Shown here piece after piece: positions 1-64,000 of a stretch of 64,000 nt of DNA. The stretch covers positions 541,827-605,826 of the forward strand of contig NZ_JAAAPK010000002.1 of the NCBI RefSeq assembly GCF_009909105.1, written 5' to 3'. This DNA comes from Corallococcus exiguus. GTDB taxonomy: Bacteria > Myxococcota > Myxococcia > Myxococcales > Myxococcaceae. Under the pieces are notes generated by a model. It did no database searches, was not told the origin of the DNA, and was given only the letters and a program-made list of their open reading frames with translations. Every line of letters begins with the position of its first letter. Position 1 is the stretch's first letter. The position numbers were made by a program, and so were the translations under genes.

Positions 1-1
1 C

Positions 2-754
2 ATGGACCTGCGCACGGTGCTCGCGGCGGGGCGTGAGGGGCTGGGCTACACGGTGGTGGGCATCGCGGTGTGCCTGACGCTGGGGGTGGGGCTCGCCCGG
101 CTGCTCGGTGTTCCCCGCGTGACGGGGCTGCTCATCAGCGTGGGCACGGCCATCTGCGGCGGGAGCGCCATCGCGGCGGTGGTGCCGGTGCTGCGGCCCC
201 AGGAGCATGAGACGTCCGTGGCCCTGGGCACGGTGTTCCTGCTCAACGCGGTGGCGCTGTTCGTCTTCCCCGTCGTGGGCCATGCGGTGGGGCTGACGCC
301 GCATCAGTTCGGCTTGTGGTGCGCGATGGCCATCCACGACACCAGCTCCGTGGTGGGTGCGGCGCTGCGCTACGGACCCGAGGCCCTGGCGGTGGCCACG
401 CCCGTGAAGCTGGCGCGCGCCTTGTGGATCCTCCCGCTGACGGTGGGCCTGGCCGCGTGGCGCCGGCGCGAGGGCCACGCGGTGACGGGCCGGGTCCGTA
501 GGCCGTGGTTCATCGCCGGGTTCCTCGGCGCGGCGGCGGTCGTGACGGTGTTCCCCGGGCTCGCGCCGGTGGGGCAGGGAGTGGCGGCCGTGGCCCGGCA
601 ACTGCTCGTCGTGACGCTGTTCCTGTTGGGAGCGGGGCTGACGCGCGAGACGCTGCGGGCGGTGGGCCTTCGTCCGCTCGCGCAGGCGGTGACGCTGTGG
701 CTGCTCATGGCGGGCCTGTGCCTGGGCGCGCTGCGGCTGGGCTGGGCTGCATGA
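2..754 (+). CDS. YeiH/UPF0324-family putative sulfate-exporter-like membrane protein (5' end truncated by the window edge)
   Basis: Polytopic hydrophobic protein (GIAVCLTLGVGLARLL, ICGGSAIAAVVPVL) resembling the YeiH family. The ORF runs off the 5' end of the window. Confidence 0.6.
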   Translation: MDLRTVLAAGREGLGYTVVGIAVCLTLGVGLARLLGVPRVTGLLISVGTAICGGSAIAAVVPVLRPQEHETSVALGTVFLLNAVALFVFPVVGHAVGLTPHQFGLWCAMAIHDTSSVVGAALRYGPEALAVATPVKLARALWILPLTVGLAAWRRREGHAVTGRVRRPWFIAGFLGAAAVVTVFPGLAPVGQGVAAVARQLLVVTLFLLGAGLTRETLRAVGLRPLAQAVTLWLLMAGLCLGALRLGWAA

Positions 755-920
755 GCCGCGGGCTCAGGGCAACCGCACTGGGGGCGTGGCGGGCATGGCG
801 CGGCGGCGTGAGCCTCGGCCTCAGGGCAGCAGCACCGGGGGCGTGGCGCGGGCATGGCGCGGCGGCGTGAGCCTCGGCCTCAGGGCAGCAGCACCGGGGG
901 CGTGGCGCGGGCATGGCGCA
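752..920. repeat. Roughly 59-bp tandem direct repeat, about 2.7 copies (unit gggcatggcgcggcggcgtgagcctcggcctcagggcagcagcaccgggggcgtggcgc)
   Basis: Read directly from the sequence. Full units begin at 791 and 850 and a partial unit at 909. A degenerate leading copy lies at about 752-790. The repeat sits at the convergent 3' ends of the YeiH-like and LysR genes. Confidence 0.8.
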
Positions 921-1794
921 GGAAGCGGCCCGCGGCTCCGGACGGATCATCCACGGGCAGGGCCCAGGAGAACGCTCGCGGGATGCGCAGCCCTGGCACG
1001 GGTAACACCTGGAAGCGGCCCAGGGACAGCTCGCCGTCGATGCTCCAGCGGGACAACAGCGCCACGCCCAGACCCAGGGACACGGCCCGTTTGATCGCCT
1101 CGGTGCTGCCCAACTGGAGGTCCCCGCGTCGGGGCCCCTTGCGCACGCCTGCCTTGCGCAGGGCCCGGTCCAGCACGGCGCGTGTGCCGGAGCCCTGCTC
1201 GCGCCACAGCAGCGGCACCTCCCGCAGTGCTTCCATGGTGCGGATCCGCGACCACTCCGCCGGCCCCTGTGACGAGACCACCGGCACCAGCTCGTCATCC
1301 AGGTAGCGCTCCAGCCGGATACCGGGCGCCCGCGCGTGGCCCTCCACCAGCCCGAGCGGCACCCGGCCCTCCGACAACCACGTCAGCACCTCGCGCGTAT
1401 TGCCCACTTCCAGACGAACCTGGAGCTCACGGTGCGTGCGCAGGAACGACGCCAGCAGACCGGGCACGATGGCATTGGCCACGGTGGTGCTCGCCGCCAG
1501 CGCCAGCTCTCCGGTGAGGGTCTCCTCGGCCGCGATGGCGAGCGCCGCCTCGTCCAGCAGGCCATGGATGCGCTGGGCGTAGTCGAAGAGCACACGCCCC
1601 GCCGCGTTCAGCCGCACCCCGCGTGCCGTGCGTACGAGGAGCGGTTGGCCGCAGTCCGCCTCCAGTTGCCGGACCTGCGCGGTGACGGCGGGCTGTGACA
1701 GGTGGAGCAGGCGGGAGGCGGCGGAGATCTGCCCCGTCGAGGCGACGACGCGGAAGGTTTCGAGCCGGCGGGGGTCGACGAACAAGGGCGTCAT
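880..1794 (-). CDS. LysR-family transcriptional regulator
   Basis: N-terminal HTH (FRVVASTGQISAASRLLHLSQPAVTAQVRQLE) followed by a LysR substrate-binding domain, about 300 aa. Confidence 0.85.
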   Translation of the reverse strand: MTPLFVDPRRLETFRVVASTGQISAASRLLHLSQPAVTAQVRQLEADCGQPLLVRTARGVRLNAAGRVLFDYAQRIHGLLDEAALAIAAEETLTGELALAASTTVANAIVPGLLASFLRTHRELQVRLEVGNTREVLTWLSEGRVPLGLVEGHARAPGIRLERYLDDELVPVVSSQGPAEWSRIRTMEALREVPLLWREQGSGTRAVLDRALRKAGVRKGPRRGDLQLGSTEAIKRAVSLGLGVALLSRWSIDGELSLGRFQVLPVPGLRIPRAFSWALPVDDPSGAAGRFLRHARATPPVLLP

Positions 1795-1927
1795 CCTAGA
1801 CGAGGCGCGAGGGGAGGGGCGCCTTCATCGCTGGGTGTTGAGAAGGGGGCGCTTGCGTCCGCCTGCCCGGCAGGGCGCACGGTGGTTCTCGTTGGAAGCG
1901 TCAGGGCCTTTGATAGGTTGCCGCCCC

Positions 1928-2944
1928 ATGAAGAAGATCCTGGTCGCGCTCCTCGTGCTCATCGTCCTGGCGGTCGCGGGTGCAGGCGGCGTGTTCATGC
2001 ACTTCCAGAACGCCACCACCGCTCCGCACGCAGCCGCGGATCCGGCTCCCAAGGAGTTCGTGGTGAAGAAGGGCGCGTCCGCGCGCTCGCTGGGCCAGCA
2101 GCTCCAGTCCCAGGGCTTCCTGGAGAATCCCGCCGTGTGGCGCTTCCACCTGTGGCGCCGGGGCAGCCTCAACGTGAAGGCGGGCCGCTTCATGCTCAAC
2201 CCCACGGCGTCCGTGGCGGAGCTGGCCAACGCCCTGGAGGGCCAGCCGCTTCCGGAGGACGTGCCCTTCGCGATGATCGAAGGCTGGCGCCTGCGCGACA
2301 CCGACCAGGTGCTCGCCGCCCAGGGACTCATCAAGCCGGGCGAGTACATCGCCGCGGCCAGCCGCACGAGCAGCTTCGCCGCGCCGTTCCCGCTGCCCGT
2401 GCGCAGCCTGGAGGGCTACCTCTACCCGGAGACGTACGGGATCATCGCGGACAACTTCAAGGTGGAGGCGTTCATCCAGCGGCAGATCGACACCTTCCGC
2501 GCCCGCTTCTACGACGAGCACAAGGACGAGATCGCCAAGAGCGGCCGGTCACTGCACGACATCGTCGTGATGGCCTCCATGCTGGAGCGCGAGGAGCCGG
2601 TGCCCTCCCAGCGCGCGCTCGTCGCGGGCATCCTCTGGAAGCGCGTGGACAAGGGCTTCCCACTGGGCGTGGACGCCACCAGCCGCTACGAACTGGCGGA
2701 GTGGAACGACCGCAAGGCGTTCCTCAAGCGGCTGCGGGACAACTCGGATCCGTGGAACTCGCGCACCCGCGCGGGCCTGCCGCCGGGCCCCATTGGCGCG
2801 CCCACGGTGGACTCGCTGCTCGCCGCGCTGCGGCCGGTGAAGAGCGACTTCTGGTACTACCTGCATGACGCGCAGAAGGTCCTGCACCCGTCGCGCAACG
2901 CGCAGGAGCACGAAGCGCTTCGAGCCAAGTACAACGTGTACTGA
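1928..2944 (+). CDS. mltG: Endolytic murein transglycosylase MltG (YceG-like)
   Basis: N-terminal membrane anchor MKKILVALLVLIVLAVAG followed by a YceG/MltG domain (LEGYLYPETY, GLPPGPI motifs). The ATG at 1928 is chosen inside the longer ORF 1628-2944. Confidence 0.85.
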   Translation: MKKILVALLVLIVLAVAGAGGVFMHFQNATTAPHAAADPAPKEFVVKKGASARSLGQQLQSQGFLENPAVWRFHLWRRGSLNVKAGRFMLNPTASVAELANALEGQPLPEDVPFAMIEGWRLRDTDQVLAAQGLIKPGEYIAAASRTSSFAAPFPLPVRSLEGYLYPETYGIIADNFKVEAFIQRQIDTFRARFYDEHKDEIAKSGRSLHDIVVMASMLEREEPVPSQRALVAGILWKRVDKGFPLGVDATSRYELAEWNDRKAFLKRLRDNSDPWNSRTRAGLPPGPIGAPTVDSLLAALRPVKSDFWYYLHDAQKVLHPSRNAQEHEALRAKYNVY

Positions 2945-2953
2945 GGCACCTCG

Positions 2954-4657
2954 ATGGCGTCCCCCCTCCTGGACCCGAGCCGCGTCTCCACTCCTCCCGC
3001 CGGTGCCGAGGTCGCCCTGCGCGAGGAGGTGGCCCAACTGCGCCAGGAAGCCGAGCGGCTCCGCCGGCTGCTGGAGACCGCGGCGCAGGTCACCTGGTCG
3101 ACGAACCCCGCCAGGGATGCGCTGGCGCCCATCTCTCCGTCATGGACGACCTTCACCGGCCAGACGGAGGAGCAGATGCGCAACCAGGGATGGCTCCTCG
3201 CCCTGCACCCGGATGACCGGGCCGGGGCCCTGGCGGCGTGGGAGCGGGCCAGGGAGGGGACGCAGCCCTTCGCCACTCGCTACCGGCTGCGCCGCGTGGA
3301 CGGGGCTTACGTGTGGATGCTCGCGCGGAGCATTCCCGTGCTGGGGCCGGATGGCTCCGTGCACGAATGGGTGGGCACCTGCATCGACATCCAGGCTCAG
3401 GTCCTGGGTGAGGAGCGCGCCGCGTTCCTCGCGCGGGCCAGCGAGTTGTTCGCGTCGTCGCTGGATGCCTCCGCCACGCAGGAATCGCTGGCGTCGCTGG
3501 CGAACCTGTCGGTGTCGGCGCTCGCGGACTGGTGCATCGTGGACGTGCTGCGCGCGGACGGCCACTTCGAGCGCGTCCAGGTGGTGTCGGCGGATCCCTC
3601 CCAGGCGCCGCTCGCGGCCACCGTGCAGCGGCTGACGCCGGTGCCTCGGGAGCGGCCCGTCTATCCTCCCGCGGTGGCGCTGGCGACCGGCCGGTCCACA
3701 CTTGCGACGGAGGTCACGGACGCGGTGATGCAGTCCGTGGCGCAGGACGCGGATCATCTGGAGACGATGCGGCGGGTGGGCATCCGTTCGCTGCTCACCG
3801 TGCCAATCATGGCCCGGGGCCACATCCTGGGCGCGCTGTCCTTCCTGGTCACCACCTCCAGCCGCCGGTATGGCGACGAGGACCTGCGGTTCGCCCAGGA
3901 GCTGGCGAACCTGGCCGGGCTCGCGGTGGACAACGCGCGGCTGCTCCAGGGCGCACGCGAGGCCATCCGCCTGCGCGACGAGTTCCTCTCTGTCGCGAGC
4001 CACGAGCTGAAGACGCCGCTGACGCCGCTGAGCCTGAAGCTCCAGGCGCTGTCGCGCGCGGTGAAGTCGCATCCGGACTCGCCGCTCGTGCCGATCATCG
4101 AAGCCCACGTGGAGACGGGGCACCGCCAGGTCCGCCGGCTCACGGAGCTGATGAATGACCTGCTGGACGTGTCGCGCATCAGCGCCGGCACCTTCCGCCT
4201 GCAGCGCGAGGAGGTGGACGTCGCGGAGGTGGTGCGCGAGGTGGCCGCGACGTTCGCGCCCAGGTTCGTCCTGGAGCACTGCGAGTTCCAGGTGGAAGCC
4301 CCGGAGTCGGTGCGCGGCTGCTTCGACCGGGTGCGGCTGGCGCAGGTGTTGGATCACCTGCTGGACAACGCCCTCAAGTACGGCCCCGGTACACCGGTGT
4401 CCGTGCGGCTCGTGGCGGATGGGCCCGTGGCGCGGCTCACGGTGCGCGACGGGGGTATCGGCATCTCGCCGGAGCAGCGGCCCCGCCTCTTCGAGCGCTA
4501 CTGCCGCGCGGTGTCCGAGCGCCACTATGGCGGGCTGGGTTTGGGGCTCTACCTCACCCGCACCATCGTGGAGGCCGAGGGCGGGCGCGTGTCCCTGGAC
4601 AGCCGCCTGGGCGAGGGCGCGACGTTCATGGTGGAGCTTCCGCTCACGCGCTCCTGA
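2954..4657 (+). CDS. PAS/GAF sensor histidine kinase
   Basis: PAS region (ALHPDDRAGAL...YRLRRVDGAYVWM), GAF-like region, HisKA H-box (SVASHELKTPLTPL) and an HATPase_c domain (LRRILD...GGLGLGL). Confidence 0.85.
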   Translation: MASPLLDPSRVSTPPAGAEVALREEVAQLRQEAERLRRLLETAAQVTWSTNPARDALAPISPSWTTFTGQTEEQMRNQGWLLALHPDDRAGALAAWERAREGTQPFATRYRLRRVDGAYVWMLARSIPVLGPDGSVHEWVGTCIDIQAQVLGEERAAFLARASELFASSLDASATQESLASLANLSVSALADWCIVDVLRADGHFERVQVVSADPSQAPLAATVQRLTPVPRERPVYPPAVALATGRSTLATEVTDAVMQSVAQDADHLETMRRVGIRSLLTVPIMARGHILGALSFLVTTSSRRYGDEDLRFAQELANLAGLAVDNARLLQGAREAIRLRDEFLSVASHELKTPLTPLSLKLQALSRAVKSHPDSPLVPIIEAHVETGHRQVRRLTELMNDLLDVSRISAGTFRLQREEVDVAEVVREVAATFAPRFVLEHCEFQVEAPESVRGCFDRVRLAQVLDHLLDNALKYGPGTPVSVRLVADGPVARLTVRDGGIGISPEQRPRLFERYCRAVSERHYGGLGLGLYLTRTIVEAEGGRVSLDSRLGEGATFMVELPLTRS

Positions 4658-4661
4658 GCCG

Positions 4662-5627
4662 CTACGGCGCGCCCGTGCCGGGCGACTGGGGTGATGTCTG
4701 GAACATGCCCGCGAGGATGCGCTCGGCCGCGTCCGCGAGCAGATCCCTGGCCATGCGCGTCTCCTCGCCGAAGATGCCGCGTGACGTGTTCGCGTCCAGC
4801 ACGTGCGTGGCGAGCAGCGCGAACGCCGCGGGCTCGTCGAACGTCGCCTCCGAGGTGAGCACGCGCTTGCCGGGCTGTTGATCCTCTTCGTGGAAGCGCC
4901 CCTCCCACGTGTCGCCCAGGGTGATGGAGAAGTACTGCGCGGCCACGTTGCCGGGCCGCGACATGTGCGAGGCGGCCACCACGGCGCGCAGCTGACCGCG
5001 CTCCTCGGCGGTCATCTGTCGTTTCCACGCCTCGACCGAGGCATGCATGGTGTCGATCTGATCCCTCGCCGCGTCCTCGGCGTTCTTCAGGAGGTCTGGC
5101 ACCCGGGCGTGGATGAACGCGGAGAGCTCCGCCTGCGTCACCCGGTTCGCCGCCAGCACGCCGTCCACGAGCGCGAGCGACGCGTCGAGCAGGCGGTGCT
5201 GCCGCGCCAGGGCTTCGGCCGGAAGTCCCCGGCCGTCCAGGCTCATGCGCGAGGCGGTGATGAGCCGCCGCATCGTGGTGAGCCGCGTGCGCGTCTCTTC
5301 ATCGAGCGCGTCCTTGCTGGCGAGCAGGACGTGGAGCGCGAGGGGCACGTGGGTGACGGCCTTGGACACGTGGTAGCGGCGCGTGCGCGCGGGCGCCTCG
5401 AAGCGCTGGCCGCGCATGCGCAGGAGGAGCACGTCGTCGATCTGCGCGATGACGGGCCCCATGCGGGACAGCACGGCCTCACGGCGCGCGGCGTACGCGT
5501 CGCGGAACGCCTGGTTGAGCACGGAGAGCGGATCCGCGGGCTCCAGCGCCACGGTTCGCGCGACTTCGGAGGGCGGCTCGGGAGGAGGGGAAGGGGAGGC
5601 GGGACCGCCCACGGGGCACTCGGCCAT
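4662..5627 (-). CDS. Hypothetical protein (helical, no recognisable domain)
   Basis: Long ORF with genome-typical codon bias (high GC3). No motif that I recognise. Confidence 0.5.
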   Translation of the reverse strand: MAECPVGGPASPSPPPEPPSEVARTVALEPADPLSVLNQAFRDAYAARREAVLSRMGPVIAQIDDVLLLRMRGQRFEAPARTRRYHVSKAVTHVPLALHVLLASKDALDEETRTRLTTMRRLITASRMSLDGRGLPAEALARQHRLLDASLALVDGVLAANRVTQAELSAFIHARVPDLLKNAEDAARDQIDTMHASVEAWKRQMTAEERGQLRAVVAASHMSRPGNVAAQYFSITLGDTWEGRFHEEDQQPGKRVLTSEATFDEPAAFALLATHVLDANTSRGIFGEETRMARDLLADAAERILAGMFQTSPQSPGTGAP

Positions 5628-5775
5628 GCGGGCACCGTAGCGCCCCCCGCGCGACCGTCATCCATGGCCGCGCGCCGGGTGTCCGGATTCCTTCAACCCG
5701 AAAGCGAAAGGCCGGCCCCGCATCGACGCGGGACCGGCCCTCCTTCACTGCTCAGCGGTGACGACGGTCAGAGGA

Positions 5776-8133
5776 CTACTCGACCGGGCGCACCTGGACC
5801 TGCATCACGGTCTGGGCCGGGTTCGTCGACAGCACCTCGATGATGGTGCCAGTCTTCGGAACCTTCACGCCGCCGTACGGCTGCGTGGCGTACCAGAACT
5901 CGTTCGTGTCGTTGAACACCGGCACCGCGGGCTGCGAGGCGTACTCGCTGCGCGGGAAGCCGTTGGGCTTGAGCGACAGCGGGAAGCTGGGCTCCAGGCC
6001 GAACGTCGCGTCGTGCGTCTGCACGCGGCCGGACCAGTAGCGGCCGTCGCTGCGCTGCAGGGGCTGCGGGCGCGAGTCGATGGGCAGGATGCGGCCCGAA
6101 CCCGGGTGCTGAGACACGTTGTTGTTCGACTGCGACGTGTCCCAGTAGGTGATCAGCAGGCCGGGGTTGTACGAGTAGCGCTCCGCCCAATCCACCAGGC
6201 CATCCGAGCTGAAGCCGAAGTTGTAGGGACCCGTGGCCAGACCCTCGTCGTAGCCGCGGAACTGGCGCCACTCGGCCAGGTAGTAGTTGTCGTAGAGGGT
6301 GTTGGTGCCGTCCGTCACGAAGAACGTCGACTTGTCCCACCACTTGTGGCCCCACTCACCGTCGTCACCAAAGAGGTAGGTGTTCTTCGCCCACAGCTGC
6401 ACGGCGTCCACCAGGAAGCCCTTGTTGAACTCAGCTCCGTCCGTCTTGTAGCGGAGCTTCAGGGTGACGGTCTTGCCCGCGTAGGCGGACAGGTCGAACT
6501 CCAGGGGAATCCAACCAGCGGACGTGCCGGTGATGCCGTTGCCCAGGTTGTTGCCCCACGGGTTCGTGGTGCGGCTCACGGGGCTGGCCAGGTTGGTGAA
6601 CGGGCCACCGTCCACGGAGAGGGCGACGTAGGCGTAGTCCCAGTCCTCCTCGATGTCGAACCAGGTCTGGAAGGAGAAGGTGATGGGCTTCTTGTTCGGC
6701 AGCTTCACCGTCTTCTCGAGCACGCGGTCCAGGTTGTTGCCCTGGCCGCCCTGCCACATGCCCTGGCCCTCGAACGGGGCGGTGGTGGGCTGCACCACGG
6801 GCTTGCCGGGCAGCTTCACCACGAGCGCCTGCTTCGCGTTCTGGGACGTGACCTCCGCGGGGCCCAGGTTGTGGTACGAGTACAGGCCCGCATCCGTGGT
6901 GGCGTAGTCCAGCCAGCCCAGCTGCAGCTTGTCCCAGGCGAAGAAGTCACCCGGACGGCTGCCAATGTCCTTGGTGCCGTCGTTCAGGTACGAGCCGGAC
7001 GACATGATGGTCCAGAAGCCCGTCCCGTTGTCCGCCGCGTTCGTCGTGTCGTAGTGGTCCGGCAGGCCCAGGTCGTGGCCGTACTCGTGCGCGAACACAC
7101 CCAGACCACCGTTCTCCGGCTGGATGGTGTAGTCGCCCACCCACTTGTCGATGCCCGTCCCGAAGCGCGTGCCGCCGTTCTGGTTGTACGCGGGGCCGAT
7201 GCCATCCGCGCTCGTGCCGTTGCTGTACGCGAACCAGCGGTGGCTCCACACGGCGTTGGGGCCCTGCGCGCCGCCGCCGACTTCCTCACCCATGCCGGCG
7301 TGGACGATCTGGAAGTGGTCGATGTAGCCGTCCGGCTCGTCGAAGTTGCCGTCGCCGTCGTAGTCGTACCGGTCCCACGTGTCGAACGTGTCCAGGTACG
7401 CCTTGATCTCCGCGGGCGTCTTGCCAGCGGCCAGCTGGGCGTTGGTCCACGCCTTGATGGCGTCGCTGACGAGCGGCCAGATGGAGTTGGAGCAGCTGGA
7501 GCTGCCGCAAAGGTTGTTGCCGTAGCGGGCGGCGTTGTACGGCACCTTCACCCACTCGGACACCGTGCCGGACACGGTGTAGCGGCCGGAGGACGCGGCC
7601 TTGTAGAAGTTCGCCACCGAGTCCGCGCCGGGCGTGGTGTCGAAGTAGAGCTTTTCGAAGTGCTCGCGGTTGTAGTCCGGCTGCCAGATGGTGGTGTTGT
7701 CCACCGTGCGGTCCGGGCCCGGAATCGCGTTGTGCAGCGGGCCGGGGATGTTGCCGCCCGGGTTGGTGGCGGGGTTGCCGAACACCGGGTGGATCTGCGT
7801 GCCGTACTCCACCAGGATGACGAAGATGCGGTCCGTGCGCTGCAGCTCCAGCTCCACGAACTTGCCGTTGGCCAGCTTCTGCACGCGGCCCGGCTGACCA
7901 CGACCCTCCAGACGCATCTGCAGCGCCTGCGCCTTCAGCTCCTTCTGCTGCTCACCCAGACGGTGGGGCAGGTCGTCCGTGATGTCCTGGACAACCGCCT
8001 GGCGCAGCTTGGTGGACGGCGCGGCGATGTCGGGTTGCGGCTTCTCGTACCACGCGCGCTCCGCGTACGCCGTCGGCGCCGCGAGCGTCAGCAGGCCCAG
8101 GGCCAGCCAAGATGGGTTTTTCCGCATTACCAC
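5776..8133 (-). CDS. Secreted M6-family metalloprotease (immune inhibitor A / InhA-like)
   Basis: Signal peptide (LALGLLTLAAPTAYA), zinc HEXXH motif in the context VFAHEYGHDLGLPDHYD, about 785 aa as is typical of M6 peptidases. Confidence 0.8.
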   Translation of the reverse strand: MVMRKNPSWLALGLLTLAAPTAYAERAWYEKPQPDIAAPSTKLRQAVVQDITDDLPHRLGEQQKELKAQALQMRLEGRGQPGRVQKLANGKFVELELQRTDRIFVILVEYGTQIHPVFGNPATNPGGNIPGPLHNAIPGPDRTVDNTTIWQPDYNREHFEKLYFDTTPGADSVANFYKAASSGRYTVSGTVSEWVKVPYNAARYGNNLCGSSSCSNSIWPLVSDAIKAWTNAQLAAGKTPAEIKAYLDTFDTWDRYDYDGDGNFDEPDGYIDHFQIVHAGMGEEVGGGAQGPNAVWSHRWFAYSNGTSADGIGPAYNQNGGTRFGTGIDKWVGDYTIQPENGGLGVFAHEYGHDLGLPDHYDTTNAADNGTGFWTIMSSGSYLNDGTKDIGSRPGDFFAWDKLQLGWLDYATTDAGLYSYHNLGPAEVTSQNAKQALVVKLPGKPVVQPTTAPFEGQGMWQGGQGNNLDRVLEKTVKLPNKKPITFSFQTWFDIEEDWDYAYVALSVDGGPFTNLASPVSRTTNPWGNNLGNGITGTSAGWIPLEFDLSAYAGKTVTLKLRYKTDGAEFNKGFLVDAVQLWAKNTYLFGDDGEWGHKWWDKSTFFVTDGTNTLYDNYYLAEWRQFRGYDEGLATGPYNFGFSSDGLVDWAERYSYNPGLLITYWDTSQSNNNVSQHPGSGRILPIDSRPQPLQRSDGRYWSGRVQTHDATFGLEPSFPLSLKPNGFPRSEYASQPAVPVFNDTNEFWYATQPYGGVKVPKTGTIIEVLSTNPAQTVMQVQVRPVE

Positions 8134-8328
8134 TCCTTTGGGTCAGGTCAGACATCCCGGCGGGGTCCGGGAGTGCCCACTTTCTAGTGGAAGCCGCGAC
8201 TCTTTGGGAAGACCGGGAGGTTGAATTTTTCCTGCAAGGACGGAGTGGGTCATCCGTCGGCTGGCGGTCGAAAATTCGAGAATGGGTAGGGGCGGTGGGG
8301 GGCCAAAGGACTACGGTTCTGGTCCGTT

Positions 8329-10998
8329 ATGGCGCGTTCACGTCCCGTGGATCCCCCGCTGCGGCGGGATGTCCGGCTCTTGGGCCGGTTGTTGGGTGAG
8401 GTGTTGGTGGAACAGGAGGGGCAGGCCCTGTTCGACAAGGAGGAGGAGGTCCGCCACCTGGCCATCCAGCGGCGGCGGGGCCCGGTGGCCGGACGACGCG
8501 CCGCGGCGGCGGAGCTGGCGGCGGTGTTGCGGCGGCTGCCGTCGGATCAGGTGGAGCCGGTGCTGCGCGCCTTCTCCGTCTACTTCCAGCTGGTGAATCT
8601 GGCGGAGCAGCACCACCGCATCCGCCGCGCGCGGGCCCACGCGAGCCCCACCTCCACCCGGCCCCAGAAGGGGTCGCTGGAGTCGACGCTGCTGGCGCTG
8701 AAGGCCGCGGGCGTCAGCGCCGACAAGGTGCGTGAAACGTTGGGGACGCTGAAGGTGACGCTGACGTTCACCGCGCACCCGACCCAGGCGGTGCGCCGCA
8801 CGCTCTTGGAGAAGCTCTACCGGCTGGCGCAGCTGTTGGAGGAGCGCGACCGGTGCACGCTCACCCCGCGCGAGTCCGCCGCGAACCTCACCGCCATGCG
8901 CGAGGAGATCACGGCGCTGTGGCAGACGGACGAGCTGCGCCGCGAGCGCCCCACCGTGGGCGACGAGGTGAAGAACGTCCACTGGTACGTGGAGGAGATG
9001 CTGTCGGAGCCGGTGGCCCGGCTGCCGGAGGCGCTGGACTGGGCCTTCGAGCGCGCCTACGGCGAGCCCCTGGGCGCGCTGGACACGCCCGTGCGCGTGC
9101 ACTCGTGGGTGGGCGGCGACATGGACGGCAACCCGCTGGTGACGCCGGAGGTGTTCGCGGACACGCTGCGCGCGCACCGCGCCCGGGGCCTGCGGTTGCT
9201 CCTGCGAGACGTGGAGCTGCTGGGCGGGATGCTGTCCCAGTCGGAGCGTCACGCGCGCCCCACGCAGGAGTTGGAGCGCTCGCTGGAGGAGGACGCCAAG
9301 GCGCTGCCGGACGTGGCGAAGCAGCAGGGCCCGCGCACGCTGGGCGAGCCGTGGCGCCGCAAGCTGCGCTTCATGGAGGAGCGGCTTTCATTGGCGCTGG
9401 AGCACGTGCTGGCGCGGCGGCAGGGGCGGGAGTCCACGCTGCCGGCCGAGGCCTACCGTTCGCCGGAGGCGCTGGGGGATGACCTGGCGGTGCTGGAGCG
9501 GTCGCTCTTCGCGGCGCGCGCGGAGCACGCGGGCCTGCGCGAGGTGCGCCGCATGTCCGAGCGCGTCCGCGCGCTGGGCCTGGGCCTGGGGGAGTTGGAG
9601 GTGCGCGCCCCCGCGGAGGACGCGGTGAGCGCGGCGGCGTCCTTCAACGGCGGGCCGGCCCCTACCGAAGGCGGCAAGCGGCTGCTGGAGGTGCTGGCGA
9701 AGCTGCGCGAGGGCCAGGACGAGGGCGGCGAGTCCGTGTGCCGCACGCTCATCCTCTCCATGGCCTCCACCGCGGACGACGTGCTGGCGGCCTTCCAGTG
9801 CCTGAAGCACGCGGGGCTCTGGGACCCGAAGCTCCAGTGCGCCACCGTGGACGTGGCGCCGCTCTTCGAGCAGTTGGGCGCGCTGGACGGCGGCCCGGAC
9901 GTGCTGCGCCAGCTCTTCGCGCATCCGGAGTACCGCCAGCACCTGAAGGGCCGTGGGGTGCAGGAGGTGATGGTGGGCTACAGCGACTCCGGCAAGGAGG
10001 TGGGCCTGCTCGCCGCGAGCGCCGCGCTGTACCGCGCCCAGGTGGCGCTCACGCAGGTGGCGGACGAGAACGACGTGCCCCTGCGCCTGTTCCACGGCCG
10101 AGGGGAGACGGTGGCGCGAGGCGGCGGCCCCGCCCAGACGGCCATCCTCGCGTTGCCGCCGGGCACGGTGGCCGGCGCCTACAAGGCCACCGAACAGGGC
10201 GAGGCGATGGACCACAAGTACGCGCGCCCGGAGCTCACCCAGCGCACGCTGGAGCTGGTGGTGGGCGGCGTGCTGCTGCACACGCTGGACGCGCAGCCGC
10301 GCCCGTCCCCGGAGGATGAGTCCGCCTTCCGCGCCGCCTTCGACGCGCTGGCGGAGTCCGGCCGCAAGGCGTACCGCGGGCTCGTCTGGGAGGACCCGGG
10401 CTTCGTGGAGTTCTTCATGAAGGGCACGCCGGTGGATGAGATTTCCGCGCTGCCCATCGGCTCGCGCCCCAGCAAGCGCAAGGCGGGCGGGCTGGACACG
10501 CTGCGCGCCATCCCCTGGAGCTTCGCGTGGACGCAGACGCGCGCCATCCTCCCGGCCTGGTACGGCGTGGGCAGCGCGCTGGAGGAATACGCGGCCACGC
10601 CGGAGGGCGCGGCGCTCCTGCAGCGCATGTACAAGGAATGGCCCTTCTTCCGCACGGTCATCGACAACGTGACCATGGTGCTGGCCAAGACGGACATGGC
10701 CATCGCGGCGCGGTACGCGAAGCTGGCGCCCGCGTCCACGCGGCCCCTGTGGCTGCGCATCCAGCAGGAGCACTCCCGCACGCGCCGCGCGGTGAAGTCG
10801 CTCACGGGCGAGGCGAAGCTGCTGGACAACAACCCGCAGCTGCAGCGGAGCATCGCGCTGCGCAACCCCTACGTGGACCCCATGTCCTTCCTCCAGGTGG
10901 AGCTGCTCAAGCGCAAGCGGGACGGGGACGCGGAGTGCGACCGGCCGCTCCTCCTGGCGCTCAACGGCATCGCTGCGGGCATGCGGAACACCGGTTAG
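8329..10998 (+). CDS. ppc: Phosphoenolpyruvate carboxylase
   Basis: Canonical PEPC motifs: VGYSDSGKE, FHGRGETVARGGGP and a C-terminal LLALNGIAAGMRNTG. Size 889 aa. Confidence 0.95.
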   Translation: MARSRPVDPPLRRDVRLLGRLLGEVLVEQEGQALFDKEEEVRHLAIQRRRGPVAGRRAAAAELAAVLRRLPSDQVEPVLRAFSVYFQLVNLAEQHHRIRRARAHASPTSTRPQKGSLESTLLALKAAGVSADKVRETLGTLKVTLTFTAHPTQAVRRTLLEKLYRLAQLLEERDRCTLTPRESAANLTAMREEITALWQTDELRRERPTVGDEVKNVHWYVEEMLSEPVARLPEALDWAFERAYGEPLGALDTPVRVHSWVGGDMDGNPLVTPEVFADTLRAHRARGLRLLLRDVELLGGMLSQSERHARPTQELERSLEEDAKALPDVAKQQGPRTLGEPWRRKLRFMEERLSLALEHVLARRQGRESTLPAEAYRSPEALGDDLAVLERSLFAARAEHAGLREVRRMSERVRALGLGLGELEVRAPAEDAVSAAASFNGGPAPTEGGKRLLEVLAKLREGQDEGGESVCRTLILSMASTADDVLAAFQCLKHAGLWDPKLQCATVDVAPLFEQLGALDGGPDVLRQLFAHPEYRQHLKGRGVQEVMVGYSDSGKEVGLLAASAALYRAQVALTQVADENDVPLRLFHGRGETVARGGGPAQTAILALPPGTVAGAYKATEQGEAMDHKYARPELTQRTLELVVGGVLLHTLDAQPRPSPEDESAFRAAFDALAESGRKAYRGLVWEDPGFVEFFMKGTPVDEISALPIGSRPSKRKAGGLDTLRAIPWSFAWTQTRAILPAWYGVGSALEEYAATPEGAALLQRMYKEWPFFRTVIDNVTMVLAKTDMAIAARYAKLAPASTRPLWLRIQQEHSRTRRAVKSLTGEAKLLDNNPQLQRSIALRNPYVDPMSFLQVELLKRKRDGDAECDRPLLLALNGIAAGMRNTG

Positions 10999-11008
10999 AG
11001 AAGAGACC

Positions 11009-11731
11009 ATGGCCCAGGACACTTTCGTCGTGGAGGAGATCAACCCCAAGCACGGCTTCGCGCGCGTGCGCCCGGAAGAGGGGACGGGGTTGCTGCACAC
11101 CGCCCTCTATCCGGATCCGGAGTTCACCCAGGCTCCGCCCTTCCAGCTGCGCAAGGGGGACCGGGTGACGGGCCTTCGCCGGGGAGAGACGGTGTCGGAG
11201 GTGTCCTGGCTCACGCGCGTGGAGCCGCCCTGGGAGGAGGTGGAGCGCGTGGCGGAGCTGCTCGCGCTGCTGGAGCGCTGGGAGATCCGCATCCCCCACG
11301 AGGCCCGCGTCCTGGCCGAGCACGCCTGGCGCGACAGCAAGGACAACCCGCTGCGCGACGAGCTCCAGGCGCAGCTGCCCACCTTCTTCGACCTGGAGGG
11401 CGCCCACCCCTTCGAGGACCCGACGCTGCTGGAGCGCCTGTCCGCCGCCATGCAGCCGTACCTGCCGGGGTTCGTCATCCAGCCGGTGCAGGGCCAGCCC
11501 GCGGTGCGCGTGGAGCCCGGAGCCGTGGAGGTCCAGGCCGGCGTGGGGAGCTGGGACGTGCCCCAGCCCACCTTCGTCCCGATGATCGCGGAGGTGAACG
11601 CGCGGCTCGCCGCCGCCGGAGCCCCCGTGCGCTGGGTGCCCACACGCGAGGACTGGATGCTCGCGCCGCCCGCGCTGGCCGCGCTCCTCCAGAAGCACGG
11701 CCTGCTCGAAGCCACCGCGCCCCCCGCTTGA
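11009..11731 (+). CDS. Hypothetical protein
   Basis: ORF 10 bp downstream of ppc on the same strand, with good codon bias. No recognisable domain. Confidence 0.5.
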   Translation: MAQDTFVVEEINPKHGFARVRPEEGTGLLHTALYPDPEFTQAPPFQLRKGDRVTGLRRGETVSEVSWLTRVEPPWEEVERVAELLALLERWEIRIPHEARVLAEHAWRDSKDNPLRDELQAQLPTFFDLEGAHPFEDPTLLERLSAAMQPYLPGFVIQPVQGQPAVRVEPGAVEVQAGVGSWDVPQPTFVPMIAEVNARLAAAGAPVRWVPTREDWMLAPPALAALLQKHGLLEATAPPA

Positions 11732-11808
11732 GGGAGGGGGCTCCCGCCGCGCTGTGTCACAGGGCGGTGTGAGGTCAAAGCATTGTCTGCTACAGGACGG
11801 AGACCCTC

Positions 11809-13716
11809 ATGCGTCTCCGTCACTTCGCGTCCTTCGTCCTGGGTCTCCTCCTCGCCGGGGCCGGCTGTGAGCCCGCCCCCGAGCGGCGGCTGAATGAGGC
11901 CGAGCTTCCACCGCCCTCCGGGCCTCGCGTCACCATCGACGGGCACGAACCGGACACGCACCGGCTGTTCGGCGCGGTGGCGAGCGACGCCGGGCCGTCA
12001 CGGGTGCAGGTGTACGAGGACGGGCGCTTCCTGGGCCATGCCGACATCGACAGTGGCCGTTGGAGCCTGCCCTGGTGGCCAGGCCGGCGCGCGCTGTCGC
12101 TGGAGGTGGTGGCGCGCGACAGGCAGGGGGCCGAGGCGCGGGCCCGCGTCGACTTCCAGCACCTGACGTTCGACGCGCGGCCCGGGCTCTATCAACCGGA
12201 GACACTGCTGGCGTTGCCCACGGCCCAGGGGTTGCGGACGTACTTCACGCGGGACGGCTCCACGCCCACGCCCGAGTCGTCGCGCTACACGGCCCCCATC
12301 GCGCTGCTGGCGCGCTCCACGCCACCGGCGCGGTGGTCCTTCGTCCCCACGACGCCGCTGGATGCCCCGGAAGTCCTGCGGTGGATCGCGCCGCTGGAGG
12401 AGCCGCCCCAGGTCGCGGTGGTGCGCTACCGGCAGTTCGCGGGCGCGGAGCCGGTGGGCCCGGTCCGCACGCGCACGTTCGTCATTGGCCGGGCGCCGTA
12501 CACGCTGCCGGTGCTGTCGCTCGTCACCGACGCGGCGAACTTCTTCGACCCGGAGACGGGCATCTACGTCCCCGGCCTCGCCGCCGAGGCCCGGCCCGAT
12601 GATCCGCTCGCGGCCAACTACAGGCAGAACGGCAAGGAGTGGGAGCGCCCCGTCCACGTGGAGTGGTTCGAAACCTCCGGCCAGCGCGTGTTCGCCCAGG
12701 ACGCGGGCGTGCGCATCCACGGTTCTGGCAGCGCGGCGTTTCCGCAGAAGAGCCTGCGGCTGTACGCGAAGGAGGACTACGGCCCGAAGACGTTCGCGGG
12801 GCCGGTGTTCCCCGGCTCCCCGGTGACGGAGTTCACCCGGCTGATCGCGCGCACGTCCGGACAGGACCAGGGCGTCACCAAGCTGCGTGACTGCATGCTT
12901 CAGGGCCTGCTGGCCGAGACGCGGCTCGCGATCCAGGCCTGCCGTCCCACGCTCGTGTTCCTCAATGGCGAGTACTGGGGCCTGCACGAGCTGCGCGAGC
13001 GCCTGGACGAGTACTACCTGGCTTCACACTACGGCGTGGACCGGAAGAAGGCGGTCATCCTGGAGAACGCCGGGGTCCTGGACGTGGGGGAGGAGGGAGA
13101 CGAGCAGCCCTATCAGGAGCTCATCGACTACGTGGCGACGCACGACCTGTCGGTGCCGGAGCACTCCGCCTGGGTGCGCGCGCGGATGGACGTGGAGGAC
13201 TTCATCGAATACCAGGTCGCGCAGCTCTACCTGGGCAACTCGGACTGGCCGCGGAACAACGTGAAGTTCTGGCGGCTGCGCACGAAGAAGCTGGAGCCGG
13301 GCGCGGCCCTTGGACACGACGGCCGTTGGCGCTGGCTCGTGTACGACCTGGACGCCGCCCTGTTCCACGGTCCGGACCACGACAGCCTGGGGCGCGTGTT
13401 GGACGAGACGTCGGATGCGGGGGCCTGGTCCACGCTGCTCTTGAGGGGCCTGCTCCAGTCGCCGGAGTTCAAGGCCCGCTTCATCGAGCGCTTCCTCTGG
13501 CACATCGAGCACACCTTCGCCGAGGAGCGGGTGACGGCGGCCCTGGACGCGGCGGCGGAGGCGCTCGAGCTGGAGATGCCCGACCAGGTGGCGCGCTGGA
13601 GCCAGCCGGCCTCCATGGAGGGCTGGCGCGAGAACCTCCTGTTCTTCCGGTCAGCGCTGATCCGGCGGCCGGAGATCATGCGCCAACAGCTGGAGCAGTA
13701 CCTGGGGCCTCAGTAG
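11809..13716 (+). CDS. CotH kinase-family lipoprotein with an N-terminal chitobiase/beta-hexosaminidase C-terminal-like domain
   Basis: Lipobox (LLLAGAGC), a Fn3-like domain (YFTRDGSTPTPESSRYTAPI) and a CotH core (FLNGEYWGLHELRE). Confidence 0.7.
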   Translation: MRLRHFASFVLGLLLAGAGCEPAPERRLNEAELPPPSGPRVTIDGHEPDTHRLFGAVASDAGPSRVQVYEDGRFLGHADIDSGRWSLPWWPGRRALSLEVVARDRQGAEARARVDFQHLTFDARPGLYQPETLLALPTAQGLRTYFTRDGSTPTPESSRYTAPIALLARSTPPARWSFVPTTPLDAPEVLRWIAPLEEPPQVAVVRYRQFAGAEPVGPVRTRTFVIGRAPYTLPVLSLVTDAANFFDPETGIYVPGLAAEARPDDPLAANYRQNGKEWERPVHVEWFETSGQRVFAQDAGVRIHGSGSAAFPQKSLRLYAKEDYGPKTFAGPVFPGSPVTEFTRLIARTSGQDQGVTKLRDCMLQGLLAETRLAIQACRPTLVFLNGEYWGLHELRERLDEYYLASHYGVDRKKAVILENAGVLDVGEEGDEQPYQELIDYVATHDLSVPEHSAWVRARMDVEDFIEYQVAQLYLGNSDWPRNNVKFWRLRTKKLEPGAALGHDGRWRWLVYDLDAALFHGPDHDSLGRVLDETSDAGAWSTLLLRGLLQSPEFKARFIERFLWHIEHTFAEERVTAALDAAAEALELEMPDQVARWSQPASMEGWRENLLFFRSALIRRPEIMRQQLEQYLGPQ

Positions 13717-14063
13717 CCGTAGGAACCGCTGCGCACGTCCACCAGCCGGCCGTCGCGGAAGATGGCCACCTGTATCAACCGGTGGGGCCCGAAGTTGTAG
13801 GTCCACTCCTCCACGGTCGTGGAGGTCGTGACCTCCGTGGAGGCCTCCCCGTAGCGCGTCTCACCCCGCGCCCCTTCCTTGACCTTGTGGGTCACGTACT
13901 CCGTCTTGCTCTGCTTCGTCGCGGGCTGCCCACACTTGGCCAGCGCGTCCAACTGCGAAGCTCCTTCCGACACGATCTTGTTGTCGCAGCGCAGCGCGGA
14001 CGCGTGGACGAGGGAGGGCAGGGCGAGGCCGGCGACGACGAGGGCGGCGGGAAGGGCGCGCAT
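13710..14063 (-). CDS. Small secreted DUF2845-like protein (paralogue A)
   Basis: Signal peptide MRALPAALVVAGLALPSLVHA, followed by a conserved C...KCGxP...WTYNFGP...YGY pattern. The start is chosen at the signal-peptide Met inside the longer ORF. Confidence 0.6.
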   Translation of the reverse strand: MRALPAALVVAGLALPSLVHASALRCDNKIVSEGASQLDALAKCGQPATKQSKTEYVTHKVKEGARGETRYGEASTEVTTSTTVEEWTYNFGPHRLIQVAIFRDGRLVDVRSGSYGY

Positions 14064-14162
14064 GGGGGACGCTCCGAGGAGGAGAAAAGGCAGGGAACAC
14101 GGCCTGGACGTGGCGGCCCCGAAGCTATTCAACCGCCAAGACCAGATCGCGCGGCGCTGGAC

Positions 14163-14516
14163 TCAGTAGCCGTAGCCGCCGCTGCGCACGTCCACCAGCA
14201 GGCCGTCGCGGAAGATGGCCACCTGCAACAGCCGGTTGGGCCCGAAGTTGTAGGTCCACTCCTCCACGGAGGTCGAGGTCGAGAACTCCGTGGAGGAATC
14301 CCCGCGGCGCGACCCGTCCCGTCTGCCTTCCCGGGACTTGTTGGTCACGCGCTCGCGCTTGGTCTCGGTCGACACGGGCTGGCCGCACTTGGCCACCGCG
14401 TCCGCCTGCGACGCCCCCTCCGACACGAGCTTGTTGCCACACCGCAGCGACGCCGCGTGGGCGAGCGAGGGCAGGGCGAGGCAGGCGACGACGAGGGCGG
14501 TGGGAAGGGCGCGCAT
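14163..14516 (-). CDS. Small secreted DUF2845-like protein (paralogue B, tandem duplicate)
   Basis: Roughly 65% identical over the aligned ~140 aa to paralogue A (MRALPTALVVACLALPSLAHA...EEWTYNFGPNRL...SGGYGY). Confidence 0.6.
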   Translation of the reverse strand: MRALPTALVVACLALPSLAHAASLRCGNKLVSEGASQADAVAKCGQPVSTETKRERVTNKSREGRRDGSRRGDSSTEFSTSTSVEEWTYNFGPNRLLQVAIFRDGLLVDVRSGGYGY

Positions 14517-14616
14517 GGGGGAAAGCTCCGGGAGTTGTGAAAGACGGGAACACCGCCTGGACGCAACGGCCGCGAACCTATTCAAACCCTCCGTACGGTT
14601 TCCAGCCGGGCAGGCG

Positions 14617-15894
14617 CTACAGACCGCCCTTCGCCTTGAGGGTCCGCGCCGCCTCGTCCGCCATGACCCGGTGGCCTTCCACGGACGGGTGGATGCCGTC
14701 CACCTCCAGTCCGTCGATGAAGAGGTCCACGTTGCCCGGCTGCCGCGTCACGGCCTCCAGGTCGATGAGCTGCGCGCGCGTCAGGGAGCGCAGCCACGCG
14801 TTGAACTCGTGGCGCTGGGCCTTCATCAGCTCGAAGTCACCGCCGTCCGCGCCCATCTTCTCCTTGGGCAGCAGCGTGCTGACCCACAGCTTGCACATGG
14901 GCTGGAGCTGATCCAGCAGCTGCGTCATGCGCTGCTGCAGCTTCGGCACCGTCATGCCCTCCGCGGCCAGGTCGTTGACGCCCAGCAGGACGACGCAGTC
15001 GGTGACGCCCTGCAGGGAGAGCACCTCCTGCGGCAGCTGGAGGTTCGCGTCCCAGAACCCCTGCCCGGACGCGCCCGAGTTCACCACCGGCACCCCGAGT
15101 TGCTTCTCCACCCGGGACGGCCACGCGTTGCGCGTGTCGTTCCACGTGCCCGTGTAGCCCTCGGTGATGCTGTCTCCAATGGCGACGAAGGCCCGGCCCG
15201 GCGCGCCTTCCACGTCCACCGTCGCAACGCCCGTGGCGTACTCCCAGGTCTGGCCGCCCAGCGCGCCCTGCGTCGTCGCGAAGGCGCCGGTCCTCATCCA
15301 GCTGTCCGGGAACGCCTGGATGCGGCTCTTGCCCAGCGCGCCCTTCACCTCGAAGGAGATGGCCACCTCGTCTCGGAAGCCCACCGGGAAGGCGATGGGA
15401 TCCGACGTCACCAGCGTGCGCGTGCCCGTGGTGAAGCCCGCTTGTCCGCCGAAGGTGAGCGCCACCGGCGCGGAGCCCAGCGCGCCATTGGCGCCGGCCT
15501 TCGCCACCGTGGCCCGCTGCAGCGTCAGGCTGCCGTCGCCGGAGCGGAAGGTGACGCGCACGCGGCTGCCCGCGCGCCCCAGGGGCACCTTGATCCGGTA
15601 CGTGGTGAAGCTCCCCACGGAGACGGATTCGCGCAGCGACTGATGGAAGGCGGGCTGGAACTGAGTGGGCAGGGGCGCCACGGGCGGAGTGGCCTGCACC
15701 TGGTGCCCGTCGTGCAGCGTCAGCGTGGGGGCGGCCTCCACGGACTCCGTGGCGGCGGGCGCGTTCACTTCCGCGTCCGTGCGGCCCGGCCCGGAGGACT
15801 CCTCGGGCGAGCGGCCGTCATCCATGCCTCCACACCCCACCAGCACGCTCAGGGCACCGAAACACCCCCAGCGCAGCGCCATCCTCAGACCCAT
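14617..15894 (-). CDS. SGNH/GDSL-family hydrolase lipoprotein
   Basis: GDSITEG block I, a DGIHP catalytic-His block near the C-terminus and a lipobox (LVGC). The start is uncertain, between 15894 and 15927. Confidence 0.7.
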   Translation of the reverse strand: MGLRMALRWGCFGALSVLVGCGGMDDGRSPEESSGPGRTDAEVNAPAATESVEAAPTLTLHDGHQVQATPPVAPLPTQFQPAFHQSLRESVSVGSFTTYRIKVPLGRAGSRVRVTFRSGDGSLTLQRATVAKAGANGALGSAPVALTFGGQAGFTTGTRTLVTSDPIAFPVGFRDEVAISFEVKGALGKSRIQAFPDSWMRTGAFATTQGALGGQTWEYATGVATVDVEGAPGRAFVAIGDSITEGYTGTWNDTRNAWPSRVEKQLGVPVVNSGASGQGFWDANLQLPQEVLSLQGVTDCVVLLGVNDLAAEGMTVPKLQQRMTQLLDQLQPMCKLWVSTLLPKEKMGADGGDFELMKAQRHEFNAWLRSLTRAQLIDLEAVTRQPGNVDLFIDGLEVDGIHPSVEGHRVMADEAARTLKAKGGL

Positions 15895-16110
15895 GCCCAC
15901 GACCTCCCGGCGCAAGACAATGTGCACGATGTGCCCGCGTGGCGACCCGGGGATTCATGGCGCGAGCCAATCGCCACGGACCGTGAACTTCCAACAGCCG
16001 GGCACGGACGGCGCAGGACTTCCCCCACGAGGTGGCGGGCCGGGCCCCTGGCGGACCCGCGCGCTCGCCACCCCGGGTGGGGACGCTTCCTTCCGTGGGC
16101 AATCCGCTGC

Positions 16111-17004
16111 CTACGGGACGCAGGCCCCCACGTCGCCGTTGTTGTTGTTGATGGCCCGGCAGGTCGCGCCGTTCGCACACCCCGGTGAGCCCGCGGGCAG
16201 GCGGCACAGCGTCCGGCACGTGCCGCTGCCGCCGGTCATCACGCAGGTGCTGCTTTGTGAACACTGGTTGCTGAACTCGCACGCGGCGCCTTCCGGCAGC
16301 GAACCCTGGCCCGCGCACACCGCGCCGTTGGCGGCCGGGTAGCAGGCCAGCGGGCTCTCGCAGTCTTGCGCGAACGGATCGCACCGCGCGGACGCGGGGC
16401 CACACACCAGCGGCAGCTCTCGCGTGCCGTTCAGCCGCAGCACGGTGTTGCACTCGCCGGAGCCACAGTCGGACGGCGCGTGGCACAGCTTGCGGCAGAA
16501 GAAGCCCGTGCCGCCGTCGTCCTGCGACGCGTCCTTGCAGTACAGGCCCGCGGCGCACGTGTCATACGTCTGGCCCGGAGGCGACTCGGCCAGCGTGCAC
16601 GGCGCGCCCTCCGTGGCGGTGCCCGCGGCGACGCACTGGCGCGCGGTGGTGCCTCCGTCCGTTCCCACGTAGGTGCACCGCTGTCCGGACGGACAGTCCT
16701 GGCGAACCACGTCGCACGCGGCCGCGAAGCACTGACTGCCCGTGCCGCCATCCGCCAGGTCCGTGTAGAGACAGCTCTGGCCCGCGGCACAGCCCTCCTG
16801 CTTCGCCACGTTGCACGCGAAGTCGGAGCTTCCACCGCCGCCGCCATCGCCAGCATCGACAGTCCCGGAATCTCCGCCATTGGTCCCGGAATCCAGGGAC
16901 GTGCCCCCATCCGTTGGCGGGCGGACAGTTTCTCCGTCATCGCAGCCCGCCACCCACAGCCCCAACATCAGGGCTCCACCCAACAACACGAGACGTGCAC
17001 TCAT
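16111..17004 (-). CDS. Cysteine-rich secreted lipoprotein (myxobacterial Cys-rich repeat type)
   Basis: Lipobox (LGLWVAGC) and more than 30 Cys arranged in repeated C-x-G-x-C modules. Confidence 0.65.
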   Translation of the reverse strand: MSARLVLLGGALMLGLWVAGCDDGETVRPPTDGGTSLDSGTNGGDSGTVDAGDGGGGGSSDFACNVAKQEGCAAGQSCLYTDLADGGTGSQCFAAACDVVRQDCPSGQRCTYVGTDGGTTARQCVAAGTATEGAPCTLAESPPGQTYDTCAAGLYCKDASQDDGGTGFFCRKLCHAPSDCGSGECNTVLRLNGTRELPLVCGPASARCDPFAQDCESPLACYPAANGAVCAGQGSLPEGAACEFSNQCSQSSTCVMTGGSGTCRTLCRLPAGSPGCANGATCRAINNNNGDVGACVP

Positions 17005-17131
17005 CCGGAAACTCCTGGCTTCGAAGTAGCCTGGGACTTACACGAGCCATTCCGTTGTCCGTGGGCCCTTGAACCGGGCCTGGAAACCAGCCGACACTTC
17101 CGGTCCGAGAACCGAGGGGGTCAGGGTGCGC

Positions 17132-17488
17132 ATGAACACGAAGTTGGATGGGCCGGTGGAGCCAGACCCGTACATGAACCGTCGCGCCGAGGAGCGCGTG
17201 GCGGCGCGGTTCGAAGTGCGCTTCGAGCAGATGGAGGACGCGGCGCGCGCGCTGCGGGCCTACTCGCTGAATGTGTCCGCTGGCGGTCTGTGCCTGCGCA
17301 CGCGCAAGTCCTACGACGTGGGCGCGCAGGTGCGGTTGGCCATGGTCATCGACGGGGAGGACTTCCACCTCACCGCCGTCGTCGCCTGGGTGCGCGACGA
17401 GGCGGAGGCCATCGGCGTGCGCTTCATCGACGTGAGCGAAGAGGACCACGAGCGCCTGCGCCGCGTCATCGCGAGCTTCAAGCGCTGA
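17132..17488 (+). CDS. PilZ domain protein (putative c-di-GMP receptor)
   Basis: RxxxR (RRAEER) and N/DxSxGG (NVSAGG) PilZ signature motifs. The start is chosen at MNTKLDG. Confidence 0.6.
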   Translation: MNTKLDGPVEPDPYMNRRAEERVAARFEVRFEQMEDAARALRAYSLNVSAGGLCLRTRKSYDVGAQVRLAMVIDGEDFHLTAVVAWVRDEAEAIGVRFIDVSEEDHERLRRVIASFKR

Positions 17489-17547
17489 AACGCTTCACTC
17501 CGCGAAGGAGCCCGGCCAGGACGCCGGGCCCTCGCGGACGCTTCCCG

Positions 17548-18018
17548 CTACCGCTGGGGCTGCTCGTACTCCGCGTGGCGGAACACCCCGGAGTCACCTT
17601 CCACGTAGCCGCACGCCCGGTAGAAGGCGCGCGTCTCCTCGGTGACGTTGATGGGGGCGATGAGCTGCAGCTGCTTCACGCTCAGCACCTTGCCCCGTTG
17701 GGCCACCTGCGCGAGCAGCGCGCGGCCCACGCCCCGGCGGCGCCAGCCCTCGGACACCACCAGCTCGTCCACGGTGGCCACGCGCCCGCGCAGCCGCAGC
17801 TGCGGCCGGTGGGAGAAGGACACCATTCCCACCGCGCGGTCCTGGGGGTCTCCCGCGACGAAGATTTCAATCTCCGGATGGCTGATGACCCAGTGCACCG
17901 TCTGCTGATCGGTGCCCTGGGGGTAGCCCAGCTCGCGCAGCAGCTGGGCCATGACCTCGGCGTCACCGCGACGCGCGCGGCGGATGCGGAAGGCGTTGGC
18001 GTCTGGGGCGGGGGTCAT
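17548..18018 (-). CDS. GNAT-family N-acetyltransferase
   Basis: Acetyl-CoA binding motif (VVSEGWRRRGVGRALL). Confidence 0.7.
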   Translation of the reverse strand: MTPAPDANAFRIRRARRGDAEVMAQLLRELGYPQGTDQQTVHWVISHPEIEIFVAGDPQDRAVGMVSFSHRPQLRLRGRVATVDELVVSEGWRRRGVGRALLAQVAQRGKVLSVKQLQLIAPINVTEETRAFYRACGYVEGDSGVFRHAEYEQPQR

Positions 18019-18138
18019 GGTGCGGACGATGGGCTGGGACACGGAAGTTGGGATTCTAACGACTGGGCCGCCGGCCTCCAAAGAGGAACGGCGGCCCGGA
18101 TGTCTTTCTGCGGTGTAGGCGGAAACCCGGGCCAGCGC

Positions 18139-19194
18139 CTACGGCTGCTCGCGGCAGAGGTTGCGCAGGGCGGTGGTGACGTCGTTCTGCTGCGGCACGG
18201 ACGCCATCTCCAGCGCGTCCGCCAGGCCGATGCCCGGGACGAACTTGCCGGCGACCAGCCGGGGCGGCGCGAGCAGCGAGTAGAACAGCTCCTCCACGGT
18301 GCGCCGGACCAGGTGCTCGCCGAAGTTGGTGACCTCCGTGTCCTCGTTGACGAAGAGCACGCGGCCCGTCTTCTGGACGGAGGCCTTGATCATCTCCCAG
18401 TCGTACGGCCAGAGCGAGCGCAGGTCGATGACCTCCACGCTCAGGCCCTCTTCTTCCAACTGGGCGGCGGCCTTGATGCACAGGGGCATGGTGCGGCCGT
18501 AGCTGATGACCGTGGCCTGGGTGCCCTCGCGCACGAGCTTGCCCTTGCCAATGGGGATGGCGAACGCCTCCACCAGGGGCCACTGGGGCTTCCACTGCGA
18601 GCGGTCACCCAGGGGCGCGTCGATCATCTTCGACAGCGCGCGGTCGTCCTCGGGCTCGCCCGGGATGCGCTCGTCGCCCTTCACGCGCAGGAGCGCCTTG
18701 GGCTCCAGGAACATGACGGGGTTGGGTTCCTGGCACGCGGAGATGAGCAGCCCGTACGCGTCCAGCGGCGTGGAGGGCATGACGACCTTCCAGCCGGGGA
18801 TGTGCGTCATCGTCGCGTCGAAGGAATGCGAGTGGTACAGCGACCCGCGGATGCCGCTGCCCACGGGCGTGCGCACCACCATGGGCACGGACCAGTCACC
18901 GTTCGTGGACCAGTGCGTGTTGCCCACGAGCTTGAGCAGGTCGATGGTGTTGTAGATGTAGTCGCAGAACTGGATCTCCGCGACGGGGCGGTGGCCCGCC
19001 ATCGCCAGGCCCATGGCCGCGCCGATGATGCCGCGCTCGTCCAGGGGGCTGTTCCACGCCGTCTTCAGACCCTGCGTGCAGGTGAAGACGCCGCCCAGCG
19101 GGGCACCCACGTCCTCGCCGAAGATGTCGGTGACGCCCAGGTTCTCTTCCGCGTAGTGCAGGGCCATGCGGATGGCCTGTGCCATGTTCGCCAT
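18139..19194 (-). CDS. 2-oxoacid dehydrogenase E1 component beta subunit (PDH/BCKDH/acetoin family)
   Basis: Transketolase-like Pyr and C-terminal domains (MANMAQAIRMAL...DIFGEDVG...). 351 aa. Confidence 0.9.
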   Translation of the reverse strand: MANMAQAIRMALHYAEENLGVTDIFGEDVGAPLGGVFTCTQGLKTAWNSPLDERGIIGAAMGLAMAGHRPVAEIQFCDYIYNTIDLLKLVGNTHWSTNGDWSVPMVVRTPVGSGIRGSLYHSHSFDATMTHIPGWKVVMPSTPLDAYGLLISACQEPNPVMFLEPKALLRVKGDERIPGEPEDDRALSKMIDAPLGDRSQWKPQWPLVEAFAIPIGKGKLVREGTQATVISYGRTMPLCIKAAAQLEEEGLSVEVIDLRSLWPYDWEMIKASVQKTGRVLFVNEDTEVTNFGEHLVRRTVEELFYSLLAPPRLVAGKFVPGIGLADALEMASVPQQNDVTTALRNLCREQP

Positions 19195-19196
19195 GG

Positions 19197-20204
19197 TTAT
19201 TTCTTCTCCGCGTAGATGTGTTCCCAGATGGAGTCGCCAGAGGGCTGCGGCTCGTCGCGAACGGTGCGCGCCGCGGCGGCCAGCTCCTCTGAATACCGGG
19301 TGCGCGCCTCGTCCATCTGCTCGCGGTTGAGGACGCCTTCCTGCTCCAGCCGCGCCTCGAACAGGCGCAGGCAGTCCTGCTCCTCGTTCACGAAGTTGGC
19401 GCCGGACGCGGACGAGTGCCCGTACAGGCGGGACACGCGAGCCTCGATGAAGAAGGGCTTGCGCTCCTTGCGCACGTACTCCATCGCGGCCTGGATCTCC
19501 TGGTAGGACTCCACCGGATCAATGCCGTTGATGGTCTTCGCCTGGATGTTGAAGGCGCGCGCGCGGTCGCTGATGTTCGTCTCGCCGTGCTGGCCGTCCG
19601 AAGTGGTGCTGATGCCCCACTTGTTGTTGGTGACGATGATCAGGATGGGCAGCGGGTTGGCCGGACGGCTGCTCCAGATGAGGCAGCTGGCGAAATCGCC
19701 CTCGGCCGTGCCCGCGTCGCCGCCGGTGACGATGGTGATGCCGTCGCCGCCGTGGCGCTTCTGGGCCATGGCCGTGCCCGGCGCGACGGCGTACTGCACC
19801 TCGATGGGGGAGGTGACGGGCGCGATGTTCTTCGAGCGCCGGCTGAAGTGGCCCGCGAAGTTGCGGCCGCCGGAGTAGGGGTCCGTGGCCGTGTTCTTCA
19901 TCTGCCGCAGCGCCCCGATGGGCTCCTCGCCCATGGCGAGCAGCGTCGCGGACTGACGGTAGTGCGCGTGCAGGTAGTCGTAGGCCGGGCCCTCGCCGAC
20001 CTTCATCAGCATGCCCAGGGGGACGTTGAACGCCTCCTCACCGGGGCCGCCGATCCAGAAGTAGCCGTGGCCCTGCTTGTACATCTGGATCAGGCGCTCC
20101 TCCAGGACGCGCGCCTTCACCATCAGGTCATGGATGCGAATGAGCTGCTCTCGGGGCAGGGAGAGCGGCGCGGAGTTCTCTTTGATCAACCGGGGCCGAG
20201 ACAC
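19197..20204 (-). CDS. 2-oxoacid dehydrogenase E1 component alpha subunit (TPP-dependent)
   Basis: TPP-binding fold (GGDGITIVTGGDAGTAEGDF...). Lies immediately upstream of the beta subunit. Confidence 0.9.
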   Translation of the reverse strand: MSRPRLIKENSAPLSLPREQLIRIHDLMVKARVLEERLIQMYKQGHGYFWIGGPGEEAFNVPLGMLMKVGEGPAYDYLHAHYRQSATLLAMGEEPIGALRQMKNTATDPYSGGRNFAGHFSRRSKNIAPVTSPIEVQYAVAPGTAMAQKRHGGDGITIVTGGDAGTAEGDFASCLIWSSRPANPLPILIIVTNNKWGISTTSDGQHGETNISDRARAFNIQAKTINGIDPVESYQEIQAAMEYVRKERKPFFIEARVSRLYGHSSASGANFVNEEQDCLRLFEARLEQEGVLNREQMDEARTRYSEELAAAARTVRDEPQPSGDSIWEHIYAEKK

Positions 20205-20756
20205 GGGCGGACGACCTCGAAGGGGAAAGAAAGGGACGCCCCTATACTCCGAACGCGGCCTCCCGACTCAAGGACCCTGATGTCTTGGGTGTTCGCCAGC
20301 ACCTTTCTGCCCCCGGGTGGCGCGACGCGGCAATGAGCGGAACTCATCCATGCCCTCGTGACGTGCTGCTTCCAGGAGGCGGTTGGACGCTCCCGGTCCG
20401 GGCTGATCGCACGGCCGTTGGGGGGGCGGGTGAGGGGGCGACCGCGAGGAATAGCCCGACAGGTGGACTCCTCGCGTCAATCAGGAAGTGAGATAGAGTC
20501 CGCCCCGCCCCGACCGCGTTCTCCGACGCGGGCTCCCCCAGGTGTGCCTTTGTCCCGTACGAACCCGCGCCTCGATCCCGTGCCCGAATCACCTGATGCA
20601 TCCGATGCGGCGCCCGGCACCCCGCCTCCTCCACCGGAGTACACCGGCACCCATTCCCGGGAGCTCACCGGGCTGCGTGGGGAGAACACGGCCACCCGGC
20701 TGACGGGCTCGGTGGGGCTGCCGGCGACGGAGCCCACGAGCACGGTCATCGCGCCC

Positions 20757-22349
20757 ATGGAGGCCGGCGAGCTGCCCAACGTGGCGGCCATCCGCGGGCT
20801 CCGGTTGGATCAGCTGCTGCTGCTCACCACGGGCGCGCTGGTCATCGTGATCGTGGGCCTGTTGGCCGCGCTGTCCGCGAAGACGACGGAGGCGCAGCTC
20901 ACCGCGACGTCGGACCGCTTCACGCAGCGGCTCCAGTCCCAGGCGCGCGAACTGGGCCAGACGGTGAGCCACACGCTGGCGCTCACCTCCGCCACCAGCC
21001 TGCGCGACAACAACTACGCGTTCCTCACGGAAGTGGCGCGCTCCATCATCGCGGACAACCGAAACATCCTGCGCGTGCAGATGTTCGACGCGGACGGGCA
21101 GCTCGTCGCGGACAGCGACCCGTCCGCCAAGCTGGGCGAGTCCTCCGGAGGCCGCACCGCGGAGCGCCGCTGGGCCAGCGCCTTCTTCCAGGGCCAGCCC
21201 GTCTTCGAGTTCCAGGAGCCGCTCGACTACGGCTCGCAGGCCGGCAAGGGCGTGGTCGTCATCAGCTACTCGCTGGAGGACCTGCAGAAGCAGCTGCATG
21301 AGTTGGAGGAGACCAACCGCGCCGCGGTGCGCGCCAACACGCTGCGCATTGTCGGGCTGGGCGTGGGCTTCGTCGTCCTGGCCGGCGTGCTGGCCGCCTT
21401 CCAGAGCCGCCGCATCACCAAGCCGCTGGGCGTGCTCACCCACCGCGTGATGCAGCTGGCCGCCGGTGACCTGGGCGCTCGCGCGGGCACGGCGCCGGGC
21501 GCGGGCCGCGAGGTGACGACGCTGGGCGTGGTGTTCAACCACATGGCGGAGCGCATCAAGGTCCTGCTGGAGGACGTGCGCGCCAAGGCGCAGCTGGAGC
21601 GCGAGGTGTCGCTCGCGCGCACGGTGCAGGAGACGCTCCTGCCGGGCCGCGAGGCCGTGACGGTGGGGCCGCTGCGGCTGGCCGGGCTGGTGGTGCCCGC
21701 GGACGCGTGCGGCGGCGACTGGTGGTTCCGCGCCGCGCTGGACGACCGGCGCGTGGTGATTGGAATCGGAGACGTGACGGGCCACGGTCTGTCCACGTCG
21801 CTGGTCGCCACCAGCGCCACCAGCGGCTTCGCCTCCGCCATGACGCTGCGCGAGCCGTCGCAGGTGCACGCGCAGATGCTGATCACCGCGCTCAACGTGA
21901 CGCTGGCCAACGTGGGCCGCGGCGAGCACCAGATGTCCAGCGCGCTCGCGGTCATCGACGTGTACAGCGGGCAGATTGATTACGCGGCGGGCGCCCACCC
22001 GGCGGCGGCCATCTACAACCGGAACACGCGGCAGATGGCCTCGCTGCCCGCGCGTGGCCCGCTGCTGGGCGCGAACGTCGCCTCGCAGTTCACGTCGCGC
22101 CAGGCGGTGCTGAGCCCCGGCGACATCATCGTCTGGTACACGGACGGCCTCACCGAGGCGCGCGACGGTGCCAACCGGCTCTACGGCACGCAGCGGCTGG
22201 CCGCCGCGCTCCAGACCCACGCCCACCTCCCCGCCGACGCCCTTCGCGACGCGCTCCTCGCGGACGTGCGCGCGTACAGCGCCGGCCAGCCCCAGCGCGA
22301 CGACATCACCGTCATCGTCGCCGAATTCAGCCCCGCCCCCTCGCCTTGA
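20757..22349 (+). CDS. Membrane sensor HAMP-domain PP2C/SpoIIE-type (RsbU-like) serine phosphatase
   Basis: TM1, a periplasmic region of about 150 aa, TM2, HAMP and a SpoIIE/PP2C domain (GIGDVTGHGLSTSL...WYTDGLTEA...DDITVIV). An alternative GTG start lies at 20544 inside ORF 20358-22349. Confidence 0.8.
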   Translation: MEAGELPNVAAIRGLRLDQLLLLTTGALVIVIVGLLAALSAKTTEAQLTATSDRFTQRLQSQARELGQTVSHTLALTSATSLRDNNYAFLTEVARSIIADNRNILRVQMFDADGQLVADSDPSAKLGESSGGRTAERRWASAFFQGQPVFEFQEPLDYGSQAGKGVVVISYSLEDLQKQLHELEETNRAAVRANTLRIVGLGVGFVVLAGVLAAFQSRRITKPLGVLTHRVMQLAAGDLGARAGTAPGAGREVTTLGVVFNHMAERIKVLLEDVRAKAQLEREVSLARTVQETLLPGREAVTVGPLRLAGLVVPADACGGDWWFRAALDDRRVVIGIGDVTGHGLSTSLVATSATSGFASAMTLREPSQVHAQMLITALNVTLANVGRGEHQMSSALAVIDVYSGQIDYAAGAHPAAAIYNRNTRQMASLPARGPLLGANVASQFTSRQAVLSPGDIIVWYTDGLTEARDGANRLYGTQRLAAALQTHAHLPADALRDALLADVRAYSAGQPQRDDITVIVAEFSPAPSP

Positions 22350-22357
22350 CGAATCGC

Positions 22358-24871
22358 ATGCGCCCATTCCTTCGTTCCCCGCGCCGCGTCTCCACCGCGC
22401 TCGCCCTGCTGGCCACCCTGGCCGGTCCGCCGGCGGCGCTCGCCCAGTTCCGCCCGCCGCCCGCCACCGAGGCGCAGCGCATGACGGAGCAGGGCGAGCA
22501 GGCCCTCGTGTCCGCCAACGCCGCCGCCTCCAAGGGTGACAAGAAGGAGGCGGAGGAGAAGTTCAAGAAGGCGCTCCAGCTCTTCGAGCAGGCGCTCACG
22601 CAGGAGCCCCAGTCCGTGTTCGCCGCCGCGGGCCTGGGCAGCGCCGCCAACGCGCTCCAGGACTTCCAGCGCACGGTGACGCGCCTTGCGCCGGTGTTCG
22701 CGCAGAACCCGCAGGAGCTGTCGCTCGCGTACCCGCTGGGCACCGCGTACTTCAAGCTGCGCCGCTTCCAGGAGGCGGTGCCGGTGCTGGAGCAGGTGGC
22801 CGCCGCGGATCAGCCGGACCACCTCATCGTCCACTACTACCTGGCCAGCTACTACCTGTACGTCCAGGACGGGAACCGCGCCGTGACGCGGCTGCAGCGC
22901 TACCTGACGCTGCGCCCGGAGAAGCTCGCGGGCAACGACTTCCAGATCCACGAACTGCTGGGCAAGGCGCATCTCATCCGCCGGGACGCCGTCGCCGCGC
23001 GCGCCTCGTTCGAGAAGGCGCAGGCCGGCCGGGCCGAGTCCGCGACGGCGCAGATCGGCCTCGCGGCCGTGCTGGAGATGGAAGGCCACGTGCCGGAGTC
23101 CCGCGCGCTCCTGGAGCGGCTGGTGACGAAGTTCCCGCAGGTGGCGGAGCCGAAGGAGCGCCTCGCGCGCCTGTACCTGGCCGCGGGCGACGTGCCGCGC
23201 GCGGACCTGCAGGCCACCGCCCTGATGAAGCTGGGCTCCACGCCCGCCGCGCACCTCTTGATGGGTGACGTGCGGCTCGCGCAGAAGCAGCCCGCGCAGG
23301 CGGAAGCGGAGTTCCGCAAGGTGCTGGAGCTGCAGCCGGGCCTGCTCCTGGGACAGATTGCCGTGGGCAAGGCGCTCCAGGCGCAGGCGCGCCACGAGGA
23401 GGCCATCCAGTTCCTGGAGTCCGCCGTGAAGTCGGGTGGCGGCAGCCTGGAGCTGTGGGCGACGCTGGGCTCCGTCAACCGCCGCGCCGGCCGCTACCAG
23501 CGCGCGGTGGAGGTGCACCGGCGCGTGGTGGAGATGGCCCCGCGCCAGGCGCTGGGCCACGTGCTGCTGGGCGCGGATCACTTCGCCACCGGCCAGTGGG
23601 ATCAGGCCATCGAGGACTACGGCAGCGCGCTCCAGGTGGAACCCAACCACCCCGGCGCGAAGCAGTGGCTGGCCCGGGCCCTGGCCCACCGCGCGAGAGA
23701 TCGCGCCGGCACCCAGCGCCTGGAAGACGCCGTGCGCGACCTGCGCCGCGCGTATGACCTGGACCGCTCCGTGCCCATGGCCCGCCGGCTGGGCGCGGCG
23801 CTCCTGGACAGCCACCAGTTCGCGGAGGCCCGCAAGGTGATGGAGGGCGCGGTGACGCTGCCGGGCGCGACCTGGCGCGAGCACCTGTTGCTCGGCTACA
23901 CCCGGCTGGGCGGTGGCGATGCGCAGGCCGCGCTCGCCGCGTTCACCCAGTCAGGTGAGGCCACGCAGGAGCCGGATCAGCGCGCGGAAGCGTCCGCGGG
24001 CGCCGCGCTCGCGGAAGTGGAGCTGGGCCAGGTGGACGCCGCCGTGCAGCGGCTGACGGACGCGGGGCCCTCCAAGACGGCCGCGAAGGTGGCGGAGGCG
24101 AACCTGCCTCGCGTGCTGGTGCGCCGGGCCCTGGCGAAGCTGGAGACGGGCGACGCCGCCGCGGCGAACCGGGACCTGGACGCGGTGGACCGCCTGGGCA
24201 CCGGCAAGCGCGCGGACGTGGCGAAGCTGGCCGCCTTCGCCCGGGCGCTCACGCGCGCGGAAGAAGGGAAGTTCGCGGAGGCCACCGCGGGCCTCAAGCG
24301 CTCCCTCACGCCTGCACCGGAATGGGCGTGGCCCAACACGCGCGCGCTCGCGGACGCGTGGGTGCTCTACCGCCAGGGCAAGGTCGCGCCCTCGCGCAAG
24401 CTGCTCACCGCCGCGCAGAAGAAGCCCATGCCCGGGCAGCCGAAGTGGATGGGCAACCTCACCGGCGCGCTGCTGCGGCGTGAGGCGGCGCTCGCGTACG
24501 CCTCTGGCAACATGAAGGCGTCGGAGAAGGCGCTGAAGGCCGCGCTCGCCGCGACGCCCGACGACGCGCTGGTGCAGCACAACCTGGCGTGCGTGGGCTG
24601 GCGCCAGGGCGACAGCGCTTCGGCGCTCGCGACGTGGAAGCGCCTGGAGACCGCCGTACCTGTCGCCTCGCTCAACCTGGGCATCGACGCGCAGGAGCGA
24701 CGGCATGAACCCGCCGAGGCCGTGGACGCCTGGCGCCGCTACCTGGCTGCTGGCGCGGGCCCCCGCGCTGCCCAGGTGCGGGAATGGAAGGACCGCCTGC
24801 AGGGCCTCTATGGACTGGGTGACGCGCAGGGCGTCACGCCGGCCACCGGGGTCGCGGAGGAGACGCCGTGA
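22358..24871 (+). CDS. Secreted TPR-repeat protein
   Basis: Signal peptide (ALALLATLAGPPAALAQ) followed by many TPR-like helical repeats. Its start overlaps the stop of the upstream phosphatase gene. TTG at 22346 is an alternative start. Confidence 0.75.
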   Translation: MRPFLRSPRRVSTALALLATLAGPPAALAQFRPPPATEAQRMTEQGEQALVSANAAASKGDKKEAEEKFKKALQLFEQALTQEPQSVFAAAGLGSAANALQDFQRTVTRLAPVFAQNPQELSLAYPLGTAYFKLRRFQEAVPVLEQVAAADQPDHLIVHYYLASYYLYVQDGNRAVTRLQRYLTLRPEKLAGNDFQIHELLGKAHLIRRDAVAARASFEKAQAGRAESATAQIGLAAVLEMEGHVPESRALLERLVTKFPQVAEPKERLARLYLAAGDVPRADLQATALMKLGSTPAAHLLMGDVRLAQKQPAQAEAEFRKVLELQPGLLLGQIAVGKALQAQARHEEAIQFLESAVKSGGGSLELWATLGSVNRRAGRYQRAVEVHRRVVEMAPRQALGHVLLGADHFATGQWDQAIEDYGSALQVEPNHPGAKQWLARALAHRARDRAGTQRLEDAVRDLRRAYDLDRSVPMARRLGAALLDSHQFAEARKVMEGAVTLPGATWREHLLLGYTRLGGGDAQAALAAFTQSGEATQEPDQRAEASAGAALAEVELGQVDAAVQRLTDAGPSKTAAKVAEANLPRVLVRRALAKLETGDAAAANRDLDAVDRLGTGKRADVAKLAAFARALTRAEEGKFAEATAGLKRSLTPAPEWAWPNTRALADAWVLYRQGKVAPSRKLLTAAQKKPMPGQPKWMGNLTGALLRREAALAYASGNMKASEKALKAALAATPDDALVQHNLACVGWRQGDSASALATWKRLETAVPVASLNLGIDAQERRHEPAEAVDAWRRYLAAGAGPRAAQVREWKDRLQGLYGLGDAQGVTPATGVAEETP

Positions 24872-25794
24872 AGACGCCATCCCTTGTCGCGCGGGGGAGC
24901 CTCCTGCTCGCCGCCGTGCTGTTCGCCGTTTCCGTTGCCAGCCCCGCGTCCGCCGCGCCGAAAAAGGCCACGCTGGGCGTGTTCCTCGCCACGACGTTGT
25001 CGGACGGTCAGGAGCGCTTCCAGTACGCGGAGGCGCTCGCCCAGAAGCTGGAGGCCAGCCTGGGCCGCCCCGTTGGCGCCAAGAGCTTTGGCCGCTACGA
25101 GGACTTCTCCAAGGCGGTGGGGGAGGGGCAGATCGACTTCGCCGTGGTGGACGGCTGGGCCGCGGTGCAGCTGGGCTCCAAGGCGGATCCGGTGGCGTAC
25201 GCGCCGCGCGCCGGTGAGACGCAGCAGCGCTGGGCCATCATCTCCCTCCAGAAGGGCACCGTGAAGGACCTCGCCGGCAAGCGCATGGCGCTGGTCAAGG
25301 GCGCGGGCTCCGCGGATCCGAAGTTCGTCTCCCACGTCGTGCTGGGCGGCGACCTGGATGCCCAGAAGCACTTCAAGCTGGTGCCGGTGCCCAACGTGGA
25401 GTCGGCGGTGAAGATGCTGGAGGCCAAGGGCGCGGAGGCCGCGCTCGTGCCGGTGGCGCACGTGCCCAAGGACATGCGGGTGCTCTTCAAGAGCAGCCGG
25501 GTGCCGGGCGCCGTGCTGGTGGACCTGAAGGGCGGGGGAGACGCGTTGTCCCAGTCCCTGTCCTCCGTGGGTGCGGTCGCCCCGTTCGACGCCTTCGCCC
25601 GCATCCAGGGCCGCGAGTTCGAGGACTTCCGCAAGCTCGTCACCCAGGGCCCCCCGCGCCGTCAGCCCGTCCTCGCGGACTCTCCCGACCTGCGGGTGGA
25701 GACGCCCGTGCTCGTCCAATCCGAGTCGCTGGGTCCCGCCCTCCCGCCGTTCGTGGACGACCTGGCCGTCTCCGCCGAACAGCCGGATGACTGA
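24868..25794 (+). CDS. PhnD/SsuA-like periplasmic substrate-binding protein (orphan, no ABC permease or ATPase nearby)
   Basis: GTG start overlapping the TPR stop (GTGA). Signal peptide plus phosphonate-binding-protein-like fold. Confidence 0.65.
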   Translation: MKTPSLVARGSLLLAAVLFAVSVASPASAAPKKATLGVFLATTLSDGQERFQYAEALAQKLEASLGRPVGAKSFGRYEDFSKAVGEGQIDFAVVDGWAAVQLGSKADPVAYAPRAGETQQRWAIISLQKGTVKDLAGKRMALVKGAGSADPKFVSHVVLGGDLDAQKHFKLVPVPNVESAVKMLEAKGAEAALVPVAHVPKDMRVLFKSSRVPGAVLVDLKGGGDALSQSLSSVGAVAPFDAFARIQGREFEDFRKLVTQGPPRRQPVLADSPDLRVETPVLVQSESLGPALPPFVDDLAVSAEQPDD

Positions 25795-26090
25795 TTGCGC
25801 CGTGAGCTGATCCGCGCACGGGGTTTCCACCGCCGTGCGCGTGTTTCACCGCGATCGACAGCCATGACTTGGCCTAAGGCGAGTTATTGCGGTAATTTGA
25901 GAAGTCGAGCGGAACGCCACCGTTCAGGGGTGGAAACTCATCCCTGAGAACAATTGCCAGTCGCACCGGCTCTGGTTCCTGGCGCTAGAACCGCGGATAC
26001 CCCCTGCTTCCCCTCGTGGAATTGAGAACGATGGACTCGACTGAGTACGGTGGATCGCGCACCAACGCGGTGAAGGGGTTTGCCGGTCGG
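25795..26090 (+). promoter_or_regulatory. Long, relatively AT-rich leader upstream of the TonB-dependent receptor, carrying inverted repeats
   Basis: GTTTCCACC near 25822 and its inverse GGTGGAAAC near 25931. GC is below the local average. Confidence 0.4.
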
Positions 26091-28631
26091 ATGGGCGCGC
26101 GCGCGTGCCTGACCCTGGTGGTTTGCGCCCTGTCCCTCTTCGCGGTGGAGACGGCCCAGGCCCAGGAGGCCCAGGAGCCCGCCCCCAAGACGCGGACCAA
26201 GGCCCCCCGCAAGCGCGCGGCGACCACGCCGGGCGCCAAGGCCGCCACGCCGGGTGCCAAGGCCGCCACGCCCGGCGCGAAGCCTCCGCGCACGGCGAAG
26301 ACGCGCCGGGGCGCGAAGGCGCAGCCCCCGCCGACGGACGTGGAGCCCATTCCCGGGGACGAGCCCGCCGCGCAGCCGCCGGCGCTCGCCACCGAGCCGC
26401 CGCCCGCGCCGCTCGCCCCCGTGGCCGGCCCTGGCCCGTCCGTTTCGGATCCGCTGCCCGTGGCCTCGCCGTCGCCGTATGACGGGCCGCTGACTTCGGA
26501 CATCCCGTCCAACCCGCCGCCCGCGCCCACGCTGGGTGCCGGCGCGGTGCTCCCGTCGTCACAGCCGCGCACGGCGGACAACGTCCCGGACCGCGCGCCC
26601 TTCACGGAGCCCACCTCCGACCGCGCGCTGCCGCCGCCCTCCAGCCTCTCCGGCCTGGACGGCCCGGACCTGGGCGGTGGCGACGACCTGGAGCAGAACA
26701 TCAACAGGGCGCTGAGCGAGGCCGTCGTCACCACGGCGTCCAAGCGCAGCCAGCGCATCTCCGACGTGCCCCTCACGGTGTCCTGGATTCCGGCGGAGGA
26801 GCTGGAGGGCACCGGCCAGTTCTCGCTCTGCGAGGCCATCCAGTACTTCCCCGGCATGGAGTGCCGCCGGGGCTCCATGCGCAAGGCGGCGGTGAGCGCG
26901 CGCGGCCTGGGCTCCAACTACCTGTCCAACCGCCTCCTGCTCCTCAAGGACGGCCGTCCGCTGACGGACCCCTGGACGGGCCAGTTCTACGCGGATGAGA
27001 CGACGCCGCTCACCAACCTGAAGCAGGTGGAAGTCATCCGCGGCCCGGGCTCGTCGCTCTACGGCTCCAACGCCTTCAGCGGCGTCATCAACATCATCGA
27101 GCGCCAGCCCGCGGACCTCATCGCCAAGGGCCAGAACGTGGGCGCCGACGCGCGCATCCTCGCGGGCCAGGACAAGACCTGGCGCCTGCAGACCAACGTC
27201 GCCGGCCGCGGCGGCCCGGTGGAGGCGCTGCTCGGCTACTACGGCTTCGGCTCGGACGGCCCGCAGCTCTTCAACAACCCGCAGCTGAACCAGACGGACA
27301 CCAACGAGGACTCGCTGGTCCACCAGGTGAACGGCAAGGTCCGCGTGGGTCCTCTCGCGCTGGACGCGGACTTCACGGACGGCAACATCGGCCGGCCCGG
27401 TGGTCAGAACATCTCCACCGTGGGCAACTGCGGCCGCTGCCACTACACCGCGCAGGACAACGAGCACGTCCAGAACCTGAACACCGCCCTGCAGCTGGAT
27501 CAGCAGGTGACGGACAACGTGCGCGTGTTCGCCCAGGCCTACGCCTTCTTCAAGCGCCGCAACGTGACGCTGGAGAATGAAATCACCGGCGCCCTGGAGG
27601 ACACGCTGGGCAAGCGCAGCCGCCTGGGCGGTGAGGCGCGCGCGCTGTTCTCCCTGGACAAGCTCTCCGTCACCGTCGGCGGCGACGTGAAGGCCGACCA
27701 GGTGAACAACCAGAACATCCTGCCCGGCCTGACCCTGGACGACACGAAGCAGACCATCCTGGGCGGCTTCGTGGACGCGGAGTACCGCATCACGGACCGG
27801 CTGGTGGTGGGTGCGGGCGCTCGCTACGACAACTACCAGATCCCCTCCAAGGTCTGGGAGGCGAAGACGGATCAGGTGTCCCCGCGCGCCAGCGTCGTGT
27901 TCCACGCCATCCCGGAGCTGCTCACGCTGCGCACCAACTACGGCCGCGCCTTCCGCGCGCCCACGCTGGCGGAGCTGGCCATCAACCAGCAGATGTACGC
28001 CGCGACGCTCCTGGGCAACCCGTCCCTGCGCGCGGAGACGCTGGACACGGTGGAGGCGGCGGTGGACTTCTGGCCGCTGGACCGCAGGGTGCGCCTGACG
28101 GGCACGGGCTTCTACAACCGCGCCCGCAACTTCATCAATCAGGAGCTCCTCTTCGGCTCCACGTCCCAGTTCAAGAACCTGGGCGACGCGCGCGTGGCGG
28201 GCTTCGAGGCGGAAGCGGCGGCGCAGGTGCCGTCCCTCAACTCGTCCTTCGACGTGGCCTACCAGTTCCTGGACGCCCAGGCGCTGCCGGTGGGCGGCGG
28301 ATCCAGCTACCCGCTGGACTACGCGCCCAGCCACCGCGTCTACCTGCGCGGCCGCACCAACATCGGCAAGTTCGCCTTCGTGGAGCTCTACGGCCTGTTC
28401 GTGGGCGCCCGGTATGATCCGGGCTTCGTGGTGGACGAGAACGCCGGCACCACCACCCGCGTGAAGCTGCCCAGCTACATCACCGCGACCGCGCGCGTGG
28501 GCTTCAACGTCCACGAGCGCGTGGCGGTGTCACTGTTGGGCACGAACCTCTTCAACGCGAAGTACGAGGAGTCCCACGGCTTCCCCGCACCGCCGCTGGG
28601 CGTCTTCACAGAAGTTCGACTCCATTATTAG
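26091..28631 (+). CDS. TonB-dependent outer-membrane receptor with a long low-complexity N-terminal extension
   Basis: Signal peptide, then about 200 aa of Pro/Ala/Lys-rich sequence (3x TPGAKAA), then a plug (VVTTASKRSQRISDVPLTVSWI) and a barrel ending in a C-terminal aromatic residue. Alternative starts at 26016 and 26031. Confidence 0.85.
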   Translation: MGARACLTLVVCALSLFAVETAQAQEAQEPAPKTRTKAPRKRAATTPGAKAATPGAKAATPGAKPPRTAKTRRGAKAQPPPTDVEPIPGDEPAAQPPALATEPPPAPLAPVAGPGPSVSDPLPVASPSPYDGPLTSDIPSNPPPAPTLGAGAVLPSSQPRTADNVPDRAPFTEPTSDRALPPPSSLSGLDGPDLGGGDDLEQNINRALSEAVVTTASKRSQRISDVPLTVSWIPAEELEGTGQFSLCEAIQYFPGMECRRGSMRKAAVSARGLGSNYLSNRLLLLKDGRPLTDPWTGQFYADETTPLTNLKQVEVIRGPGSSLYGSNAFSGVINIIERQPADLIAKGQNVGADARILAGQDKTWRLQTNVAGRGGPVEALLGYYGFGSDGPQLFNNPQLNQTDTNEDSLVHQVNGKVRVGPLALDADFTDGNIGRPGGQNISTVGNCGRCHYTAQDNEHVQNLNTALQLDQQVTDNVRVFAQAYAFFKRRNVTLENEITGALEDTLGKRSRLGGEARALFSLDKLSVTVGGDVKADQVNNQNILPGLTLDDTKQTILGGFVDAEYRITDRLVVGAGARYDNYQIPSKVWEAKTDQVSPRASVVFHAIPELLTLRTNYGRAFRAPTLAELAINQQMYAATLLGNPSLRAETLDTVEAAVDFWPLDRRVRLTGTGFYNRARNFINQELLFGSTSQFKNLGDARVAGFEAEAAAQVPSLNSSFDVAYQFLDAQALPVGGGSSYPLDYAPSHRVYLRGRTNIGKFAFVELYGLFVGARYDPGFVVDENAGTTTRVKLPSYITATARVGFNVHERVAVSLLGTNLFNAKYEESHGFPAPPLGVFTEVRLHY

Positions 28632-28639
28632 GGCGCTGT

Positions 28640-29482
28640 TTGGATACCGTCGCCGCCGTGAAGGATGCTCCCCTGAAGTTGACGCCGGACACGACGCTCA
28701 CGCCGGAGGCGCTGGAGAAGGCCTCCGGAGTGCTGGCCCGGGACGGCCTGTTGTTGGGGCGCGGTGACGACGCGGCGCCGCAGCTGGTGCTGTTCGACGG
28801 GCGGTTCACTCCCGCCCACGCCGCGCTCCTGGAACGCCGTCCCCCGGCGCTGCTGCTGGCCACCCGTGAGGGCGGCCAGCCGTCCGCCTGGGAGGCGCGG
28901 CTGTTGAGCGCGCTGTTGCGCGGCGAGCCCATGATCCCCAAGGAAGCAGCCACGTCCGTGGCGTGGCTGGGCAGCGTGGCGGAGGTGACGGCCGTGGGCG
29001 AGCGCGCGGCCGAGGCCGTCCTCCAGGCTGGCGGCTCCAAGGGCGCGGCCAGCCGGGTGGCGGATGTCGTCCATGAGATTGGCGTGAACGCGCTGCTCGA
29101 CGCGCCAGTGGACGGAAGCGGCGAGCCGAAGTACGCCCACCGGCGCGGCCAGGTGCAGTCGGTGGCGGATGAAGACCGCTGCCTGGTGTCGTGGGCGGTG
29201 GCGGACGGCAGGGCGTGGCTGGAGGCGACGGACCGCTTCGGCCGCCTGTCGGTGTCACCGTTGGTGCGGGTGGTGAAGGCCTGGGGTGAGAAGGCGCAGG
29301 TGGATGCTTCGGGTGGTGGCGCGGGCCTGGGTCTGCGGCGCATCCTGGAGCACAGCGACGCAGTGGCGGTGCGGGTGACTCCGGGAAAGCGCACACAGTT
29401 CGCCTGTGGAGTGGACCTGGGCGACGGTCGCCGTCGGGCCGCGCAGCCCAAGTCGCTGCTGTTCAGTCTGGAACGAGGGTAG
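28640..29482 (+). CDS. GHKL-superfamily ATPase/kinase-like protein (putative RsbW/SpoIIAB-type partner-switching kinase) with a novel N-terminal region
   Basis: TTG start 9 bp after the receptor stop. N-box-like HEIGVNALLDA (compare ELVTNAIIH of SpoIIAB) and G2-box-like GGGAGLGLRRIL. Confidence 0.5.
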   Translation: MDTVAAVKDAPLKLTPDTTLTPEALEKASGVLARDGLLLGRGDDAAPQLVLFDGRFTPAHAALLERRPPALLLATREGGQPSAWEARLLSALLRGEPMIPKEAATSVAWLGSVAEVTAVGERAAEAVLQAGGSKGAASRVADVVHEIGVNALLDAPVDGSGEPKYAHRRGQVQSVADEDRCLVSWAVADGRAWLEATDRFGRLSVSPLVRVVKAWGEKAQVDASGGGAGLGLRRILEHSDAVAVRVTPGKRTQFACGVDLGDGRRRAAQPKSLLFSLERG

Positions 29483-29486
29483 GCGG

Positions 29487-32400
29487 GTGGAGAGCCAAAC
29501 TTCCAATGCCAGCATCACCTCCCTGCGCGTGGGCAGTCTGACCCACGTGCGCGTGGCCGGGGTGATCGACGAAACCTTCCCCCTCACGCCAGCCTCCAAG
29601 GGCATCCAGGGCCTGGTGGTGGTGGACCTGGGCCTGGTGGAGCGGATCAGCTCCTTCGGTGTGCGCCGGTGGATCGAGTTCGCCGGCCACCCGCCGCAGG
29701 GCGTGTCGGGGCTGTACGTCGTCAACGCGCCGCCGGTGGTGGTGGATCAGCTCAACATGGTGGAGGGCTTCGCGGGCGTCGCGCGCGTGCTCTCGCTGTT
29801 GGCGCCGTACACGTGCCGCTTCTGCAAGGAGGACCGGCTGCGGCTGGTCCGCCTGGTGGAGGAGGCGAAGGTGCTGGAGCAGGGCGGGGCCCCGCCGCAC
29901 CAGTGCCCGGTGTGCTCCCAGCCGCTGGAGTTCGCGGACGAGCCCACGGAGTTCTTCGACTTCGCGCGCCGCCAGCAGTTCTCCGCGGTGGATCCCGCGG
30001 TGCTGCGCTACCTGCGCTCCGGCATCCCGTCGGAGCCGTCCGAGCTCTCGTCGCACCTGAAGATCGTCCAGGACGACATCACCTTCATCACCCTGGCCAG
30101 TACGCTCAAGGGCGACCTCAACGTGCGCCGGCTGGCGTCCGGCCTGGAGGGGCGCGTCGCGTTCGACTGCTGCCACGTGAGCGTGGTGGAGCAGGAAGCG
30201 CTGCCGCGCATCGAACAGGTGCTGGAGGTGGCCGCGCAGGGCGCCCAGGTGGTGCTGTGCCGCGTGCCGCCGCCGCTGCTGGCCGTGCTGGCGAAGTCCA
30301 CCAAGACGCTGCCCGCGAAGCTGGCCACGCTGTGGCTGCCGTGTGACTGCCGCAACTGCGGCCAGGTCACCCACCAGCGCATCCAGACCTCCGAGTACCT
30401 GGAGGTGCTGCGCGCCAAGGGCACCATGGAGCGCGTGTGCCCCGTCTGCGGCGGCAGCGCCCGGGCTCCGGCGCTCGCGCAGTTCCAGGGGCTGCTCGCG
30501 CGCACGCCGCTCACCGACAAGCCGCTGGAGGACATCGAGGCGCTGGAGCAGCGCGCGCTCAGTCAGTACCTCTTCGGCTCCACCAACACGGACCCCGGCG
30601 CCCGGGGCTCGTCAGCCACGGACACGCACACCAGCGGCGCGCGGCTGCAGATCATCCGCCGGCTGGGGCAGGGCGGCATGGCGGAAGTGTTTCTCGCCAA
30701 GCAGCAGGGCGTGAAGGGCTTCGAGAAGTTCGTGGTGATGAAGAAGATTCTCGCGCAGTTCGCTGAGAATCCTGAGTTCGTCGACATGCTCTTCGCGGAG
30801 GCCCGCGCCAACGCGCGCCTCACGCACCCCAACGTCGTGCAGACCTTCGACGTGGGCGTGACGGACGGTGTGGCGTACATCCTGATGGAGTATGTGCGCG
30901 GCCCGGACCTGAAGCGCCTGCTCACGGAGCTGCGCCGCAAGGGCATGGCGCTGCCGCTGGAGCACGCGCTGCGCATCGTGGCGGAGGTCGCCGCGGGCCT
31001 GCACTACGCGCACAGCTACGTGGACCCTTCCGGCACGGCGCACCCGGTGGTGCACCGCGACGTCAGCCCCCACAACGTGCTGGTGTCGCTGGACGGCGCC
31101 ATCAAGCTGTCGGACTTCGGCATCGCCAAGGTGCAGGGCGAGGAGCACACGCAGGCGGGCGTCATCAAGGGGAAGATTTCGTATCTCTCCCCGGAGGCCG
31201 CCAGCGGCCGCCCGCTGGACTGGCGCAACGACGTGTTCGCGCTGGGCGTGGTGCTCTTCGAACTGCTCACCGGCCAGCTGCCGTTCCGCCGGGACCATGA
31301 CGCGGCCACGCTCGCGGCCATCGTGCGCGAGCCCGCGCCGGTGCCCTCGCAGCTGCGGCCCCACATCCCGCAGGACGTGTCGGACCTCATCCTGCGCGCG
31401 CTGGTGAAGGACCCGGCGCGGCGCACGCCCTCCGCGGCGGCGATGCGCGAGGAGATTGAAGCCGTCATCGCGCACCACCGGCTGTCCTCGTCGCCCGCGT
31501 CGGTGGCGCAGTTCTTCAAGGAGACGCTGGGCGACCGGCTCTCCGAGTACGCGCCGTCATCCATCGCCGGCCCGGGGACGGGCTCCAACCCCCGGGCGCT
31601 GATGCCGGGCACGGGCTCGCACTCGCGCAACGTGGGCACGGGCTCGGGCAGCGACATGCGGGCCCCCTCGGACCTGTCCCGTCCGCCCGTGCGCGGCGGT
31701 TCCGGCAGCATGCCCCGGATGGAGCCGCCCCCGGTGGCCTCCCCGCCGGAGCCCGCCGAGCGGGGCACCGAGGTCGTCTCCGTCAACGGGCCGCCCATGG
31801 CCTCCGCGCCTCCGGTGGCACCGCCCGTGGCCGCCGCGCCCCGTCCGTCGCGCCCGGCCGCGCCTCCGCCCACGTCGCCGATGCCGCCGCCCACCGCGGT
31901 GCGCCCCGCGGCGTCCGCCAACGTGCCCACGCGCGTGGGGCCGCCGCCGCAGGCGCCCGCGCGTCCGTCGGTGGCGGTGCCGTCCGTCGCCCCGCTGACC
32001 GCGGCTCCGCAGCCGCACCCCGTGGCAGCGCCCCCGTCGCATGGGGGCACCCACGCGCAATACGGGGCCGCCCACGCGCAGCAGGGAAGCGCCCCGCCGC
32101 CGCCGCTGGGGCACCATGCGCCGCCGCCGACCGGCTCCCACGCGGCCTATGGGGGACACCACCCCGTGGCCGCGCCGCCGCCGCACGTGGCTGCCCCGCA
32201 TGCTCCGCCGGTGTCCGCTCCCGTGGCTCCGCCCACGCGGCCTCCGGCGGCTCCCGTGGCCGCGCCGCCGGCCCCCGTCCACGCGGTCTCCCCCACGGCT
32301 CAGGCGCCCGGCGCCGAAGCGACGGGGAAGGGACTGACGCCCGGTCAGCGCAAGGGGCTCATCGTGGGCGGCGTGGGCCTGGTGCTCGCGGGGCTCGCGT

Positions 32401-32831
32401 TGGTGTTCCTGCTGCCCAAGGGCGGCGTGGAGGTGCGCAACGCCCAGGAGGGTGAGCGCGTCTACGTGTCCGGCGTCCTGCTGGATGCGAGCCAGGGCCT
32501 GCCCGAAGGCAACACCGGCTGGCTCATCTCCACGGCCGTGGACGGCAAGCTGCACCGTTTCGGCAAGGTGCCGAAGTCGGAGCACATCGACCTGCGCACG
32601 CTCGCGGACGCCCCGCCCCAGGCGGAGGCCCGGGGCATGCTCAGCATCACTGGTGCCCAAGGCTGCCGCGTGGCGCTGGGCTCGCAGGTGCTGGAGGGCC
32701 AGACGCCCCTGTCCAACCAGATGCCCGCGGGGCGCGAGTTCGAGGTGCGCGTCACCTGCGGCGGCAAGCCCGACGTCGTCCGCTGGGTGATGGCCGTCCC
32801 GGGGCAGGGCGTCGTGCTGGACGTGCCCTGA
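29487..32831 (+). CDS. Tandem-STAS / zinc-ribbon / Hanks-type Ser/Thr protein kinase / Pro-rich / TM / PEGA-like domain protein
   Basis: GTG start 5 bp after the upstream stop. STAS motif VVVDLGLVERISSFGVRRW, CxxC...CxxC ribbons, kinase motifs (AMKKI-like VVMKKIL, HRDVSPHNVLV, DFGIAK, SPE), and a C-terminal TM plus periplasmic domain. Confidence 0.85.
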   Translation: MESQTSNASITSLRVGSLTHVRVAGVIDETFPLTPASKGIQGLVVVDLGLVERISSFGVRRWIEFAGHPPQGVSGLYVVNAPPVVVDQLNMVEGFAGVARVLSLLAPYTCRFCKEDRLRLVRLVEEAKVLEQGGAPPHQCPVCSQPLEFADEPTEFFDFARRQQFSAVDPAVLRYLRSGIPSEPSELSSHLKIVQDDITFITLASTLKGDLNVRRLASGLEGRVAFDCCHVSVVEQEALPRIEQVLEVAAQGAQVVLCRVPPPLLAVLAKSTKTLPAKLATLWLPCDCRNCGQVTHQRIQTSEYLEVLRAKGTMERVCPVCGGSARAPALAQFQGLLARTPLTDKPLEDIEALEQRALSQYLFGSTNTDPGARGSSATDTHTSGARLQIIRRLGQGGMAEVFLAKQQGVKGFEKFVVMKKILAQFAENPEFVDMLFAEARANARLTHPNVVQTFDVGVTDGVAYILMEYVRGPDLKRLLTELRRKGMALPLEHALRIVAEVAAGLHYAHSYVDPSGTAHPVVHRDVSPHNVLVSLDGAIKLSDFGIAKVQGEEHTQAGVIKGKISYLSPEAASGRPLDWRNDVFALGVVLFELLTGQLPFRRDHDAATLAAIVREPAPVPSQLRPHIPQDVSDLILRALVKDPARRTPSAAAMREEIEAVIAHHRLSSSPASVAQFFKETLGDRLSEYAPSSIAGPGTGSNPRALMPGTGSHSRNVGTGSGSDMRAPSDLSRPPVRGGSGSMPRMEPPPVASPPEPAERGTEVVSVNGPPMASAPPVAPPVAAAPRPSRPAAPPPTSPMPPPTAVRPAASANVPTRVGPPPQAPARPSVAVPSVAPLTAAPQPHPVAAPPSHGGTHAQYGAAHAQQGSAPPPPLGHHAPPPTGSHAAYGGHHPVAAPPPHVAAPHAPPVSAPVAPPTRPPAAPVAAPPAPVHAVSPTAQAPGAEATGKGLTPGQRKGLIVGGVGLVLAGLALVFLLPKGGVEVRNAQEGERVYVSGVLLDASQGLPEGNTGWLISTAVDGKLHRFGKVPKSEHIDLRTLADAPPQAEARGMLSITGAQGCRVALGSQVLEGQTPLSNQMPAGREFEVRVTCGGKPDVVRWVMAVPGQGVVLDVP

Positions 32832-32904
32832 GCCGGACGGAATGTCCCGTGCCGGAGGACACCGCTGACAAAGCGGCCCTCCGGTCGGTGAGGCCGTGCG
32901 GGGC

Positions 32905-33297
32905 CTACAGCTTCTTCAGCAGGAAGGCCCGGTACGTGCCGTAGCCCGGCAGGTCCTCGCCGAGCGAGCCGTCCACCTTCGCGCGCAGGGTGAGCGTGCC
33001 GTCCGTCAGGTCCAGCGTGAAGCCCGGCGCGTCCTTGTGGACGATGTGCAACGTCTGGATGCCTTCCCGGACGGCCTGCTTTCCGATGGCGTCGCTACAG
33101 ACGGACTTCATGTCGTCGATGAGCCGGTCGAAGACGCCGTTGGAGAGCATCTGGATGGCGGCCACGGTGGTGAAGCTCGCCTCGTCCAGCGTCACCTGGA
33201 TGTCCGCGCCCGCCGCGGCCTCCTTCAGCTCCGCCACCTTCGAGGCGAAGGTGTCGTTCTTGAACGCGGCCATCTCCGACCGTTCGGCGAGACCCAT
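32905..33297 (-). CDS. SCP2 sterol-carrier-like domain protein
   Basis: SCP2 fold signature (LRAKVDGSLGEDLPGYGTYRAFLLKKL at the C-terminus). Confidence 0.65.
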   Translation of the reverse strand: MGLAERSEMAAFKNDTFASKVAELKEAAAGADIQVTLDEASFTTVAAIQMLSNGVFDRLIDDMKSVCSDAIGKQAVREGIQTLHIVHKDAPGFTLDLTDGTLTLRAKVDGSLGEDLPGYGTYRAFLLKKL

Positions 33298-33384
33298 GGT
33301 GTTCGTGCTCCGTGCTGTGTCCGGGCGGGAATGCCTGAAAGAAGGCGGAAACCTCGTGGACAGGCCGCCCGTGTGTCAACGCCC

Positions 33385-33690
33385 TCAGTCGTGGGTGCCC
33401 ACGTGCAGGTCGCCGTGGCGCGTGCAGACCCAGTGGAAGGCGCAGGAGCAGGCCACCGCGCGGGCATGCGTGCAGCACCGGCCCCCGAAGTCCTCCGGGA
33501 GGACTTCGCGCTCGGGAGGTGGCGGGTCGGGCAGCTCCTTGGGGGCGCCCCGCCCGGAGTCCGCGGGTGCGCTGCCGCAGCAGCCGCGCACGAGGCACTC
33601 GGGACACAGGGACAATTCGCAGTGCGCGCACCAGTCGAACACCTCTCCGGCGGTGCCACGGCGCTCACAACCTCCACAGGCGTCGAACAT
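33385..33690 (-). CDS. Small cysteine-rich protein (12 Cys, CxxC x3; putative zinc-binding)
   Basis: Genome-typical third-position GC in this frame. No homology that I recognise. Confidence 0.35.
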   Translation of the reverse strand: MFDACGGCERRGTAGEVFDWCAHCELSLCPECLVRGCCGSAPADSGRGAPKELPDPPPPEREVLPEDFGGRCCTHARAVACSCAFHWVCTRHGDLHVGTHD

Positions 33691-33932
33691 GGGCAGCCTC
33701 CTTGCTCACCTGCGAGGAAGGTAGAGGAGGGGTCCGACATCACGGGTCGTGCGGGAACGTCTGGCGCTCCGGGAGGAGGGAAGCGACGGCTGGCCGACGC
33801 TCGCGCCACGCACCTTCCACGGGTGGACGGGAATCAGGACGCACGCCGGTCCGTGAGCCCTTGCGGCGTTGGCCGGGGATTCGCATGGAACAGGGGCTCA
33901 CGTAGTTCCAGTTTTTCGGGGAGGACGCAGTC

Positions 33933-34463
33933 ATGCGCAGACACCGCCGCATCATCGGAGTGTTCGGCTCCGGGGCGCACTCCCACGACGAGTGGGTCGT
34001 CCCCCTGGCGCGGTGGATTGCGGAGGCCGGGTTCGACCTGCTCACCGGCGCGGGTGGCGGCGTCATGAGCGTGGCGGCGGGGGCCTTCGTCCAGGTGGAG
34101 GGGCGGCGGGGGGCGGCCATCGGCATCATCCCCGGCACCGTGGGCGCGGACGGCCGTTACCAGCCCCGGGCCGGCTACCCGAACACGGACATCGAAATCC
34201 CCATCTACACCCACCTGCCGCTCAGCGGGGAGCAGGGCACGGACCCCATGAGCCGCAACCACATCAACGTGCTGACGCCGCATGCCCTGGTCGCGCTGCC
34301 CGGGGGCGCCGGCACCGCGGCGGAGGCCGTCCTGGCCTTGCGCTATGGCAAGCCGCTCATCCTGCACGGGCCACCGGAGCTGTTCCGGCGCTTCCCGGTG
34401 GAGGCCGAGCGCACCACCTCCCTGGAGCGGGTGGCCGAGTTCCTCCTGGCCGCCACCCGCTAG
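33933..34463 (+). CDS. LOG / TIGR00725-family Rossmann-fold nucleotide-binding protein
   Basis: GAGGGVMS and PGGAGTAAE motifs typical of LOG/SLOG proteins. Confidence 0.7.
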   Translation: MRRHRRIIGVFGSGAHSHDEWVVPLARWIAEAGFDLLTGAGGGVMSVAAGAFVQVEGRRGAAIGIIPGTVGADGRYQPRAGYPNTDIEIPIYTHLPLSGEQGTDPMSRNHINVLTPHALVALPGGAGTAAEAVLALRYGKPLILHGPPELFRRFPVEAERTTSLERVAEFLLAATR

Positions 34464-34597
34464 GCGGCAGGCGGGCTCAAGCAGGGCCTTGGTGAAGGGG
34501 AAGCCGCCCCACGGGGTGGCAAAAGATTCTAGGATGGACGTCGTGGGGAGGGGTGTGCGCCGCGGGTGCACGTCCGTCACCCATCACGTCCGCCATC

Positions 34598-34999
34598 ATG
34601 ATCAACCCCGACTATCCGTTGGCCAGCTGGTTCCTCGCGGTCTCCACCTCGGTCTTCCTGGTCGTCTACGCATTGCCGTTGCTGTTCATCCCGTTGCGCT
34701 GGGCGCGTTGGTTCGGGTGGGAGCTGCCCACGGGCAACAACGACTTGACGGTCTACTTCGCGCGTTGCCTGGGCGGCCTGGCGCTGTCCGTCATCATCGC
34801 GGTGGTGCAGTTCATCCCGGACCCCAAGAGCCACCTGGTCATCTTCGAGCTCATCGGCCTCATCGGTGGACTGATGACGGCGGTGCACGTCTGGGGCGCG
34901 GTGCGCAAGCAGCAGCCCTGGCCGGAGACGGCGGAAATCCCCCTCTACGGCGCCATGTGCCTGGGCGCCCTGTACCTGCGCTTCGCGAACCTGTCCTGA
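34598..34999 (+). CDS. Small integral membrane protein (4 TM helices)
   Basis: Hydrophobic helices. The start is chosen at MINPDYPL. Confidence 0.5.
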   Translation: MINPDYPLASWFLAVSTSVFLVVYALPLLFIPLRWARWFGWELPTGNNDLTVYFARCLGGLALSVIIAVVQFIPDPKSHLVIFELIGLIGGLMTAVHVWGAVRKQQPWPETAEIPLYGAMCLGALYLRFANLS

Positions 35000-35017
35000 G
35001 CGGAAAGCCCCTTAAGG

Positions 35018-38000
35018 ATGCCCTCCACGCAGCCCATTGATCCCGCTGTCGCGATGCTGGCCCCGTACATGCCGGCGGCCATCCTCGCGCGGCTTGGGAG
35101 CCAGGATGCGGACGCGCTGCCCCGGGTGGAGGGCGTGCGGGGCGCCATCTTGCTGCTGGACATCGCGGGCTTCACGCCCATCGTGGTGGGGCTGAGCGGC
35201 GCGGGCCCTCGCGGCATCGACGCGCTCCAGCGCCTGCTGACGAACTACTACACGGAGATGATCGACGTCGTCCGCGACCACGGCGGGGACATCTACCAGT
35301 TCGCCGGCGACTCCATCCTCGCGTGCTTCGAGTCCGCGCCTGAGGAAGCGGACGCGGACGTCGTGCAGCGAGCGGCGGTGTGCGCGCTGGGCGTGCAGCG
35401 CAGGCTCGCGCGCTTCGCCCGGCTGGAGCTGTTGGGCCAGCGCTTCGGCGTGTCGTCGCGCATCGGCATCGGCTTTGGTGAGGCCACGCGCATCGTGATG
35501 GGCACCACCGGCCTGTGGATGCACCCGGCGCTCGTGGGAGAGCCGCTGGCGCAGGCGGTGGGCGCGGAGAAGCAGGCCACGGTGTCGGAGGTCGTCCTCA
35601 GCCCGCGCGCCTGGGCGGCGCTGCCGGAGTCCGCGCGCAGGGGCGACCCACGCGAGGGCGGCAACCACCGGCTGGCGCTCGACGCGCCGGTGGAGTCGGT
35701 GAAGCGCCCGCTGCCCGCGCCCACGGGTGGGGCGGAGCTGGTGGGCCGGTGCGCGCTGCTCCTGCACCCGGTGCTCTTCACGAAGATCACCACCGCGCAC
35801 CAGGAGTTCGCGGGCGACTTCCGCGACGTCACCTGCTTCTTCGTGCGCTTCACCCACGCGCGGGCGGACACGGATCCGGACGCGTTCACCCACGACCTCA
35901 ACGCCTACTACGAATACGTCCAGCGGGAGTCCGCCCACCACGGCGGCGTGCTGCTGATGACGGACTTCACGGACAAGGGCAACGTGCTCTACGTCCTGTT
36001 CGGCGCGCCCACCGCCCAGCAGAACAAGGAGGTGCTGGCGTGCCGGCTGGCCTGCAAGCTGCTCAAGGCCCGGGCGCAGTTCCCCTTCCTGGATGAGCTG
36101 CAGATCGGCATCGCCACCGGCCACGCCTACTGCGGGGACATGGGCTCGCCCACGCGCAAGGGCTACTCGGCGCTGGGCGAGGTCGTGAACATGGCCGCGC
36201 GCCTGATGACGCACGGCGGACACCAGGACGGCGTGCACCTGTGCGCCAACACCCAGGCGCGCTCGCAGCAGGGCGGCTTCGCCACGGAGTTCGTGGAGGA
36301 CGCGAAGCTCAAGGGCGTGTCGCGCTCGGTGCCGGTGTACCGGCTCTTGGGGGAGACGCGCCGCAGCCTCTTCATCAAGGGCCGGGGCGACATCATCGGC
36401 CGCAGCCGCGAGCTCAACGTGCTGCACGCGTCGCTCAACGCGGCCTTCGCCGGCCAGGGCCGCGTGAGCGTGGTGTCCGGCGAGGCGGGCATCGGCAAGT
36501 CGCGGCTGGGCGCGCGCGTGCTGGAGGACGCGGAGGAGGGCGGCGCCCGGGCGCTGTACGGCGTCTGCTACTCCTACGAGGCCTTCACCCCCTTCTTCCC
36601 CTGGAAGGAGGTGCTGCTCCAGGCCTTCGGTCTGCACGACTCGGACGACACCGAGGCGCAGCTCACGCGCCTGCGGCAGGGGCTGGACGGCCTGGAGGAC
36701 GTGGGGCCGGAGTGGATTCCCGTGGTCGCGGGCATCCTCGGCATGTCGCTGGAGGAGACGTCCGCCACGGCGGGGATGGACGCGCGGCGCAAGCAGCAGA
36801 AGGTGTTCCAGATCGTCTTCCAGCTCCTGGAGAAGCTCAGCCGCGCGCAGCCGCTGCTGCTCTTCTTCGAGGACCTGCACTGGGCGGACTACATCTCGTT
36901 GGATCTGCTCCAGTACCTGGCGGTGCGCGTGGGCTCGCACCGCATCATGGTGCTGGCGACGATGCGCCCGGGCGACCAGCTCCGCGGGCTGCGCGACCTG
37001 CCGGAGTTCGTCCCGGTGGACCTGACGAGCCTGGACGAAGAGGACACGCGGGCGCTCCTGCGCTTGCACCTGCGCCTGTCGCCGCCGGACGTCGCGCTGG
37101 AGGACCGGTTGCTCGCGAAGGTGCAGGGCAACCCGTTCTTCATCGAATCCATCGTGGAGGGCCTGGCGGAGCAGGGCTACCTGGGACCGGTGGAGCCCGG
37201 ATCGCAGCGGATGGAGCTGAAGCGCGGCCTCCAGGACCTGCTGCTGCCGGACTCCATCCAGGACGTGGTGCTGTCGCGCATCGACCTGCTCAGCGAGACG
37301 GAGAAGCTGGTGGTGAAGGTGGCGTCCGTCATCGGGCGCATCTTCACGCTGGACGCGGTGGCGGCGCTGGTGCCCACCCTGGGCCACGGCGTGCTGCGTG
37401 AGGCCATGGACACGCTCCAGCGCCTGGGCCTCATCCTGCTGGAGACGGAGGAGCCGTACACCTGCCTCTTCAAGCACATCGTCATCCGCGACGTGGCCTA
37501 CAACACGCTGCTGGTGTCGGCGCGTGAGGACCTGCACCGCCGGCTCGCGCGCTACCTGGAGGCCCGCGCCAACGACAACCTCGCGGCCTCCGCGGGTCTG
37601 CTCGCGTTCCACTTCCTCGCGGGGAACGTGGAGGACAAGGGCCTGGCGTACACGCTGATGGCGGCCCGCAGCGCGCGGGCGCAGTACGCGAACGACGACG
37701 CGCTCTACCACTACAACCGGGGACTGGAGCTGCTCGGCACCGTCGTTCCGGTGGACCCGGAGGTGACGCTGCTCCAGACGCGCCGGGTGATGCAGGAGCT
37801 GGCGGAGACGCTGCTCCAGGCGGGCCACTACGCCAACGCCATCCTGATGTTCGAGCAGTGCCTGGTGGACGAGGAGGAGCCCCCTCGCCAGGCGGAGCTG
37901 CACCTGGGCCTGGGCCGCGCGCACCAGGAGAAGGGCGAGTCCGCGCTCGCCACGCAGCACCTGGAGAAGTCGCTGGTGCTGAGGGGCCGCAGCCTCCCCG

Positions 38001-39304
38001 GGAGTCTGGCCGCGCTGGGCCTGCGCACGCTGGCGAACCTGGTGCTCCGGGGGCTCGCGACGCTGCTGCCCTTCATCTTGCGTCCGCTGCCGGCGGCGAG
38101 GCTGGGCAACTACCTGCAGCAGCTGTCCACGCTCAACTCGCTCATCCGCATCTACTACTTCGCGGACATCACCAAGCTCACCTGGGCGACGCTGGTGTCC
38201 ACCAACATGGCGGAGCGCTCGCGCAACGACTACGCCATGAGCATGGCGCGCGGTTACTACGGCACGCTCTTGTTCGGAGCGGGGCTGCTCAAGCGCTCGC
38301 GCTACCACTGTGAGAAGGCGCTGGAGTACGCGCGCCGCTCCAAGGACCCGGTGGCGGAGGGGCTCGCGCTCAGCCGCCTGGGCATCCAGGCCTTCTTCGC
38401 CAACGAGCTGGAGCGCGCGCGCGAATTCCAGGAGGAGGCCGTCTCCACGCTGCGCCAGGTGGGCGAGCGCTGGGAGCGCCAGACGTCGCTGATGATGCAG
38501 GCCACGGGCGAGTTCCTCCACTCGCGCTTCCGCACGGCGGTGGCGCTCTACGAGCAGATGGGGACCATTGGCGTGGAGCTCAACGCGCTGATGCACCAGG
38601 GCTGGGCGCACTCGTGGGCGCCCATGTGCCGCTACCTGTTGGGCGAAGGTGACGTGGGCGAATTGTGCGCGGAGCTGGAGCAGGGCCTGCGCATCAGCGA
38701 AGAGGTGGCGGACCTGGCCAACCAGTGCGCCAGCTTGAACCACCTGGCCAACGTCACGGTGCGCGAGCACCAGGTGGAGGAGGCGGCGCTCGTCGCGGTG
38801 CGCTGCTTCGAGAGCATCTGGAGCTATCAGGTGCTGGTGCCCTTCCTCCAGGTGGGGCTGGTGGACGCGGCGGAGGCGGCCCTCTTCGCGCTGGAGGAGG
38901 GCGCCACGGTGGTGCCGCGCAAGAAGCTGCTGAAGGTCGTGCGGCTGTCCTGCCTCAAGGCGCGCGTCATCGCGAGGCTCTATCCGTACCTGAAGGGTCC
39001 GGCGCTGCGCGTGACAGCGCGCTCGCTGGCCCTGCGCAAGGGACCCAAGGCCGCGGAGCCCGTGTTCCTGGAGGCCATCGCCGTCCTGGAGAAGAGCCCC
39101 AACCGCTGGGAGACGGGCGTGGCCTACTTCGACGCGGCGGTGGCGCTGCCGAACCGGCGCGAGGAGTTCCTCGCCCGAGCGCGCGCCATCTTCACGGAGG
39201 TGGAGGCCCGCGCGGAGCTGCGCCGCATGGACCGCTTCCAGGGCCACCCTCCAGGCCCCGCCGGTGGAGGCGCTTGTTGCTCCCCAGGCCTCAAGGTCCC
39301 GTGA
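35018..39304 (+). CDS. Giant signalling protein: tandem class III nucleotidyl cyclase domains, STAND/AAA ATPase and TPR repeats
   Basis: Two cyclase homology domains (ILLLDIAGFT...FAGDSILACF; FFVRFTH...LFGAP), a P-loop (VVSGEAGIGKSRL) and C-terminal TPR-like repeats. Confidence 0.85.
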   Translation: MPSTQPIDPAVAMLAPYMPAAILARLGSQDADALPRVEGVRGAILLLDIAGFTPIVVGLSGAGPRGIDALQRLLTNYYTEMIDVVRDHGGDIYQFAGDSILACFESAPEEADADVVQRAAVCALGVQRRLARFARLELLGQRFGVSSRIGIGFGEATRIVMGTTGLWMHPALVGEPLAQAVGAEKQATVSEVVLSPRAWAALPESARRGDPREGGNHRLALDAPVESVKRPLPAPTGGAELVGRCALLLHPVLFTKITTAHQEFAGDFRDVTCFFVRFTHARADTDPDAFTHDLNAYYEYVQRESAHHGGVLLMTDFTDKGNVLYVLFGAPTAQQNKEVLACRLACKLLKARAQFPFLDELQIGIATGHAYCGDMGSPTRKGYSALGEVVNMAARLMTHGGHQDGVHLCANTQARSQQGGFATEFVEDAKLKGVSRSVPVYRLLGETRRSLFIKGRGDIIGRSRELNVLHASLNAAFAGQGRVSVVSGEAGIGKSRLGARVLEDAEEGGARALYGVCYSYEAFTPFFPWKEVLLQAFGLHDSDDTEAQLTRLRQGLDGLEDVGPEWIPVVAGILGMSLEETSATAGMDARRKQQKVFQIVFQLLEKLSRAQPLLLFFEDLHWADYISLDLLQYLAVRVGSHRIMVLATMRPGDQLRGLRDLPEFVPVDLTSLDEEDTRALLRLHLRLSPPDVALEDRLLAKVQGNPFFIESIVEGLAEQGYLGPVEPGSQRMELKRGLQDLLLPDSIQDVVLSRIDLLSETEKLVVKVASVIGRIFTLDAVAALVPTLGHGVLREAMDTLQRLGLILLETEEPYTCLFKHIVIRDVAYNTLLVSAREDLHRRLARYLEARANDNLAASAGLLAFHFLAGNVEDKGLAYTLMAARSARAQYANDDALYHYNRGLELLGTVVPVDPEVTLLQTRRVMQELAETLLQAGHYANAILMFEQCLVDEEEPPRQAELHLGLGRAHQEKGESALATQHLEKSLVLRGRSLPGSLAALGLRTLANLVLRGLATLLPFILRPLPAARLGNYLQQLSTLNSLIRIYYFADITKLTWATLVSTNMAERSRNDYAMSMARGYYGTLLFGAGLLKRSRYHCEKALEYARRSKDPVAEGLALSRLGIQAFFANELERAREFQEEAVSTLRQVGERWERQTSLMMQATGEFLHSRFRTAVALYEQMGTIGVELNALMHQGWAHSWAPMCRYLLGEGDVGELCAELEQGLRISEEVADLANQCASLNHLANVTVREHQVEEAALVAVRCFESIWSYQVLVPFLQVGLVDAAEAALFALEEGATVVPRKKLLKVVRLSCLKARVIARLYPYLKGPALRVTARSLALRKGPKAAEPVFLEAIAVLEKSPNRWETGVAYFDAAVALPNRREEFLARARAIFTEVEARAELRRMDRFQGHPPGPAGGGACCSPGLKVP

Positions 39305-39398
39305 CGCTCGCGTGATGTGACGCGCCTGACGCATTCCTTGTCCCGTCAGGCGGGGCCCCTAGACTGCGTGCTTCTCCTTCGACCTCACGCACCGGGCC

Positions 39399-40229
39399 AT
39401 GATCACCGCGCCGCTTCGCTTCCAGCTCAGTCCCGTCATCGTCATCTACATGCTCGTGGTCCACGGGCTGGCCGCGCTGGCGTTCTTCCTGCCCTGGCCG
39501 CCGTACGCGCTGCCGGTGGCGCTGGCCGTGTACGTGTCCATTGGCCTGGGCACGACGGTGGGGCTGCACCGGCTCCTGTGCCACCGCGCCTTCGCGTGCC
39601 CCCGCTGGGTGGAGTACGCGCTGGTGTCGGTGGCCATGCTCACCGCGCAGGGCAGTCCGCTCCTGTGGGCCGCGAACCACCGGCTGCATCACGCGAAGGC
39701 GGACGTGGACGGGGACGTGCACTCACCGCTGCGCGGCTTCTGGTACGCGCACATGGGGTGGATCCTCAACGAGTCCTCCACGGAGGAGGACGGCTGGCGC
39801 ACCTGGTGCCGCGACATGGCGGACGACGGCTACTACCACTGGCTCTTGCGCTACCGCATCGCGCCGCAGGTGCTGGGGGTGCTCTTCGTGGGGCTGACGT
39901 TCGGCTGGCGCACGGTGCCCGCGTACTTCTTCCTGCCCGTGGTGTGCTGGATGCAGAGCACCTACGCGGTGAACTCCGTGTGCCACGCGGCGTTCGGCGA
40001 GCGCGTCCACGACACGCGCGACCACAGCCGCAACGTGTGGTGGGTGAGCGTGCTCGCGCTGGGCGAGGGCTGGCACAACAACCACCACGCCTTCCCCGCG
40101 TCCGCGCGGCACGGTTGGGTGTGGTGGCAGTGGGACCCGGGTTGGCTCTTCATCCGAGCGCTCCAGGCCCTGGGGCTGGCGTGGGACGTGCGCCTGCCGT
40201 CCCGGCTCAGGTCAGGACCTGCGGCGTGA
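39399..40229 (+). CDS. Acyl-CoA/acyl-lipid delta9-type fatty-acid desaturase
   Basis: Three His boxes (HRLLCH, HRLHH, HNNHH) and 4 TM helices. Confidence 0.85.
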   Translation: MITAPLRFQLSPVIVIYMLVVHGLAALAFFLPWPPYALPVALAVYVSIGLGTTVGLHRLLCHRAFACPRWVEYALVSVAMLTAQGSPLLWAANHRLHHAKADVDGDVHSPLRGFWYAHMGWILNESSTEEDGWRTWCRDMADDGYYHWLLRYRIAPQVLGVLFVGLTFGWRTVPAYFFLPVVCWMQSTYAVNSVCHAAFGERVHDTRDHSRNVWWVSVLALGEGWHNNHHAFPASARHGWVWWQWDPGWLFIRALQALGLAWDVRLPSRLRSGPAA

Positions 40230-41622
40230 GGCCCAGCGCGGGCATCCGCTCCGCGTCCCACGCCTCGATGGCGTCCAGCCCCGCGATGTAGCGGCGCTCC
40301 TTGTTCTTCACCGGGTTGCGGATGCTGACGATCTCCGGCCCGGAGAAGAGGATGGTCTGCTTGTAGCGGGGCAGGTCGCTCATCATCAGCTTGGACGCGT
40401 AGTGCCGCGCGATGTTGGGCAGGCTGCCCAGCGTGTGGCACAGCCGCTGGAAGTGCTCCACCACCTCCGACGCGTGCATCTGCTTGGGCCGGTGGCACAG
40501 CGTGTAGCCGTCGTAGTCGCGGCTGGTGGTGCCGGGCAGCAGCCGGTCCTCGGCCTTGAGCTCGCGGAAGAAGGGCGTCTCCGGATACGGGCACACGATG
40601 CCCAGGAACGTGACGGAGAAGTACTTCAGGTCCGCCAGGTAGTCCGGCAGCCGGTGCAGGTACTCGTTGGTGTCTCCGTCCGAGCCGACGATGAGCCCGA
40701 AGGACAGCAGGATGCCGGCGGAGAAGACGCGGCGGATGACGGCGTCCACCTCCGACAGCTTGTTCTGGCCCTTGTTCATTGCCTTGAGCGACTCCGGGTT
40801 GAGCGACTCCAGGCCGGTGTAGACGTAGCGGCAGCCCGCCTTCGCCATCAGCTTCACCAGCGAGTCGTCCTTGAGCACGTTGAAGGTGAGCGCGCAGCCC
40901 CACGTCTTCTTCAGGGGGATGAGCGCTTCACACAGCGCGCGCAGGTACTTGGGCGAGCCGCCCAGGTTGTTGTCCAGGAAGACGAACGCGTCCCCCATCA
41001 GCCCCAGGAAGTTCGGGTTCCAGCGCATGCGCGTCTGGATTTCGTCGATGACCTCCGGGATGGGCCGGAAGCGATAGCGCTCGTGGCCGGTGAGCACGCA
41101 GAAGTTGCACGTGAAGGGGCATCCGCGCGACGCCTCGATGCCCGGCAGGCGCACCTTGTTGTGCGTGAAGTCGATGAGCTCGTAGCGGTACGGCCGGATG
41201 GCGGCGGCGCCCTGCGACGGCAGGCTGTAGCGGGGCTTCAGCTCGCCCTTCTCGAAGTCCGCGATGAGCGCGGGCACGTTGGACTCCGGCTCCCCGGTGA
41301 TGACCGCGTCGAAGTACTTGGCCGCGTCGTCGGGGAAGTGGCCCGCGTGCCGGCCTCCCGCCACCGTCGTCATGCCGCGCTGACGGAAGAGGGTGGAGAG
41401 GACCTTGGTGTGCTCGTAGTACGAGTGCAGGTACGAGAAGAAGACGAGGTCCCAGTGCCGGTCCAACGGCAGCTCCGCCTCCTTCTCGTTGAAGATCTCC
41501 ACCTCCGCGTGCTCCGGGCACAGGCCCGCGATGAGCTCCGGCACGGAGGACTGCATGATGGAGGGTTCCTTGATTCGCAGCCGGGTCGGATGGGTGTACG
41601 TGGCGATGATGGCGATGCGCAT
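40207..41622 (-). CDS. B12-binding-domain radical SAM protein
   Basis: N-terminal B12-binding-like domain and a CPFTCNFC (CX3CX2C) radical SAM motif. Its 3' end overlaps the desaturase gene by 23 bp. Confidence 0.85.
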   Translation of the reverse strand: MRIAIIATYTHPTRLRIKEPSIMQSSVPELIAGLCPEHAEVEIFNEKEAELPLDRHWDLVFFSYLHSYYEHTKVLSTLFRQRGMTTVAGGRHAGHFPDDAAKYFDAVITGEPESNVPALIADFEKGELKPRYSLPSQGAAAIRPYRYELIDFTHNKVRLPGIEASRGCPFTCNFCVLTGHERYRFRPIPEVIDEIQTRMRWNPNFLGLMGDAFVFLDNNLGGSPKYLRALCEALIPLKKTWGCALTFNVLKDDSLVKLMAKAGCRYVYTGLESLNPESLKAMNKGQNKLSEVDAVIRRVFSAGILLSFGLIVGSDGDTNEYLHRLPDYLADLKYFSVTFLGIVCPYPETPFFRELKAEDRLLPGTTSRDYDGYTLCHRPKQMHASEVVEHFQRLCHTLGSLPNIARHYASKLMMSDLPRYKQTILFSGPEIVSIRNPVKNKERRYIAGLDAIEAWDAERMPALGLTPQVLT

Positions 41623-41843
41623 GCGTGCGGGCCCGGCGGCGGCGCGGACGAAACGAGGCGCGCTCGCATTCGTGTTTTCACCTGCCGGACCGCGTCCCCC
41701 TTCGTCGGCGGAGGATCACCCGGAGTCCGGGCGGTGGCAAAGGATCTCCATCGCACGCGCCGCACTCCGCGTGTTTCCGGTGGCAGCGGACGACCCAGGA
41801 GGACCTATCTCGTGTGGGGGCCGTGCTGATAGATCTTTGAAAC

Positions 41844-43631
41844 ATGGATACTTCTCCTTCGCCAGCCGCCCCGGGTTGGCCGTTTAAGCGCTACTTCTGG
41901 ATTTCCATCGTGTTCGCGGTGGCGCTGGGCTCGCTCGCGTTGCGCTCGGGATTCATGCCGGATGACTTCATCTGGCTGGGCGTCTGGGACAACATTCCGC
42001 CGCCCGCGCCGCTGGGGAACACGCCCCTGGACGTGTACCGCACGGCCACGGGCATCCCGGAGCACACGCTGCACCTGGCGCAGGTGGGCGTCTTCCCGTG
42101 GTGGGTGGAGCCCACCGTGCGCGTCGCGTTCTTCCGGCCCCTGGGCAGCCTGCTCTACGGACTGGACCACGTGCTCTACAACCGCGTGGCGGTGGCCTAC
42201 CAGTTCCACTCGTTGCTCTGGTACGTGGGCCTGGTGGTGCTGGCGGGCGTGCTGCTCAAGCGCGTGCTGCCCACGGCGGTGGCGGGCGTGGCGATGTTCC
42301 TCTTCGCCATCTGGGGCTCGCACGCGGCGGTGCTGGGCTGGCTGTCCTACCGCAGCGTGGTGATGTCGCTGCTCTTCGGCGTCCTCGGCATCTTCCTCCA
42401 CGTGAAGTGGCGGGAGGAGAAGCGCACGAGCACCCTGGTGGGCGCGCTGGTGTCCTTCGCGCTGGCGCTCCTGTGCGGCGAGACGATGGTCATCCTCAGC
42501 CCGTACGTGCTGGCCTACGAGGCCTTCTCCGGCCCGGGGCAGGCGAAGGACAAGCTCAAGGGGCTCATCCCCTTCGGCGTGCTGATGGCCATCTACTTCG
42601 CGGCGTACCGGGCCATGGGCTACGGCGCGGGCGGCTCGGACATGTACCTGGACGCCCTGGGCACGCCCGTGGCGTGGTTCCAGGCGATGCTCGGGCGCGT
42701 CCCGGCCGCCATCGCGGGCCTGACGCTGAACGCGCCTCCGGACTTCATCTTCGACCAGTCCCTGGTGCCCCTCTTCACCCTCCTGGGCGCGGTGGGTTTC
42801 ACGCTGTTCGCGCTGCTGGTGTGGGGCGTGTGGCCCCGGCTGGAGTCCGCGGAGCGCCGCACGGTGGGCTGGATGCTGACGGGCGCGTTCGTGGCCACGT
42901 GGATGTCCAACTCCGCCTTCGCCGGCTCGCGCACGCTCATCGTGCCCAGCCTGGGCATGGCGGTGGGCCTGGCCGTGGTGCTGCGCCACGCGTGGAAGGG
43001 GCGGGCGAAGACGTTCCGCGCGGGCGCGGTGCTGGCCGGCGCGGCGCTGATGGCGCTCATCCACGTCGTGGGCTCGCCGTACCTCTGGTGGCAGACCATG
43101 GAGCAGTACTCCCAGGCGGACGCGCTCATGGGCCGCGTGCAGGCGCGCTACGAGGAGGCGTTTGACCAGACGAAGCTCTCCAATCAGCGCGTGGTGGTGC
43201 TCAACGCCCCCAACGGCATCATCGGCATCTACGGCTCCGTGCGCTGGTGGTCCTCGGGCAATCCGCTGCCGAAGGCCTGGTGGGTGCTGTCCTATTCGCT
43301 CTATGAGCAGAAGGTGACGCGCACCGGCCCCAACTCGGTGGAGCTGGAGCTCACCAAGGGCGGCCACTTCCTGGACTCCGTGGAGGAGCGCATCCACCGC
43401 GCCGCGCGCCACCCGGTGCACAAGGGCGACGAGTTCGACATGAAGGGCATGATGGTGCGCATCGAGGAGGCGGACGCGGAGGGACCCACGCGCATCTCCT
43501 ACACCTTCGATGTGCCGCTCGAGGACCCGTCGCTGAAGCTGGTCCAGTGGCAGAACAAGAAGGTGGTGCCCTGGGTGCCGCCGGCCGTGGGTGGACCGTC
43601 GTCGTCCCTCAACGTCCGGGTCGTGCAGTAG
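41844..43631 (+). CDS. Polytopic membrane protein with a C-terminal soluble domain (function unknown)
   Basis: About 10 predicted TM helices followed by a roughly 180-aa hydrophilic C-terminus. Confidence 0.6.
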   Translation: MDTSPSPAAPGWPFKRYFWISIVFAVALGSLALRSGFMPDDFIWLGVWDNIPPPAPLGNTPLDVYRTATGIPEHTLHLAQVGVFPWWVEPTVRVAFFRPLGSLLYGLDHVLYNRVAVAYQFHSLLWYVGLVVLAGVLLKRVLPTAVAGVAMFLFAIWGSHAAVLGWLSYRSVVMSLLFGVLGIFLHVKWREEKRTSTLVGALVSFALALLCGETMVILSPYVLAYEAFSGPGQAKDKLKGLIPFGVLMAIYFAAYRAMGYGAGGSDMYLDALGTPVAWFQAMLGRVPAAIAGLTLNAPPDFIFDQSLVPLFTLLGAVGFTLFALLVWGVWPRLESAERRTVGWMLTGAFVATWMSNSAFAGSRTLIVPSLGMAVGLAVVLRHAWKGRAKTFRAGAVLAGAALMALIHVVGSPYLWWQTMEQYSQADALMGRVQARYEEAFDQTKLSNQRVVVLNAPNGIIGIYGSVRWWSSGNPLPKAWWVLSYSLYEQKVTRTGPNSVELELTKGGHFLDSVEERIHRAARHPVHKGDEFDMKGMMVRIEEADAEGPTRISYTFDVPLEDPSLKLVQWQNKKVVPWVPPAVGGPSSSLNVRVVQ

Positions 43632-43685
43632 GGCAGGGCAGCAGCAGGTGGCGCGGGGGACTGCTCCCCCGCGCCCGGGCTTTCT

Positions 43686-44711
43686 TCAGCCCACCATCCG
43701 AACCACGGCCAGCGTGATTCCGTAGACGATGACGGACACCAGCGCGGCCGCGGGGATGGTGAACACCCACGCCCAGATGATGCGGCCGGCGGTGCCCCAC
43801 TTCACGGCCCGCCAGCCGCGCGTGGAACCCACGCCGACGATGGCGCCGGTGATGGTGTGCGTGGTGGAGACGGGGATGCCCAGCTCCGCCAGCGCGATGA
43901 TGGTGACGCCGCCGCCCGTCTCCGCGCTGAAGCCGCCAATGGGCGCCAGCTTCGTGAGGCTGTGGCCCATGGTGCGGATGATGCGCCAGCCGCCGAAGAA
44001 CGTGCCCATCGCGATGGCGGCGTGGCAGGAGATGATCATCCACCAGTCGATGTGGAACGGGCGGTCGCGCCAGATGGTGCCGAAGAGCACCACCGCGATG
44101 ATGCCCATGACCTTCTGCGCGTCGTTGGTGCCGTGGCTGAAGGAGAAGATGGCGGACGACACCAGCTGCAGCCGGCGGAACCAGGTGTCCACGCGCAGCG
44201 GCGTCTGACGGTGCACCGCCCAGGTGCTGGCCAGCATCATCCCGATGCCCAGCGTCATGCCGATGAGCGGCGACAGCACGATGAAGGCCGCGATGCGCGC
44301 GATGCCGCTGCCCACCAGGCCCTCGAAGCCCAGCACGGGCAGGGTGGCGCCAATCATCCCGCCCGCCAGCGCGTGCGACGACGACGAGGGCAGCCCCCAC
44401 CACCAGGTGAGCAGGTTCCAGACGATGGCGCCCATCAGCGACGAGAAGATGACCATCAGCACCGCGGTGGGGCCGGCGGCGCGGAGCATCTCGAAGTTGA
44501 TGATGCCCTTGCCCATGGTGTTGGCCACGTGCACGCCGCCCGCGAAGGCCGCGATGAAGTTGAAGAACGCGGCCCAGGCGACAGCCAGGTTCGGCGACAG
44601 CACGCGCGTGGACACCACGGTGGCGATGGAGTTCGCCGCGTCGTGGAAGCCGTTGATGAAGTCGAAGATGAGCGCGACGATGACGATGGCGACGACCGCT
44701 GCGAGCAGCAT
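43686..44711 (-). CDS. Inorganic phosphate transporter, PiT family
   Basis: Paired GANDVANA-like motifs (FINGFHDAANSIA... and FSHGTNDAQK). Confidence 0.9.
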   Translation of the reverse strand: MLLAAVVAIVIVALIFDFINGFHDAANSIATVVSTRVLSPNLAVAWAAFFNFIAAFAGGVHVANTMGKGIINFEMLRAAGPTAVLMVIFSSLMGAIVWNLLTWWWGLPSSSSHALAGGMIGATLPVLGFEGLVGSGIARIAAFIVLSPLIGMTLGIGMMLASTWAVHRQTPLRVDTWFRRLQLVSSAIFSFSHGTNDAQKVMGIIAVVLFGTIWRDRPFHIDWWMIISCHAAIAMGTFFGGWRIIRTMGHSLTKLAPIGGFSAETGGGVTIIALAELGIPVSTTHTITGAIVGVGSTRGWRAVKWGTAGRIIWAWVFTIPAAALVSVIVYGITLAVVRMVG

Positions 44712-44712
44712 C

Positions 44713-45339
44713 TCAGCTGTGCTCCAGCACGACGCCCTCGATGACGTTGGCCACGCCCTGGCACTTGTCCGTGGCCGTCTCGATGAGGTCGTAGATCTCC
44801 TTCCACTTGATGATGGTCAGGGTATCCACGCCGCTCTTGAACAGCCGGCCCATGCCCGCGCGCAGCGCCTCGTCCGCCTGGGACTCCAGGTGCTTGATCT
44901 CCTTGCAGCCCGCGAGGATCTGCTCCGGCTTCTTGATGAGCCGCAGCGCCGCGACGACCTCCTGCACCTTCAGCGTGGAGAGCACCAGCAGCCGCGCCAG
45001 CTCCGTGGCGTCCGCCCGGGTGGATTCGATCTCGTAGTACAGCAGGCGCGCCGCCGCCGCGTTGGTCAGGTCCAGCACGTCGTCGATGCGCGACAGCAGC
45101 GTGTGGATCTGCCCCCGGTCGAACGGGGTGATGAACTGCTGGTGGAGGCGGTTGAAGGCCGTGTGGGTGACCTCGTCGCCCTTGTGCTCCACGTCCTTGA
45201 GGGCCTGGACGCGCGTGGGCACGTCCCGGAAGTCGCTCAGGAGCTCGTGTAGGAGCTTTGCTCCCTCGACAGTTCTGGCGCATTGCGCGTCGAAGTCGTC
45301 GAAGAACTCGTCCGACTTCGGCATCAGCTTTTCGAGCAT
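44713..45339 (-). CDS. DUF47-family (PhoU-like) Pit accessory protein
   Basis: About 208 aa, helical, immediately upstream of PiT. This is the classic pairing. Confidence 0.85.
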   Translation of the reverse strand: MLEKLMPKSDEFFDDFDAQCARTVEGAKLLHELLSDFRDVPTRVQALKDVEHKGDEVTHTAFNRLHQQFITPFDRGQIHTLLSRIDDVLDLTNAAAARLLYYEIESTRADATELARLLVLSTLKVQEVVAALRLIKKPEQILAGCKEIKHLESQADEALRAGMGRLFKSGVDTLTIIKWKEIYDLIETATDKCQGVANVIEGVVLEHS

Positions 45340-45516
45340 GGGGATCTCCCTCGGCGCCTGGAGGGACAGGAGCTGTCAGCCGCGGGAGGGTGGTGGCGCC
45401 TCTAGGGGGTGACACTCCCGTGACGCGGGAGTGACTACCCTACCTGGAGAGATTCGCCAGTGTTCCGTGCGAAAACGCACGGATTCCAAGGGGTTGCGCT
45501 TGACGCAGGCCGCCGC

Positions 45517-46179
45517 TCAGACGACGCGGTTGCGCAGCTCCTCGAAGAATCCCACCCACAGTTGCCACATCTCCTCGGCACCGCGGGTGATGGTGGCCAG
45601 CTCCTCGTCCGTGTACGCGAGCCCCATCGTGTGGCCGGCCGTCTCCACGTGGTCCGGCTCCTGCTTCACGTGGATGTCCACCCAGGGCAGGGACTTGAGG
45701 CCCGTGGTGCGGCGCACCAGCTTGCCCAGCTTGGCCACCATGGTGAGGTCCGCCACCTCCGTGCCGTAGAGGAAGCCCAGGCCGGTGAGGTGGCTGTCCG
45801 TGGAGCGCTGGTAACCGTCGATGAGCCGGCGCGTCGCGGGCGTCATGTCCGCCTCGGACACGCCCGCCTGGGTGAAGCCCGCGTCCGTCATCGTCTGGAT
45901 GAAGAAGCGCTCGTGGGCGCGCGCCGGGTCTCCCTCGCCCACCTCCTGGTTGAGGATGTGCGTCACTGCCGTCTTCATCTCCATCTGCGGGCAGACGGCG
46001 ATCAGCTTGCCCAGGAAGGTGGGGAAATAGTGCAGGGGGTGCCACCACTGACCCAGCACCAGCTCCGCCTGATCGCGGCTGAAGGCCTTCTCATCCACCA
46101 CTTCGAAGAACCGGTGCTTGATCAGCTGCTCACGGTGGGGATTCTTCGCCAGTGCCGCCTCGATGGTCTGGTTCCGCAT
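45517..46179 (-). CDS. Haem-oxygenase-like fold, iron-containing redox enzyme family protein (putative diiron oxidase/oxygenase)
   Basis: Helical fold with E/H ligand-like motifs (NQEVGEG...ARAHERF...YGTEVAD...DIHVKQEPDHVE). Confidence 0.6.
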   Translation of the reverse strand: MRNQTIEAALAKNPHREQLIKHRFFEVVDEKAFSRDQAELVLGQWWHPLHYFPTFLGKLIAVCPQMEMKTAVTHILNQEVGEGDPARAHERFFIQTMTDAGFTQAGVSEADMTPATRRLIDGYQRSTDSHLTGLGFLYGTEVADLTMVAKLGKLVRRTTGLKSLPWVDIHVKQEPDHVETAGHTMGLAYTDEELATITRGAEEMWQLWVGFFEELRNRVV

Positions 46180-46397
46180 TGCCGCCTCCAGGGTGGTCCA
46201 AAAGGGCTGGGTCGGCGTTTATCACAAAGCAGGACTGTGATTCTTGGAAATGTGGAAATACAAGTACAACGTGACTACGTGGTTTACCGCCAGTGTGGAA
46301 CGTACAGGCGGACAAGGGCGGGCTGTTCGGGGTGGGGAATGCAGCCTACAGTTGGAAAAGCGGCATTTTTTCCCCGGCCCACTTGTCTCGGAAGCCC
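46180..46397. promoter_or_regulatory. AT-rich divergent intergenic region with an inverted repeat (TCACA-N9-TGTGA) and a direct TGGAAAT repeat
   Basis: Local GC is far below the genome average. Palindromic and direct repeats lie between the divergently transcribed oxidase-like and desaturase-like genes. Confidence 0.5.
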
Positions 46398-47282
46398 ATG
46401 ACCCTGTTCCGGCACCCTGAAGATCGCATCCCGGTCCTGATGTTCCTTGGCGTGTTCGCGCTCGACGTGACGGTGTTCCTCACGGCTCAGAGTTGGTGGA
46501 TCCCGGTGCTGTGGTTCGGGCTGGGCATCATCCCCAAGGGATGGATCTGCTCGTGGAACCACCACCACCAGCACCTGTCCTTCTTCAAGCACGCGCTGCC
46601 CAACCGCCTGTTGGAGATCGTCTTCGGCTTCCAGACGGGCGTGACGTCGCAGGCGTGGTTCCTCCACCACGTGCTGGGCCACCACAAGAACTACCTGGAC
46701 CAGACGCAGGACGAGTCGCGCTGGAAGCGGGATGACGGCTCGACGATGGGGGAGGTGGAGTACTCGCTGAGCACGGCGCTGACCGCGTACTCGCGCGCGT
46801 TCCACGTGGGGAAGAAGCATCACCCCAAGGCGCTGCGCGTGTTCGTGTGGATGGCCGCGCTCCAGGTGGTGCTGCTGGCGGGCCTGTTCTGGGTGAACCC
46901 CTACAACGCGCTCTTCGTGTTCCTCTTGCCCATGATGGCGTCGCTCTACGTGACGACCTGGGCCACGTACTTCCACCACGTGGGCCTGGAGACGGCCAAC
47001 CACTCGGAGGCCTCGTACAACATCCTCCACAAGGGCTACAACCTGATGACGGGCAACCTGGGCTACCACACCGCGCATCACACGCGGCACGGTCTGCACT
47101 GGTCCAAGCTGCCGGAGCTGCACGCGCAGCTGGCGCAGGAGATCCCCGCGAACCTGTACCGCCAGCCGGGCATCCCGTTCGTCTGGAGCGGCTCTGAAGA
47201 GAAGCTCGTGCTGAGCGAGCACGAGGTCGCCGCGCTCTCCGGCAGGCCCGTGGAAGGCAGCGGGGAGAAGCTGGCCGCCTAG
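46398..47282 (+). CDS. Membrane fatty-acid desaturase/hydroxylase-family diiron enzyme
   Basis: His boxes WNHHHQH, HHVLGHH and HTAHHTRH, plus TM helices. The start is chosen at MTLFRHPED. Confidence 0.75.
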   Translation: MTLFRHPEDRIPVLMFLGVFALDVTVFLTAQSWWIPVLWFGLGIIPKGWICSWNHHHQHLSFFKHALPNRLLEIVFGFQTGVTSQAWFLHHVLGHHKNYLDQTQDESRWKRDDGSTMGEVEYSLSTALTAYSRAFHVGKKHHPKALRVFVWMAALQVVLLAGLFWVNPYNALFVFLLPMMASLYVTTWATYFHHVGLETANHSEASYNILHKGYNLMTGNLGYHTAHHTRHGLHWSKLPELHAQLAQEIPANLYRQPGIPFVWSGSEEKLVLSEHEVAALSGRPVEGSGEKLAA

Positions 47283-47350
47283 CGGTCCCGCTGTCCCCGC
47301 TGGATGCTCCCGCCGGAAGTGCTCCTTCCGGCGGAGGGTGCCGCGGTCAG

Positions 47351-48784
47351 CTACTTCGGCTGCTGCTGCGGCTCCGTCGTGCGGTTCGCCGCGATGTTGA
47401 TGACGTTGAGGAGCAGGTCCTTCACGCGGCGGGGCTTGTTGCCGCCGTTGTCCTCGATGATCTTGTCGATGTCGTCATCCTGCCGGTGGTACTCCGGGAT
47501 GAGGTCGCCGCCGCCCTCGGGGTTGGACAGGCCCTCGAAGAGGAAGAGCACGTCCTCGCCCTTGCGCCCGAAGGACGCGCCGTCCTGCCGGTCGCGGTAG
47601 ACGTTGATGTCGCGGTTGATGCGGTCGAACGGATCCGCCAGCTGCTGGTTCGCCTGGTCCACCACGTCACGGAAGTAGTTGGGCTGGCCCTTGGTGTTGG
47701 TGTCCACCACGGACAGGCGCTGATCATCCCAACGGCCCACCATGTCCGTGTTGATGACGCCGGCGATGTTCTTCAGCTCCAGGCCGGGGATGGGGTGGTC
47801 CACGAAGTACTGCGAGCCCACCAGGCCCTTCTCCTCCGCGCCCGTCCAGATGAAGAGCACGGAGCGGTCCAGCTTGCCGTTCTTCGCGGCCTCCGCCAGC
47901 TCCGGCACCGCCGCCATCAGCACCGCGCTGCCGGACGCGTTGTCGTCCGCGCCGTTGTACGGGTTGCCCTTGCGGTCCACGCCCACGTGGTCCAGGTGGG
48001 CCATCACCACGATGACCTCGTCCTTGTGGGGGCCGGTGCCGGGCAGCATGGCCATGGTGTTCACCGCCTGGCCCGTGGCGGCGGCCACCTGCTTGAGCTC
48101 CTCCACGCTGCGCTGCTTGCCCGCGCGCGCCGGCACCACCGACTGGCCCGCCGCCTTCATCGTCTGCTCGTACTGCTGGTTGAGCTTCTTCAGCGTGTCC
48201 TTGGGCATCTTCTCGTCCAGGTAGAAGCCCTCCTGGAACATCGTGTGGCCGAACTGCTTGTGCTCGGCATGCCCTGCGTGCGCCGCGCCCGCCGCCTCGC
48301 CCGCCTTGTCCGCGCCCAGCCACGAGTAGACGTTGAACTTCTGCTGGAAGGGGTTCTCCGGGTTGTTGATGTTGGGCCCCACGAGCCCGTACTTCTCCGC
48401 GTGGGCCTGCACGTAGACGGAAGCGGCATCCAGGCCCGCGGAGGGGCTGTCACGTCCCTGCAGCGCGTCCGAGGCCAGGTACTCGATGTGCGTCATCGGA
48501 TCCGAGTCGACCGAAACGGGCGGCTCGGTGGGCGCCTCCGGAGGCACCGGCGTCGTCGGAGCGGGCGTCGGGGTGGTGGGCGCGGGCAGCCCCAGGATCG
48601 GAGGCGGCGCGGGCAGCCGCGGCAGCTGGCCGGGCGCGGGGCGCGTGCTGCCGGAGGACTCGAAGCCGTCCTTGAACGCGAGAGGGCGGTTCCGGGACTT
48701 CGCATCCGTCGTCCGGGCGTCCTGCGAGGACAGCCGCGAGACGGAGGTGAGGGGACGCGAGCTGTCGTTGATCTTCGAGGCCAT
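47351..48784 (-). CDS. M28-family zinc aminopeptidase with a Pro-rich N-terminal region
   Basis: M28 motifs (MAHLDHVG, DDNASGSAVLM, TGAEEKGLVGS). No classical signal peptide. Confidence 0.8.
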   Translation of the reverse strand: MASKINDSSRPLTSVSRLSSQDARTTDAKSRNRPLAFKDGFESSGSTRPAPGQLPRLPAPPPILGLPAPTTPTPAPTTPVPPEAPTEPPVSVDSDPMTHIEYLASDALQGRDSPSAGLDAASVYVQAHAEKYGLVGPNINNPENPFQQKFNVYSWLGADKAGEAAGAAHAGHAEHKQFGHTMFQEGFYLDEKMPKDTLKKLNQQYEQTMKAAGQSVVPARAGKQRSVEELKQVAAATGQAVNTMAMLPGTGPHKDEVIVVMAHLDHVGVDRKGNPYNGADDNASGSAVLMAAVPELAEAAKNGKLDRSVLFIWTGAEEKGLVGSQYFVDHPIPGLELKNIAGVINTDMVGRWDDQRLSVVDTNTKGQPNYFRDVVDQANQQLADPFDRINRDINVYRDRQDGASFGRKGEDVLFLFEGLSNPEGGGDLIPEYHRQDDDIDKIIEDNGGNKPRRVKDLLLNVINIAANRTTEPQQQPK

Positions 48785-49101
48785 GGTGGGGAGTCCGGGG
48801 GAGGAACCGCGCTCCCCAGATTATCCGCCGAACCCCCTGGGGAGTTGTGCGCCACGGCAAAGTTCCGTCCGCGTCCGGCTCATCCCTTGAATCCCCGTTT
48901 CAGGATCCCGCCCGCGAGTAAGGGGTCCTGACGCTCCGGGTGAGACCGGACCTGCTACAAATCGCGTGTTTCATGTGACATCCGCCGCTACTCCGTTTTC
49001 TCAATCAATGAATGACACGAGTGAAACAGACGGGCTCCAGGTGTTGGCGCGAGGGGTGCAGTGGGGCAGCGGGCAGTACACCCCACACCATGAGGTAACG
49101 G

Positions 49102-49917
49102 ATGCATCTGAAGATCACGGGTTCCCTGCTGGCTTCCATGCTGCTGAGCATCACGGGTTGCGCGGGCGGTGCCGATGACGGCCAGGCCTCCGGTTCCCTG
49201 AACGCGCAGGAAGCCGCGGCGTCCCAGTGCGTGAAGAAGTTCGAAGGCATCACCAGCTGCGCGCTGGGCCGCGCGAAGGTGGATGCCGTCGCTGACGGGC
49301 TGGCGGTGTCCAACCTCACGACCCAGAAGGACGGCGTCTCCAGCAGCTTCACGCAGGCCGTGAAGTGGGAGCAGCGCGTGGCGACGCGTCTGGGGGCGCA
49401 GGGTGGCTACCAGCTGTCCGCGCGCGATGGCGATCAGGTCGTCAGCACGCTGAAGGTGACGCCGGGCCGCGAGGCGAACACGGTCAACATCCTGCCCACG
49501 TTCACGGGCTCGCCGGGCGGCTCCGCGTACCGGATGAACATCTACCGGGGCGGCGTGCTCCAGGGCTCCAGCCCCCAGCCGGCCGGGCTGATGATCACCT
49601 TCACCAACTGGCGGGACTTCCTCCGCTGGGCGGAGATGAACCACCACTTCCTGAACGACTTCGACATCGACGGGCTGTCCACCGGCTCCGCGGAGACGAA
49701 CGTGGGCGCGTGCGTGTGGCGCCTGGACTCGGAGAAGAACACCTTCACCGTGGACATCAACGGCAAGTCCGTCACCGGTGACTCGGTGGAGTTCATCGAG
49801 ACCGTCGCGGATGGCGCGTACCCGTACCGTCACTTCACGGGCATCGACACGAACGCCATCGCTGGCGAGTACACCATCCGCTCCGAGTCCATCACCCAGC
49901 CCACGGGCCTGAAGTAG
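49102..49917 (+). CDS. Lipoprotein, function unknown
   Basis: Lipobox (LLSITGC). Confidence 0.55.
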   Translation: MHLKITGSLLASMLLSITGCAGGADDGQASGSLNAQEAAASQCVKKFEGITSCALGRAKVDAVADGLAVSNLTTQKDGVSSSFTQAVKWEQRVATRLGAQGGYQLSARDGDQVVSTLKVTPGREANTVNILPTFTGSPGGSAYRMNIYRGGVLQGSSPQPAGLMITFTNWRDFLRWAEMNHHFLNDFDIDGLSTGSAETNVGACVWRLDSEKNTFTVDINGKSVTGDSVEFIETVADGAYPYRHFTGIDTNAIAGEYTIRSESITQPTGLK

Positions 49918-49972
49918 CGCGAACCCGCGGTCCCAGCGCCGGACGGGAACACGGCCCCGTCCGGCGTACCGC

Positions 49973-52424
49973 CTAGCGTCTTCCGGAGACGGAGGACGTG
50001 GGCGTCGCCATGTTCCGGCCGCTGCCTCCCACGCCCGACGCAGGGCTCATCGTGGGCGTGCGCCCGGCCTCCAGCGGGGCCTTGCGGGCCGGCGCGAAGG
50101 AGGCGGGGACTTCGTTGGCGTAGAGCAGCTTGTAGGCGCTGTAGCTGCTGAGCACGCGCTTCACGTAGTCGCGGGTCTCGTCGAAGGCGATGTGCTCCAC
50201 CCACTCGTCCAGCTCCGCCTGGGGCAGGGCCTTGCGCCAGCGCTCCACCGCATTGGGGCCCGCGTTGTAGGCGGCCACCGCGTAGGCGGGGTTGCCGTCG
50301 AAGTGCTTGAGCAGCGAGCCCAGGTACGCCGCCCCCAGCCGGATGTTCGGCGCGGGCTGGAGCAGCGACGACATCTCGAACGACGTCAGCTTGAGCGAGT
50401 CCGCCACCGCCTGCGCCGTCGTGGGCATGAGCTGCGCGAGCCCCAGTGCGCCGGTGGACGAACGCGCGCGCGGGTTGAACCGGCTCTCCTCGCGGATGAG
50501 GCCCTGTAGGAGGTCGGGGTCCACGCGAGCGGCCTTCGAATAGCTCTGGATGAGCGGCCGGAACGCGAGCGGCCATGTCGCCTCCCACACCGGACGGGAC
50601 GCGGCGCTGAGCGGCCCGGCGGCCTCCTGGCGCAGCGTCACGCGAGCCACCTGCCGCGTGGCCCGGCCCCGGCCGGTGCGGCGCATGGTCTGGTAGAGCA
50701 GCCGCGCGGGCGCTTCCGCCAGGCCGCGCGTGTCCACCGCGAGCAGCTCCTCCACCACGCCCGGCTGTCCCAGGCGCAAGAGCTCCACGCCCGCCGCGAA
50801 GCGCGCATCCTTCTGGAGCGGGCCCGGGGGCAGGGGCCAGACCTCGTCGTTGGCCGGCGCGGCGGTGTTCAAGGTCTTCGCCACGGCCGGTTGCGCGGCG
50901 GTTTCCGTCAACCGCGCCAGCCGCTCCGGTGCGTGCTGCGCCAGCCGCGTGCGGGACAGCAGCCCGTACCAGGCCGTGGGCCGCTCGGTGGCGATGAGCT
51001 CGTAGCGCGCGAGCGCCGGGTCCAGCGCGCCAGAGTTCTCCTGGACTCGCGCCTGCCAGTAGCGCGCGCGCCAGAGGGCGTCGTCGGTGCGCGCGGCCTC
51101 CGGCAGCTGCTCCACCGACATCAGGGACGCCAGGCCCTGCTGCGTCTCGCCCTTGCGCTGGTGCAGCCAGAAGGCGCGGAAGAGGGCCTCGGCGGCGAAG
51201 TTGCCGGCGGGGTAGCGCTTCGCGAGCGCCTCGTAGTTCTCCAGCGCCTCGTCCGCGCGGCCCAGGCGCTGCTGCGTCCAGGCCTCGAAGAACAGCGCGT
51301 CGTCCGCGTAGCCGTGCTCCGGGTAGTCCCGCGCCAGCGTGGCGTACGTGTCCACCGCCGCTTCGGGCTGCACCACGGACTGCGAATAGGCGAGCAGGTA
51401 GAGCGCCTGCGGCCGCTGCTCCGGCGACTGGCACTCGCGCGCCACCGGCTCCAGCACCTGGATGGCGCGGCGGTGCTGACGCTCCTTGCGCAGGGCGCGG
51501 CCCAGGGTGAGCTGGGCGCGGCAGGCCAGCTCGTCCGGGAGCTCCGTGCGAGGCCCCGAGCGGGCCAGCATGTTCATGGCCGGGACGTTCTGGTGCAGCT
51601 CCACCAGCGCCTCCGCGCGGCGCACGCGCCACTTCATGGGCAGGGGCAGGTCGCGCAGCAGGGCCTTCGCGCGATCCGCCTCCGGCGACAGGGGCGCGGT
51701 GGCCCAGACCTCCAGCAGCGCGCGGTGCTCGGCGTTGTACTGCCCCGCCGCGCGTGCCAGGTCGCAGTACGCGAGCAGCGCCTTCATCCGCAGCGCGTCC
51801 GGCCCGCGAGCCTGCCGGCTGTCGATGAACTCCTGGAGCGCGGCCAGCGCCTCGGGGATCTTCAGCTGGCGCTTGAGCACGCGCGCCATGGTGAAGCGGG
51901 CCTCCGGGTAGAGCGGGGAGCCCGGGCTCACCAGGCCATACTGCTCCGCCGCGCGCAGCGGCTTGCGCAGCCGTTCATGCGACTGCGCGGCCTTCATCAG
52001 GCAGTGGTCGCGCAGCGGGACGTAGTCCTCCGCGAGCGCGGTGAACTCCGCGGCGGCGGTGGCGAAGTCCCGTGCGAGGAACGCGCTCTGCGCCTGGAGG
52101 AAGCGGCCGGGGAGGGAAGGGGGAGACTCCGTCGCGAGCAGCGCCCGCGCGGACTTGTACCGGCCGCGGTCGAACTCCGCCTTCGCCTTCGCCAGCAGGC
52201 CTTCCGCGAAGTAGGTCGAAAGCCGCTCCGGCCCGAAGGCCTCCGCCGTCACCTCGTCCTGCGAGGGCTGCGCCGTCGGCGTGTCGAGCAGGGCCTCCAG
52301 CTTCTCCTCCGACATCACGTCGCCGGAGTCGTCCTCGTCGGGCGCCTGTGCCCACGCGGTGCCCGGGGCCCACAGGCCCGCGCACGCAAGCAAGACCGCT
52401 GCTGTTCCTCGAAGTCCGTCCATG
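49973..52424 (-). CDS. Soluble lytic murein transglycosylase (Slt70-like)
   Basis: Superhelical N-terminal domain plus an SLT catalytic domain (GLAQLMPTTA, AAYNAGPNAV). The start is chosen at the signal peptide MDGLRGTAAVLLACAG. Confidence 0.85.
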
Positions 52425-52632
52425 CCAGCCCTCGTTCGTCCGCCAGGGACTCGGATGGATTGGCACTGCGCGTACGCTTGGAACCTGCCCGCCTGTCCCC
52501 TTGTCAGGCGCACGTTGGCTTTCGTGCATCCGCCCCCAGGCACACATCTGGAGCCCTGCACGAAAGCCAACGGCCCATCGACCCTGCGTCTGGCGTCTGG
52601 GGTGCTACATACCCAGGGGCGCCTGGCTGCTG

Positions 52633-53322
52633 TCAGGGCGCGGCGCTCTGCACCGAGAGGTCGCCCGGCATGCGGGGCGCCACCTCGTAGGTCGTCTCAT
52701 ACTGCGCGGCCAGCCCCACCACGGCGATGCGCTGTCCCACGGTGAGGGCCTGGAGCGAAGCCTTGTCGAAGCCGGCGGAGACGTGGACGAACACCTGCAC
52801 CTCGCCGGTGCCGTCGTCGATGTAGAGCTTGTAGCCGTAGGGCGAGTCGTCCTGGAACGCCTGGGTGATGGCACCGCTCGCGCGGATGAGCTGGCCCTCC
52901 ACGGACTCGTTCACGCCGCCGGTGGTCACTTCCTTGGGCGACACCTGCTCCGTGCCCGACTTCAGGTCCACGTCCTCGGGCACGCTCTTGAGGATGCGCA
53001 GCATGTTCTGCTCGTCCAGCGTGCCGGAGACGCGCACGCGGGCCCCCAGCCCGAAGGACAGCTTCTCCTCCAGCTTGACGTAGATGCCGCCGGTGTCGTC
53101 CTGGATGGCGAAGCCCTCATCGCCCAGGGCGGAGGAGAACGTGCCGGGCGCCACGGTCACCGCGCCCTCCACCACCACCTCCGAACCGTTGGAGCGCGAG
53201 CGCGCGTCCTCGATGGAGAGCACCGGATGACACCCGGCGAGCGCGAGCACGAACGCGCCCAGCAGCGTCACGGCGCTCCGGCGCGAGAGGGAAGGGGAGG
53301 AAGGGAAGGAGGTCGAGTTCAT
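52633..53322 (-). CDS. Lipoprotein with an OB-fold-like domain, function unknown
   Basis: Lipobox (LALAGC). Confidence 0.55.
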   Translation of the reverse strand: MNSTSFPSSPSLSRRSAVTLLGAFVLALAGCHPVLSIEDARSRSNGSEVVVEGAVTVAPGTFSSALGDEGFAIQDDTGGIYVKLEEKLSFGLGARVRVSGTLDEQNMLRILKSVPEDVDLKSGTEQVSPKEVTTGGVNESVEGQLIRASGAITQAFQDDSPYGYKLYIDDGTGEVQVFVHVSAGFDKASLQALTVGQRIAVVGLAAQYETTYEVAPRMPGDLSVQSAAP

Positions 53323-53540
53323 GGCCGCCTTCTATCACCCGGTGGCCACGGATGGCCTGTATTTCTGATTGTTCCGGAATTTGCCCGAGAGGGGACTGGC
53401 GTCTGGCTTTGTGTCACGCAGCCGCCCGCCGGAGTGTAGACAGGTGATACATGAGGAAAACCGATGTGAAGCATTGGCTCCTCTTGCGGTCGGCGGGCCT
53501 GTAGCTTTACCGTGCGCCTGCTGCCCTCCCCCGGACATCC

Positions 53541-54467
53541 ATGGCCACTCCGAGTCTCCCGTCGTCGAGTGTCGCGCTTGAATCAAGACCCCCTCTGGCC
53601 CGCGTCTGGTGGCTCGCGCTGCGGCCCAAGACGCTGACCGCCTCCGTCGCCCCCACGCTGCTGGGCTGGGCGTTCGCGAACGCGGAGGGCCACTGGCGGC
53701 TCGCGCCGGCGCTGACGTTCCTGGTGGGCTTCGTGCTCATGCAGATCGTCAGCAACCTGGTGAACGACTACGCGGACTTCGAACGGGGCGCGGACACCGA
53801 GGCGCGCCTGGGGCCCGCGCGCGTCACGCAGAAGGGCTGGCTCACGGCGCGCGAGGTGGCGACGGCCGCAGCGCTGGCGTTCACCGGATCCTCGCTCGCG
53901 CTGCTGCTGCTGACCCAGGCGGAGGGCTGGCCGGTGTTCGCGGGCGGCGCCTTCTGCCTGGCGGGCGCGGTCTTCTACTCCGCGGGCCCCGTGCCCCTGG
54001 GGTACCTGGGCCTGGGGGACGTGCTGGTGCTGATCATCTTCGGGCTGCTGGGGGTGAGCGGCAGCTATGTGGTGCTCACGCACCACGTCACACCGGCCGT
54101 GCTGGTGGCGGGGCTGTCCATGGGGCTCTTCTCCGCGGGCATCCTCGCGGTGAACAACCTGCGCGACCGCAAGACGGACGTGATCGCCGGCAAGCGCACG
54201 CTGGTGGTGCGCTTCGGCCAGCGCTTCGGGCAGTGGGAATACACGCTGGCGGTAGGGGGCGCGTTCGTGCTCCCAGTGATTGCCTGGGCGGTGCTGCCGG
54301 AGCACCGCTGGGCCTGGCTCCTCACCCTGGTCGCCTTGCCGCTCGCGGTGCGGCAGATCCGCGCCATCTGGCGCGAGGACGGCAGCGCGCTCAACCCACA
54401 CCTGGGGAAGACTGCCGCGCTCGGGCTGGTGTTCGCGCTGCTCCTGTCCGCGGGCCTGAGCCTCTGA
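53541..54467 (+). CDS. menA: 1,4-dihydroxy-2-naphthoate octaprenyltransferase (UbiA superfamily)
   Basis: UbiA motifs (NDYADFERGAD; NNLRDRKTD). Confidence 0.85.
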   Translation: MATPSLPSSSVALESRPPLARVWWLALRPKTLTASVAPTLLGWAFANAEGHWRLAPALTFLVGFVLMQIVSNLVNDYADFERGADTEARLGPARVTQKGWLTAREVATAAALAFTGSSLALLLLTQAEGWPVFAGGAFCLAGAVFYSAGPVPLGYLGLGDVLVLIIFGLLGVSGSYVVLTHHVTPAVLVAGLSMGLFSAGILAVNNLRDRKTDVIAGKRTLVVRFGQRFGQWEYTLAVGGAFVLPVIAWAVLPEHRWAWLLTLVALPLAVRQIRAIWREDGSALNPHLGKTAALGLVFALLLSAGLSL

Positions 54468-54701
54468 TCCGGCGCGCGGGCGCGTGCTTCCCTCTGTGCG
54501 ATCTGAAGTCCACGAATTGCGCGGACTCTCATAATGTGGTCAGTTTGAACCGATGAGGTGTTCTCCTCCCAACCCTTACCAGGCCTCACCATCTCCGCGT
54601 CGCGGAGCGCTGGCGGCGTCGGGAAGGGTGGGTCGCGTGGGCCCGCGCGTGAGGACACCTGCTCCTTTTCCTCCCCCCGACTCCCTCCGGCCTCGTCTTC
54701 C

Positions 54702-56633
54702 ATGAATCGCTCAATCCTGTTGAAGAGCGCGTGGTGCGCCCTGCTGGTGCCCCTGCTGTCCTGCAACCTCCTCAAGGTCACTGATGACGAGGGGTCCACC
54801 ACGGGCCGCGGTGCCAAGCGGTTCGACCCGTACCAGGGCCTCAACTCCGGCGCGATCCGGCTGAGTCTCCAGTACATCAACGGCTGCGCCTTCCTGCCCA
54901 ACGGGCAGATGGTGGCGAAGAACGGCGTGCCGTTGAGGCACAACGACCTCCCGGTGACCTACCCGGACGTGTGCGTCACGCCGCTCGCGCAGAACCCGCT
55001 GACGCAGTCGCCTCCCACGGGGACGCTGCAGATCCTGTCGGACACCCAGTACTTCCTGAACCAGTTCTCCGTGTCGGAGACCGTGGTCAACCAGCACAAC
55101 AATCCCAACGACCAGACGGCCGCGCTGGCGTGGATCAAAAACCAGTCCGTCTTCTCGGGACTGGACTGGACCAACGTCAACCAGGGCCCGGACGAGTGGA
55201 GCTTCTACAGCCTCGCGGGCGCGGTGGAGGACTGCTGGACCCGCGAGGTGCAGTTCGGCAACGCGAACTGGCAGAAGGTGAAGGACGACACCATCACCGT
55301 GGAGGTGCTGGACGAGTCGGGCACCCCGCGCGCGAGCCAGACGTATCTGCGCTCGGAGCTGCTGGCCTCCTCGCCCTACGCCGGCCACAGCCGCTTCTCC
55401 TGGCGGTCGGAGAACCTGAAGCCGCCGCGCTTCCCCGGCGACAAGGACCCGGGCACCGTGACGGGCTTCGCGGGTGGTCTGGACCAGAGCGCCATCACCC
55501 GCACCATCGCGCGCGTGGACTGGGTGGGCAGCACCAACCCCTTCAAGGTGCTGCGCGTGCCGCGCCTGTCCGGTCCCGGCGCGCTCAAGGCCACCTGGAG
55601 CCAGCTGCCGGACAAGCCGTTCTTCTTCCCCGTCACGTACGTCATCCCGGATGATCGCCCGTCCACCTGCACCGACGACGCCGGCAACCCGGTGCAGTGC
55701 AACCCGGGCCTGGACTCGCGGCTGGTGTTCTCGCCCCCGAAGGAGGGCAGCTTCTACAAGCCCGGCGAGGACGTGAGCGTCTACGTGGACCTGCGCGACA
55801 GCGCGGGCGCCCACCTGCACTCGCGCGACCTGTTGCCCAGCGCGCGGGAGATCATCAGCGGCCAGTCCAACGGCCTCGTGACGTTCGTCCCCGGCGTCAT
55901 CGCGTCCGTCACGGAGAACGACTCCATCTCCAACGTGGCCATCGCGGGCCCCCTCCAGGATCTCCAGGTCCTGGGCAACCCCAGCGACAAGCCCCAGTTC
56001 TTCGCCAAGCCGTTCCCGTTCGCGACGCTGGATGACGCCACGCTCACGGGGCTGACGCCGGGCCTCATCGACTACAAGTGGCCCACCCGCCAGACGTTCT
56101 CGCTGCCCGCGAACGCGAAGCCGGGCACCTACGTGGCACTGGTGAAGTTCAACCGTGGAGCCATGGGCGAGCGCGTCGCGAAGCTGAACCCCTTCTTCTT
56201 CCAGGTGGGCCAGGACGAGTCGACGACGTACCCGGGCAACGTGGGCAACTGCCAGCTCTGCCACCGCGGCGTGCTGTCGCTGGACAACCTGCGCCACGGC
56301 CTGTCGGTGGACCACATCGAGAGCTGCAAGGTCTGCCACCACTACGACACGGACACGGTGGGCCGCACGCAGGAGATGGTGCACCGCATCCACATGAACT
56401 CGCCCACGTACCCGGCGAACCGCGCGGACTGCACCGTGTGCCACCTGACGCGCAAGAGCACGGAGCGTCCCAGCCTGTCGCTGTGCGGCTCGTGCCACAT
56501 CTCCCAGCACGGGGACGAGTTCTTCCAGATCGCCTTCAACCAGCGCGGCACGCCCAGCCGGTTCGGCAACTGCGCGCAGACCTGTCACGGCGGCGATCAG
56601 CTTCCCGCCAGCCACATCCTCCCCGCGAAGTAG
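54702..56633 (+). CDS. Multihaem c-type cytochrome lipoprotein with a large N-terminal beta-rich domain
   Basis: Lipobox (LLSCN), about 520 aa without haem motifs, then CQLCH, CKVCH, CTVCH and CGSCH, plus one CX3CH (CAQTCH). Confidence 0.75.
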   Translation: MNRSILLKSAWCALLVPLLSCNLLKVTDDEGSTTGRGAKRFDPYQGLNSGAIRLSLQYINGCAFLPNGQMVAKNGVPLRHNDLPVTYPDVCVTPLAQNPLTQSPPTGTLQILSDTQYFLNQFSVSETVVNQHNNPNDQTAALAWIKNQSVFSGLDWTNVNQGPDEWSFYSLAGAVEDCWTREVQFGNANWQKVKDDTITVEVLDESGTPRASQTYLRSELLASSPYAGHSRFSWRSENLKPPRFPGDKDPGTVTGFAGGLDQSAITRTIARVDWVGSTNPFKVLRVPRLSGPGALKATWSQLPDKPFFFPVTYVIPDDRPSTCTDDAGNPVQCNPGLDSRLVFSPPKEGSFYKPGEDVSVYVDLRDSAGAHLHSRDLLPSAREIISGQSNGLVTFVPGVIASVTENDSISNVAIAGPLQDLQVLGNPSDKPQFFAKPFPFATLDDATLTGLTPGLIDYKWPTRQTFSLPANAKPGTYVALVKFNRGAMGERVAKLNPFFFQVGQDESTTYPGNVGNCQLCHRGVLSLDNLRHGLSVDHIESCKVCHHYDTDTVGRTQEMVHRIHMNSPTYPANRADCTVCHLTRKSTERPSLSLCGSCHISQHGDEFFQIAFNQRGTPSRFGNCAQTCHGGDQLPASHILPAK

Positions 56634-56648
56634 GGGAAGCAACCCGCC

Positions 56649-57779
56649 ATGCAAAGAGCTCTCTTCGTCGGAACGCTCCTCGGCGCGGCCCTGCTGAACG
56701 CCGGCTGCCAGGAATCCTCCAACAACCCCACGGCGTCGACCTTCACGCCGCGCCCCACGTATGAGAACCGCGAGCCGGAGGGCCTCACCTCCCGGCTGAA
56801 CGGCTTCACCGTGGACCCGGAGGCCTACTTCTTCAACCTGGCGGCCTGCGCGCCGCCGCCCGCGCAGTGCCCGCTGCCGCCGCTGTACGCGGAGTTCAGC
56901 CCGCTCCTGCAGCGCGCGGTGGTGCAGAACGCGCCCATCACCCTGCTGGACAGCGCCACGGGCCAGGTGCTCGCGGAGAGCGGCGTGTTCGCTGCATCGG
57001 ACGCCCATGGCGTCTGGACGCTGGACAAGGTGCCCACGCGCCGGGGCGCGCCGTTCTTCGTGCTGTCGTCGGCGTTGCCAGGGGTGCCGAGCGGCACGCT
57101 GGCCAATAATGCCCCTGCGGGGCCGCCGCTGCCGCCGCTGCCTCCCGTGCCGGAGGGCAACTACGTGCCCACGCTGACGGTGCGGCCGGTGGTGCCCGCG
57201 CACAGCGCCTGCGTGGGCCTGGAGGCCCTGCAGATGAGCGACAAGGGCATCCTGGAGGCGGTCGCGAAGTACCTGACCACCGAGGGCACGCTCACCACGG
57301 TGGCGGACCTGCTCAACCCGGCCCGCTTCGGCGGCGTGACGGTGTTCTGGCTGTACCGGCCGGGCTTCCCCGTCTTCCGCGTGCCAGCTGCGAACACCAC
57401 CGTGGTGGCCAGCGCGGGCCGCGTGCTGAACATCGAGTGGGCGCCCCCAGGCGCGCTGCCGCCGCCGCTGGCGCCGTTCCAGTCCACGCGCGGCTTCTTC
57501 ATCCCGCCGGGGCCGCCGGCGCCGAACAGCTCCCTGGGCGTCGTCGCTGTCGTCCACCCGCCGTTGCCGCTGCCGCCGATGGGGCCGCCGCCGGTGGTCC
57601 ACTACGAAGCGGTGGACTCCACCACCAGCGACCCGGAAGGGCGCCCGTGGGTGCTCCAGCCGCTGGATCTCCCCGTGGCCCCGGGCAGCGTGACGTTCGC
57701 TGGCCTCCAGATGTACAGCAAGACGCCCTCGACGACGCCTTCGATTCCCCCGCCCAGCACCTGTCTGCCGGGCCAGTAG
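56649..57779 (+). CDS. Pro-rich lipoprotein, function unknown
   Basis: Lipobox (LLNAGC). Confidence 0.55.
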   Translation: MQRALFVGTLLGAALLNAGCQESSNNPTASTFTPRPTYENREPEGLTSRLNGFTVDPEAYFFNLAACAPPPAQCPLPPLYAEFSPLLQRAVVQNAPITLLDSATGQVLAESGVFAASDAHGVWTLDKVPTRRGAPFFVLSSALPGVPSGTLANNAPAGPPLPPLPPVPEGNYVPTLTVRPVVPAHSACVGLEALQMSDKGILEAVAKYLTTEGTLTTVADLLNPARFGGVTVFWLYRPGFPVFRVPAANTTVVASAGRVLNIEWAPPGALPPPLAPFQSTRGFFIPPGPPAPNSSLGVVAVVHPPLPLPPMGPPPVVHYEAVDSTTSDPEGRPWVLQPLDLPVAPGSVTFAGLQMYSKTPSTTPSIPPPSTCLPGQ

Positions 57780-57880
57780 CCGCCTCACCCGTCCCAACAC
57801 CGGCGCTCTGTCCACTCCTCCCCCGTGGGGCAGGCAGCAGCGCCGTGTGTCGTCCCCGTTCATCCGGAGAAGCGTTCCCC

Positions 57881-59134
57881 ATGATGAAGAAGATCCTGAT
57901 CGCCATTGGTGCGTTGGTCGCCCTGGTCCTGATTGGCGCGGGTTCCGCCATGGGCGTGGCCACCCACAAGATCAACAAGACGTACGACTATGTCGCGCTG
58001 CCCAACATCACGCGGGACAGCTCTCCTGAGGGCATTGCCCGCGGCGAGCAGGTGTTCCGCGCGGTGTGTGGCGAGTGTCACGCGGGCGGAGGCAACACCA
58101 AACCCGTGGGCGGCCGGATGTTCGACTTCCCGGCCGAACTGGGCACCTTCTACTCGGCGAACATCACCTCCGACATGGAGAAGGGCGTGGGCGCCTGGAC
58201 GGACCAGGAGATCGCCCGCCTGGTGATCAACGGCATCGACAAGAACCACCACTTCCGCCCCATGCCCCCGTTCCCCAACATGGGTGACAAGGACATCGCG
58301 GCGGTCATCGGCTTCATGCGCTCCGGGCACCCGGACTTCGCGCCGGAGAAGCAGCAGCCGCCGCGCTCCGAGCTGACGCCCCCGGGCCGGATGGCGTTCG
58401 CGTTCGCCATGGGCATCAACGACAAGGGCCGCACGGAGCCGGTGCCCGTGCCCGCGAAGGCGGCGGACTCCGTGGAGTACGGCCGCTACCTGGCCTCCAG
58501 CGTCTACGACTGCACCTTCTGCCACTCGCCCGGCCTGGAGAGCAGCGCGGTGAAGATGCAGCACCCGGAGACGCTGCTGAGCGGCGGCTTCGAGTTCGAC
58601 ATGGTGCCGCTGGGCGGCGAGGGCAAGCTGCTGTCGCCCAACATCACCCCCAGCGAGACGGCCGGCATCGGCAAGTGGACGCTGGACGAGTTCAATCACG
58701 CCATGGTCACGGGCATCACGCCCGGGGGCTACATCCTGCGCGCGCCCATGCCCAAGTACCGCTACGCGGACGCCGTGGAGCTCTCCGCCCTCTACACCTT
58801 CCTGCGCTCCATGAAGCCCAACGACAAGGTCGTGCCGCCGCCCGCCGGTGGCCGCCCCAAGGCGGAGCCCTCCAGCGACCCGGAGAAGATGTTCAGCTCC
58901 CTGGGCTGCGCGACCTGCCACGCCCCCGGCAAGGCCTACGAGGCCAAGCTCCAGGGCGCCAAGGGCAAGGCTCCTGAGGAAGTGGCGAAGTGGATCCGCA
59001 ACCCGGAGACCTTCAAGCCCGGCACGCAAATGCCCACCTACGAGTCCCTCGTCGACGAGAACAACGCCCTCGCGCTCGCCAGGTACGTCCTGGGCAAGAC
59101 GGGCAGCACCGTGAGTGAAGGCACCACGCCCTGA
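57881..59134 (+). CDS. Membrane-anchored trihaem c-type cytochrome
   Basis: N-terminal TM helix, then CGECH, CTFCH and CATCH haem-binding motifs. Confidence 0.8.
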   Translation: MMKKILIAIGALVALVLIGAGSAMGVATHKINKTYDYVALPNITRDSSPEGIARGEQVFRAVCGECHAGGGNTKPVGGRMFDFPAELGTFYSANITSDMEKGVGAWTDQEIARLVINGIDKNHHFRPMPPFPNMGDKDIAAVIGFMRSGHPDFAPEKQQPPRSELTPPGRMAFAFAMGINDKGRTEPVPVPAKAADSVEYGRYLASSVYDCTFCHSPGLESSAVKMQHPETLLSGGFEFDMVPLGGEGKLLSPNITPSETAGIGKWTLDEFNHAMVTGITPGGYILRAPMPKYRYADAVELSALYTFLRSMKPNDKVVPPPAGGRPKAEPSSDPEKMFSSLGCATCHAPGKAYEAKLQGAKGKAPEEVAKWIRNPETFKPGTQMPTYESLVDENNALALARYVLGKTGSTVSEGTTP

Positions 59135-59145
59135 GTTTGACATCG

Positions 59146-59180
59146 ATGTGACAAAGGCCCCCGCGTGAGTGTCAACACGC
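59146..59180 (+). terminator. Rho-independent-like terminator hairpin
   Basis: An 11-bp stem gcccccgcgtg / cacgcgggggg with an 8-nt loop, located just after the cytochrome gene. Confidence 0.55.
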
Positions 59181-59292
59181 GGGGGGCCTCGTGAAACATC
59201 GAATTTCTTCCGAGCGGGTGTCATCACACGAGGGACCGGTTCAGATAAGCTTTCATGTGAAGTCGTTCCCCCACCCCGCGGAGCGTCATTTC

Positions 59293-60249
59293 ATGAATGT
59301 TTCACCGGCTTCCCCCTCGGCTCACCGGTCGCAGCGTTCCCAGTCGCTTCACCTCCACGAGACAAAGGCCCCGGACGCGCAGGGGCCCATCCGGTTGGAT
59401 GACGTGCTCTGGAATCCGGTCAACGCGGAGGAGGCGCTGGAGGGTCTGGAGAAGATCCTCGGCCGGCTGAACGCGCGGGATGACTCACGCGCCATCTTCC
59501 TGGACATCTACGCCATCGTCACTCGGAAGGTCGTCCACCTGCTGAGCCGCGATGACGCGGGCGGCTTCCTCGAACCCGAGTGGCTGTCTCACCTGACGGG
59601 CCGCTTCGCGGAGGAGGCGCTCATCGCGGTGCGCGACTCGCTGAAGAACCTGCCGCTGCCCACCGCGGCGTGGCGCTTCGCGACGCACTACCCGGCCCAG
59701 GGTCTCACGCAGCCGTACCAGGACGCGCTGCTGGGCGTGAGCGCCCACATCAACCACGACCTGGGAATGGTCGTCTACGACAACATCGCCCACCAGTCGC
59801 CGCCGGCGGATGCACGCCGGATGGCGCGCTACCGGCATGACTACTTCCACGTGAACGAGATCCTCCGCTCGTGCATCCCGGACTGCGTGGACCTGCTCGC
59901 GGAGCGCTACCGGTGCGCGTCCACGCGGCTGCTCCTGCGCGTGCCCTTCAGCCGCCCCGTGGTGGAGCGGGCGGTGATGCGGATGCTCATCGTCTGGCGG
60001 CAGCGCGTCTGGGACAACGTCGTCGCGATGCTGGAGGCGCAGACGCCCGAGGAGCACCAGGCCGTCGTGGAGCGCGTCCGCACGACGTCCGGCCGCATCG
60101 CGCAGGCGCTGTGCGCGGACAAGGCGCTCTGGTGGACGGTGCGCGGCGAGTCACCGCCGTTCAGCCTGGACCTGCCGCCGGAGGCATGGCCCGGCGTGGT
60201 GCCGCCTCCGGAGCCTGAGCCGGACGCGGACGCTGCCCGCGCCGGCTAG
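59293..60249 (+). CDS. Hypothetical protein
   Basis: ORF with good codon bias. The start is chosen at MNVSPASP. No domain assigned. Confidence 0.5.
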   Translation: MNVSPASPSAHRSQRSQSLHLHETKAPDAQGPIRLDDVLWNPVNAEEALEGLEKILGRLNARDDSRAIFLDIYAIVTRKVVHLLSRDDAGGFLEPEWLSHLTGRFAEEALIAVRDSLKNLPLPTAAWRFATHYPAQGLTQPYQDALLGVSAHINHDLGMVVYDNIAHQSPPADARRMARYRHDYFHVNEILRSCIPDCVDLLAERYRCASTRLLLRVPFSRPVVERAVMRMLIVWRQRVWDNVVAMLEAQTPEEHQAVVERVRTTSGRIAQALCADKALWWTVRGESPPFSLDLPPEAWPGVVPPPEPEPDADAARAG

Positions 60250-60258
60250 CAAGCCGCA

Positions 60259-61656
60259 TCAGGAGGGCGTGACTCCGGCCACGAGGTAGAAGCGCACCTG
60301 GCCGGAGTTGACGGCGTAGGCGACGTCCACGCCCAACAGGGGCAGCACGACGTTGTTGAGGTACAGCCGCAGGCCCCCGCCCACGCCCTGGGCCACGGTG
60401 ACGGCGTTCTGGCCCGTGATCGTCTCCCGCAGGTAGTTGCGGATGACGCGTCCGTTGGCGTCGCGCAGGTTTCCGTCCTCGGGCACATCCCACCACGCGA
60501 TGGCACCCGTGTCGGAGAAGGCCACGCCCCGGAAGGCCAGCGACTGCACCTTGAAGAGGGGGAAGTGGTACTCGGCCGTGAAGGTGAGCCGGCTGTCGCC
60601 GCGGAACTGCCGGTACTGGAAGCCGCGCAGCGTGTTGCCGCCCATCACCAGCTCCTGTTGGAAGGGCAGGTGCCTGCCCAGGACCAGCTCCCCGCGCAGC
60701 ACCAGGTTGTTCTCCGTGAAGAAGCGGATGCCGTGGCGATAGAGGAGGCCGAACTTGCGGTAGTCGAACTCGCTCCACACGCCCGGGGTGGACACCTCGT
60801 AGGAGGCCTCCAGGTTGAGCCCCTCCGTCACCGCGTGCAGCGTCTGGCGCGAGTCCAGGCCCACCATGAGGCGCAGCGACGTGTCTCGCATGGCGGGGCC
60901 GGTGGAGAACGGCGGCACCGTCACCGGCATCTGCGGATCCGGAGTCTTCGCGTCGATGCTGGCCAGGCGGTACTTCGCCGCCGCGCGCACGCGCTCGAAG
61001 AGGATGAAGCCCAGTTCGGAGCTGATGGACGCGGAGTTGAAGCGCGTCCGCCGGAGGATCTCCGGGTCGTCCTCACTGGCGTCCATGCTGTACTCGTCCA
61101 CGCGGTCGCTCTTGAGCTGTCCCTCCAGGCTGAACTTGAGCTGCGGCAGGCCGAAGAGGATCGGATCCAGGAAGCCCACGTACAGGCCGCTCTCGCCGGT
61201 GCTCACCTGGGCCGCGACGGCGAACTTCTTCGCGCGGCCGCCCAGGTTGTTCTCCGCGTAGAGCAGCCCGCCGCCGGTGTTCGCGGAGGACAGCGCCACC
61301 GTGGGGGCCACCACCCACGACGCCTTGTCCTTCACTCGCAGCACCAGCCGCACGCGCCCGTCGGGCATCGGCTCGGTGCCGACACGGACCTCCTGGAAGA
61401 GGCCGGTGGCCAACAGGCGCCGCTCCACCTTCTCCAGTTCCTCGCTGTCCACCTCGTCGCCCACGCCCACCTGGCCGAACGAGCGCACCGTCCCGGACGT
61501 CGTCTTGTTCGCGCCCTCCACCGTCACCTCTCCGACCTGGGAGCGGTCGATGGAGGACACGGGCGTGTCCTCGTCGGCGTGGGCGACGGGGGCCGCCAGG
61601 CCCGTCAGGGCCAAGGCGAGGACGGACAGGTGACGGCGAAAGCAGGAGAGAGGCAC
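60259..61656 (-). CDS. Omp85-family (BamA/TamA-like) outer-membrane protein
   Basis: Signal peptide, POTRA-like region and a bacterial surface-antigen beta-barrel. GTG start chosen at 61656; the ORF extends to 61767. Confidence 0.7.
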   Translation of the reverse strand: MPLSCFRRHLSVLALALTGLAAPVAHADEDTPVSSIDRSQVGEVTVEGANKTTSGTVRSFGQVGVGDEVDSEELEKVERRLLATGLFQEVRVGTEPMPDGRVRLVLRVKDKASWVVAPTVALSSANTGGGLLYAENNLGGRAKKFAVAAQVSTGESGLYVGFLDPILFGLPQLKFSLEGQLKSDRVDEYSMDASEDDPEILRRTRFNSASISSELGFILFERVRAAAKYRLASIDAKTPDPQMPVTVPPFSTGPAMRDTSLRLMVGLDSRQTLHAVTEGLNLEASYEVSTPGVWSEFDYRKFGLLYRHGIRFFTENNLVLRGELVLGRHLPFQQELVMGGNTLRGFQYRQFRGDSRLTFTAEYHFPLFKVQSLAFRGVAFSDTGAIAWWDVPEDGNLRDANGRVIRNYLRETITGQNAVTVAQGVGGGLRLYLNNVVLPLLGVDVAYAVNSGQVRFYLVAGVTPS

Positions 61657-61867
61657 GCACTGCTCATACTCCACGGGCCGCGGGCGCTGGTTGTTTCGGC
61701 GCGTGTCCGCCGGTGCGGGCGCGCGATGTTCAACGTTCGGCATCCGGAGCGACCCGGGGGCGGCCACCCGTGCGACCTGGAGAACAGTGGCACCCGGACG
61801 AGCGCCCCGGTCATGGACGGATTATGCTCATAATGTGGGCGGGCATCCGTCCCGGAGGGACGTGGGC

Positions 61868-62344
61868 ATGGCATCGACGGCAGAGGGCGGGCGCCAGGAG
61901 TTGTTCCTGGACGACCTGTCCGTGGGGCAGAAGTTCTTCAGTGACACGCACGCGCTGGACGCGGCGCAGATCATCGCCTTCGCGAGGGAGTTCGACCCGC
62001 AGGGCTTCCATCTGGACGACGCCGCGGCGAAGGACACGCTGTTCGAAGGGCTGGCGGCGAGCGGCTGGCACACGGCGGCGCTCACCATGAAGCTCAACGT
62101 CCAGAGCGGTCTGCCCTTCAAGGGCGGCATCGTGGGGGCGGGCGGGGAGATCCGCTGGCCCCGGCCCACGCGCCCGGGGGACATCCTCCAGGTCGAGAGC
62201 GAGGTGCTGGAGATCATCCCTTCCCGCACGCGGCCGGACCGGGGCATCGCCACGGTGCGCAGCGAAACTCGCAACCAGAAGGGCGACGTGCTGCAGGTGC
62301 TCATCGCGAAGCTGGTGCTGCCCCGTCGCCCGGCGAGCGGGTGA
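61868..62344 (+). CDS. MaoC-like (hotdog-fold) dehydratase
   Basis: MaoC dehydratase signature (FAREFDPQGFHLD...GGIVGAGGE). Confidence 0.8.
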   Translation: MASTAEGGRQELFLDDLSVGQKFFSDTHALDAAQIIAFAREFDPQGFHLDDAAAKDTLFEGLAASGWHTAALTMKLNVQSGLPFKGGIVGAGGEIRWPRPTRPGDILQVESEVLEIIPSRTRPDRGIATVRSETRNQKGDVLQVLIAKLVLPRRPASG

Positions 62345-62438
62345 GCGGGACGTGACGCTTTGCGTGAGCGCTGGCGGAGGCTACCGTGCGGCCCGCATCG
62401 GCCGTGGTCCCCGTCCCGCTCTCGAGGAGTCCCTTCGC

Positions 62439-63590
62439 ATGTCCCGCGCCACCCCTGACTTCGACCTGGCCTCCGTGGACGTGGAGGGCTTCTACGCGGA
62501 GCTGAAGGCGCTGCGCGCCCAGCTGGACGCGAACCTGGGTGAAGCGGACAAGGCGCACCTGCGGAAGATGGAGCGGTGGGGGAAGGTGGCTTCGGTGCTG
62601 GGCATGGCCACGGCGTGGATTGCTCCCAATCCACTCTCCGCGTTGGCGCTGGGCCTGGGCCGCTCCACGCGCTGGCTGCTCATGCACCACGTGGGGCACC
62701 GGGGCTATGACCGCGTGCCGGGCATGCCCGCGTCGCGCACCAGCAAGGGCTTCGCGAAGGGGAACCGCCGGTTCGTGGACTGGCTGGACTGGATGCTGCC
62801 GGAGGCGTGGGTCTTCGAGCACAACGTGCTGCACCACTCGCACACCGGCGAGGATGCGGATCCGGACCTCCTGGAGCGCAACGCGGAGGGCTCGCTGCGT
62901 GACACCGGCCGGCCGCTGGCCCTGCGCTACGTGCAACTGGCGCTGCTGGCCGTCACCTGGCGCGCGAGCTACTACGCGCCGGAGACGCTGGGCTCGCTGC
63001 GCCGCAAGGGCCGCCGCGAGGGTGGGGCGCTGACGCGCGCGGAGCTGTGGGAGCTCTTCACGCGCTGCTACCTGCCGTACGCGACCGTCTTCTTCGGGCT
63101 GTATCCGGCGGCGTTCCTGGTGGTGGGGCCGTGGGCGGCGTTCAGCGTGCTCTGCAACTCCGTGCTGGCGGACGTCGTCACCAACCTGCACACGTTCTTC
63201 GTGGTGGGCCCCAACCACACCGGCGAGGACCTGTACCGCTTCGACTCCGCGCCCGCGAACAAGGGGGAGCGCATGGTGCAGCAGGTGGTGGGCAGCGCGA
63301 ACTACCGCACGGGCGGCGACCTCAACGACTTCGCGCACCTGTGGCTGAACTACCAGATTGAGCACCACCTCTGGCCGGACCTGCCGATGCTGAAGTACCG
63401 CGAGGCGCAGCCGCACGTGCGCGCCCTCTGCGAGAAGTACGGCATCCCGTACGTGCAGGAGAGCGTCTGGACGCGCGCGCGGAAGATGGTGGACGTCGTC
63501 GTGGGCAAGGCGTCCATGAAGCGGCTGGTGAAGGCCGCGGCGCCCGGGATGTCGGCCGCGGACGCTCGCGCGGAGGCCTCCGCGGCCTAG
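62439..63590 (+). CDS. Membrane fatty-acid desaturase (delta12/omega-type family)
   Basis: His boxes HHVGHRGY, HNVLHHSH and HQIEHHLWP. Confidence 0.8.
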   Translation: MSRATPDFDLASVDVEGFYAELKALRAQLDANLGEADKAHLRKMERWGKVASVLGMATAWIAPNPLSALALGLGRSTRWLLMHHVGHRGYDRVPGMPASRTSKGFAKGNRRFVDWLDWMLPEAWVFEHNVLHHSHTGEDADPDLLERNAEGSLRDTGRPLALRYVQLALLAVTWRASYYAPETLGSLRRKGRREGGALTRAELWELFTRCYLPYATVFFGLYPAAFLVVGPWAAFSVLCNSVLADVVTNLHTFFVVGPNHTGEDLYRFDSAPANKGERMVQQVVGSANYRTGGDLNDFAHLWLNYQIEHHLWPDLPMLKYREAQPHVRALCEKYGIPYVQESVWTRARKMVDVVVGKASMKRLVKAAAPGMSAADARAEASAA

Positions 63591-63592
63591 CG

Positions 63593-63985
63593 TCAGGCGG
63601 GCGGAGCGCGACGGCGGCGCGGCAGCGGGGCGAGCGCCACGGGCGTGGCCTCCGAGGCCGTGGCTTCCTGGCGCACGGCCTCCGCGTTCACCACGCGTAC
63701 ACCGTCGGGTTGGACGGGCAGCCCCAGGGTGTCCACGAAGAGGCGGTAGCTCTCCTCCAGGCGGCGGTGCAGCGTGTTGAACGTCTGGTGCGCGGTGCCG
63801 GGCATGTCCTCGGTGTAGGTGAAGTACCAGCGCAGCTCGTCCAGGCGCCCGTAGAAGTGGTCCACCACCGCCTGCTCCTGTTCGGTCAGGTGGATGAGCT
63901 GGGCGAAGGCGCCGTCCGCGTAGCGCGAGGCCACCGTCTCCACCAGCGGGCCGCGGCTGCGCAGGCGGGAGAAGAGGAGGAACAT
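63593..63985 (-). CDS. Hypothetical protein (may continue past the window edge)
   Basis: ORF with typical codon bias. No domain assigned. Confidence 0.4.
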   Translation of the reverse strand: MFLLFSRLRSRGPLVETVASRYADGAFAQLIHLTEQEQAVVDHFYGRLDELRWYFTYTEDMPGTAHQTFNTLHRRLEESYRLFVDTLGLPVQPDGVRVVNAEAVRQEATASEATPVALAPLPRRRRAPPA

Positions 63986-64000
63986 GTCCTCCCTGCGTGC

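What the first reader, a model, noticed from the sequence alone, without database searches (positions are those of the whole stretch)
29487..32831. Unusual architecture: tandem STAS, zinc ribbons, Ser/Thr kinase, Pro-rich linker, TM helix and PEGA-like periplasmic domain
The first 300 aa contain two STAS-like domains. The first carries a conserved DLGLVERISSFG phospho-serine motif. Each is followed by CxxC...CxxC ribbons. A complete Hanks kinase comes next, then a ~260-aa Pro/Ala-rich low-complexity region, a TM helix and a ~170-aa extracytoplasmic domain. Fusing an anti-sigma-antagonist (partner-switching) input to a transmembrane eukaryotic-like kinase is not a described arrangement, as far as I know.
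Basis: partly seen in the sequence, partly recalled or inferred. Interest (0 to 1): 0.6.

Follow-up and report, generated by a model that had tools for sequence, protein, structure and literature searches.

The report
STAS-tethered membrane kinase with RsbW-like partner
A Corallococcus membrane Ser/Thr kinase really does carry two anti-sigma-antagonist (STAS) domains with zinc ribbons, and it sits beside an unannotated RsbW-like kinase and a SpoIIE-type phosphatase, so it looks like a partner-switching circuit whose output is a eukaryotic-like kinase rather than a sigma factor.

Summary

The fusion is not an artefact. Full-length orthologues exist in over 25 genomes, including M. xanthus DK1622 (the gene next to MXAN_4558). 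It is also not unprecedented: STAS-kinase fusions were noted in Sorangium in 2010, and the module has at least 454 clusters at 50% identity.

Best reading: a partner-switching-like module with the STAS tethered to its output. Phosphorylation of Ser56 is inferred, not shown.

The parts
20757..22349 (+). Membrane sensor phosphatase: two TM helices flanking a ~155-aa periplasmic loop with weak Cache hits, then HAMP, then a SpoIIE-type PP2C domain. The ORF is open from 20337; 20757 is the first ATG. Orthologue of MXAN_4562.
   Evidence: Pfam SpoIIE E 2.8e-38 and HAMP E 4.8e-9. TM helices and candidate starts. 84% identical to the M. xanthus gene at the same position in the cluster. MXAN_4562 is the only SpoIIE-like phosphatase of M. 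xanthus (PMC2887360).
22358..24871 (+). Secreted TPR-repeat protein (signal peptide MRPFLRSPRRVSTALALLATLAGPPAALAQ)
   Evidence: Pfam TPR families. Signal-like N-terminus. Conserved in the cluster.
24868..25794 (+). Periplasmic binding protein of the Phosphonate-bd (PhnD-like) family. Its start overlaps the TPR stop by 4 nt.
   Evidence: Pfam PF12974 E 1.7e-10. Signal peptide. Conserved in the cluster.
26016..28631 (+). TonB-dependent outer-membrane receptor (MXAN_4559 orthologue) with a ~230-aa Pro/Ala-rich N-terminal extension
   Evidence: Pfam Plug + TonB_dep_Rec_b-barrel. Conserved directly upstream of the GHKL gene in Myxococcaceae and Archangiaceae.
28640..29482 (+). 280-aa 'hypothetical' protein (MXAN_4558 orthologue). 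The N-terminal part is an alpha/beta domain (aa 1-130). The C-terminal part is a SpoIIAB/RsbW-type GHKL ATP-binding domain (aa ~131-280; nt 29030-29479) with an N box at E146/N150, a G1 box at D198-x-x-G201 and a G2 box at G225-G231. The start may instead be GTG 28658.
29487..32831 (+). The gene of the finding: a 1114-aa membrane-anchored Hanks-type kinase with an N-terminal tandem [STAS + Zn ribbon] module
29499..29810 (+). STAS domain 1 (aa 5-108). It lacks the SpoIIAA alpha1 helix. It carries the invariant motif R53-I-S55-S56-F-G-V-R-R-W62; the S56 codon is nt 29652-29654.
29811..29936 (+). Four-Cys zinc-ribbon 1 (C110, C113, C140, C143)
   Evidence: Beta-hairpins in the AF2 model.
30042..30341 (+). 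STAS domain 2 (aa 186-285). The position equivalent to S56 is Gln here, and Pro/Ala/Glu/Asp in relatives, so it is not phosphorylatable.
   Evidence: hhalign D1 vs D2 E 1.4e-29. Residue counts. STAS/STAS_2 hits on this domain in relatives.
30342..30470 (+). Four-Cys zinc-ribbon 2 (C288, C291, C318, C321)
30642..31466 (+). Hanks-type kinase domain (aa 386-660): Gly loop G394-V401, K419, H523-R-D525, N530, D543-F-G, S568-P-E. The catalytic loop reads HRDVSPHN, with Ser where Ser/Thr kinases usually have Lys.
   Evidence: Pfam Pkinase E 1.2e-41. Motifs. The family-wide loop is HRDVSP.
31527..32321 (+). Pro/Ala-rich low-complexity linker (aa 681-945); its length varies among orthologues
   Evidence: Composition. 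Orthologue lengths of 991-1164 aa.
32355..32414 (+). Single TM helix (aa 957-976), preceded by the basic stretch RKG
   Evidence: Hydropathy 2.77.
32415..32828 (+). 138-aa extracytoplasmic domain. The last ~63 aa (nt 32640-32828) are PEGA-like. Two Cys residues (C1060, C1091) are invariant among orthologues.
   Evidence: Alignment A4. PEGA is hit in 9 of 17 orthologues, best E 1.2e-5, but not in the window copy.

Best explanation
The gene encodes a membrane-anchored Hanks-type Ser/Thr kinase. Its cytoplasmic N-terminus is a duplicated [STAS + zinc-ribbon] module.

Two other genes in the same six-gene, same-strand cluster complete the circuit. One is the RsbW/SpoIIAB-like GHKL gene 4 nt upstream. 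The other is the HAMP-SpoIIE PP2C phosphatase that heads the cluster. Together they form a partner-switching-like circuit in which the STAS 'antagonist' is covalently tethered to its output.

Proposed mechanism:
1. Unphosphorylated STAS1 docks the GHKL protein.
2. The GHKL protein phosphorylates Ser56, the equivalent of SpoIIAA Ser58.
3. The membrane PP2C removes the phosphate in response to a periplasmic cue. The TonB-dependent receptor, periplasmic binding protein and TPR protein are encoded between the phosphatase and the GHKL gene.
4. The phosphorylation state of STAS1 decides whether the Hanks kinase domain is held inactive or released.

Shown here: the identity of the domains, the duplication, the invariant Ser at the SpoIIAA position, the GHKL fold of the neighbour and the conserved gene linkage.

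Inferred: that the GHKL protein is the Ser56 kinase, that the PP2C is its antagonist, and that the read-out is Hanks kinase activity.
For: STAS fold.
- An orthologue passes the Pfam STAS cutoff.

Ser56.
- S56 aligns with SpoIIAA S58 (the SpoIIAA sequence was verified).
- All 132 relatives examined keep the Ser-centred motif (or a close variant).
- This includes relatives with no Hanks kinase at all: the GAF-cyclase, PDZ and TM-only variants. That argues against the fused kinase being the general Ser56 kinase.

The neighbour is SpoIIAB/RsbW-like.
- Foldseek E 1e-5.
- Invariant N, G1 and G2 motifs.
- One relative passes the Pfam HATPase_c cutoff.

Gene linkage.
- The GHKL gene lies immediately upstream in about 50 Myxococcaceae and Archangiaceae loci.
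- It lies within 6 kb in 14 of 16 Kofleriaceae/Polyangia loci that are only 26-33% identical.
- It lies next to the kinase-less members L085 and L088 (E 3e-40 and 2.7e-44).

The PEGA ectodomain moves between the partners.
- It is on the kinase in Myxococcaceae.
- It is on a second, membrane-anchored GHKL paralogue in Kofleriaceae, where the kinase is tail-anchored.

Phosphatase.
- HAMP-SpoIIE is in the same cluster here and in M. xanthus.
- It remains nearby after rearrangement in L060 and L061. Weaker PP2C matches occur in L059, L072 and L073.
- MXAN_4562 is the only SpoIIE-like phosphatase in M. xanthus (PMC2887360).

Precedent. In Anabaena, the STAS-glycosyltransferase All4160 is controlled by the phosphatase HenR and the kinase Alr3423 (PMC13555669).
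Against: - No phosphorylation has been shown. S56 could be conserved for structural reasons, as the N-cap of helix alpha2.
- The window's GHKL protein has no significant sequence match to Pfam, to PDB or to SpoIIAB (hhalign E 0.29). Its assignment rests on a predicted structure plus motifs.
- Its G1 box is D-x-x-G rather than D-x-G-x-G.
- No sigma factor or other obvious 'switched' partner is encoded in the cluster.
- Recent paralogues in Archangium, Vitiosangium and Cystobacter (L039, L042, L043, L049, L051, L055) lack an adjacent GHKL gene. So do some other architectures (P0210, P0157).
- The kinase catalytic loop lacks the usual Lys (HRDVSPHN), so output activity is itself unproven.
- The role of the zinc ribbons and of STAS2 is unexplained.
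Confidence: 0.5

Rival explanations
1. Ser56 is an auto- or trans-substrate of the fused Hanks kinase domain. On this view the RsbW-like protein is not the Ser56 kinase. It is the partner that unphosphorylated STAS1 sequesters, in the role of an anti-sigma-like effector.
For: A Hanks kinase can phosphorylate a STAS protein in trans: M. tuberculosis PknD phosphorylates Rv0516c (PMC1847690). Most family members have STAS and kinase in one chain. Several family members lack a nearby GHKL gene.
Against: The Ser motif is equally invariant in members with no Hanks kinase: GAF-cyclase P0157/P0170/P0173, PDZ P0185/P0201/P0223, and P0283. Two of these (P0185, P0283) have the GHKL gene adjacent. The GHKL protein keeps all the ATP-binding motifs. 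PknD phosphorylates Rv0516c at a different site, not the canonical Ser.
Confidence: 0.15
2. The tandem STAS-ribbon module is not a phospho-switch. It is a constitutive scaffold or ligand/redox sensor, with the zinc-thiolate ribbons acting in dimerisation or nucleotide binding as proposed for other STAS domains. The GHKL neighbour is a non-catalytic binding subunit of a membrane complex.
Against: The [TS]-S-[FY]-G motif at the N-terminus of alpha2 is the hallmark of phosphorylatable STAS proteins and is present in all 132 relatives examined. A SpoIIE-type PP2C is retained in or near the cluster in divergent lineages. In the GHKL family, Glu, Asn and the Gly-rich lid are invariant.
Confidence: 0.25
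3. The long ORF is an assembly or frameshift artefact that joins a STAS gene to a kinase gene.
For: Some database entries for relatives are clearly chimeric or frameshifted: P0005, and P0007 which fuses the GHKL gene to the N-terminus.
Against: The coding signal is continuous. The same full-length ORF occurs in over 25 independent genomes, including the complete chromosomes of C. coralloides, C. exercitus, M. xanthus DK1622 and Archangium gephyra. The helix linking ribbon 2 to the kinase is conserved in the alignment.
Confidence: 0.01

Closest known systems
SpoIIAA/SpoIIAB/SpoIIE and RsbV/RsbW/RsbU partner-switching modules (Bacillus)
   Same: The three component types are the same: a STAS domain with a Ser at the start of helix alpha2, a small GHKL serine kinase of the SpoIIAB/RsbW fold, and a SpoIIE-type PP2C phosphatase. 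They are encoded together.
   Different: The STAS is not a free protein; it is fused, in two copies, to a Hanks kinase. Each STAS lacks helix alpha1 and carries a 4-Cys ribbon. No sigma factor is encoded in the cluster. The GHKL protein has an extra N-terminal alpha/beta domain and is not recognised by Pfam. The phosphatase is a membrane receptor with HAMP.
Anabaena All4160 / HenR / Alr3423 (PMC13555669)
   Same: A STAS domain is fused directly to the enzyme it regulates. A PP2C phosphatase and a partner kinase set the STAS phosphorylation state, with no sigma factor involved.
   Different: The output there is a glycosyltransferase with a single STAS. Here the output is a Hanks kinase with tandem STAS-ribbon units, and the kinase/phosphatase genes are clustered with it. 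Nothing here has been tested experimentally.
M. tuberculosis PknD - Rv0516c (PMC1847690) and the multidomain Rv1364c (RsbU-RsbW-RsbV fusion; PDB 3ke6)
   Different: In M. tuberculosis the STAS is a separate substrate phosphorylated at a non-canonical site. Rv1364c contains no Hanks kinase.
STAS (COG1366)-ELK fusions noted in Sorangium cellulosum (Treuner-Lange 2010, PMC2887360)
   Same: The same type of fusion was noticed in a myxobacterium. The same paper singles out MXAN_4562 as the only SpoIIE-like phosphatase of M. xanthus.
   Different: It is a one-sentence genomic remark. It does not mention the tandem unit, the zinc ribbons, the conserved Ser, the GHKL neighbour or the link to MXAN_4562.
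SiaA/SiaB/SiaC (Pseudomonas aeruginosa)
   Different: SiaC is a free DUF1987 protein and the output is a diguanylate cyclase bound in trans.

Membership tests
STAS domain (Pfam PF01740/PF13466; SpoIIAA-like fold) | SpoIIAA-like alpha/beta fold | tested here: met
STAS domain (Pfam PF01740/PF13466; SpoIIAA-like fold) | Sequence score above the Pfam gathering threshold | tested here: inconclusive
   The window copy scores 18.9 bits for STAS_2 against a cutoff of 29.2. Orthologue P0136 scores STAS 24.7 > 22.6 on domain 1. P0173 scores STAS 26.3 on domain 2 and P0191 scores 26.2 on domain 1. hhalign of domain 1 vs SpoIIAA gives E 1.6e-5.
STAS domain (Pfam PF01740/PF13466; SpoIIAA-like fold) | Phosphorylatable Ser/Thr at the N-terminus of helix alpha2 (SpoIIAA S58) | tested here: met
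   In domain 1, S56 aligns with S58 and all 132 relatives examined keep the Ser motif. Domain 2 does not meet this feature: Gln here, Pro/Ala/Glu/Asp elsewhere. Actual phosphorylation cannot be tested here.
STAS domain (Pfam PF01740/PF13466; SpoIIAA-like fold) | Helix alpha1 between beta2 and beta3 | tested here: not met
   There is an 8-residue gap opposite SpoIIAA alpha1 in the hhalign alignment, and no helix between E18-27 and E42-54 in the model. This is a trimmed STAS variant.
Hanks-type (eukaryotic-like) Ser/Thr protein kinase | Pfam Pkinase above threshold, with Gly loop, beta3 Lys, HRD Asp, catalytic Asn, DFG and APE-like motif | tested here: met
   143.3 bits against a cutoff of 31.7. 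GQGGMAEV at 394, K419, HRD 523-525, N530, DFG at 543 and SPE at 568.
Hanks-type (eukaryotic-like) Ser/Thr protein kinase | Catalytic-loop Lys (HRDxKxxN) | tested here: not met
   The loop is HRDVSPHN. In the relatives this position is Ser in 100 of 132 and Lys in 4 of 132. The consequence for activity is unknown.
SpoIIAB/RsbW-type GHKL serine kinase (upstream gene 28640-29482) | Bergerat fold closest to anti-sigma serine kinases | tested here: met
SpoIIAB/RsbW-type GHKL serine kinase (upstream gene 28640-29482) | N box (E...N), G1 (DxGxG) and G2 (GxGxG) ATP-binding motifs | tested here: inconclusive
   E146, N150, D198, G201 and G225-G231 are invariant in 19 homologues, and they line up with the SpoIIAB motifs. 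However, G1 reads D-R-F-G, and the profile-sequence score is not significant (E 0.29).
SpoIIAB/RsbW-type GHKL serine kinase (upstream gene 28640-29482) | Pfam HATPase_c / HATPase_c_2 above threshold | tested here: inconclusive
   The window copy has no hit. Of 19 homologues, one scores 0.0089. Seven PEGA-bearing paralogues score 17-24 bits, below the 27.4 cutoff. L088:3816-4931 scores HATPase_c 27.1 > 26.4 and matches the family HMM at 2.7e-44.
SpoIIAB/RsbW-type GHKL serine kinase (upstream gene 28640-29482) | Phosphorylates a STAS Ser and binds a sigma factor | not testable with these tools
   No sigma factor gene lies in the conserved cluster. Enzymology is needed.
Partner-switching module | STAS, GHKL kinase and SpoIIE/RsbU-type PP2C encoded together | tested here: met
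   Window genes 20757-22349, 28640-29482 and 29487-32831 lie on one strand with 4-9 nt gaps or a 4-nt overlap, except one 222-nt gap. The same arrangement occurs in M. xanthus. The phosphatase is retained after rearrangement in L060 and L061.
PEGA domain (PF08308) | Pfam match to the C-terminal ectodomain | tested here: inconclusive
   The window copy has no hit even at E 10. Nine of 17 orthologue ectodomains hit PEGA, best E 1.2e-5. 'PEGA-like' is fair for the last ~63 aa only.
Zinc ribbon (rubredoxin-like 4-Cys knuckles) | Two CxxC pairs about 27 residues apart, conserved | tested here: met
   C110/113/140/143 and C288/291/318/321 are conserved in 112-122 of 122 aligned relatives. There are weak Pfam hits to zf-Di19 and RUBY_RBDX. 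Metal binding cannot be tested here.

The most novel reading that the evidence does not exclude
The pair [tandem STAS-zinc-ribbon module + 'dark' RsbW-like GHKL protein] is an undescribed transmembrane signalling cassette found so far only in Myxococcota. In it, a GHKL serine kinase and a receptor PP2C write and erase one phospho-serine on a STAS that is tethered to interchangeable outputs: a Hanks kinase, a GAF-adenylate cyclase, or a PDZ/periplasmic domain. This would be a direct hierarchical link from partner-switching to eukaryotic-like kinase signalling. It would also give the sole SpoIIE-type phosphatase of M. xanthus (MXAN_4562) its substrate.
Probability: 0.4. Interest if true: 0.72.

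Novelty: new variant of a known kind. Interest (0 to 1): 0.6.

Why it matters
Myxobacteria encode about a hundred eukaryotic-like kinases, and very few have a known input.

This locus offers a concrete, testable input pathway for one conserved receptor kinase, the neighbour of MXAN_4558 in M. xanthus. It suggests a phospho-serine switch on a tethered STAS domain, set by a previously unrecognised RsbW-like kinase. The eraser would be the only SpoIIE-type phosphatase that M. xanthus possesses, whose function is unknown.

The analysis also defines two protein families that current domain libraries miss:
- the [STAS + 4-Cys ribbon] x2 module, with at least 454 clusters at 50% identity;
- its GHKL partner.

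The module is reused on kinases, cyclases and PDZ proteins. If the mechanism holds, it extends partner-switching from sigma-factor control to direct control of Hanks kinases.

Tried and rejected
Searches that gave nothing useful:
- Sequence-only searches were nearly blind to the non-kinase parts. Pfam and NCBIfam on the window copy gave only a sub-threshold STAS_2 hit and nothing for the upstream gene.
- A PDB profile search with the N-terminal alignment returned kinases, because the alignment included the kinase N-lobe, plus Prestin STAS at E 1.5.
- PDB searches with the upstream protein or its family profile returned only chance nanobody and TBP hits.
- hhalign of the GHKL family vs SpoIIAB was not significant (E 0.29).
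- The promoter/terminator scan was at chance level, so the operon structure rests on spacing only.
- The tandem-repeat search found nothing in the Pro/Ala linker.
- The afdb50 fold library was unavailable, so there is no UniProt-level taxonomy of the module.
- The representatives search included about 90 kinase columns. The counts at E < 1e-3 and E < 1e-10 are therefore inflated by ordinary kinases. Only the E < 1e-30 count is used, on the reasoning that the ~90 kinase columns alone cannot reach that score. All 150 listed hits, the weakest at 9e-60, cover the STAS module.
- Perez et al. 2008 (the myxobacterial kinome paper) is not held.
- Searches for MXAN_4557, 4558 and 4562 found no functional work.

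Ideas considered and dropped:
- Gene-fusion artefact.
- Defence-system kinase. The NCBIfam MADS6 and PglW hits are kinase-domain-only and far below cutoff.
- A receiver-domain assignment for the N-terminal half of the GHKL protein. There is no Response_reg hit, even in P0135, so it is left as 'alpha/beta domain, family unknown'.

Full report
**1. What is at the coordinates**

The window has about 70% G+C. Its genes are 93-97% identical to Corallococcus proteins.

A single ORF runs 29406-32831 (+). It lies 4 nt after the stop (29480-29482) of the upstream gene. It also agrees with the N-termini of homologues.

Third-position G+C is 0.87-0.99 in every 300-nt block of the gene. The same full-length ORF (991-1164 aa) is present in more than 25 independent genomes. 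These include the complete chromosomes of C. coralloides, C. exercitus, Archangium gephyra and M. xanthus DK1622, where it is the gene next to MXAN_4558. The fusion is real.

**2. Domain anatomy**

Kinase domain:
- Pfam finds a Hanks kinase at aa 388-653 (E 1e-41).
- The Gly loop, K419, HRD, N530, DFG and SPE are all present.
- The catalytic loop reads HRDVSPHN. Ser replaces the usual Lys, and this holds across the family (Ser in 100 of 132 relatives, Lys in 4).

N-terminal 375 aa:
- In the window copy this region gives only a sub-threshold STAS_2 hit (18.9 bits).
- Relatives cross the Pfam STAS threshold on domain 1 (P0136, P0191) and on domain 2 (P0173).
- Profile-profile comparison of aa 5-165 with aa 186-345 gives probability 99.8%, E 1.4e-29 over 141 columns. 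The region is therefore a tandem duplication of a [STAS + four-Cys ribbon] unit.
- The eight Cys residues are conserved in 112-122 of 122 aligned relatives.

The Ser motif:
- Domain 1 aligned to SpoIIAA (sequence verified against PDB) gives E 1.6e-5. The alignment places S56 opposite the phospho-acceptor S58.
- SpoIIAA helix alpha1 is deleted in this protein.
- All 132 relatives examined carry the motif R-I-[TS]-S-[FY]-G-[VI]-R-x-W or a close variant of it.
- Domain 2 has Gln, Pro, Ala, Glu or Asp at the equivalent position and cannot be phosphorylated there.

C-terminal to the kinase:
- a 265-aa Pro/Ala-rich linker (Pro 26%, Ala 19%);
- one TM helix (aa 957-976);
- a 138-aa ectodomain.

PEGA is not detected in the window copy. 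It is detected in 9 of 17 orthologue ectodomains (best E 1.2e-5). 'PEGA-like' is acceptable for the last ~63 residues only.

**3. The surroundings change the picture**

The upstream gene:
- The 280-aa gene at 28640-29482 has no Pfam, NCBIfam or PDB sequence match.
- Alignment of 19 homologues shows invariant residues E146, N150, D198, G201 and G225-G231. The pattern resembles the N, G1 and G2 boxes of GHKL ATPases.
- A family member (L088:3816-4931; E 2.7e-44 to the family HMM) passes the Pfam HATPase_c threshold.
- The N-terminal 130 aa form an alpha/beta domain that I could not assign.

The cluster:
- Five genes upstream on the same strand lies a membrane HAMP-SpoIIE PP2C phosphatase. Gaps within the cluster are 4-9 nt or a 4-nt overlap, except one 222-nt gap.
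- Between the phosphatase and the GHKL gene lie a secreted TPR protein, a PhnD-like periplasmic binding protein and a TonB-dependent receptor.
- The same six-gene order occurs in M. xanthus (MXAN_4562 down to the kinase).
- The TPR-PhnD-receptor-GHKL-kinase part is conserved across Myxococcaceae and Archangiaceae.
- According to Treuner-Lange et al. 2010 (PMC2887360), MXAN_4562 is the only SpoIIE-like phosphatase in M. xanthus.

**4. How general is the linkage**

Size and spread of the module:
- A profile search of 1.8 billion representatives found 454 clusters at E < 1e-30. All 150 listed hits cover the tandem STAS module.
- Every organism named so far is from Myxococcota. However, the genome scan used narrow patterns and the afdb50 library was unavailable.
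- The module occurs N-terminal to Hanks kinases (most cases). It also occurs C-terminal to them with a PDZ domain, between two kinase domains, on GAF-adenylate cyclases, on TM-PDZ proteins, and on a TM protein with no kinase.

Where the GHKL gene is adjacent:
- about 50 orthologous loci;
- 14 of 16 Kofleriaceae/Polyangia loci whose STAS module is only 26-33% identical, often in two copies;
- two kinase-less members, L085 and L088.

Where it is absent:
- next to recent paralogues in Archangium, Vitiosangium and Cystobacter;
- next to the three other architectures checked.

The moving PEGA domain:
- In the Kofleriaceae-type loci the kinase ends at its TM helix and has no ectodomain.
- There, a second GHKL paralogue carries a TM helix (predicted in 6 of the 7 examined) and a strong PEGA domain (E down to 9e-24).
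- The PEGA ectodomain therefore moves between the two proteins in different lineages. That argues that they work as one membrane complex.

The phosphatase:
- A SpoIIE-type PP2C stays near the pair after rearrangement in L060 and L061.
- Weaker PP2C matches lie near the pair in L059, L072 and L073.

**5. Mechanism**

The parts list matches a partner-switching module: STAS with the canonical Ser, a SpoIIAB/RsbW-type kinase and a SpoIIE-type phosphatase. There is no sigma factor, and the STAS is tethered to an enzyme.

The closest worked example is Anabaena All4160. It is a STAS-glycosyltransferase that is switched off by phosphorylation and controlled by the phosphatase HenR and the kinase Alr3423 (PMC13555669).

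I therefore propose the following:
1. The GHKL protein phosphorylates S56.
2. The receptor PP2C reverses this in response to a periplasmic cue.
3. The state of STAS1 gates the Hanks kinase.

The alternative is that the fused Hanks kinase phosphorylates its own STAS. PknD-Rv0516c (PMC1847690) is a precedent for a Hanks kinase acting on a STAS protein in trans. This is less likely as a general rule. The Ser motif is just as invariant in family members that have no Hanks kinase, and two of those members (P0185, P0283) keep the GHKL neighbour.

A non-phospho scaffold or redox-sensor role cannot be excluded. All phosphorylation steps are inferred.

Three things remain unexplained: the zinc ribbons, STAS2, and the Lys-less catalytic loop.

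**6. Known or new**

Its novelty claim is too strong. STAS-kinase fusions were mentioned for Sorangium in 2010, and public annotations of close homologues already list STAS + Pkinase.

I found no description of any of the following:
- the duplicated STAS-ribbon unit;
- the Ser motif;
- the GHKL partner family;
- the link to the SpoIIE phosphatase cluster;
- any functional work on the M. xanthus orthologues.

I rate it a new variant of a known kind of system, of moderate-to-good interest. It can be tested directly in M. xanthus.

Noticed in passing
L069:8762-10723, L080:8342-10171, L079:3791-5671, L076:8347-9969, L078:523-2283, L072:3-2111(-), L068:8594-10225(-): In Kofleriaceae-type loci a second, larger paralogue of the GHKL protein carries a strong periplasmic PEGA domain, with a TM helix predicted in 6 of the 7. 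The adjacent STAS-kinase is tail-anchored with no ectodomain. The PEGA domain has therefore changed host protein between lineages.
   Followed up: partly
P0157, P0170, P0173 (GAF + Guanylate_cyc); P0185, P0201, P0223 (PDZ); L085:1559-3598 (P0283, TM + unknown ectodomain): The tandem STAS-zinc-ribbon module is also fused to non-kinase outputs. All of these keep the Ser motif and the eight Cys residues, except P0201, which has Asp at one of the eight Cys positions.
   Followed up: partly
L084:1-6004 and L085:4686-7112: FIST-domain sensor proteins lie directly next to two unrelated members of the STAS-ribbon family. One of them is a 2489-aa protein with four FIST/FIST_C pairs.
   Followed up: no
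L059 (orthologue from a groundwater Myxococcales MAG), last ~40 aa of the kinase ORF: This orthologue ends in ...GGCAAAPGAGSALALLALFGRRRRPR after the PEGA-like domain. The tail looks like a MYXO-CTERM-type sorting signal, which is odd on an inner-membrane kinase.
   Followed up: no
window 26016-26700 (repeat at 26224-26282): The TonB-dependent receptor has a ~230-aa Pro/Ala/Lys-rich N-terminal extension before the plug. It includes a 21-nt x 2.8 tandem repeat encoding ATPGAKA. No STN signalling domain was detected.
   Followed up: no
window 30642-31466 (kinase catalytic loop, aa 523-530): The catalytic loop is HRDVSPHN, with Ser in place of the conserved Lys. This holds for 100 of 132 family representatives. 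It is either a distinct active subtype or reduced activity.
   Followed up: partly
L039, L042, L043, L049, L051, L055: Archangium, Vitiosangium and Cystobacter genomes carry a second paralogue that is 62-67% identical in the STAS module. It has no adjacent GHKL gene. In L042 and L043 it also has only a short C-terminal tail instead of the ectodomain.
   Followed up: partly
window 32905-33297 (-): A 130-aa ORF convergent with the kinase gene has strong coding bias (GC3 0.93) but no Pfam or NCBIfam family. It was found again in only one other locus (L005, 73% identical).
   Followed up: no
window 33933-34463 (+) and 35018-39304 (+): Downstream lie a SLOG cluster-4 (LDcluster4) protein and a 1428-aa adenylate/guanylate cyclase-AAA_16-TPR (STAND-like) protein. 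The SLOG gene is also downstream of the kinase in several Corallococcus, Hyalangium and related loci, but not in M. xanthus.
   Followed up: no
P0005 and P0007 (database entries): Two public protein entries for relatives are chimeric. P0007 joins the GHKL gene to the STAS N-terminus through a frameshift. P0005 joins STAS1 to an unrelated STAS-cNMP protein. Such entries could mislead domain-architecture counts.
   Followed up: no

Follow-up and report, generated by a model that had tools for sequence, protein, structure and literature searches.

A predicted diiron oxidase from an NRPS-linked clade and a membrane desaturase-family protein, probably independent neighbours in Corallococcus

In the 64,000-nt stretch of Corallococcus exiguus DNA analysed here (the window), two genes were found to be arranged back to back. 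On the minus strand, bp 45517–46179 encode a 220-aa protein of the haem-oxygenase-like diiron oxidase (HDO) superfamily, as identified by its PF14518 match, ligand set, AF2 fold, and profile and Foldseek matches. On the plus strand, bp 46398–47282 encode a 294-aa integral-membrane protein of the fatty-acid-desaturase family, as identified by PF00487, three His boxes and hydrophobic stretches. The divergent intergenic region between them (bp 46180–46397, 218 bp) was found by alignments of loci to consist of two parts of differing evolutionary history. The neighbouring genes were of the housekeeping type (PhoU_div, PHO4, M28 peptidase and SLT); they included a DUF47(PhoU_div)-Pit operon with its upstream region at bp 45340–45496 (minus strand), the two genes downstream of which matched PF01865 and PF01384 in Pfam. 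In databases, the HDO protein was named "iron-containing redox enzyme family protein", "TenA family transcriptional regulator" or "PQQ biosynthesis protein C".

A Pfam scan matched the minus-strand product to Haem_oxygenas_2 (PF14518) with an E-value of 1.6e-27 and 96.9 bits, relative to a gathering cut-off of 28.9. Alignment of 26 relatives revealed six invariant candidate metal ligands in a 3-His/3-carboxylate (3H/3C) set, E82-x6-H89, E141 and H170-x3-E174-x2-H177, and in the family-profile alignment these motifs lined up with those of BesC and the p-aminobenzoate (pABA) synthase 9pj4. An HDO is defined by such a ligand set on the core helices alpha1–alpha3 (PMC13108848). The AF2 model was all-helical (pLDDT 89.2, pTM 0.88), and Foldseek gave TM-scores of 0.75–0.80 to PolF, CADD, BesC and UndA. 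When the single sequence was searched against PDB sequences, a spurious aspartokinase match (E = 0.55) was the only one returned, so that a family profile was required; the profile matched BesC (E = 1.9e-8) and 9pj4 (E = 3e-7), and also 8va9 and CT610. The dN/dS values of the gene were 0.07–0.16, indicating purifying selection. Judged by the sequence and the model, the product is an HDO of the soluble, seven-helix type in which the 3H/3C site is complete, and it is predicted to be diiron and O2-activating. A previous reading made from the sequence only had regarded it as a haem-oxygenase-like HDO with alternating Glu/His ligands, and the Pfam match, the invariant ligands and the modelled fold bear this out.

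That sequence-only reading had also named a TenA/PqqC-type score as the result that would speak against an HDO. Two of the names given to the protein by sequence sources, "TenA family transcriptional regulator" and "PQQ biosynthesis protein C", suggest a regulator, an enzyme like PqqC or a thiaminase II of the metal-free TenA type; in addition, PF03070 (TENA_THI-4) matched some of the HDO relatives weakly, and TenA structures appeared further down the Foldseek list. However, the window protein had no match to PF03070 at E<=1 while lying far above the threshold of PF14518, and the invariance of all six metal ligands, which complete the 3H/3C set, argues against a metal-free TenA. The TenA structures superposed on the model with lower TM-scores (0.54–0.71) at 10–16% identity, and thiamine or PQQ genes were not present among the eight neighbours scanned. 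An identity of this kind is scarcely conceivable.

The protein was also compared with the self-sacrificing pABA synthases of the CADD/PabS type, which would make it a source of pABA for folate or of pABA units. CADD and NePabS (PDB 1RCW, 8VA9 and 9PJ4) are like the window HDO in length (about 220–230 aa) and in 3H/3C spacing (E-x6-H; H-x3-D/E-x2-H), and gave the closest superposition (CADD, TM 0.78, rmsd 2.8 A). The profile matches to 9pj4, 8va9 and CT610 point in the same direction, as does a weak match to the NCBIfam model TIGR04305, "CADD family putative folate metabolism protein" (E = 3.6e-11). That match, however, scored 43 bits, far below the cut-off of 200, and BesC outscored the pABA synthases with the family profile. 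The amine-donor lysine of these enzymes is Lys152 in CADD and Lys159 in NePabS. The window HDO possesses K150 and K153 as possible counterparts, and the column of K150, the nearest candidate, was Gly in most relatives. The position of the sacrificial tyrosine, CADD Tyr27 or NePabS Tyr25 (Y of HPFY in peptide YIAWTEGK) (PMC11965152), was occupied by an invariant Phe (F25) in 26 of 26 family members. Furthermore, the loci of HDO relatives associate with nonribosomal peptide synthetase (NRPS) genes, not with folate genes. We regard a pABA synthase at this locus as highly improbable.

Among the solved structures, BesC (4-chloro-allylglycine synthase, an amino-acid-cleaving HDO; PDB 7TWA) was the best profile match and had a TM-score of 0.80; its ligand positions (E...H / E / H-x3-E-x2-H) align with those of the window HDO, and it serves natural-product biosynthesis, as do the relatives of the window HDO. 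The two proteins are, however, only 17–19% identical, BesC does not contain the motif GQWWHPLHYFP that is invariant in the clade of the window HDO, the BesC pathway yields a free amino acid, and no halogenase or Bes-type genes were found at this locus. PolF, an azetidine synthase with L-isoleucine as its substrate (PDB 9PJ2 and 9J3V), is an HDO that supplies a peptide-type natural product with a non-proteinogenic amino acid; it gave the top Foldseek E-values, but it is 16–19% identical and about 40 residues longer, and its profile match was weak and C-terminal (E = 0.14). With UndA (1-undecene synthase; PDB 4WWJ and 6P5Q), the HDO fold is in common (TM 0.70–0.76) at 12–13% identity; the similarity is at the fold level only, and UndA was missing from the family-profile search of PDB at E<=1.

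The plus-strand product matched FA_desaturase (PF00487) in the Pfam scan with an E-value of 2e-28 and 100.3 bits (gathering cut-off 29.7). Its three His boxes, H55-x3-H59, H91-x3-H95-H96 and H224-x2-H227-H228, were invariant in 21 relatives and satisfy the superfamily rule HX3-4H, HX2-3HH, HX2-3HH, and Kyte-Doolittle analysis located hydrophobic stretches at residues ~9–33 and 143–190. The eight-His three-box motif, two hydrophobic helix pairs and the Pfam score are thus shared with the PF00487 superfamily (acyl-lipid desaturases, AlkB and UndB-like enzymes), in agreement with the earlier description of a three-His-box membrane desaturase/hydroxylase; the protein fell, however, in no curated NCBIfam subfamily, the best being DesA with 11 bits versus a cut-off of 500. 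An alternative opening codon, GTG at bp 46293, is available in the ORF, but the ATG at bp 46398 is preferred because of the homologues and a conserved GGAAG-N5-ATG. Orthologues with 50–97% identity were found in Myxococcota, Bdellovibrionota and Planctomycetota, the one in M. xanthus being ABF90268.1; the desaturases of M. xanthus were reportedly studied by Ring et al. in 2009 (cited in PMC9548883). After spurious overlapping ORFs of the high-GC DNA had been discounted, no gene family was seen to be kept beside the desaturase across genera, and the divergence of the desaturase followed the phylogeny, not the presence of the HDO. The gene is a stand-alone core gene across Myxococcota; its product, a predicted four-helix desaturase/hydroxylase, most likely modifies membrane acyl lipids.

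Comparison with 79 related desaturase loci revealed that, in addition to the window, the HDO gene adjoined the desaturase in eight, all from Corallococcus (L001–L005, L007, L010 and L058). In four Corallococcus loci (L008, L009, L011 and L012) the flanking genes were the same but the HDO gene was cleanly missing from between them, and it was not near the desaturase in L029, a further terminator contig of Corallococcus with a Myxococcus-type copy, or in the 66 loci from outside Corallococcus; L006 was left unscored for having too little upstream DNA. From the other side, no desaturase was present in any of the 89 loci of HDO relatives. The two genes are thus back to back owing to a gene order that is specific to Corallococcus, and the synteny in related genomes that had been expected of a functional pair was not found.

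In alignments between HDO-bearing and HDO-less loci, homology ended sharply after GGGGTTG (bp 45490–45496) and restarted as sharply at GGGCTGTTC (bp 46320). These boundaries delimit an HDO-specific presence/absence segment of about 823 bp (bp 45497–46319), containing a 20-bp 3′ flank, the HDO coding sequence and 140 bp of upstream DNA. What was missing from the four HDO-less Corallococcus loci amounted to ~0.8–1.0 kb (the HDO gene and an AT-rich core), with the desaturase and a proximal region of ~78 bp remaining; the region at bp 45340–45496 was common to the HDO-less species and lies outside the HDO unit. The dS of the HDO gene relative to L007 and L010 was 0.28–0.30, equal to that of the flanking genes, and recent horizontal transfer between Corallococcus lineages was therefore rejected. 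In the local tree, the HDO-minus taxa were in two places, with differing junction sequences, suggesting that the gene was probably lost in two independent events. C. llansteffanensis and CA053C, for example, possess the HDO, while C. sicarius, closely related to them, does not. By these comparisons, the Corallococcus HDO is a vertically inherited gene that is kept under purifying selection and is nevertheless dispensable.

The relatives of the HDO had a different companion. In a tblastn scoring that used two NRPS queries rather than domain models, NRPS genes were present in 67 of the 89 HDO-relative loci, within 1.5 kb in 63; of the loci that extend 1.5 kb or more to each side, only 3 had none. 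In the clade members from soil Acidobacteriota and from Pyxidicoccus, a large NRPS gene was almost always directly beside the HDO, often co-directional: 1) in Acidobacteriota, the HDO abutted NRPS genes of 2,133–6,342 aa, and 2) in Pyxidicoccus, the HDO, 81% identical to that of the window, was followed by an MFS gene (MFS_3) and then by the NRPS. The annotated NRPS examples of the clade begin with a fatty-acyl-AMP-ligase-type module. The ancestral role of the HDO was presumably oxidative tailoring, or the supply of an amino acid or acyl precursor as a building block, for a lipopeptide; a lipid or alkene role for it finds no support, its relatives adjoining NRPS genes. No NRPS was near the two genes in the ORF listing and in Pfam scans of eight neighbouring products. 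Since the desaturase is stand-alone, the HDO is absent from four Corallococcus loci and NRPS genes occur in 67 of the 89 relative loci, the window HDO is best regarded, on comparative grounds, as an orphan still under selection, from an HDO clade that is linked to NRPS genes and uncharacterised.

It is also possible, though rather doubtful, that the HDO acts in trans with an NRPS cluster elsewhere in the Corallococcus genome and is a displaced biosynthetic gene instead of a true orphan. The strong tie of the clade to NRPS genes, the location of the 81%-identical Pyxidicoccus homologue within an HDO-MFS-NRPS cluster and the strong purifying selection despite an isolated position are consistent with such an arrangement. 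However, a search with the N-terminus of the Pyxidicoccus NRPS, with 8,000 candidates scored and NRPS paralogues swamping the list, returned no clear Corallococcus orthologue, the best match being 63% identical across 71% of the query, and several Corallococcus species have lost the HDO.

The intergenic region has a GC content of 56%, falling to 43% in a core at bp 46215–46290, as compared with 70% for the window, and bp 46191–46320 were the sole place in the 64 kb where 100-bp windows fell to <=50% GC. It is thus as strikingly AT-rich for this genome as had been noticed before. The core was found in HDO-bearing loci only and is probably the promoter/regulatory region of the HDO gene. A 74-nt stretch of it (~bp 46217–46290) was 81–93% identical among nine Corallococcus loci, whereas the leader next to it was 53% identical between the two most distant of them; with a neutral identity of about 75–90%, such footprinting within the genus has low power.

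Both motifs pointed out earlier, the palindrome TCACA-N9-TGTGA (bp 46222–46240) and the 7-bp tandem repeat TGGAAAT (bp 46245 and 46253), are indeed present, but first-order Markov simulations of the spacer placed neither above chance: 1) 5 inverted repeats of 5 bp with loops <=15 bp were observed versus 3.9 expected, a fraction of 0.35 reaching the observed number, and 2) the fraction for a 7-bp tandem repeat was 0.10. The plus-strand right arm of the palindrome, TGTGA, was retained in just 3 of 9 Corallococcus loci (the window, L001 and L010), and the upstream alignment revealed no palindrome at the Pyxidicoccus HDO. As an RNA hairpin the palindrome was rejected, the stem being only 5 bp and the substitutions in other species sometimes compatible (G-U), otherwise disruptive. 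The sole spacer element also retained upstream of the Pyxidicoccus HDO in the alignment was TTTCCACATTTCCAAGAA (bp 46241–46258, minus strand), which on the opposite strand reads as the tandem TGGAAAT repeats. Its degenerate pattern had 1 match in the window with 0 expected, and other matches were only upstream of HDO genes (L002, L003, L005, L058 and L080–L082), the pattern having been built from these same sequences. Corallococcus and Pyxidicoccus thus have a TTTCC element in common ahead of the HDO gene, despite their differing upstream neighbours.

The desaturase-proximal region (~78 bp, bp 46320–46397, plus strand) was conserved in 13 of 13 Corallococcus loci, with the HDO present or not, and contains the Shine-Dalgarno sequence GGAAG of the desaturase and an invariant TACAGT (bp 46347–46352), which may be a -10-like element. 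It is probable that the desaturase is transcribed from this region. A sigma-70 promoter scan of bp 45300–47400 returned nothing at threshold, and an Rfam scan of bp 45200–46500 gave a chance miRNA match alone (E = 0.67). Possible -35/-10 sequences picked out by eye within the AT-rich core (such as TTGAAC-18-AAGAAT or an extended -10 TGTGATAAA), with <=8 of 12 matches, were dropped as parts, and TTGGAAAAGCGGCA, ahead of the desaturase, was judged by inspection to have the wrong spacing for a sigma-54 site. Since the AT-rich core with both motifs was found only where the HDO occurs, it is probably not the shared operator that had been proposed.

That operator was part of a larger proposal, in which the two enzymes make up a dedicated pathway for UndA/UndB-like fatty-acid chemistry and are co-regulated by a transcription factor bound to the palindrome or the repeats. 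The divergent layout with an unusually AT-rich core in a 218-bp spacer, the O2-dependent diiron nature of both families, an arrangement stable in nine Corallococcus loci and the presence of UndA among the structural neighbours of the HDO model (TM 0.76) are all compatible with it. However, the pairing is confined to one genus, in which it was probably lost twice while the desaturase stayed, none of the 89 HDO-relative loci has a desaturase, and the desaturase diverged with the phylogeny irrespective of the HDO. The core lies inside the HDO-only segment and leaves the desaturase its own proximal region, the palindrome is neither conserved nor above chance, and UndA has no sequence-level match to the HDO. 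The pathway model is thus largely refuted by synteny, and we consider it very unlikely. In species with both genes, bidirectional co-regulation from the AT-rich core may nonetheless occur, and the HDO may have acquired a role related to lipid metabolism in Corallococcus.

It is quite probable, instead, that the locus contains two independent O2-activating diiron enzymes, an HDO of the NRPS-linked clade that became detached in Corallococcus and a stand-alone membrane desaturase. Detached from any NRPS, the HDO would be expressed from AT-rich upstream DNA of its own, which contains a TTTCC-N3-TTTCCAAGAA element. The supposed module of HDO, desaturase and dedicated operator would then amount to a chance neighbourhood, so that co-expressing the two genes in search of modified fatty acids or alkenes would probably be wasted effort. 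Since the HDO is strongly selected with no NRPS adjacent, it must have some role. Tentatively, we suggest that the GQWWHPLHYFP-marked, lipopeptide-NRPS-linked clade, widespread mainly in soil Acidobacteriota and patchy in Myxococcaceae, may carry out an HDO transformation not yet described on an amino-acid or fatty-acyl precursor, and that the Corallococcus enzyme, uncoupled from the NRPS yet strongly selected, may today produce a small molecule in free form, which conceivably acts on or with membrane lipids. The nearly constant linkage in gene order between this large clade and giant NRPS genes of Acidobacteriota from soil, producers that have been little explored, gives genome mining a concrete starting point in the search for new HDO chemistry. 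Corallococcus itself is a natural series of close species with and without the HDO, in which comparative metabolomics could reveal the product without genetics.

The ORF of the haem-oxygenase-like dimetal oxidase or oxygenase (HDO) on the minus strand (45517–46179, 220 aa) and the plus-strand desaturase gene (294 aa, ATG at 46398) were separated by a 218-bp spacer in a window of 70% GC, and named Corallococcus genomes carried 91–97% identical counterparts of both proteins. The desaturase ORF had an alternative GTG opening at 46293; homologues begin at the ATG, which in all Corallococcus loci was preceded at 5 nt by GGAAG. Downstream of the HDO gene, on the same strand, were genes for a PhoU_div/DUF47 protein and a PHO4-type phosphate transporter, and an M28 peptidase gene lay past the desaturase on the opposite strand. 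When the ORFs around the pair were listed and the products of eight neighbours scanned with Pfam, no NRPS or other biosynthetic gene was found.

The sequence-only reading, whose observation is largely real, had taken the minus-strand gene for an HDO and the plus-strand gene for a three-His-box membrane enzyme of the desaturase family, and both assignments are correct. The minus-strand protein matched Pfam Haem_oxygenas_2 (E = 1.6e-27), and in an alignment of 26 relatives E82, H89, E141, H170, E174 and H177 (E-x6-H ... E ... H-x3-E-x2-H) were unchanging, matching the 3-His/3-carboxylate ligand set that defines HDOs (PMC13108848). Its AlphaFold2 model was an all-helical bundle (pLDDT 89) that superposed on PolF, CADD, BesC and UndA with TM of 0.75–0.80. 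No TenA/PqqC Pfam model matched at E ≤ 1. The protein is an HDO, and the TenA or PqqC identity given in database names was rejected. The plus-strand protein matched FA_desaturase (E = 2e-28), with pairs of hydrophobic helices and three invariant His boxes (H55-x3-H59, H91-x3-H95-H96 and H224-x2-H227-H228); no family model reached a subfamily assignment.

Against solved structures, the HDO family profile scored BesC at E = 1.9e-8 and self-sacrificing pABA synthases at 3e-7 and weaker. Oxidation of an amino acid or of an acyl precursor is the most likely reaction of the HDO, and BesC-, PolF- and HrmI-type amino-acid chemistry is its nearest precedent. A CADD-type pABA synthase was rejected, because such enzymes use a sacrificial tyrosine (the Y of HPFY in peptide YIAWTEGK; PMC11965152), whereas the HDO family has an invariant Phe25 at the aligned position, and because the TIGR04305 score was 43 against a cut-off of 200.

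Desaturase relatives (79 loci) were drawn from one-genome-per-species collections and searched for HDO and other neighbours. They occurred at 50–97% identity throughout Myxococcaceae (ABF90268.1 in M. xanthus), Archangiaceae, uncultured Myxococcota, Bdellovibrionota and Planctomycetota, and no neighbour was conserved across genera. HDO adjoined the desaturase in L001–L005, L007, L010 and L058 only, all Corallococcus, and in four other Corallococcus loci, those of C. sicarius (L008), C. praedator (L009), C. terminator (L011) and a MAG (L012), the DUF47-Pit operon directly adjoined the desaturase. The proposed functional pairing of the two genes, together with the shared operator, thus failed the synteny comparison that the sequence-only reading had itself set. 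The desaturase was kept in every HDO loss, with a divergence that tracked the tree rather than HDO presence, and it is a core membrane enzyme gene.

Alignment of loci with and without HDO revealed an indel with sharp edges. As homology stopped past GGGGTTG (45490–45496) and restarted at GGGCTGTTC (46320), the presence/absence unit is approximately 45497–46319, covering the HDO gene plus the 140 bp upstream of it, in which the entire AT-rich core and both motifs lie. The 78 bp preceding the desaturase start (46320–46397), which carry the ribosome-binding site as well as a TACAGT that is invariant, were conserved in 13/13 Corallococcus loci irrespective of HDO. Since the core lies inside the unit and the 78-bp region is kept without HDO, the AT-rich region appears to be the HDO's own upstream region and not, as had been suggested, an operator shared by both genes. 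In C. llansteffanensis and CA053C (L007:5651–6003, L010:5651–6003), the spacer corresponding to 46180–46397 was 341 bp long; about 80 bp of it was common to the HDO-less C. sicarius yet lost in coralloides-group genomes, including the window, and therefore the spacer must have undergone remodelling more than once.

The spacer had been called strikingly AT-rich, and 46191–46320 was indeed the sole place in the 64 kb with 100-bp windows at ≤50% GC (43% in the core, 46215–46290). The motifs described there were present (TCACA-N9-TGTGA at 46222; TGGAAAT at 46245 and 46253), but when the spacer was simulated with a first-order Markov model, inverted repeats of the palindrome's size were equally frequent (5 observed, 3.9 expected); the simulation fraction for the tandem 7-mer was about 0.1. 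A 74-nt stretch of the AT-rich core was 81–93% identical within Corallococcus, against 53% for the adjoining leader in the most distant pair, which indicates modest constraint on the core. The palindrome's right arm, TGTGA on the plus strand, was retained in 3/9 loci, being TGCGA, TGAGA, TGCTA or AGCGA elsewhere, and the palindrome was absent in Pyxidicoccus. The repeat element, read on the HDO strand as TTTCC-N3-TTTCCAAGAA in Corallococcus and TTTTCTCCATTTTCAAGGA in Pyxidicoccus, was retained in both genera despite unlike upstream neighbours. If anything in the spacer is regulatory, it would be this element, and the gene served would be HDO.

Comparison of the window with the HDO-carrying loci most distant from it gave an HDO dS of 0.28–0.30 (flanking genes, 0.20–0.36); dN/dS was 0.07–0.16. 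Because dS equals that of the flanking genes and dN/dS is low, the gene is functional and was inherited vertically, and recent import was rejected. When four flanking genes were used to build a neighbour-joining tree, HDO-less taxa fell at two places, L008 as sister to the HDO-carrying pair L007/L010 and L009/L011/L012 as a separate clade, and the junction sequences of L008 and of that group were unlike. The most parsimonious history has two independent deletions.

HDO homologues were about 80% identical in Corallococcus and Pyxidicoccus, followed by a gap to ≤59% in soil metagenomes and Acidobacteriota (Thermoanaerobaculia, Polarisedimenticolia). In Pyxidicoccus caerfyrddinensis, genes for an MFS_3 transporter and an NRPS came after an 81%-identical HDO, on its strand, the desaturase orthologue being on a different contig. 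On five acidobacterial contigs HDO adjoined NRPS genes of 2,133–6,342 aa, most beginning with an AMP-binding/DIP2-like loading region. A metagenome scan supplied 80 and exact look-ups 9 of a total of 89 HDO-relative loci. Of these, 67 contained an NRPS gene within the locus DNA examined, ≤1.5 kb away in 63, divergent upstream in 34 and co-directional downstream in 32; only three NRPS-less loci had ≥1.5 kb on each side. Because NRPS genes occur in 67/89 loci and the desaturase in 0/89, the clade probably consists of NRPS accessory enzymes. The Corallococcus HDO is exceptional in being detached: it is an orphan, an accessory gene from this uncharacterised clade with its NRPS link, beside a core membrane desaturase. 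The locus is ordinary; it also gives a secondary lead for the enzymology of natural products.

In the large soil Acidobacteriota/metagenome clade (49–59% identical; L083–L168, HDO at about 6001–6700 in some), where giant NRPS genes nearly always adjoined directly, an Abhydrolase_2/DLH-type esterase gene often flanked the other side, and a literature search found no description of this NRPS-adjacent clade. In P. caerfyrddinensis (L080:1–5842, 6771–12663), the other strand about 5 kb upstream of HDO carried genes for DUF5916 and an acyl-CoA dehydrogenase, one gene with no annotation and an FA_desaturase paralogue of distant kinship, rejected as orthologue of the window desaturase for want of a tblastn match at 1e-6. 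Two desaturase paralogues lay 9–11 kb apart on one contig in Archangium (L020/L022, a MAG; L024/L027, Archangium violaceum Cb vi76). A direct repeat, TTCAC-N6-GTCAC (e.g. TTCACGGTTCAGTCAC), located about 60–110 bp upstream of the desaturase start in uncultured Myxococcales MAGs (L042, L044–L046, L049–L051, L053) and absent upstream of the Corallococcus desaturase, is possibly a desaturase operator in those lineages. Upstream of the desaturase in Archangium (L014, L016, L018, L020, L027) and Cystobacter (L013, L038), CTGTATGCT or CTGTATACTGG, an extended -10-like TGnTATACT, was conserved, its Corallococcus counterpart being CTACAGT.

A perfect palindrome, TCCGTGCG-AAAA-CGCACGGA (45464–45483; context 45460–45489), was located upstream of the DUF47(PhoU_div)-Pit(PHO4) operon. 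Its outer half-sites, GTGTTCCGTG and CACGGATTCC, were invariant in five aligned Corallococcus sequences around a variable centre and also occurred upstream in HDO-less loci; the palindrome could be the operator for the phosphate-transporter operon, or else a hairpin ending the HDO transcript at its 3′ end. A 1,440-aa minus-strand ORF (35012–39334), whose product had no Pfam match at E ≤ 0.001, overlapped a 1,428-aa antisense ORF (35018–39304, plus strand). Two further plus-strand products without Pfam matches, a 595-aa hydrophobic protein (41844–43631) and a 271-aa protein whose N-terminus is lipoprotein-like (49102–49917), diverged fast among Corallococcus (63–94% and 70–90% identity, respectively; dN/dS 0.3–0.75).
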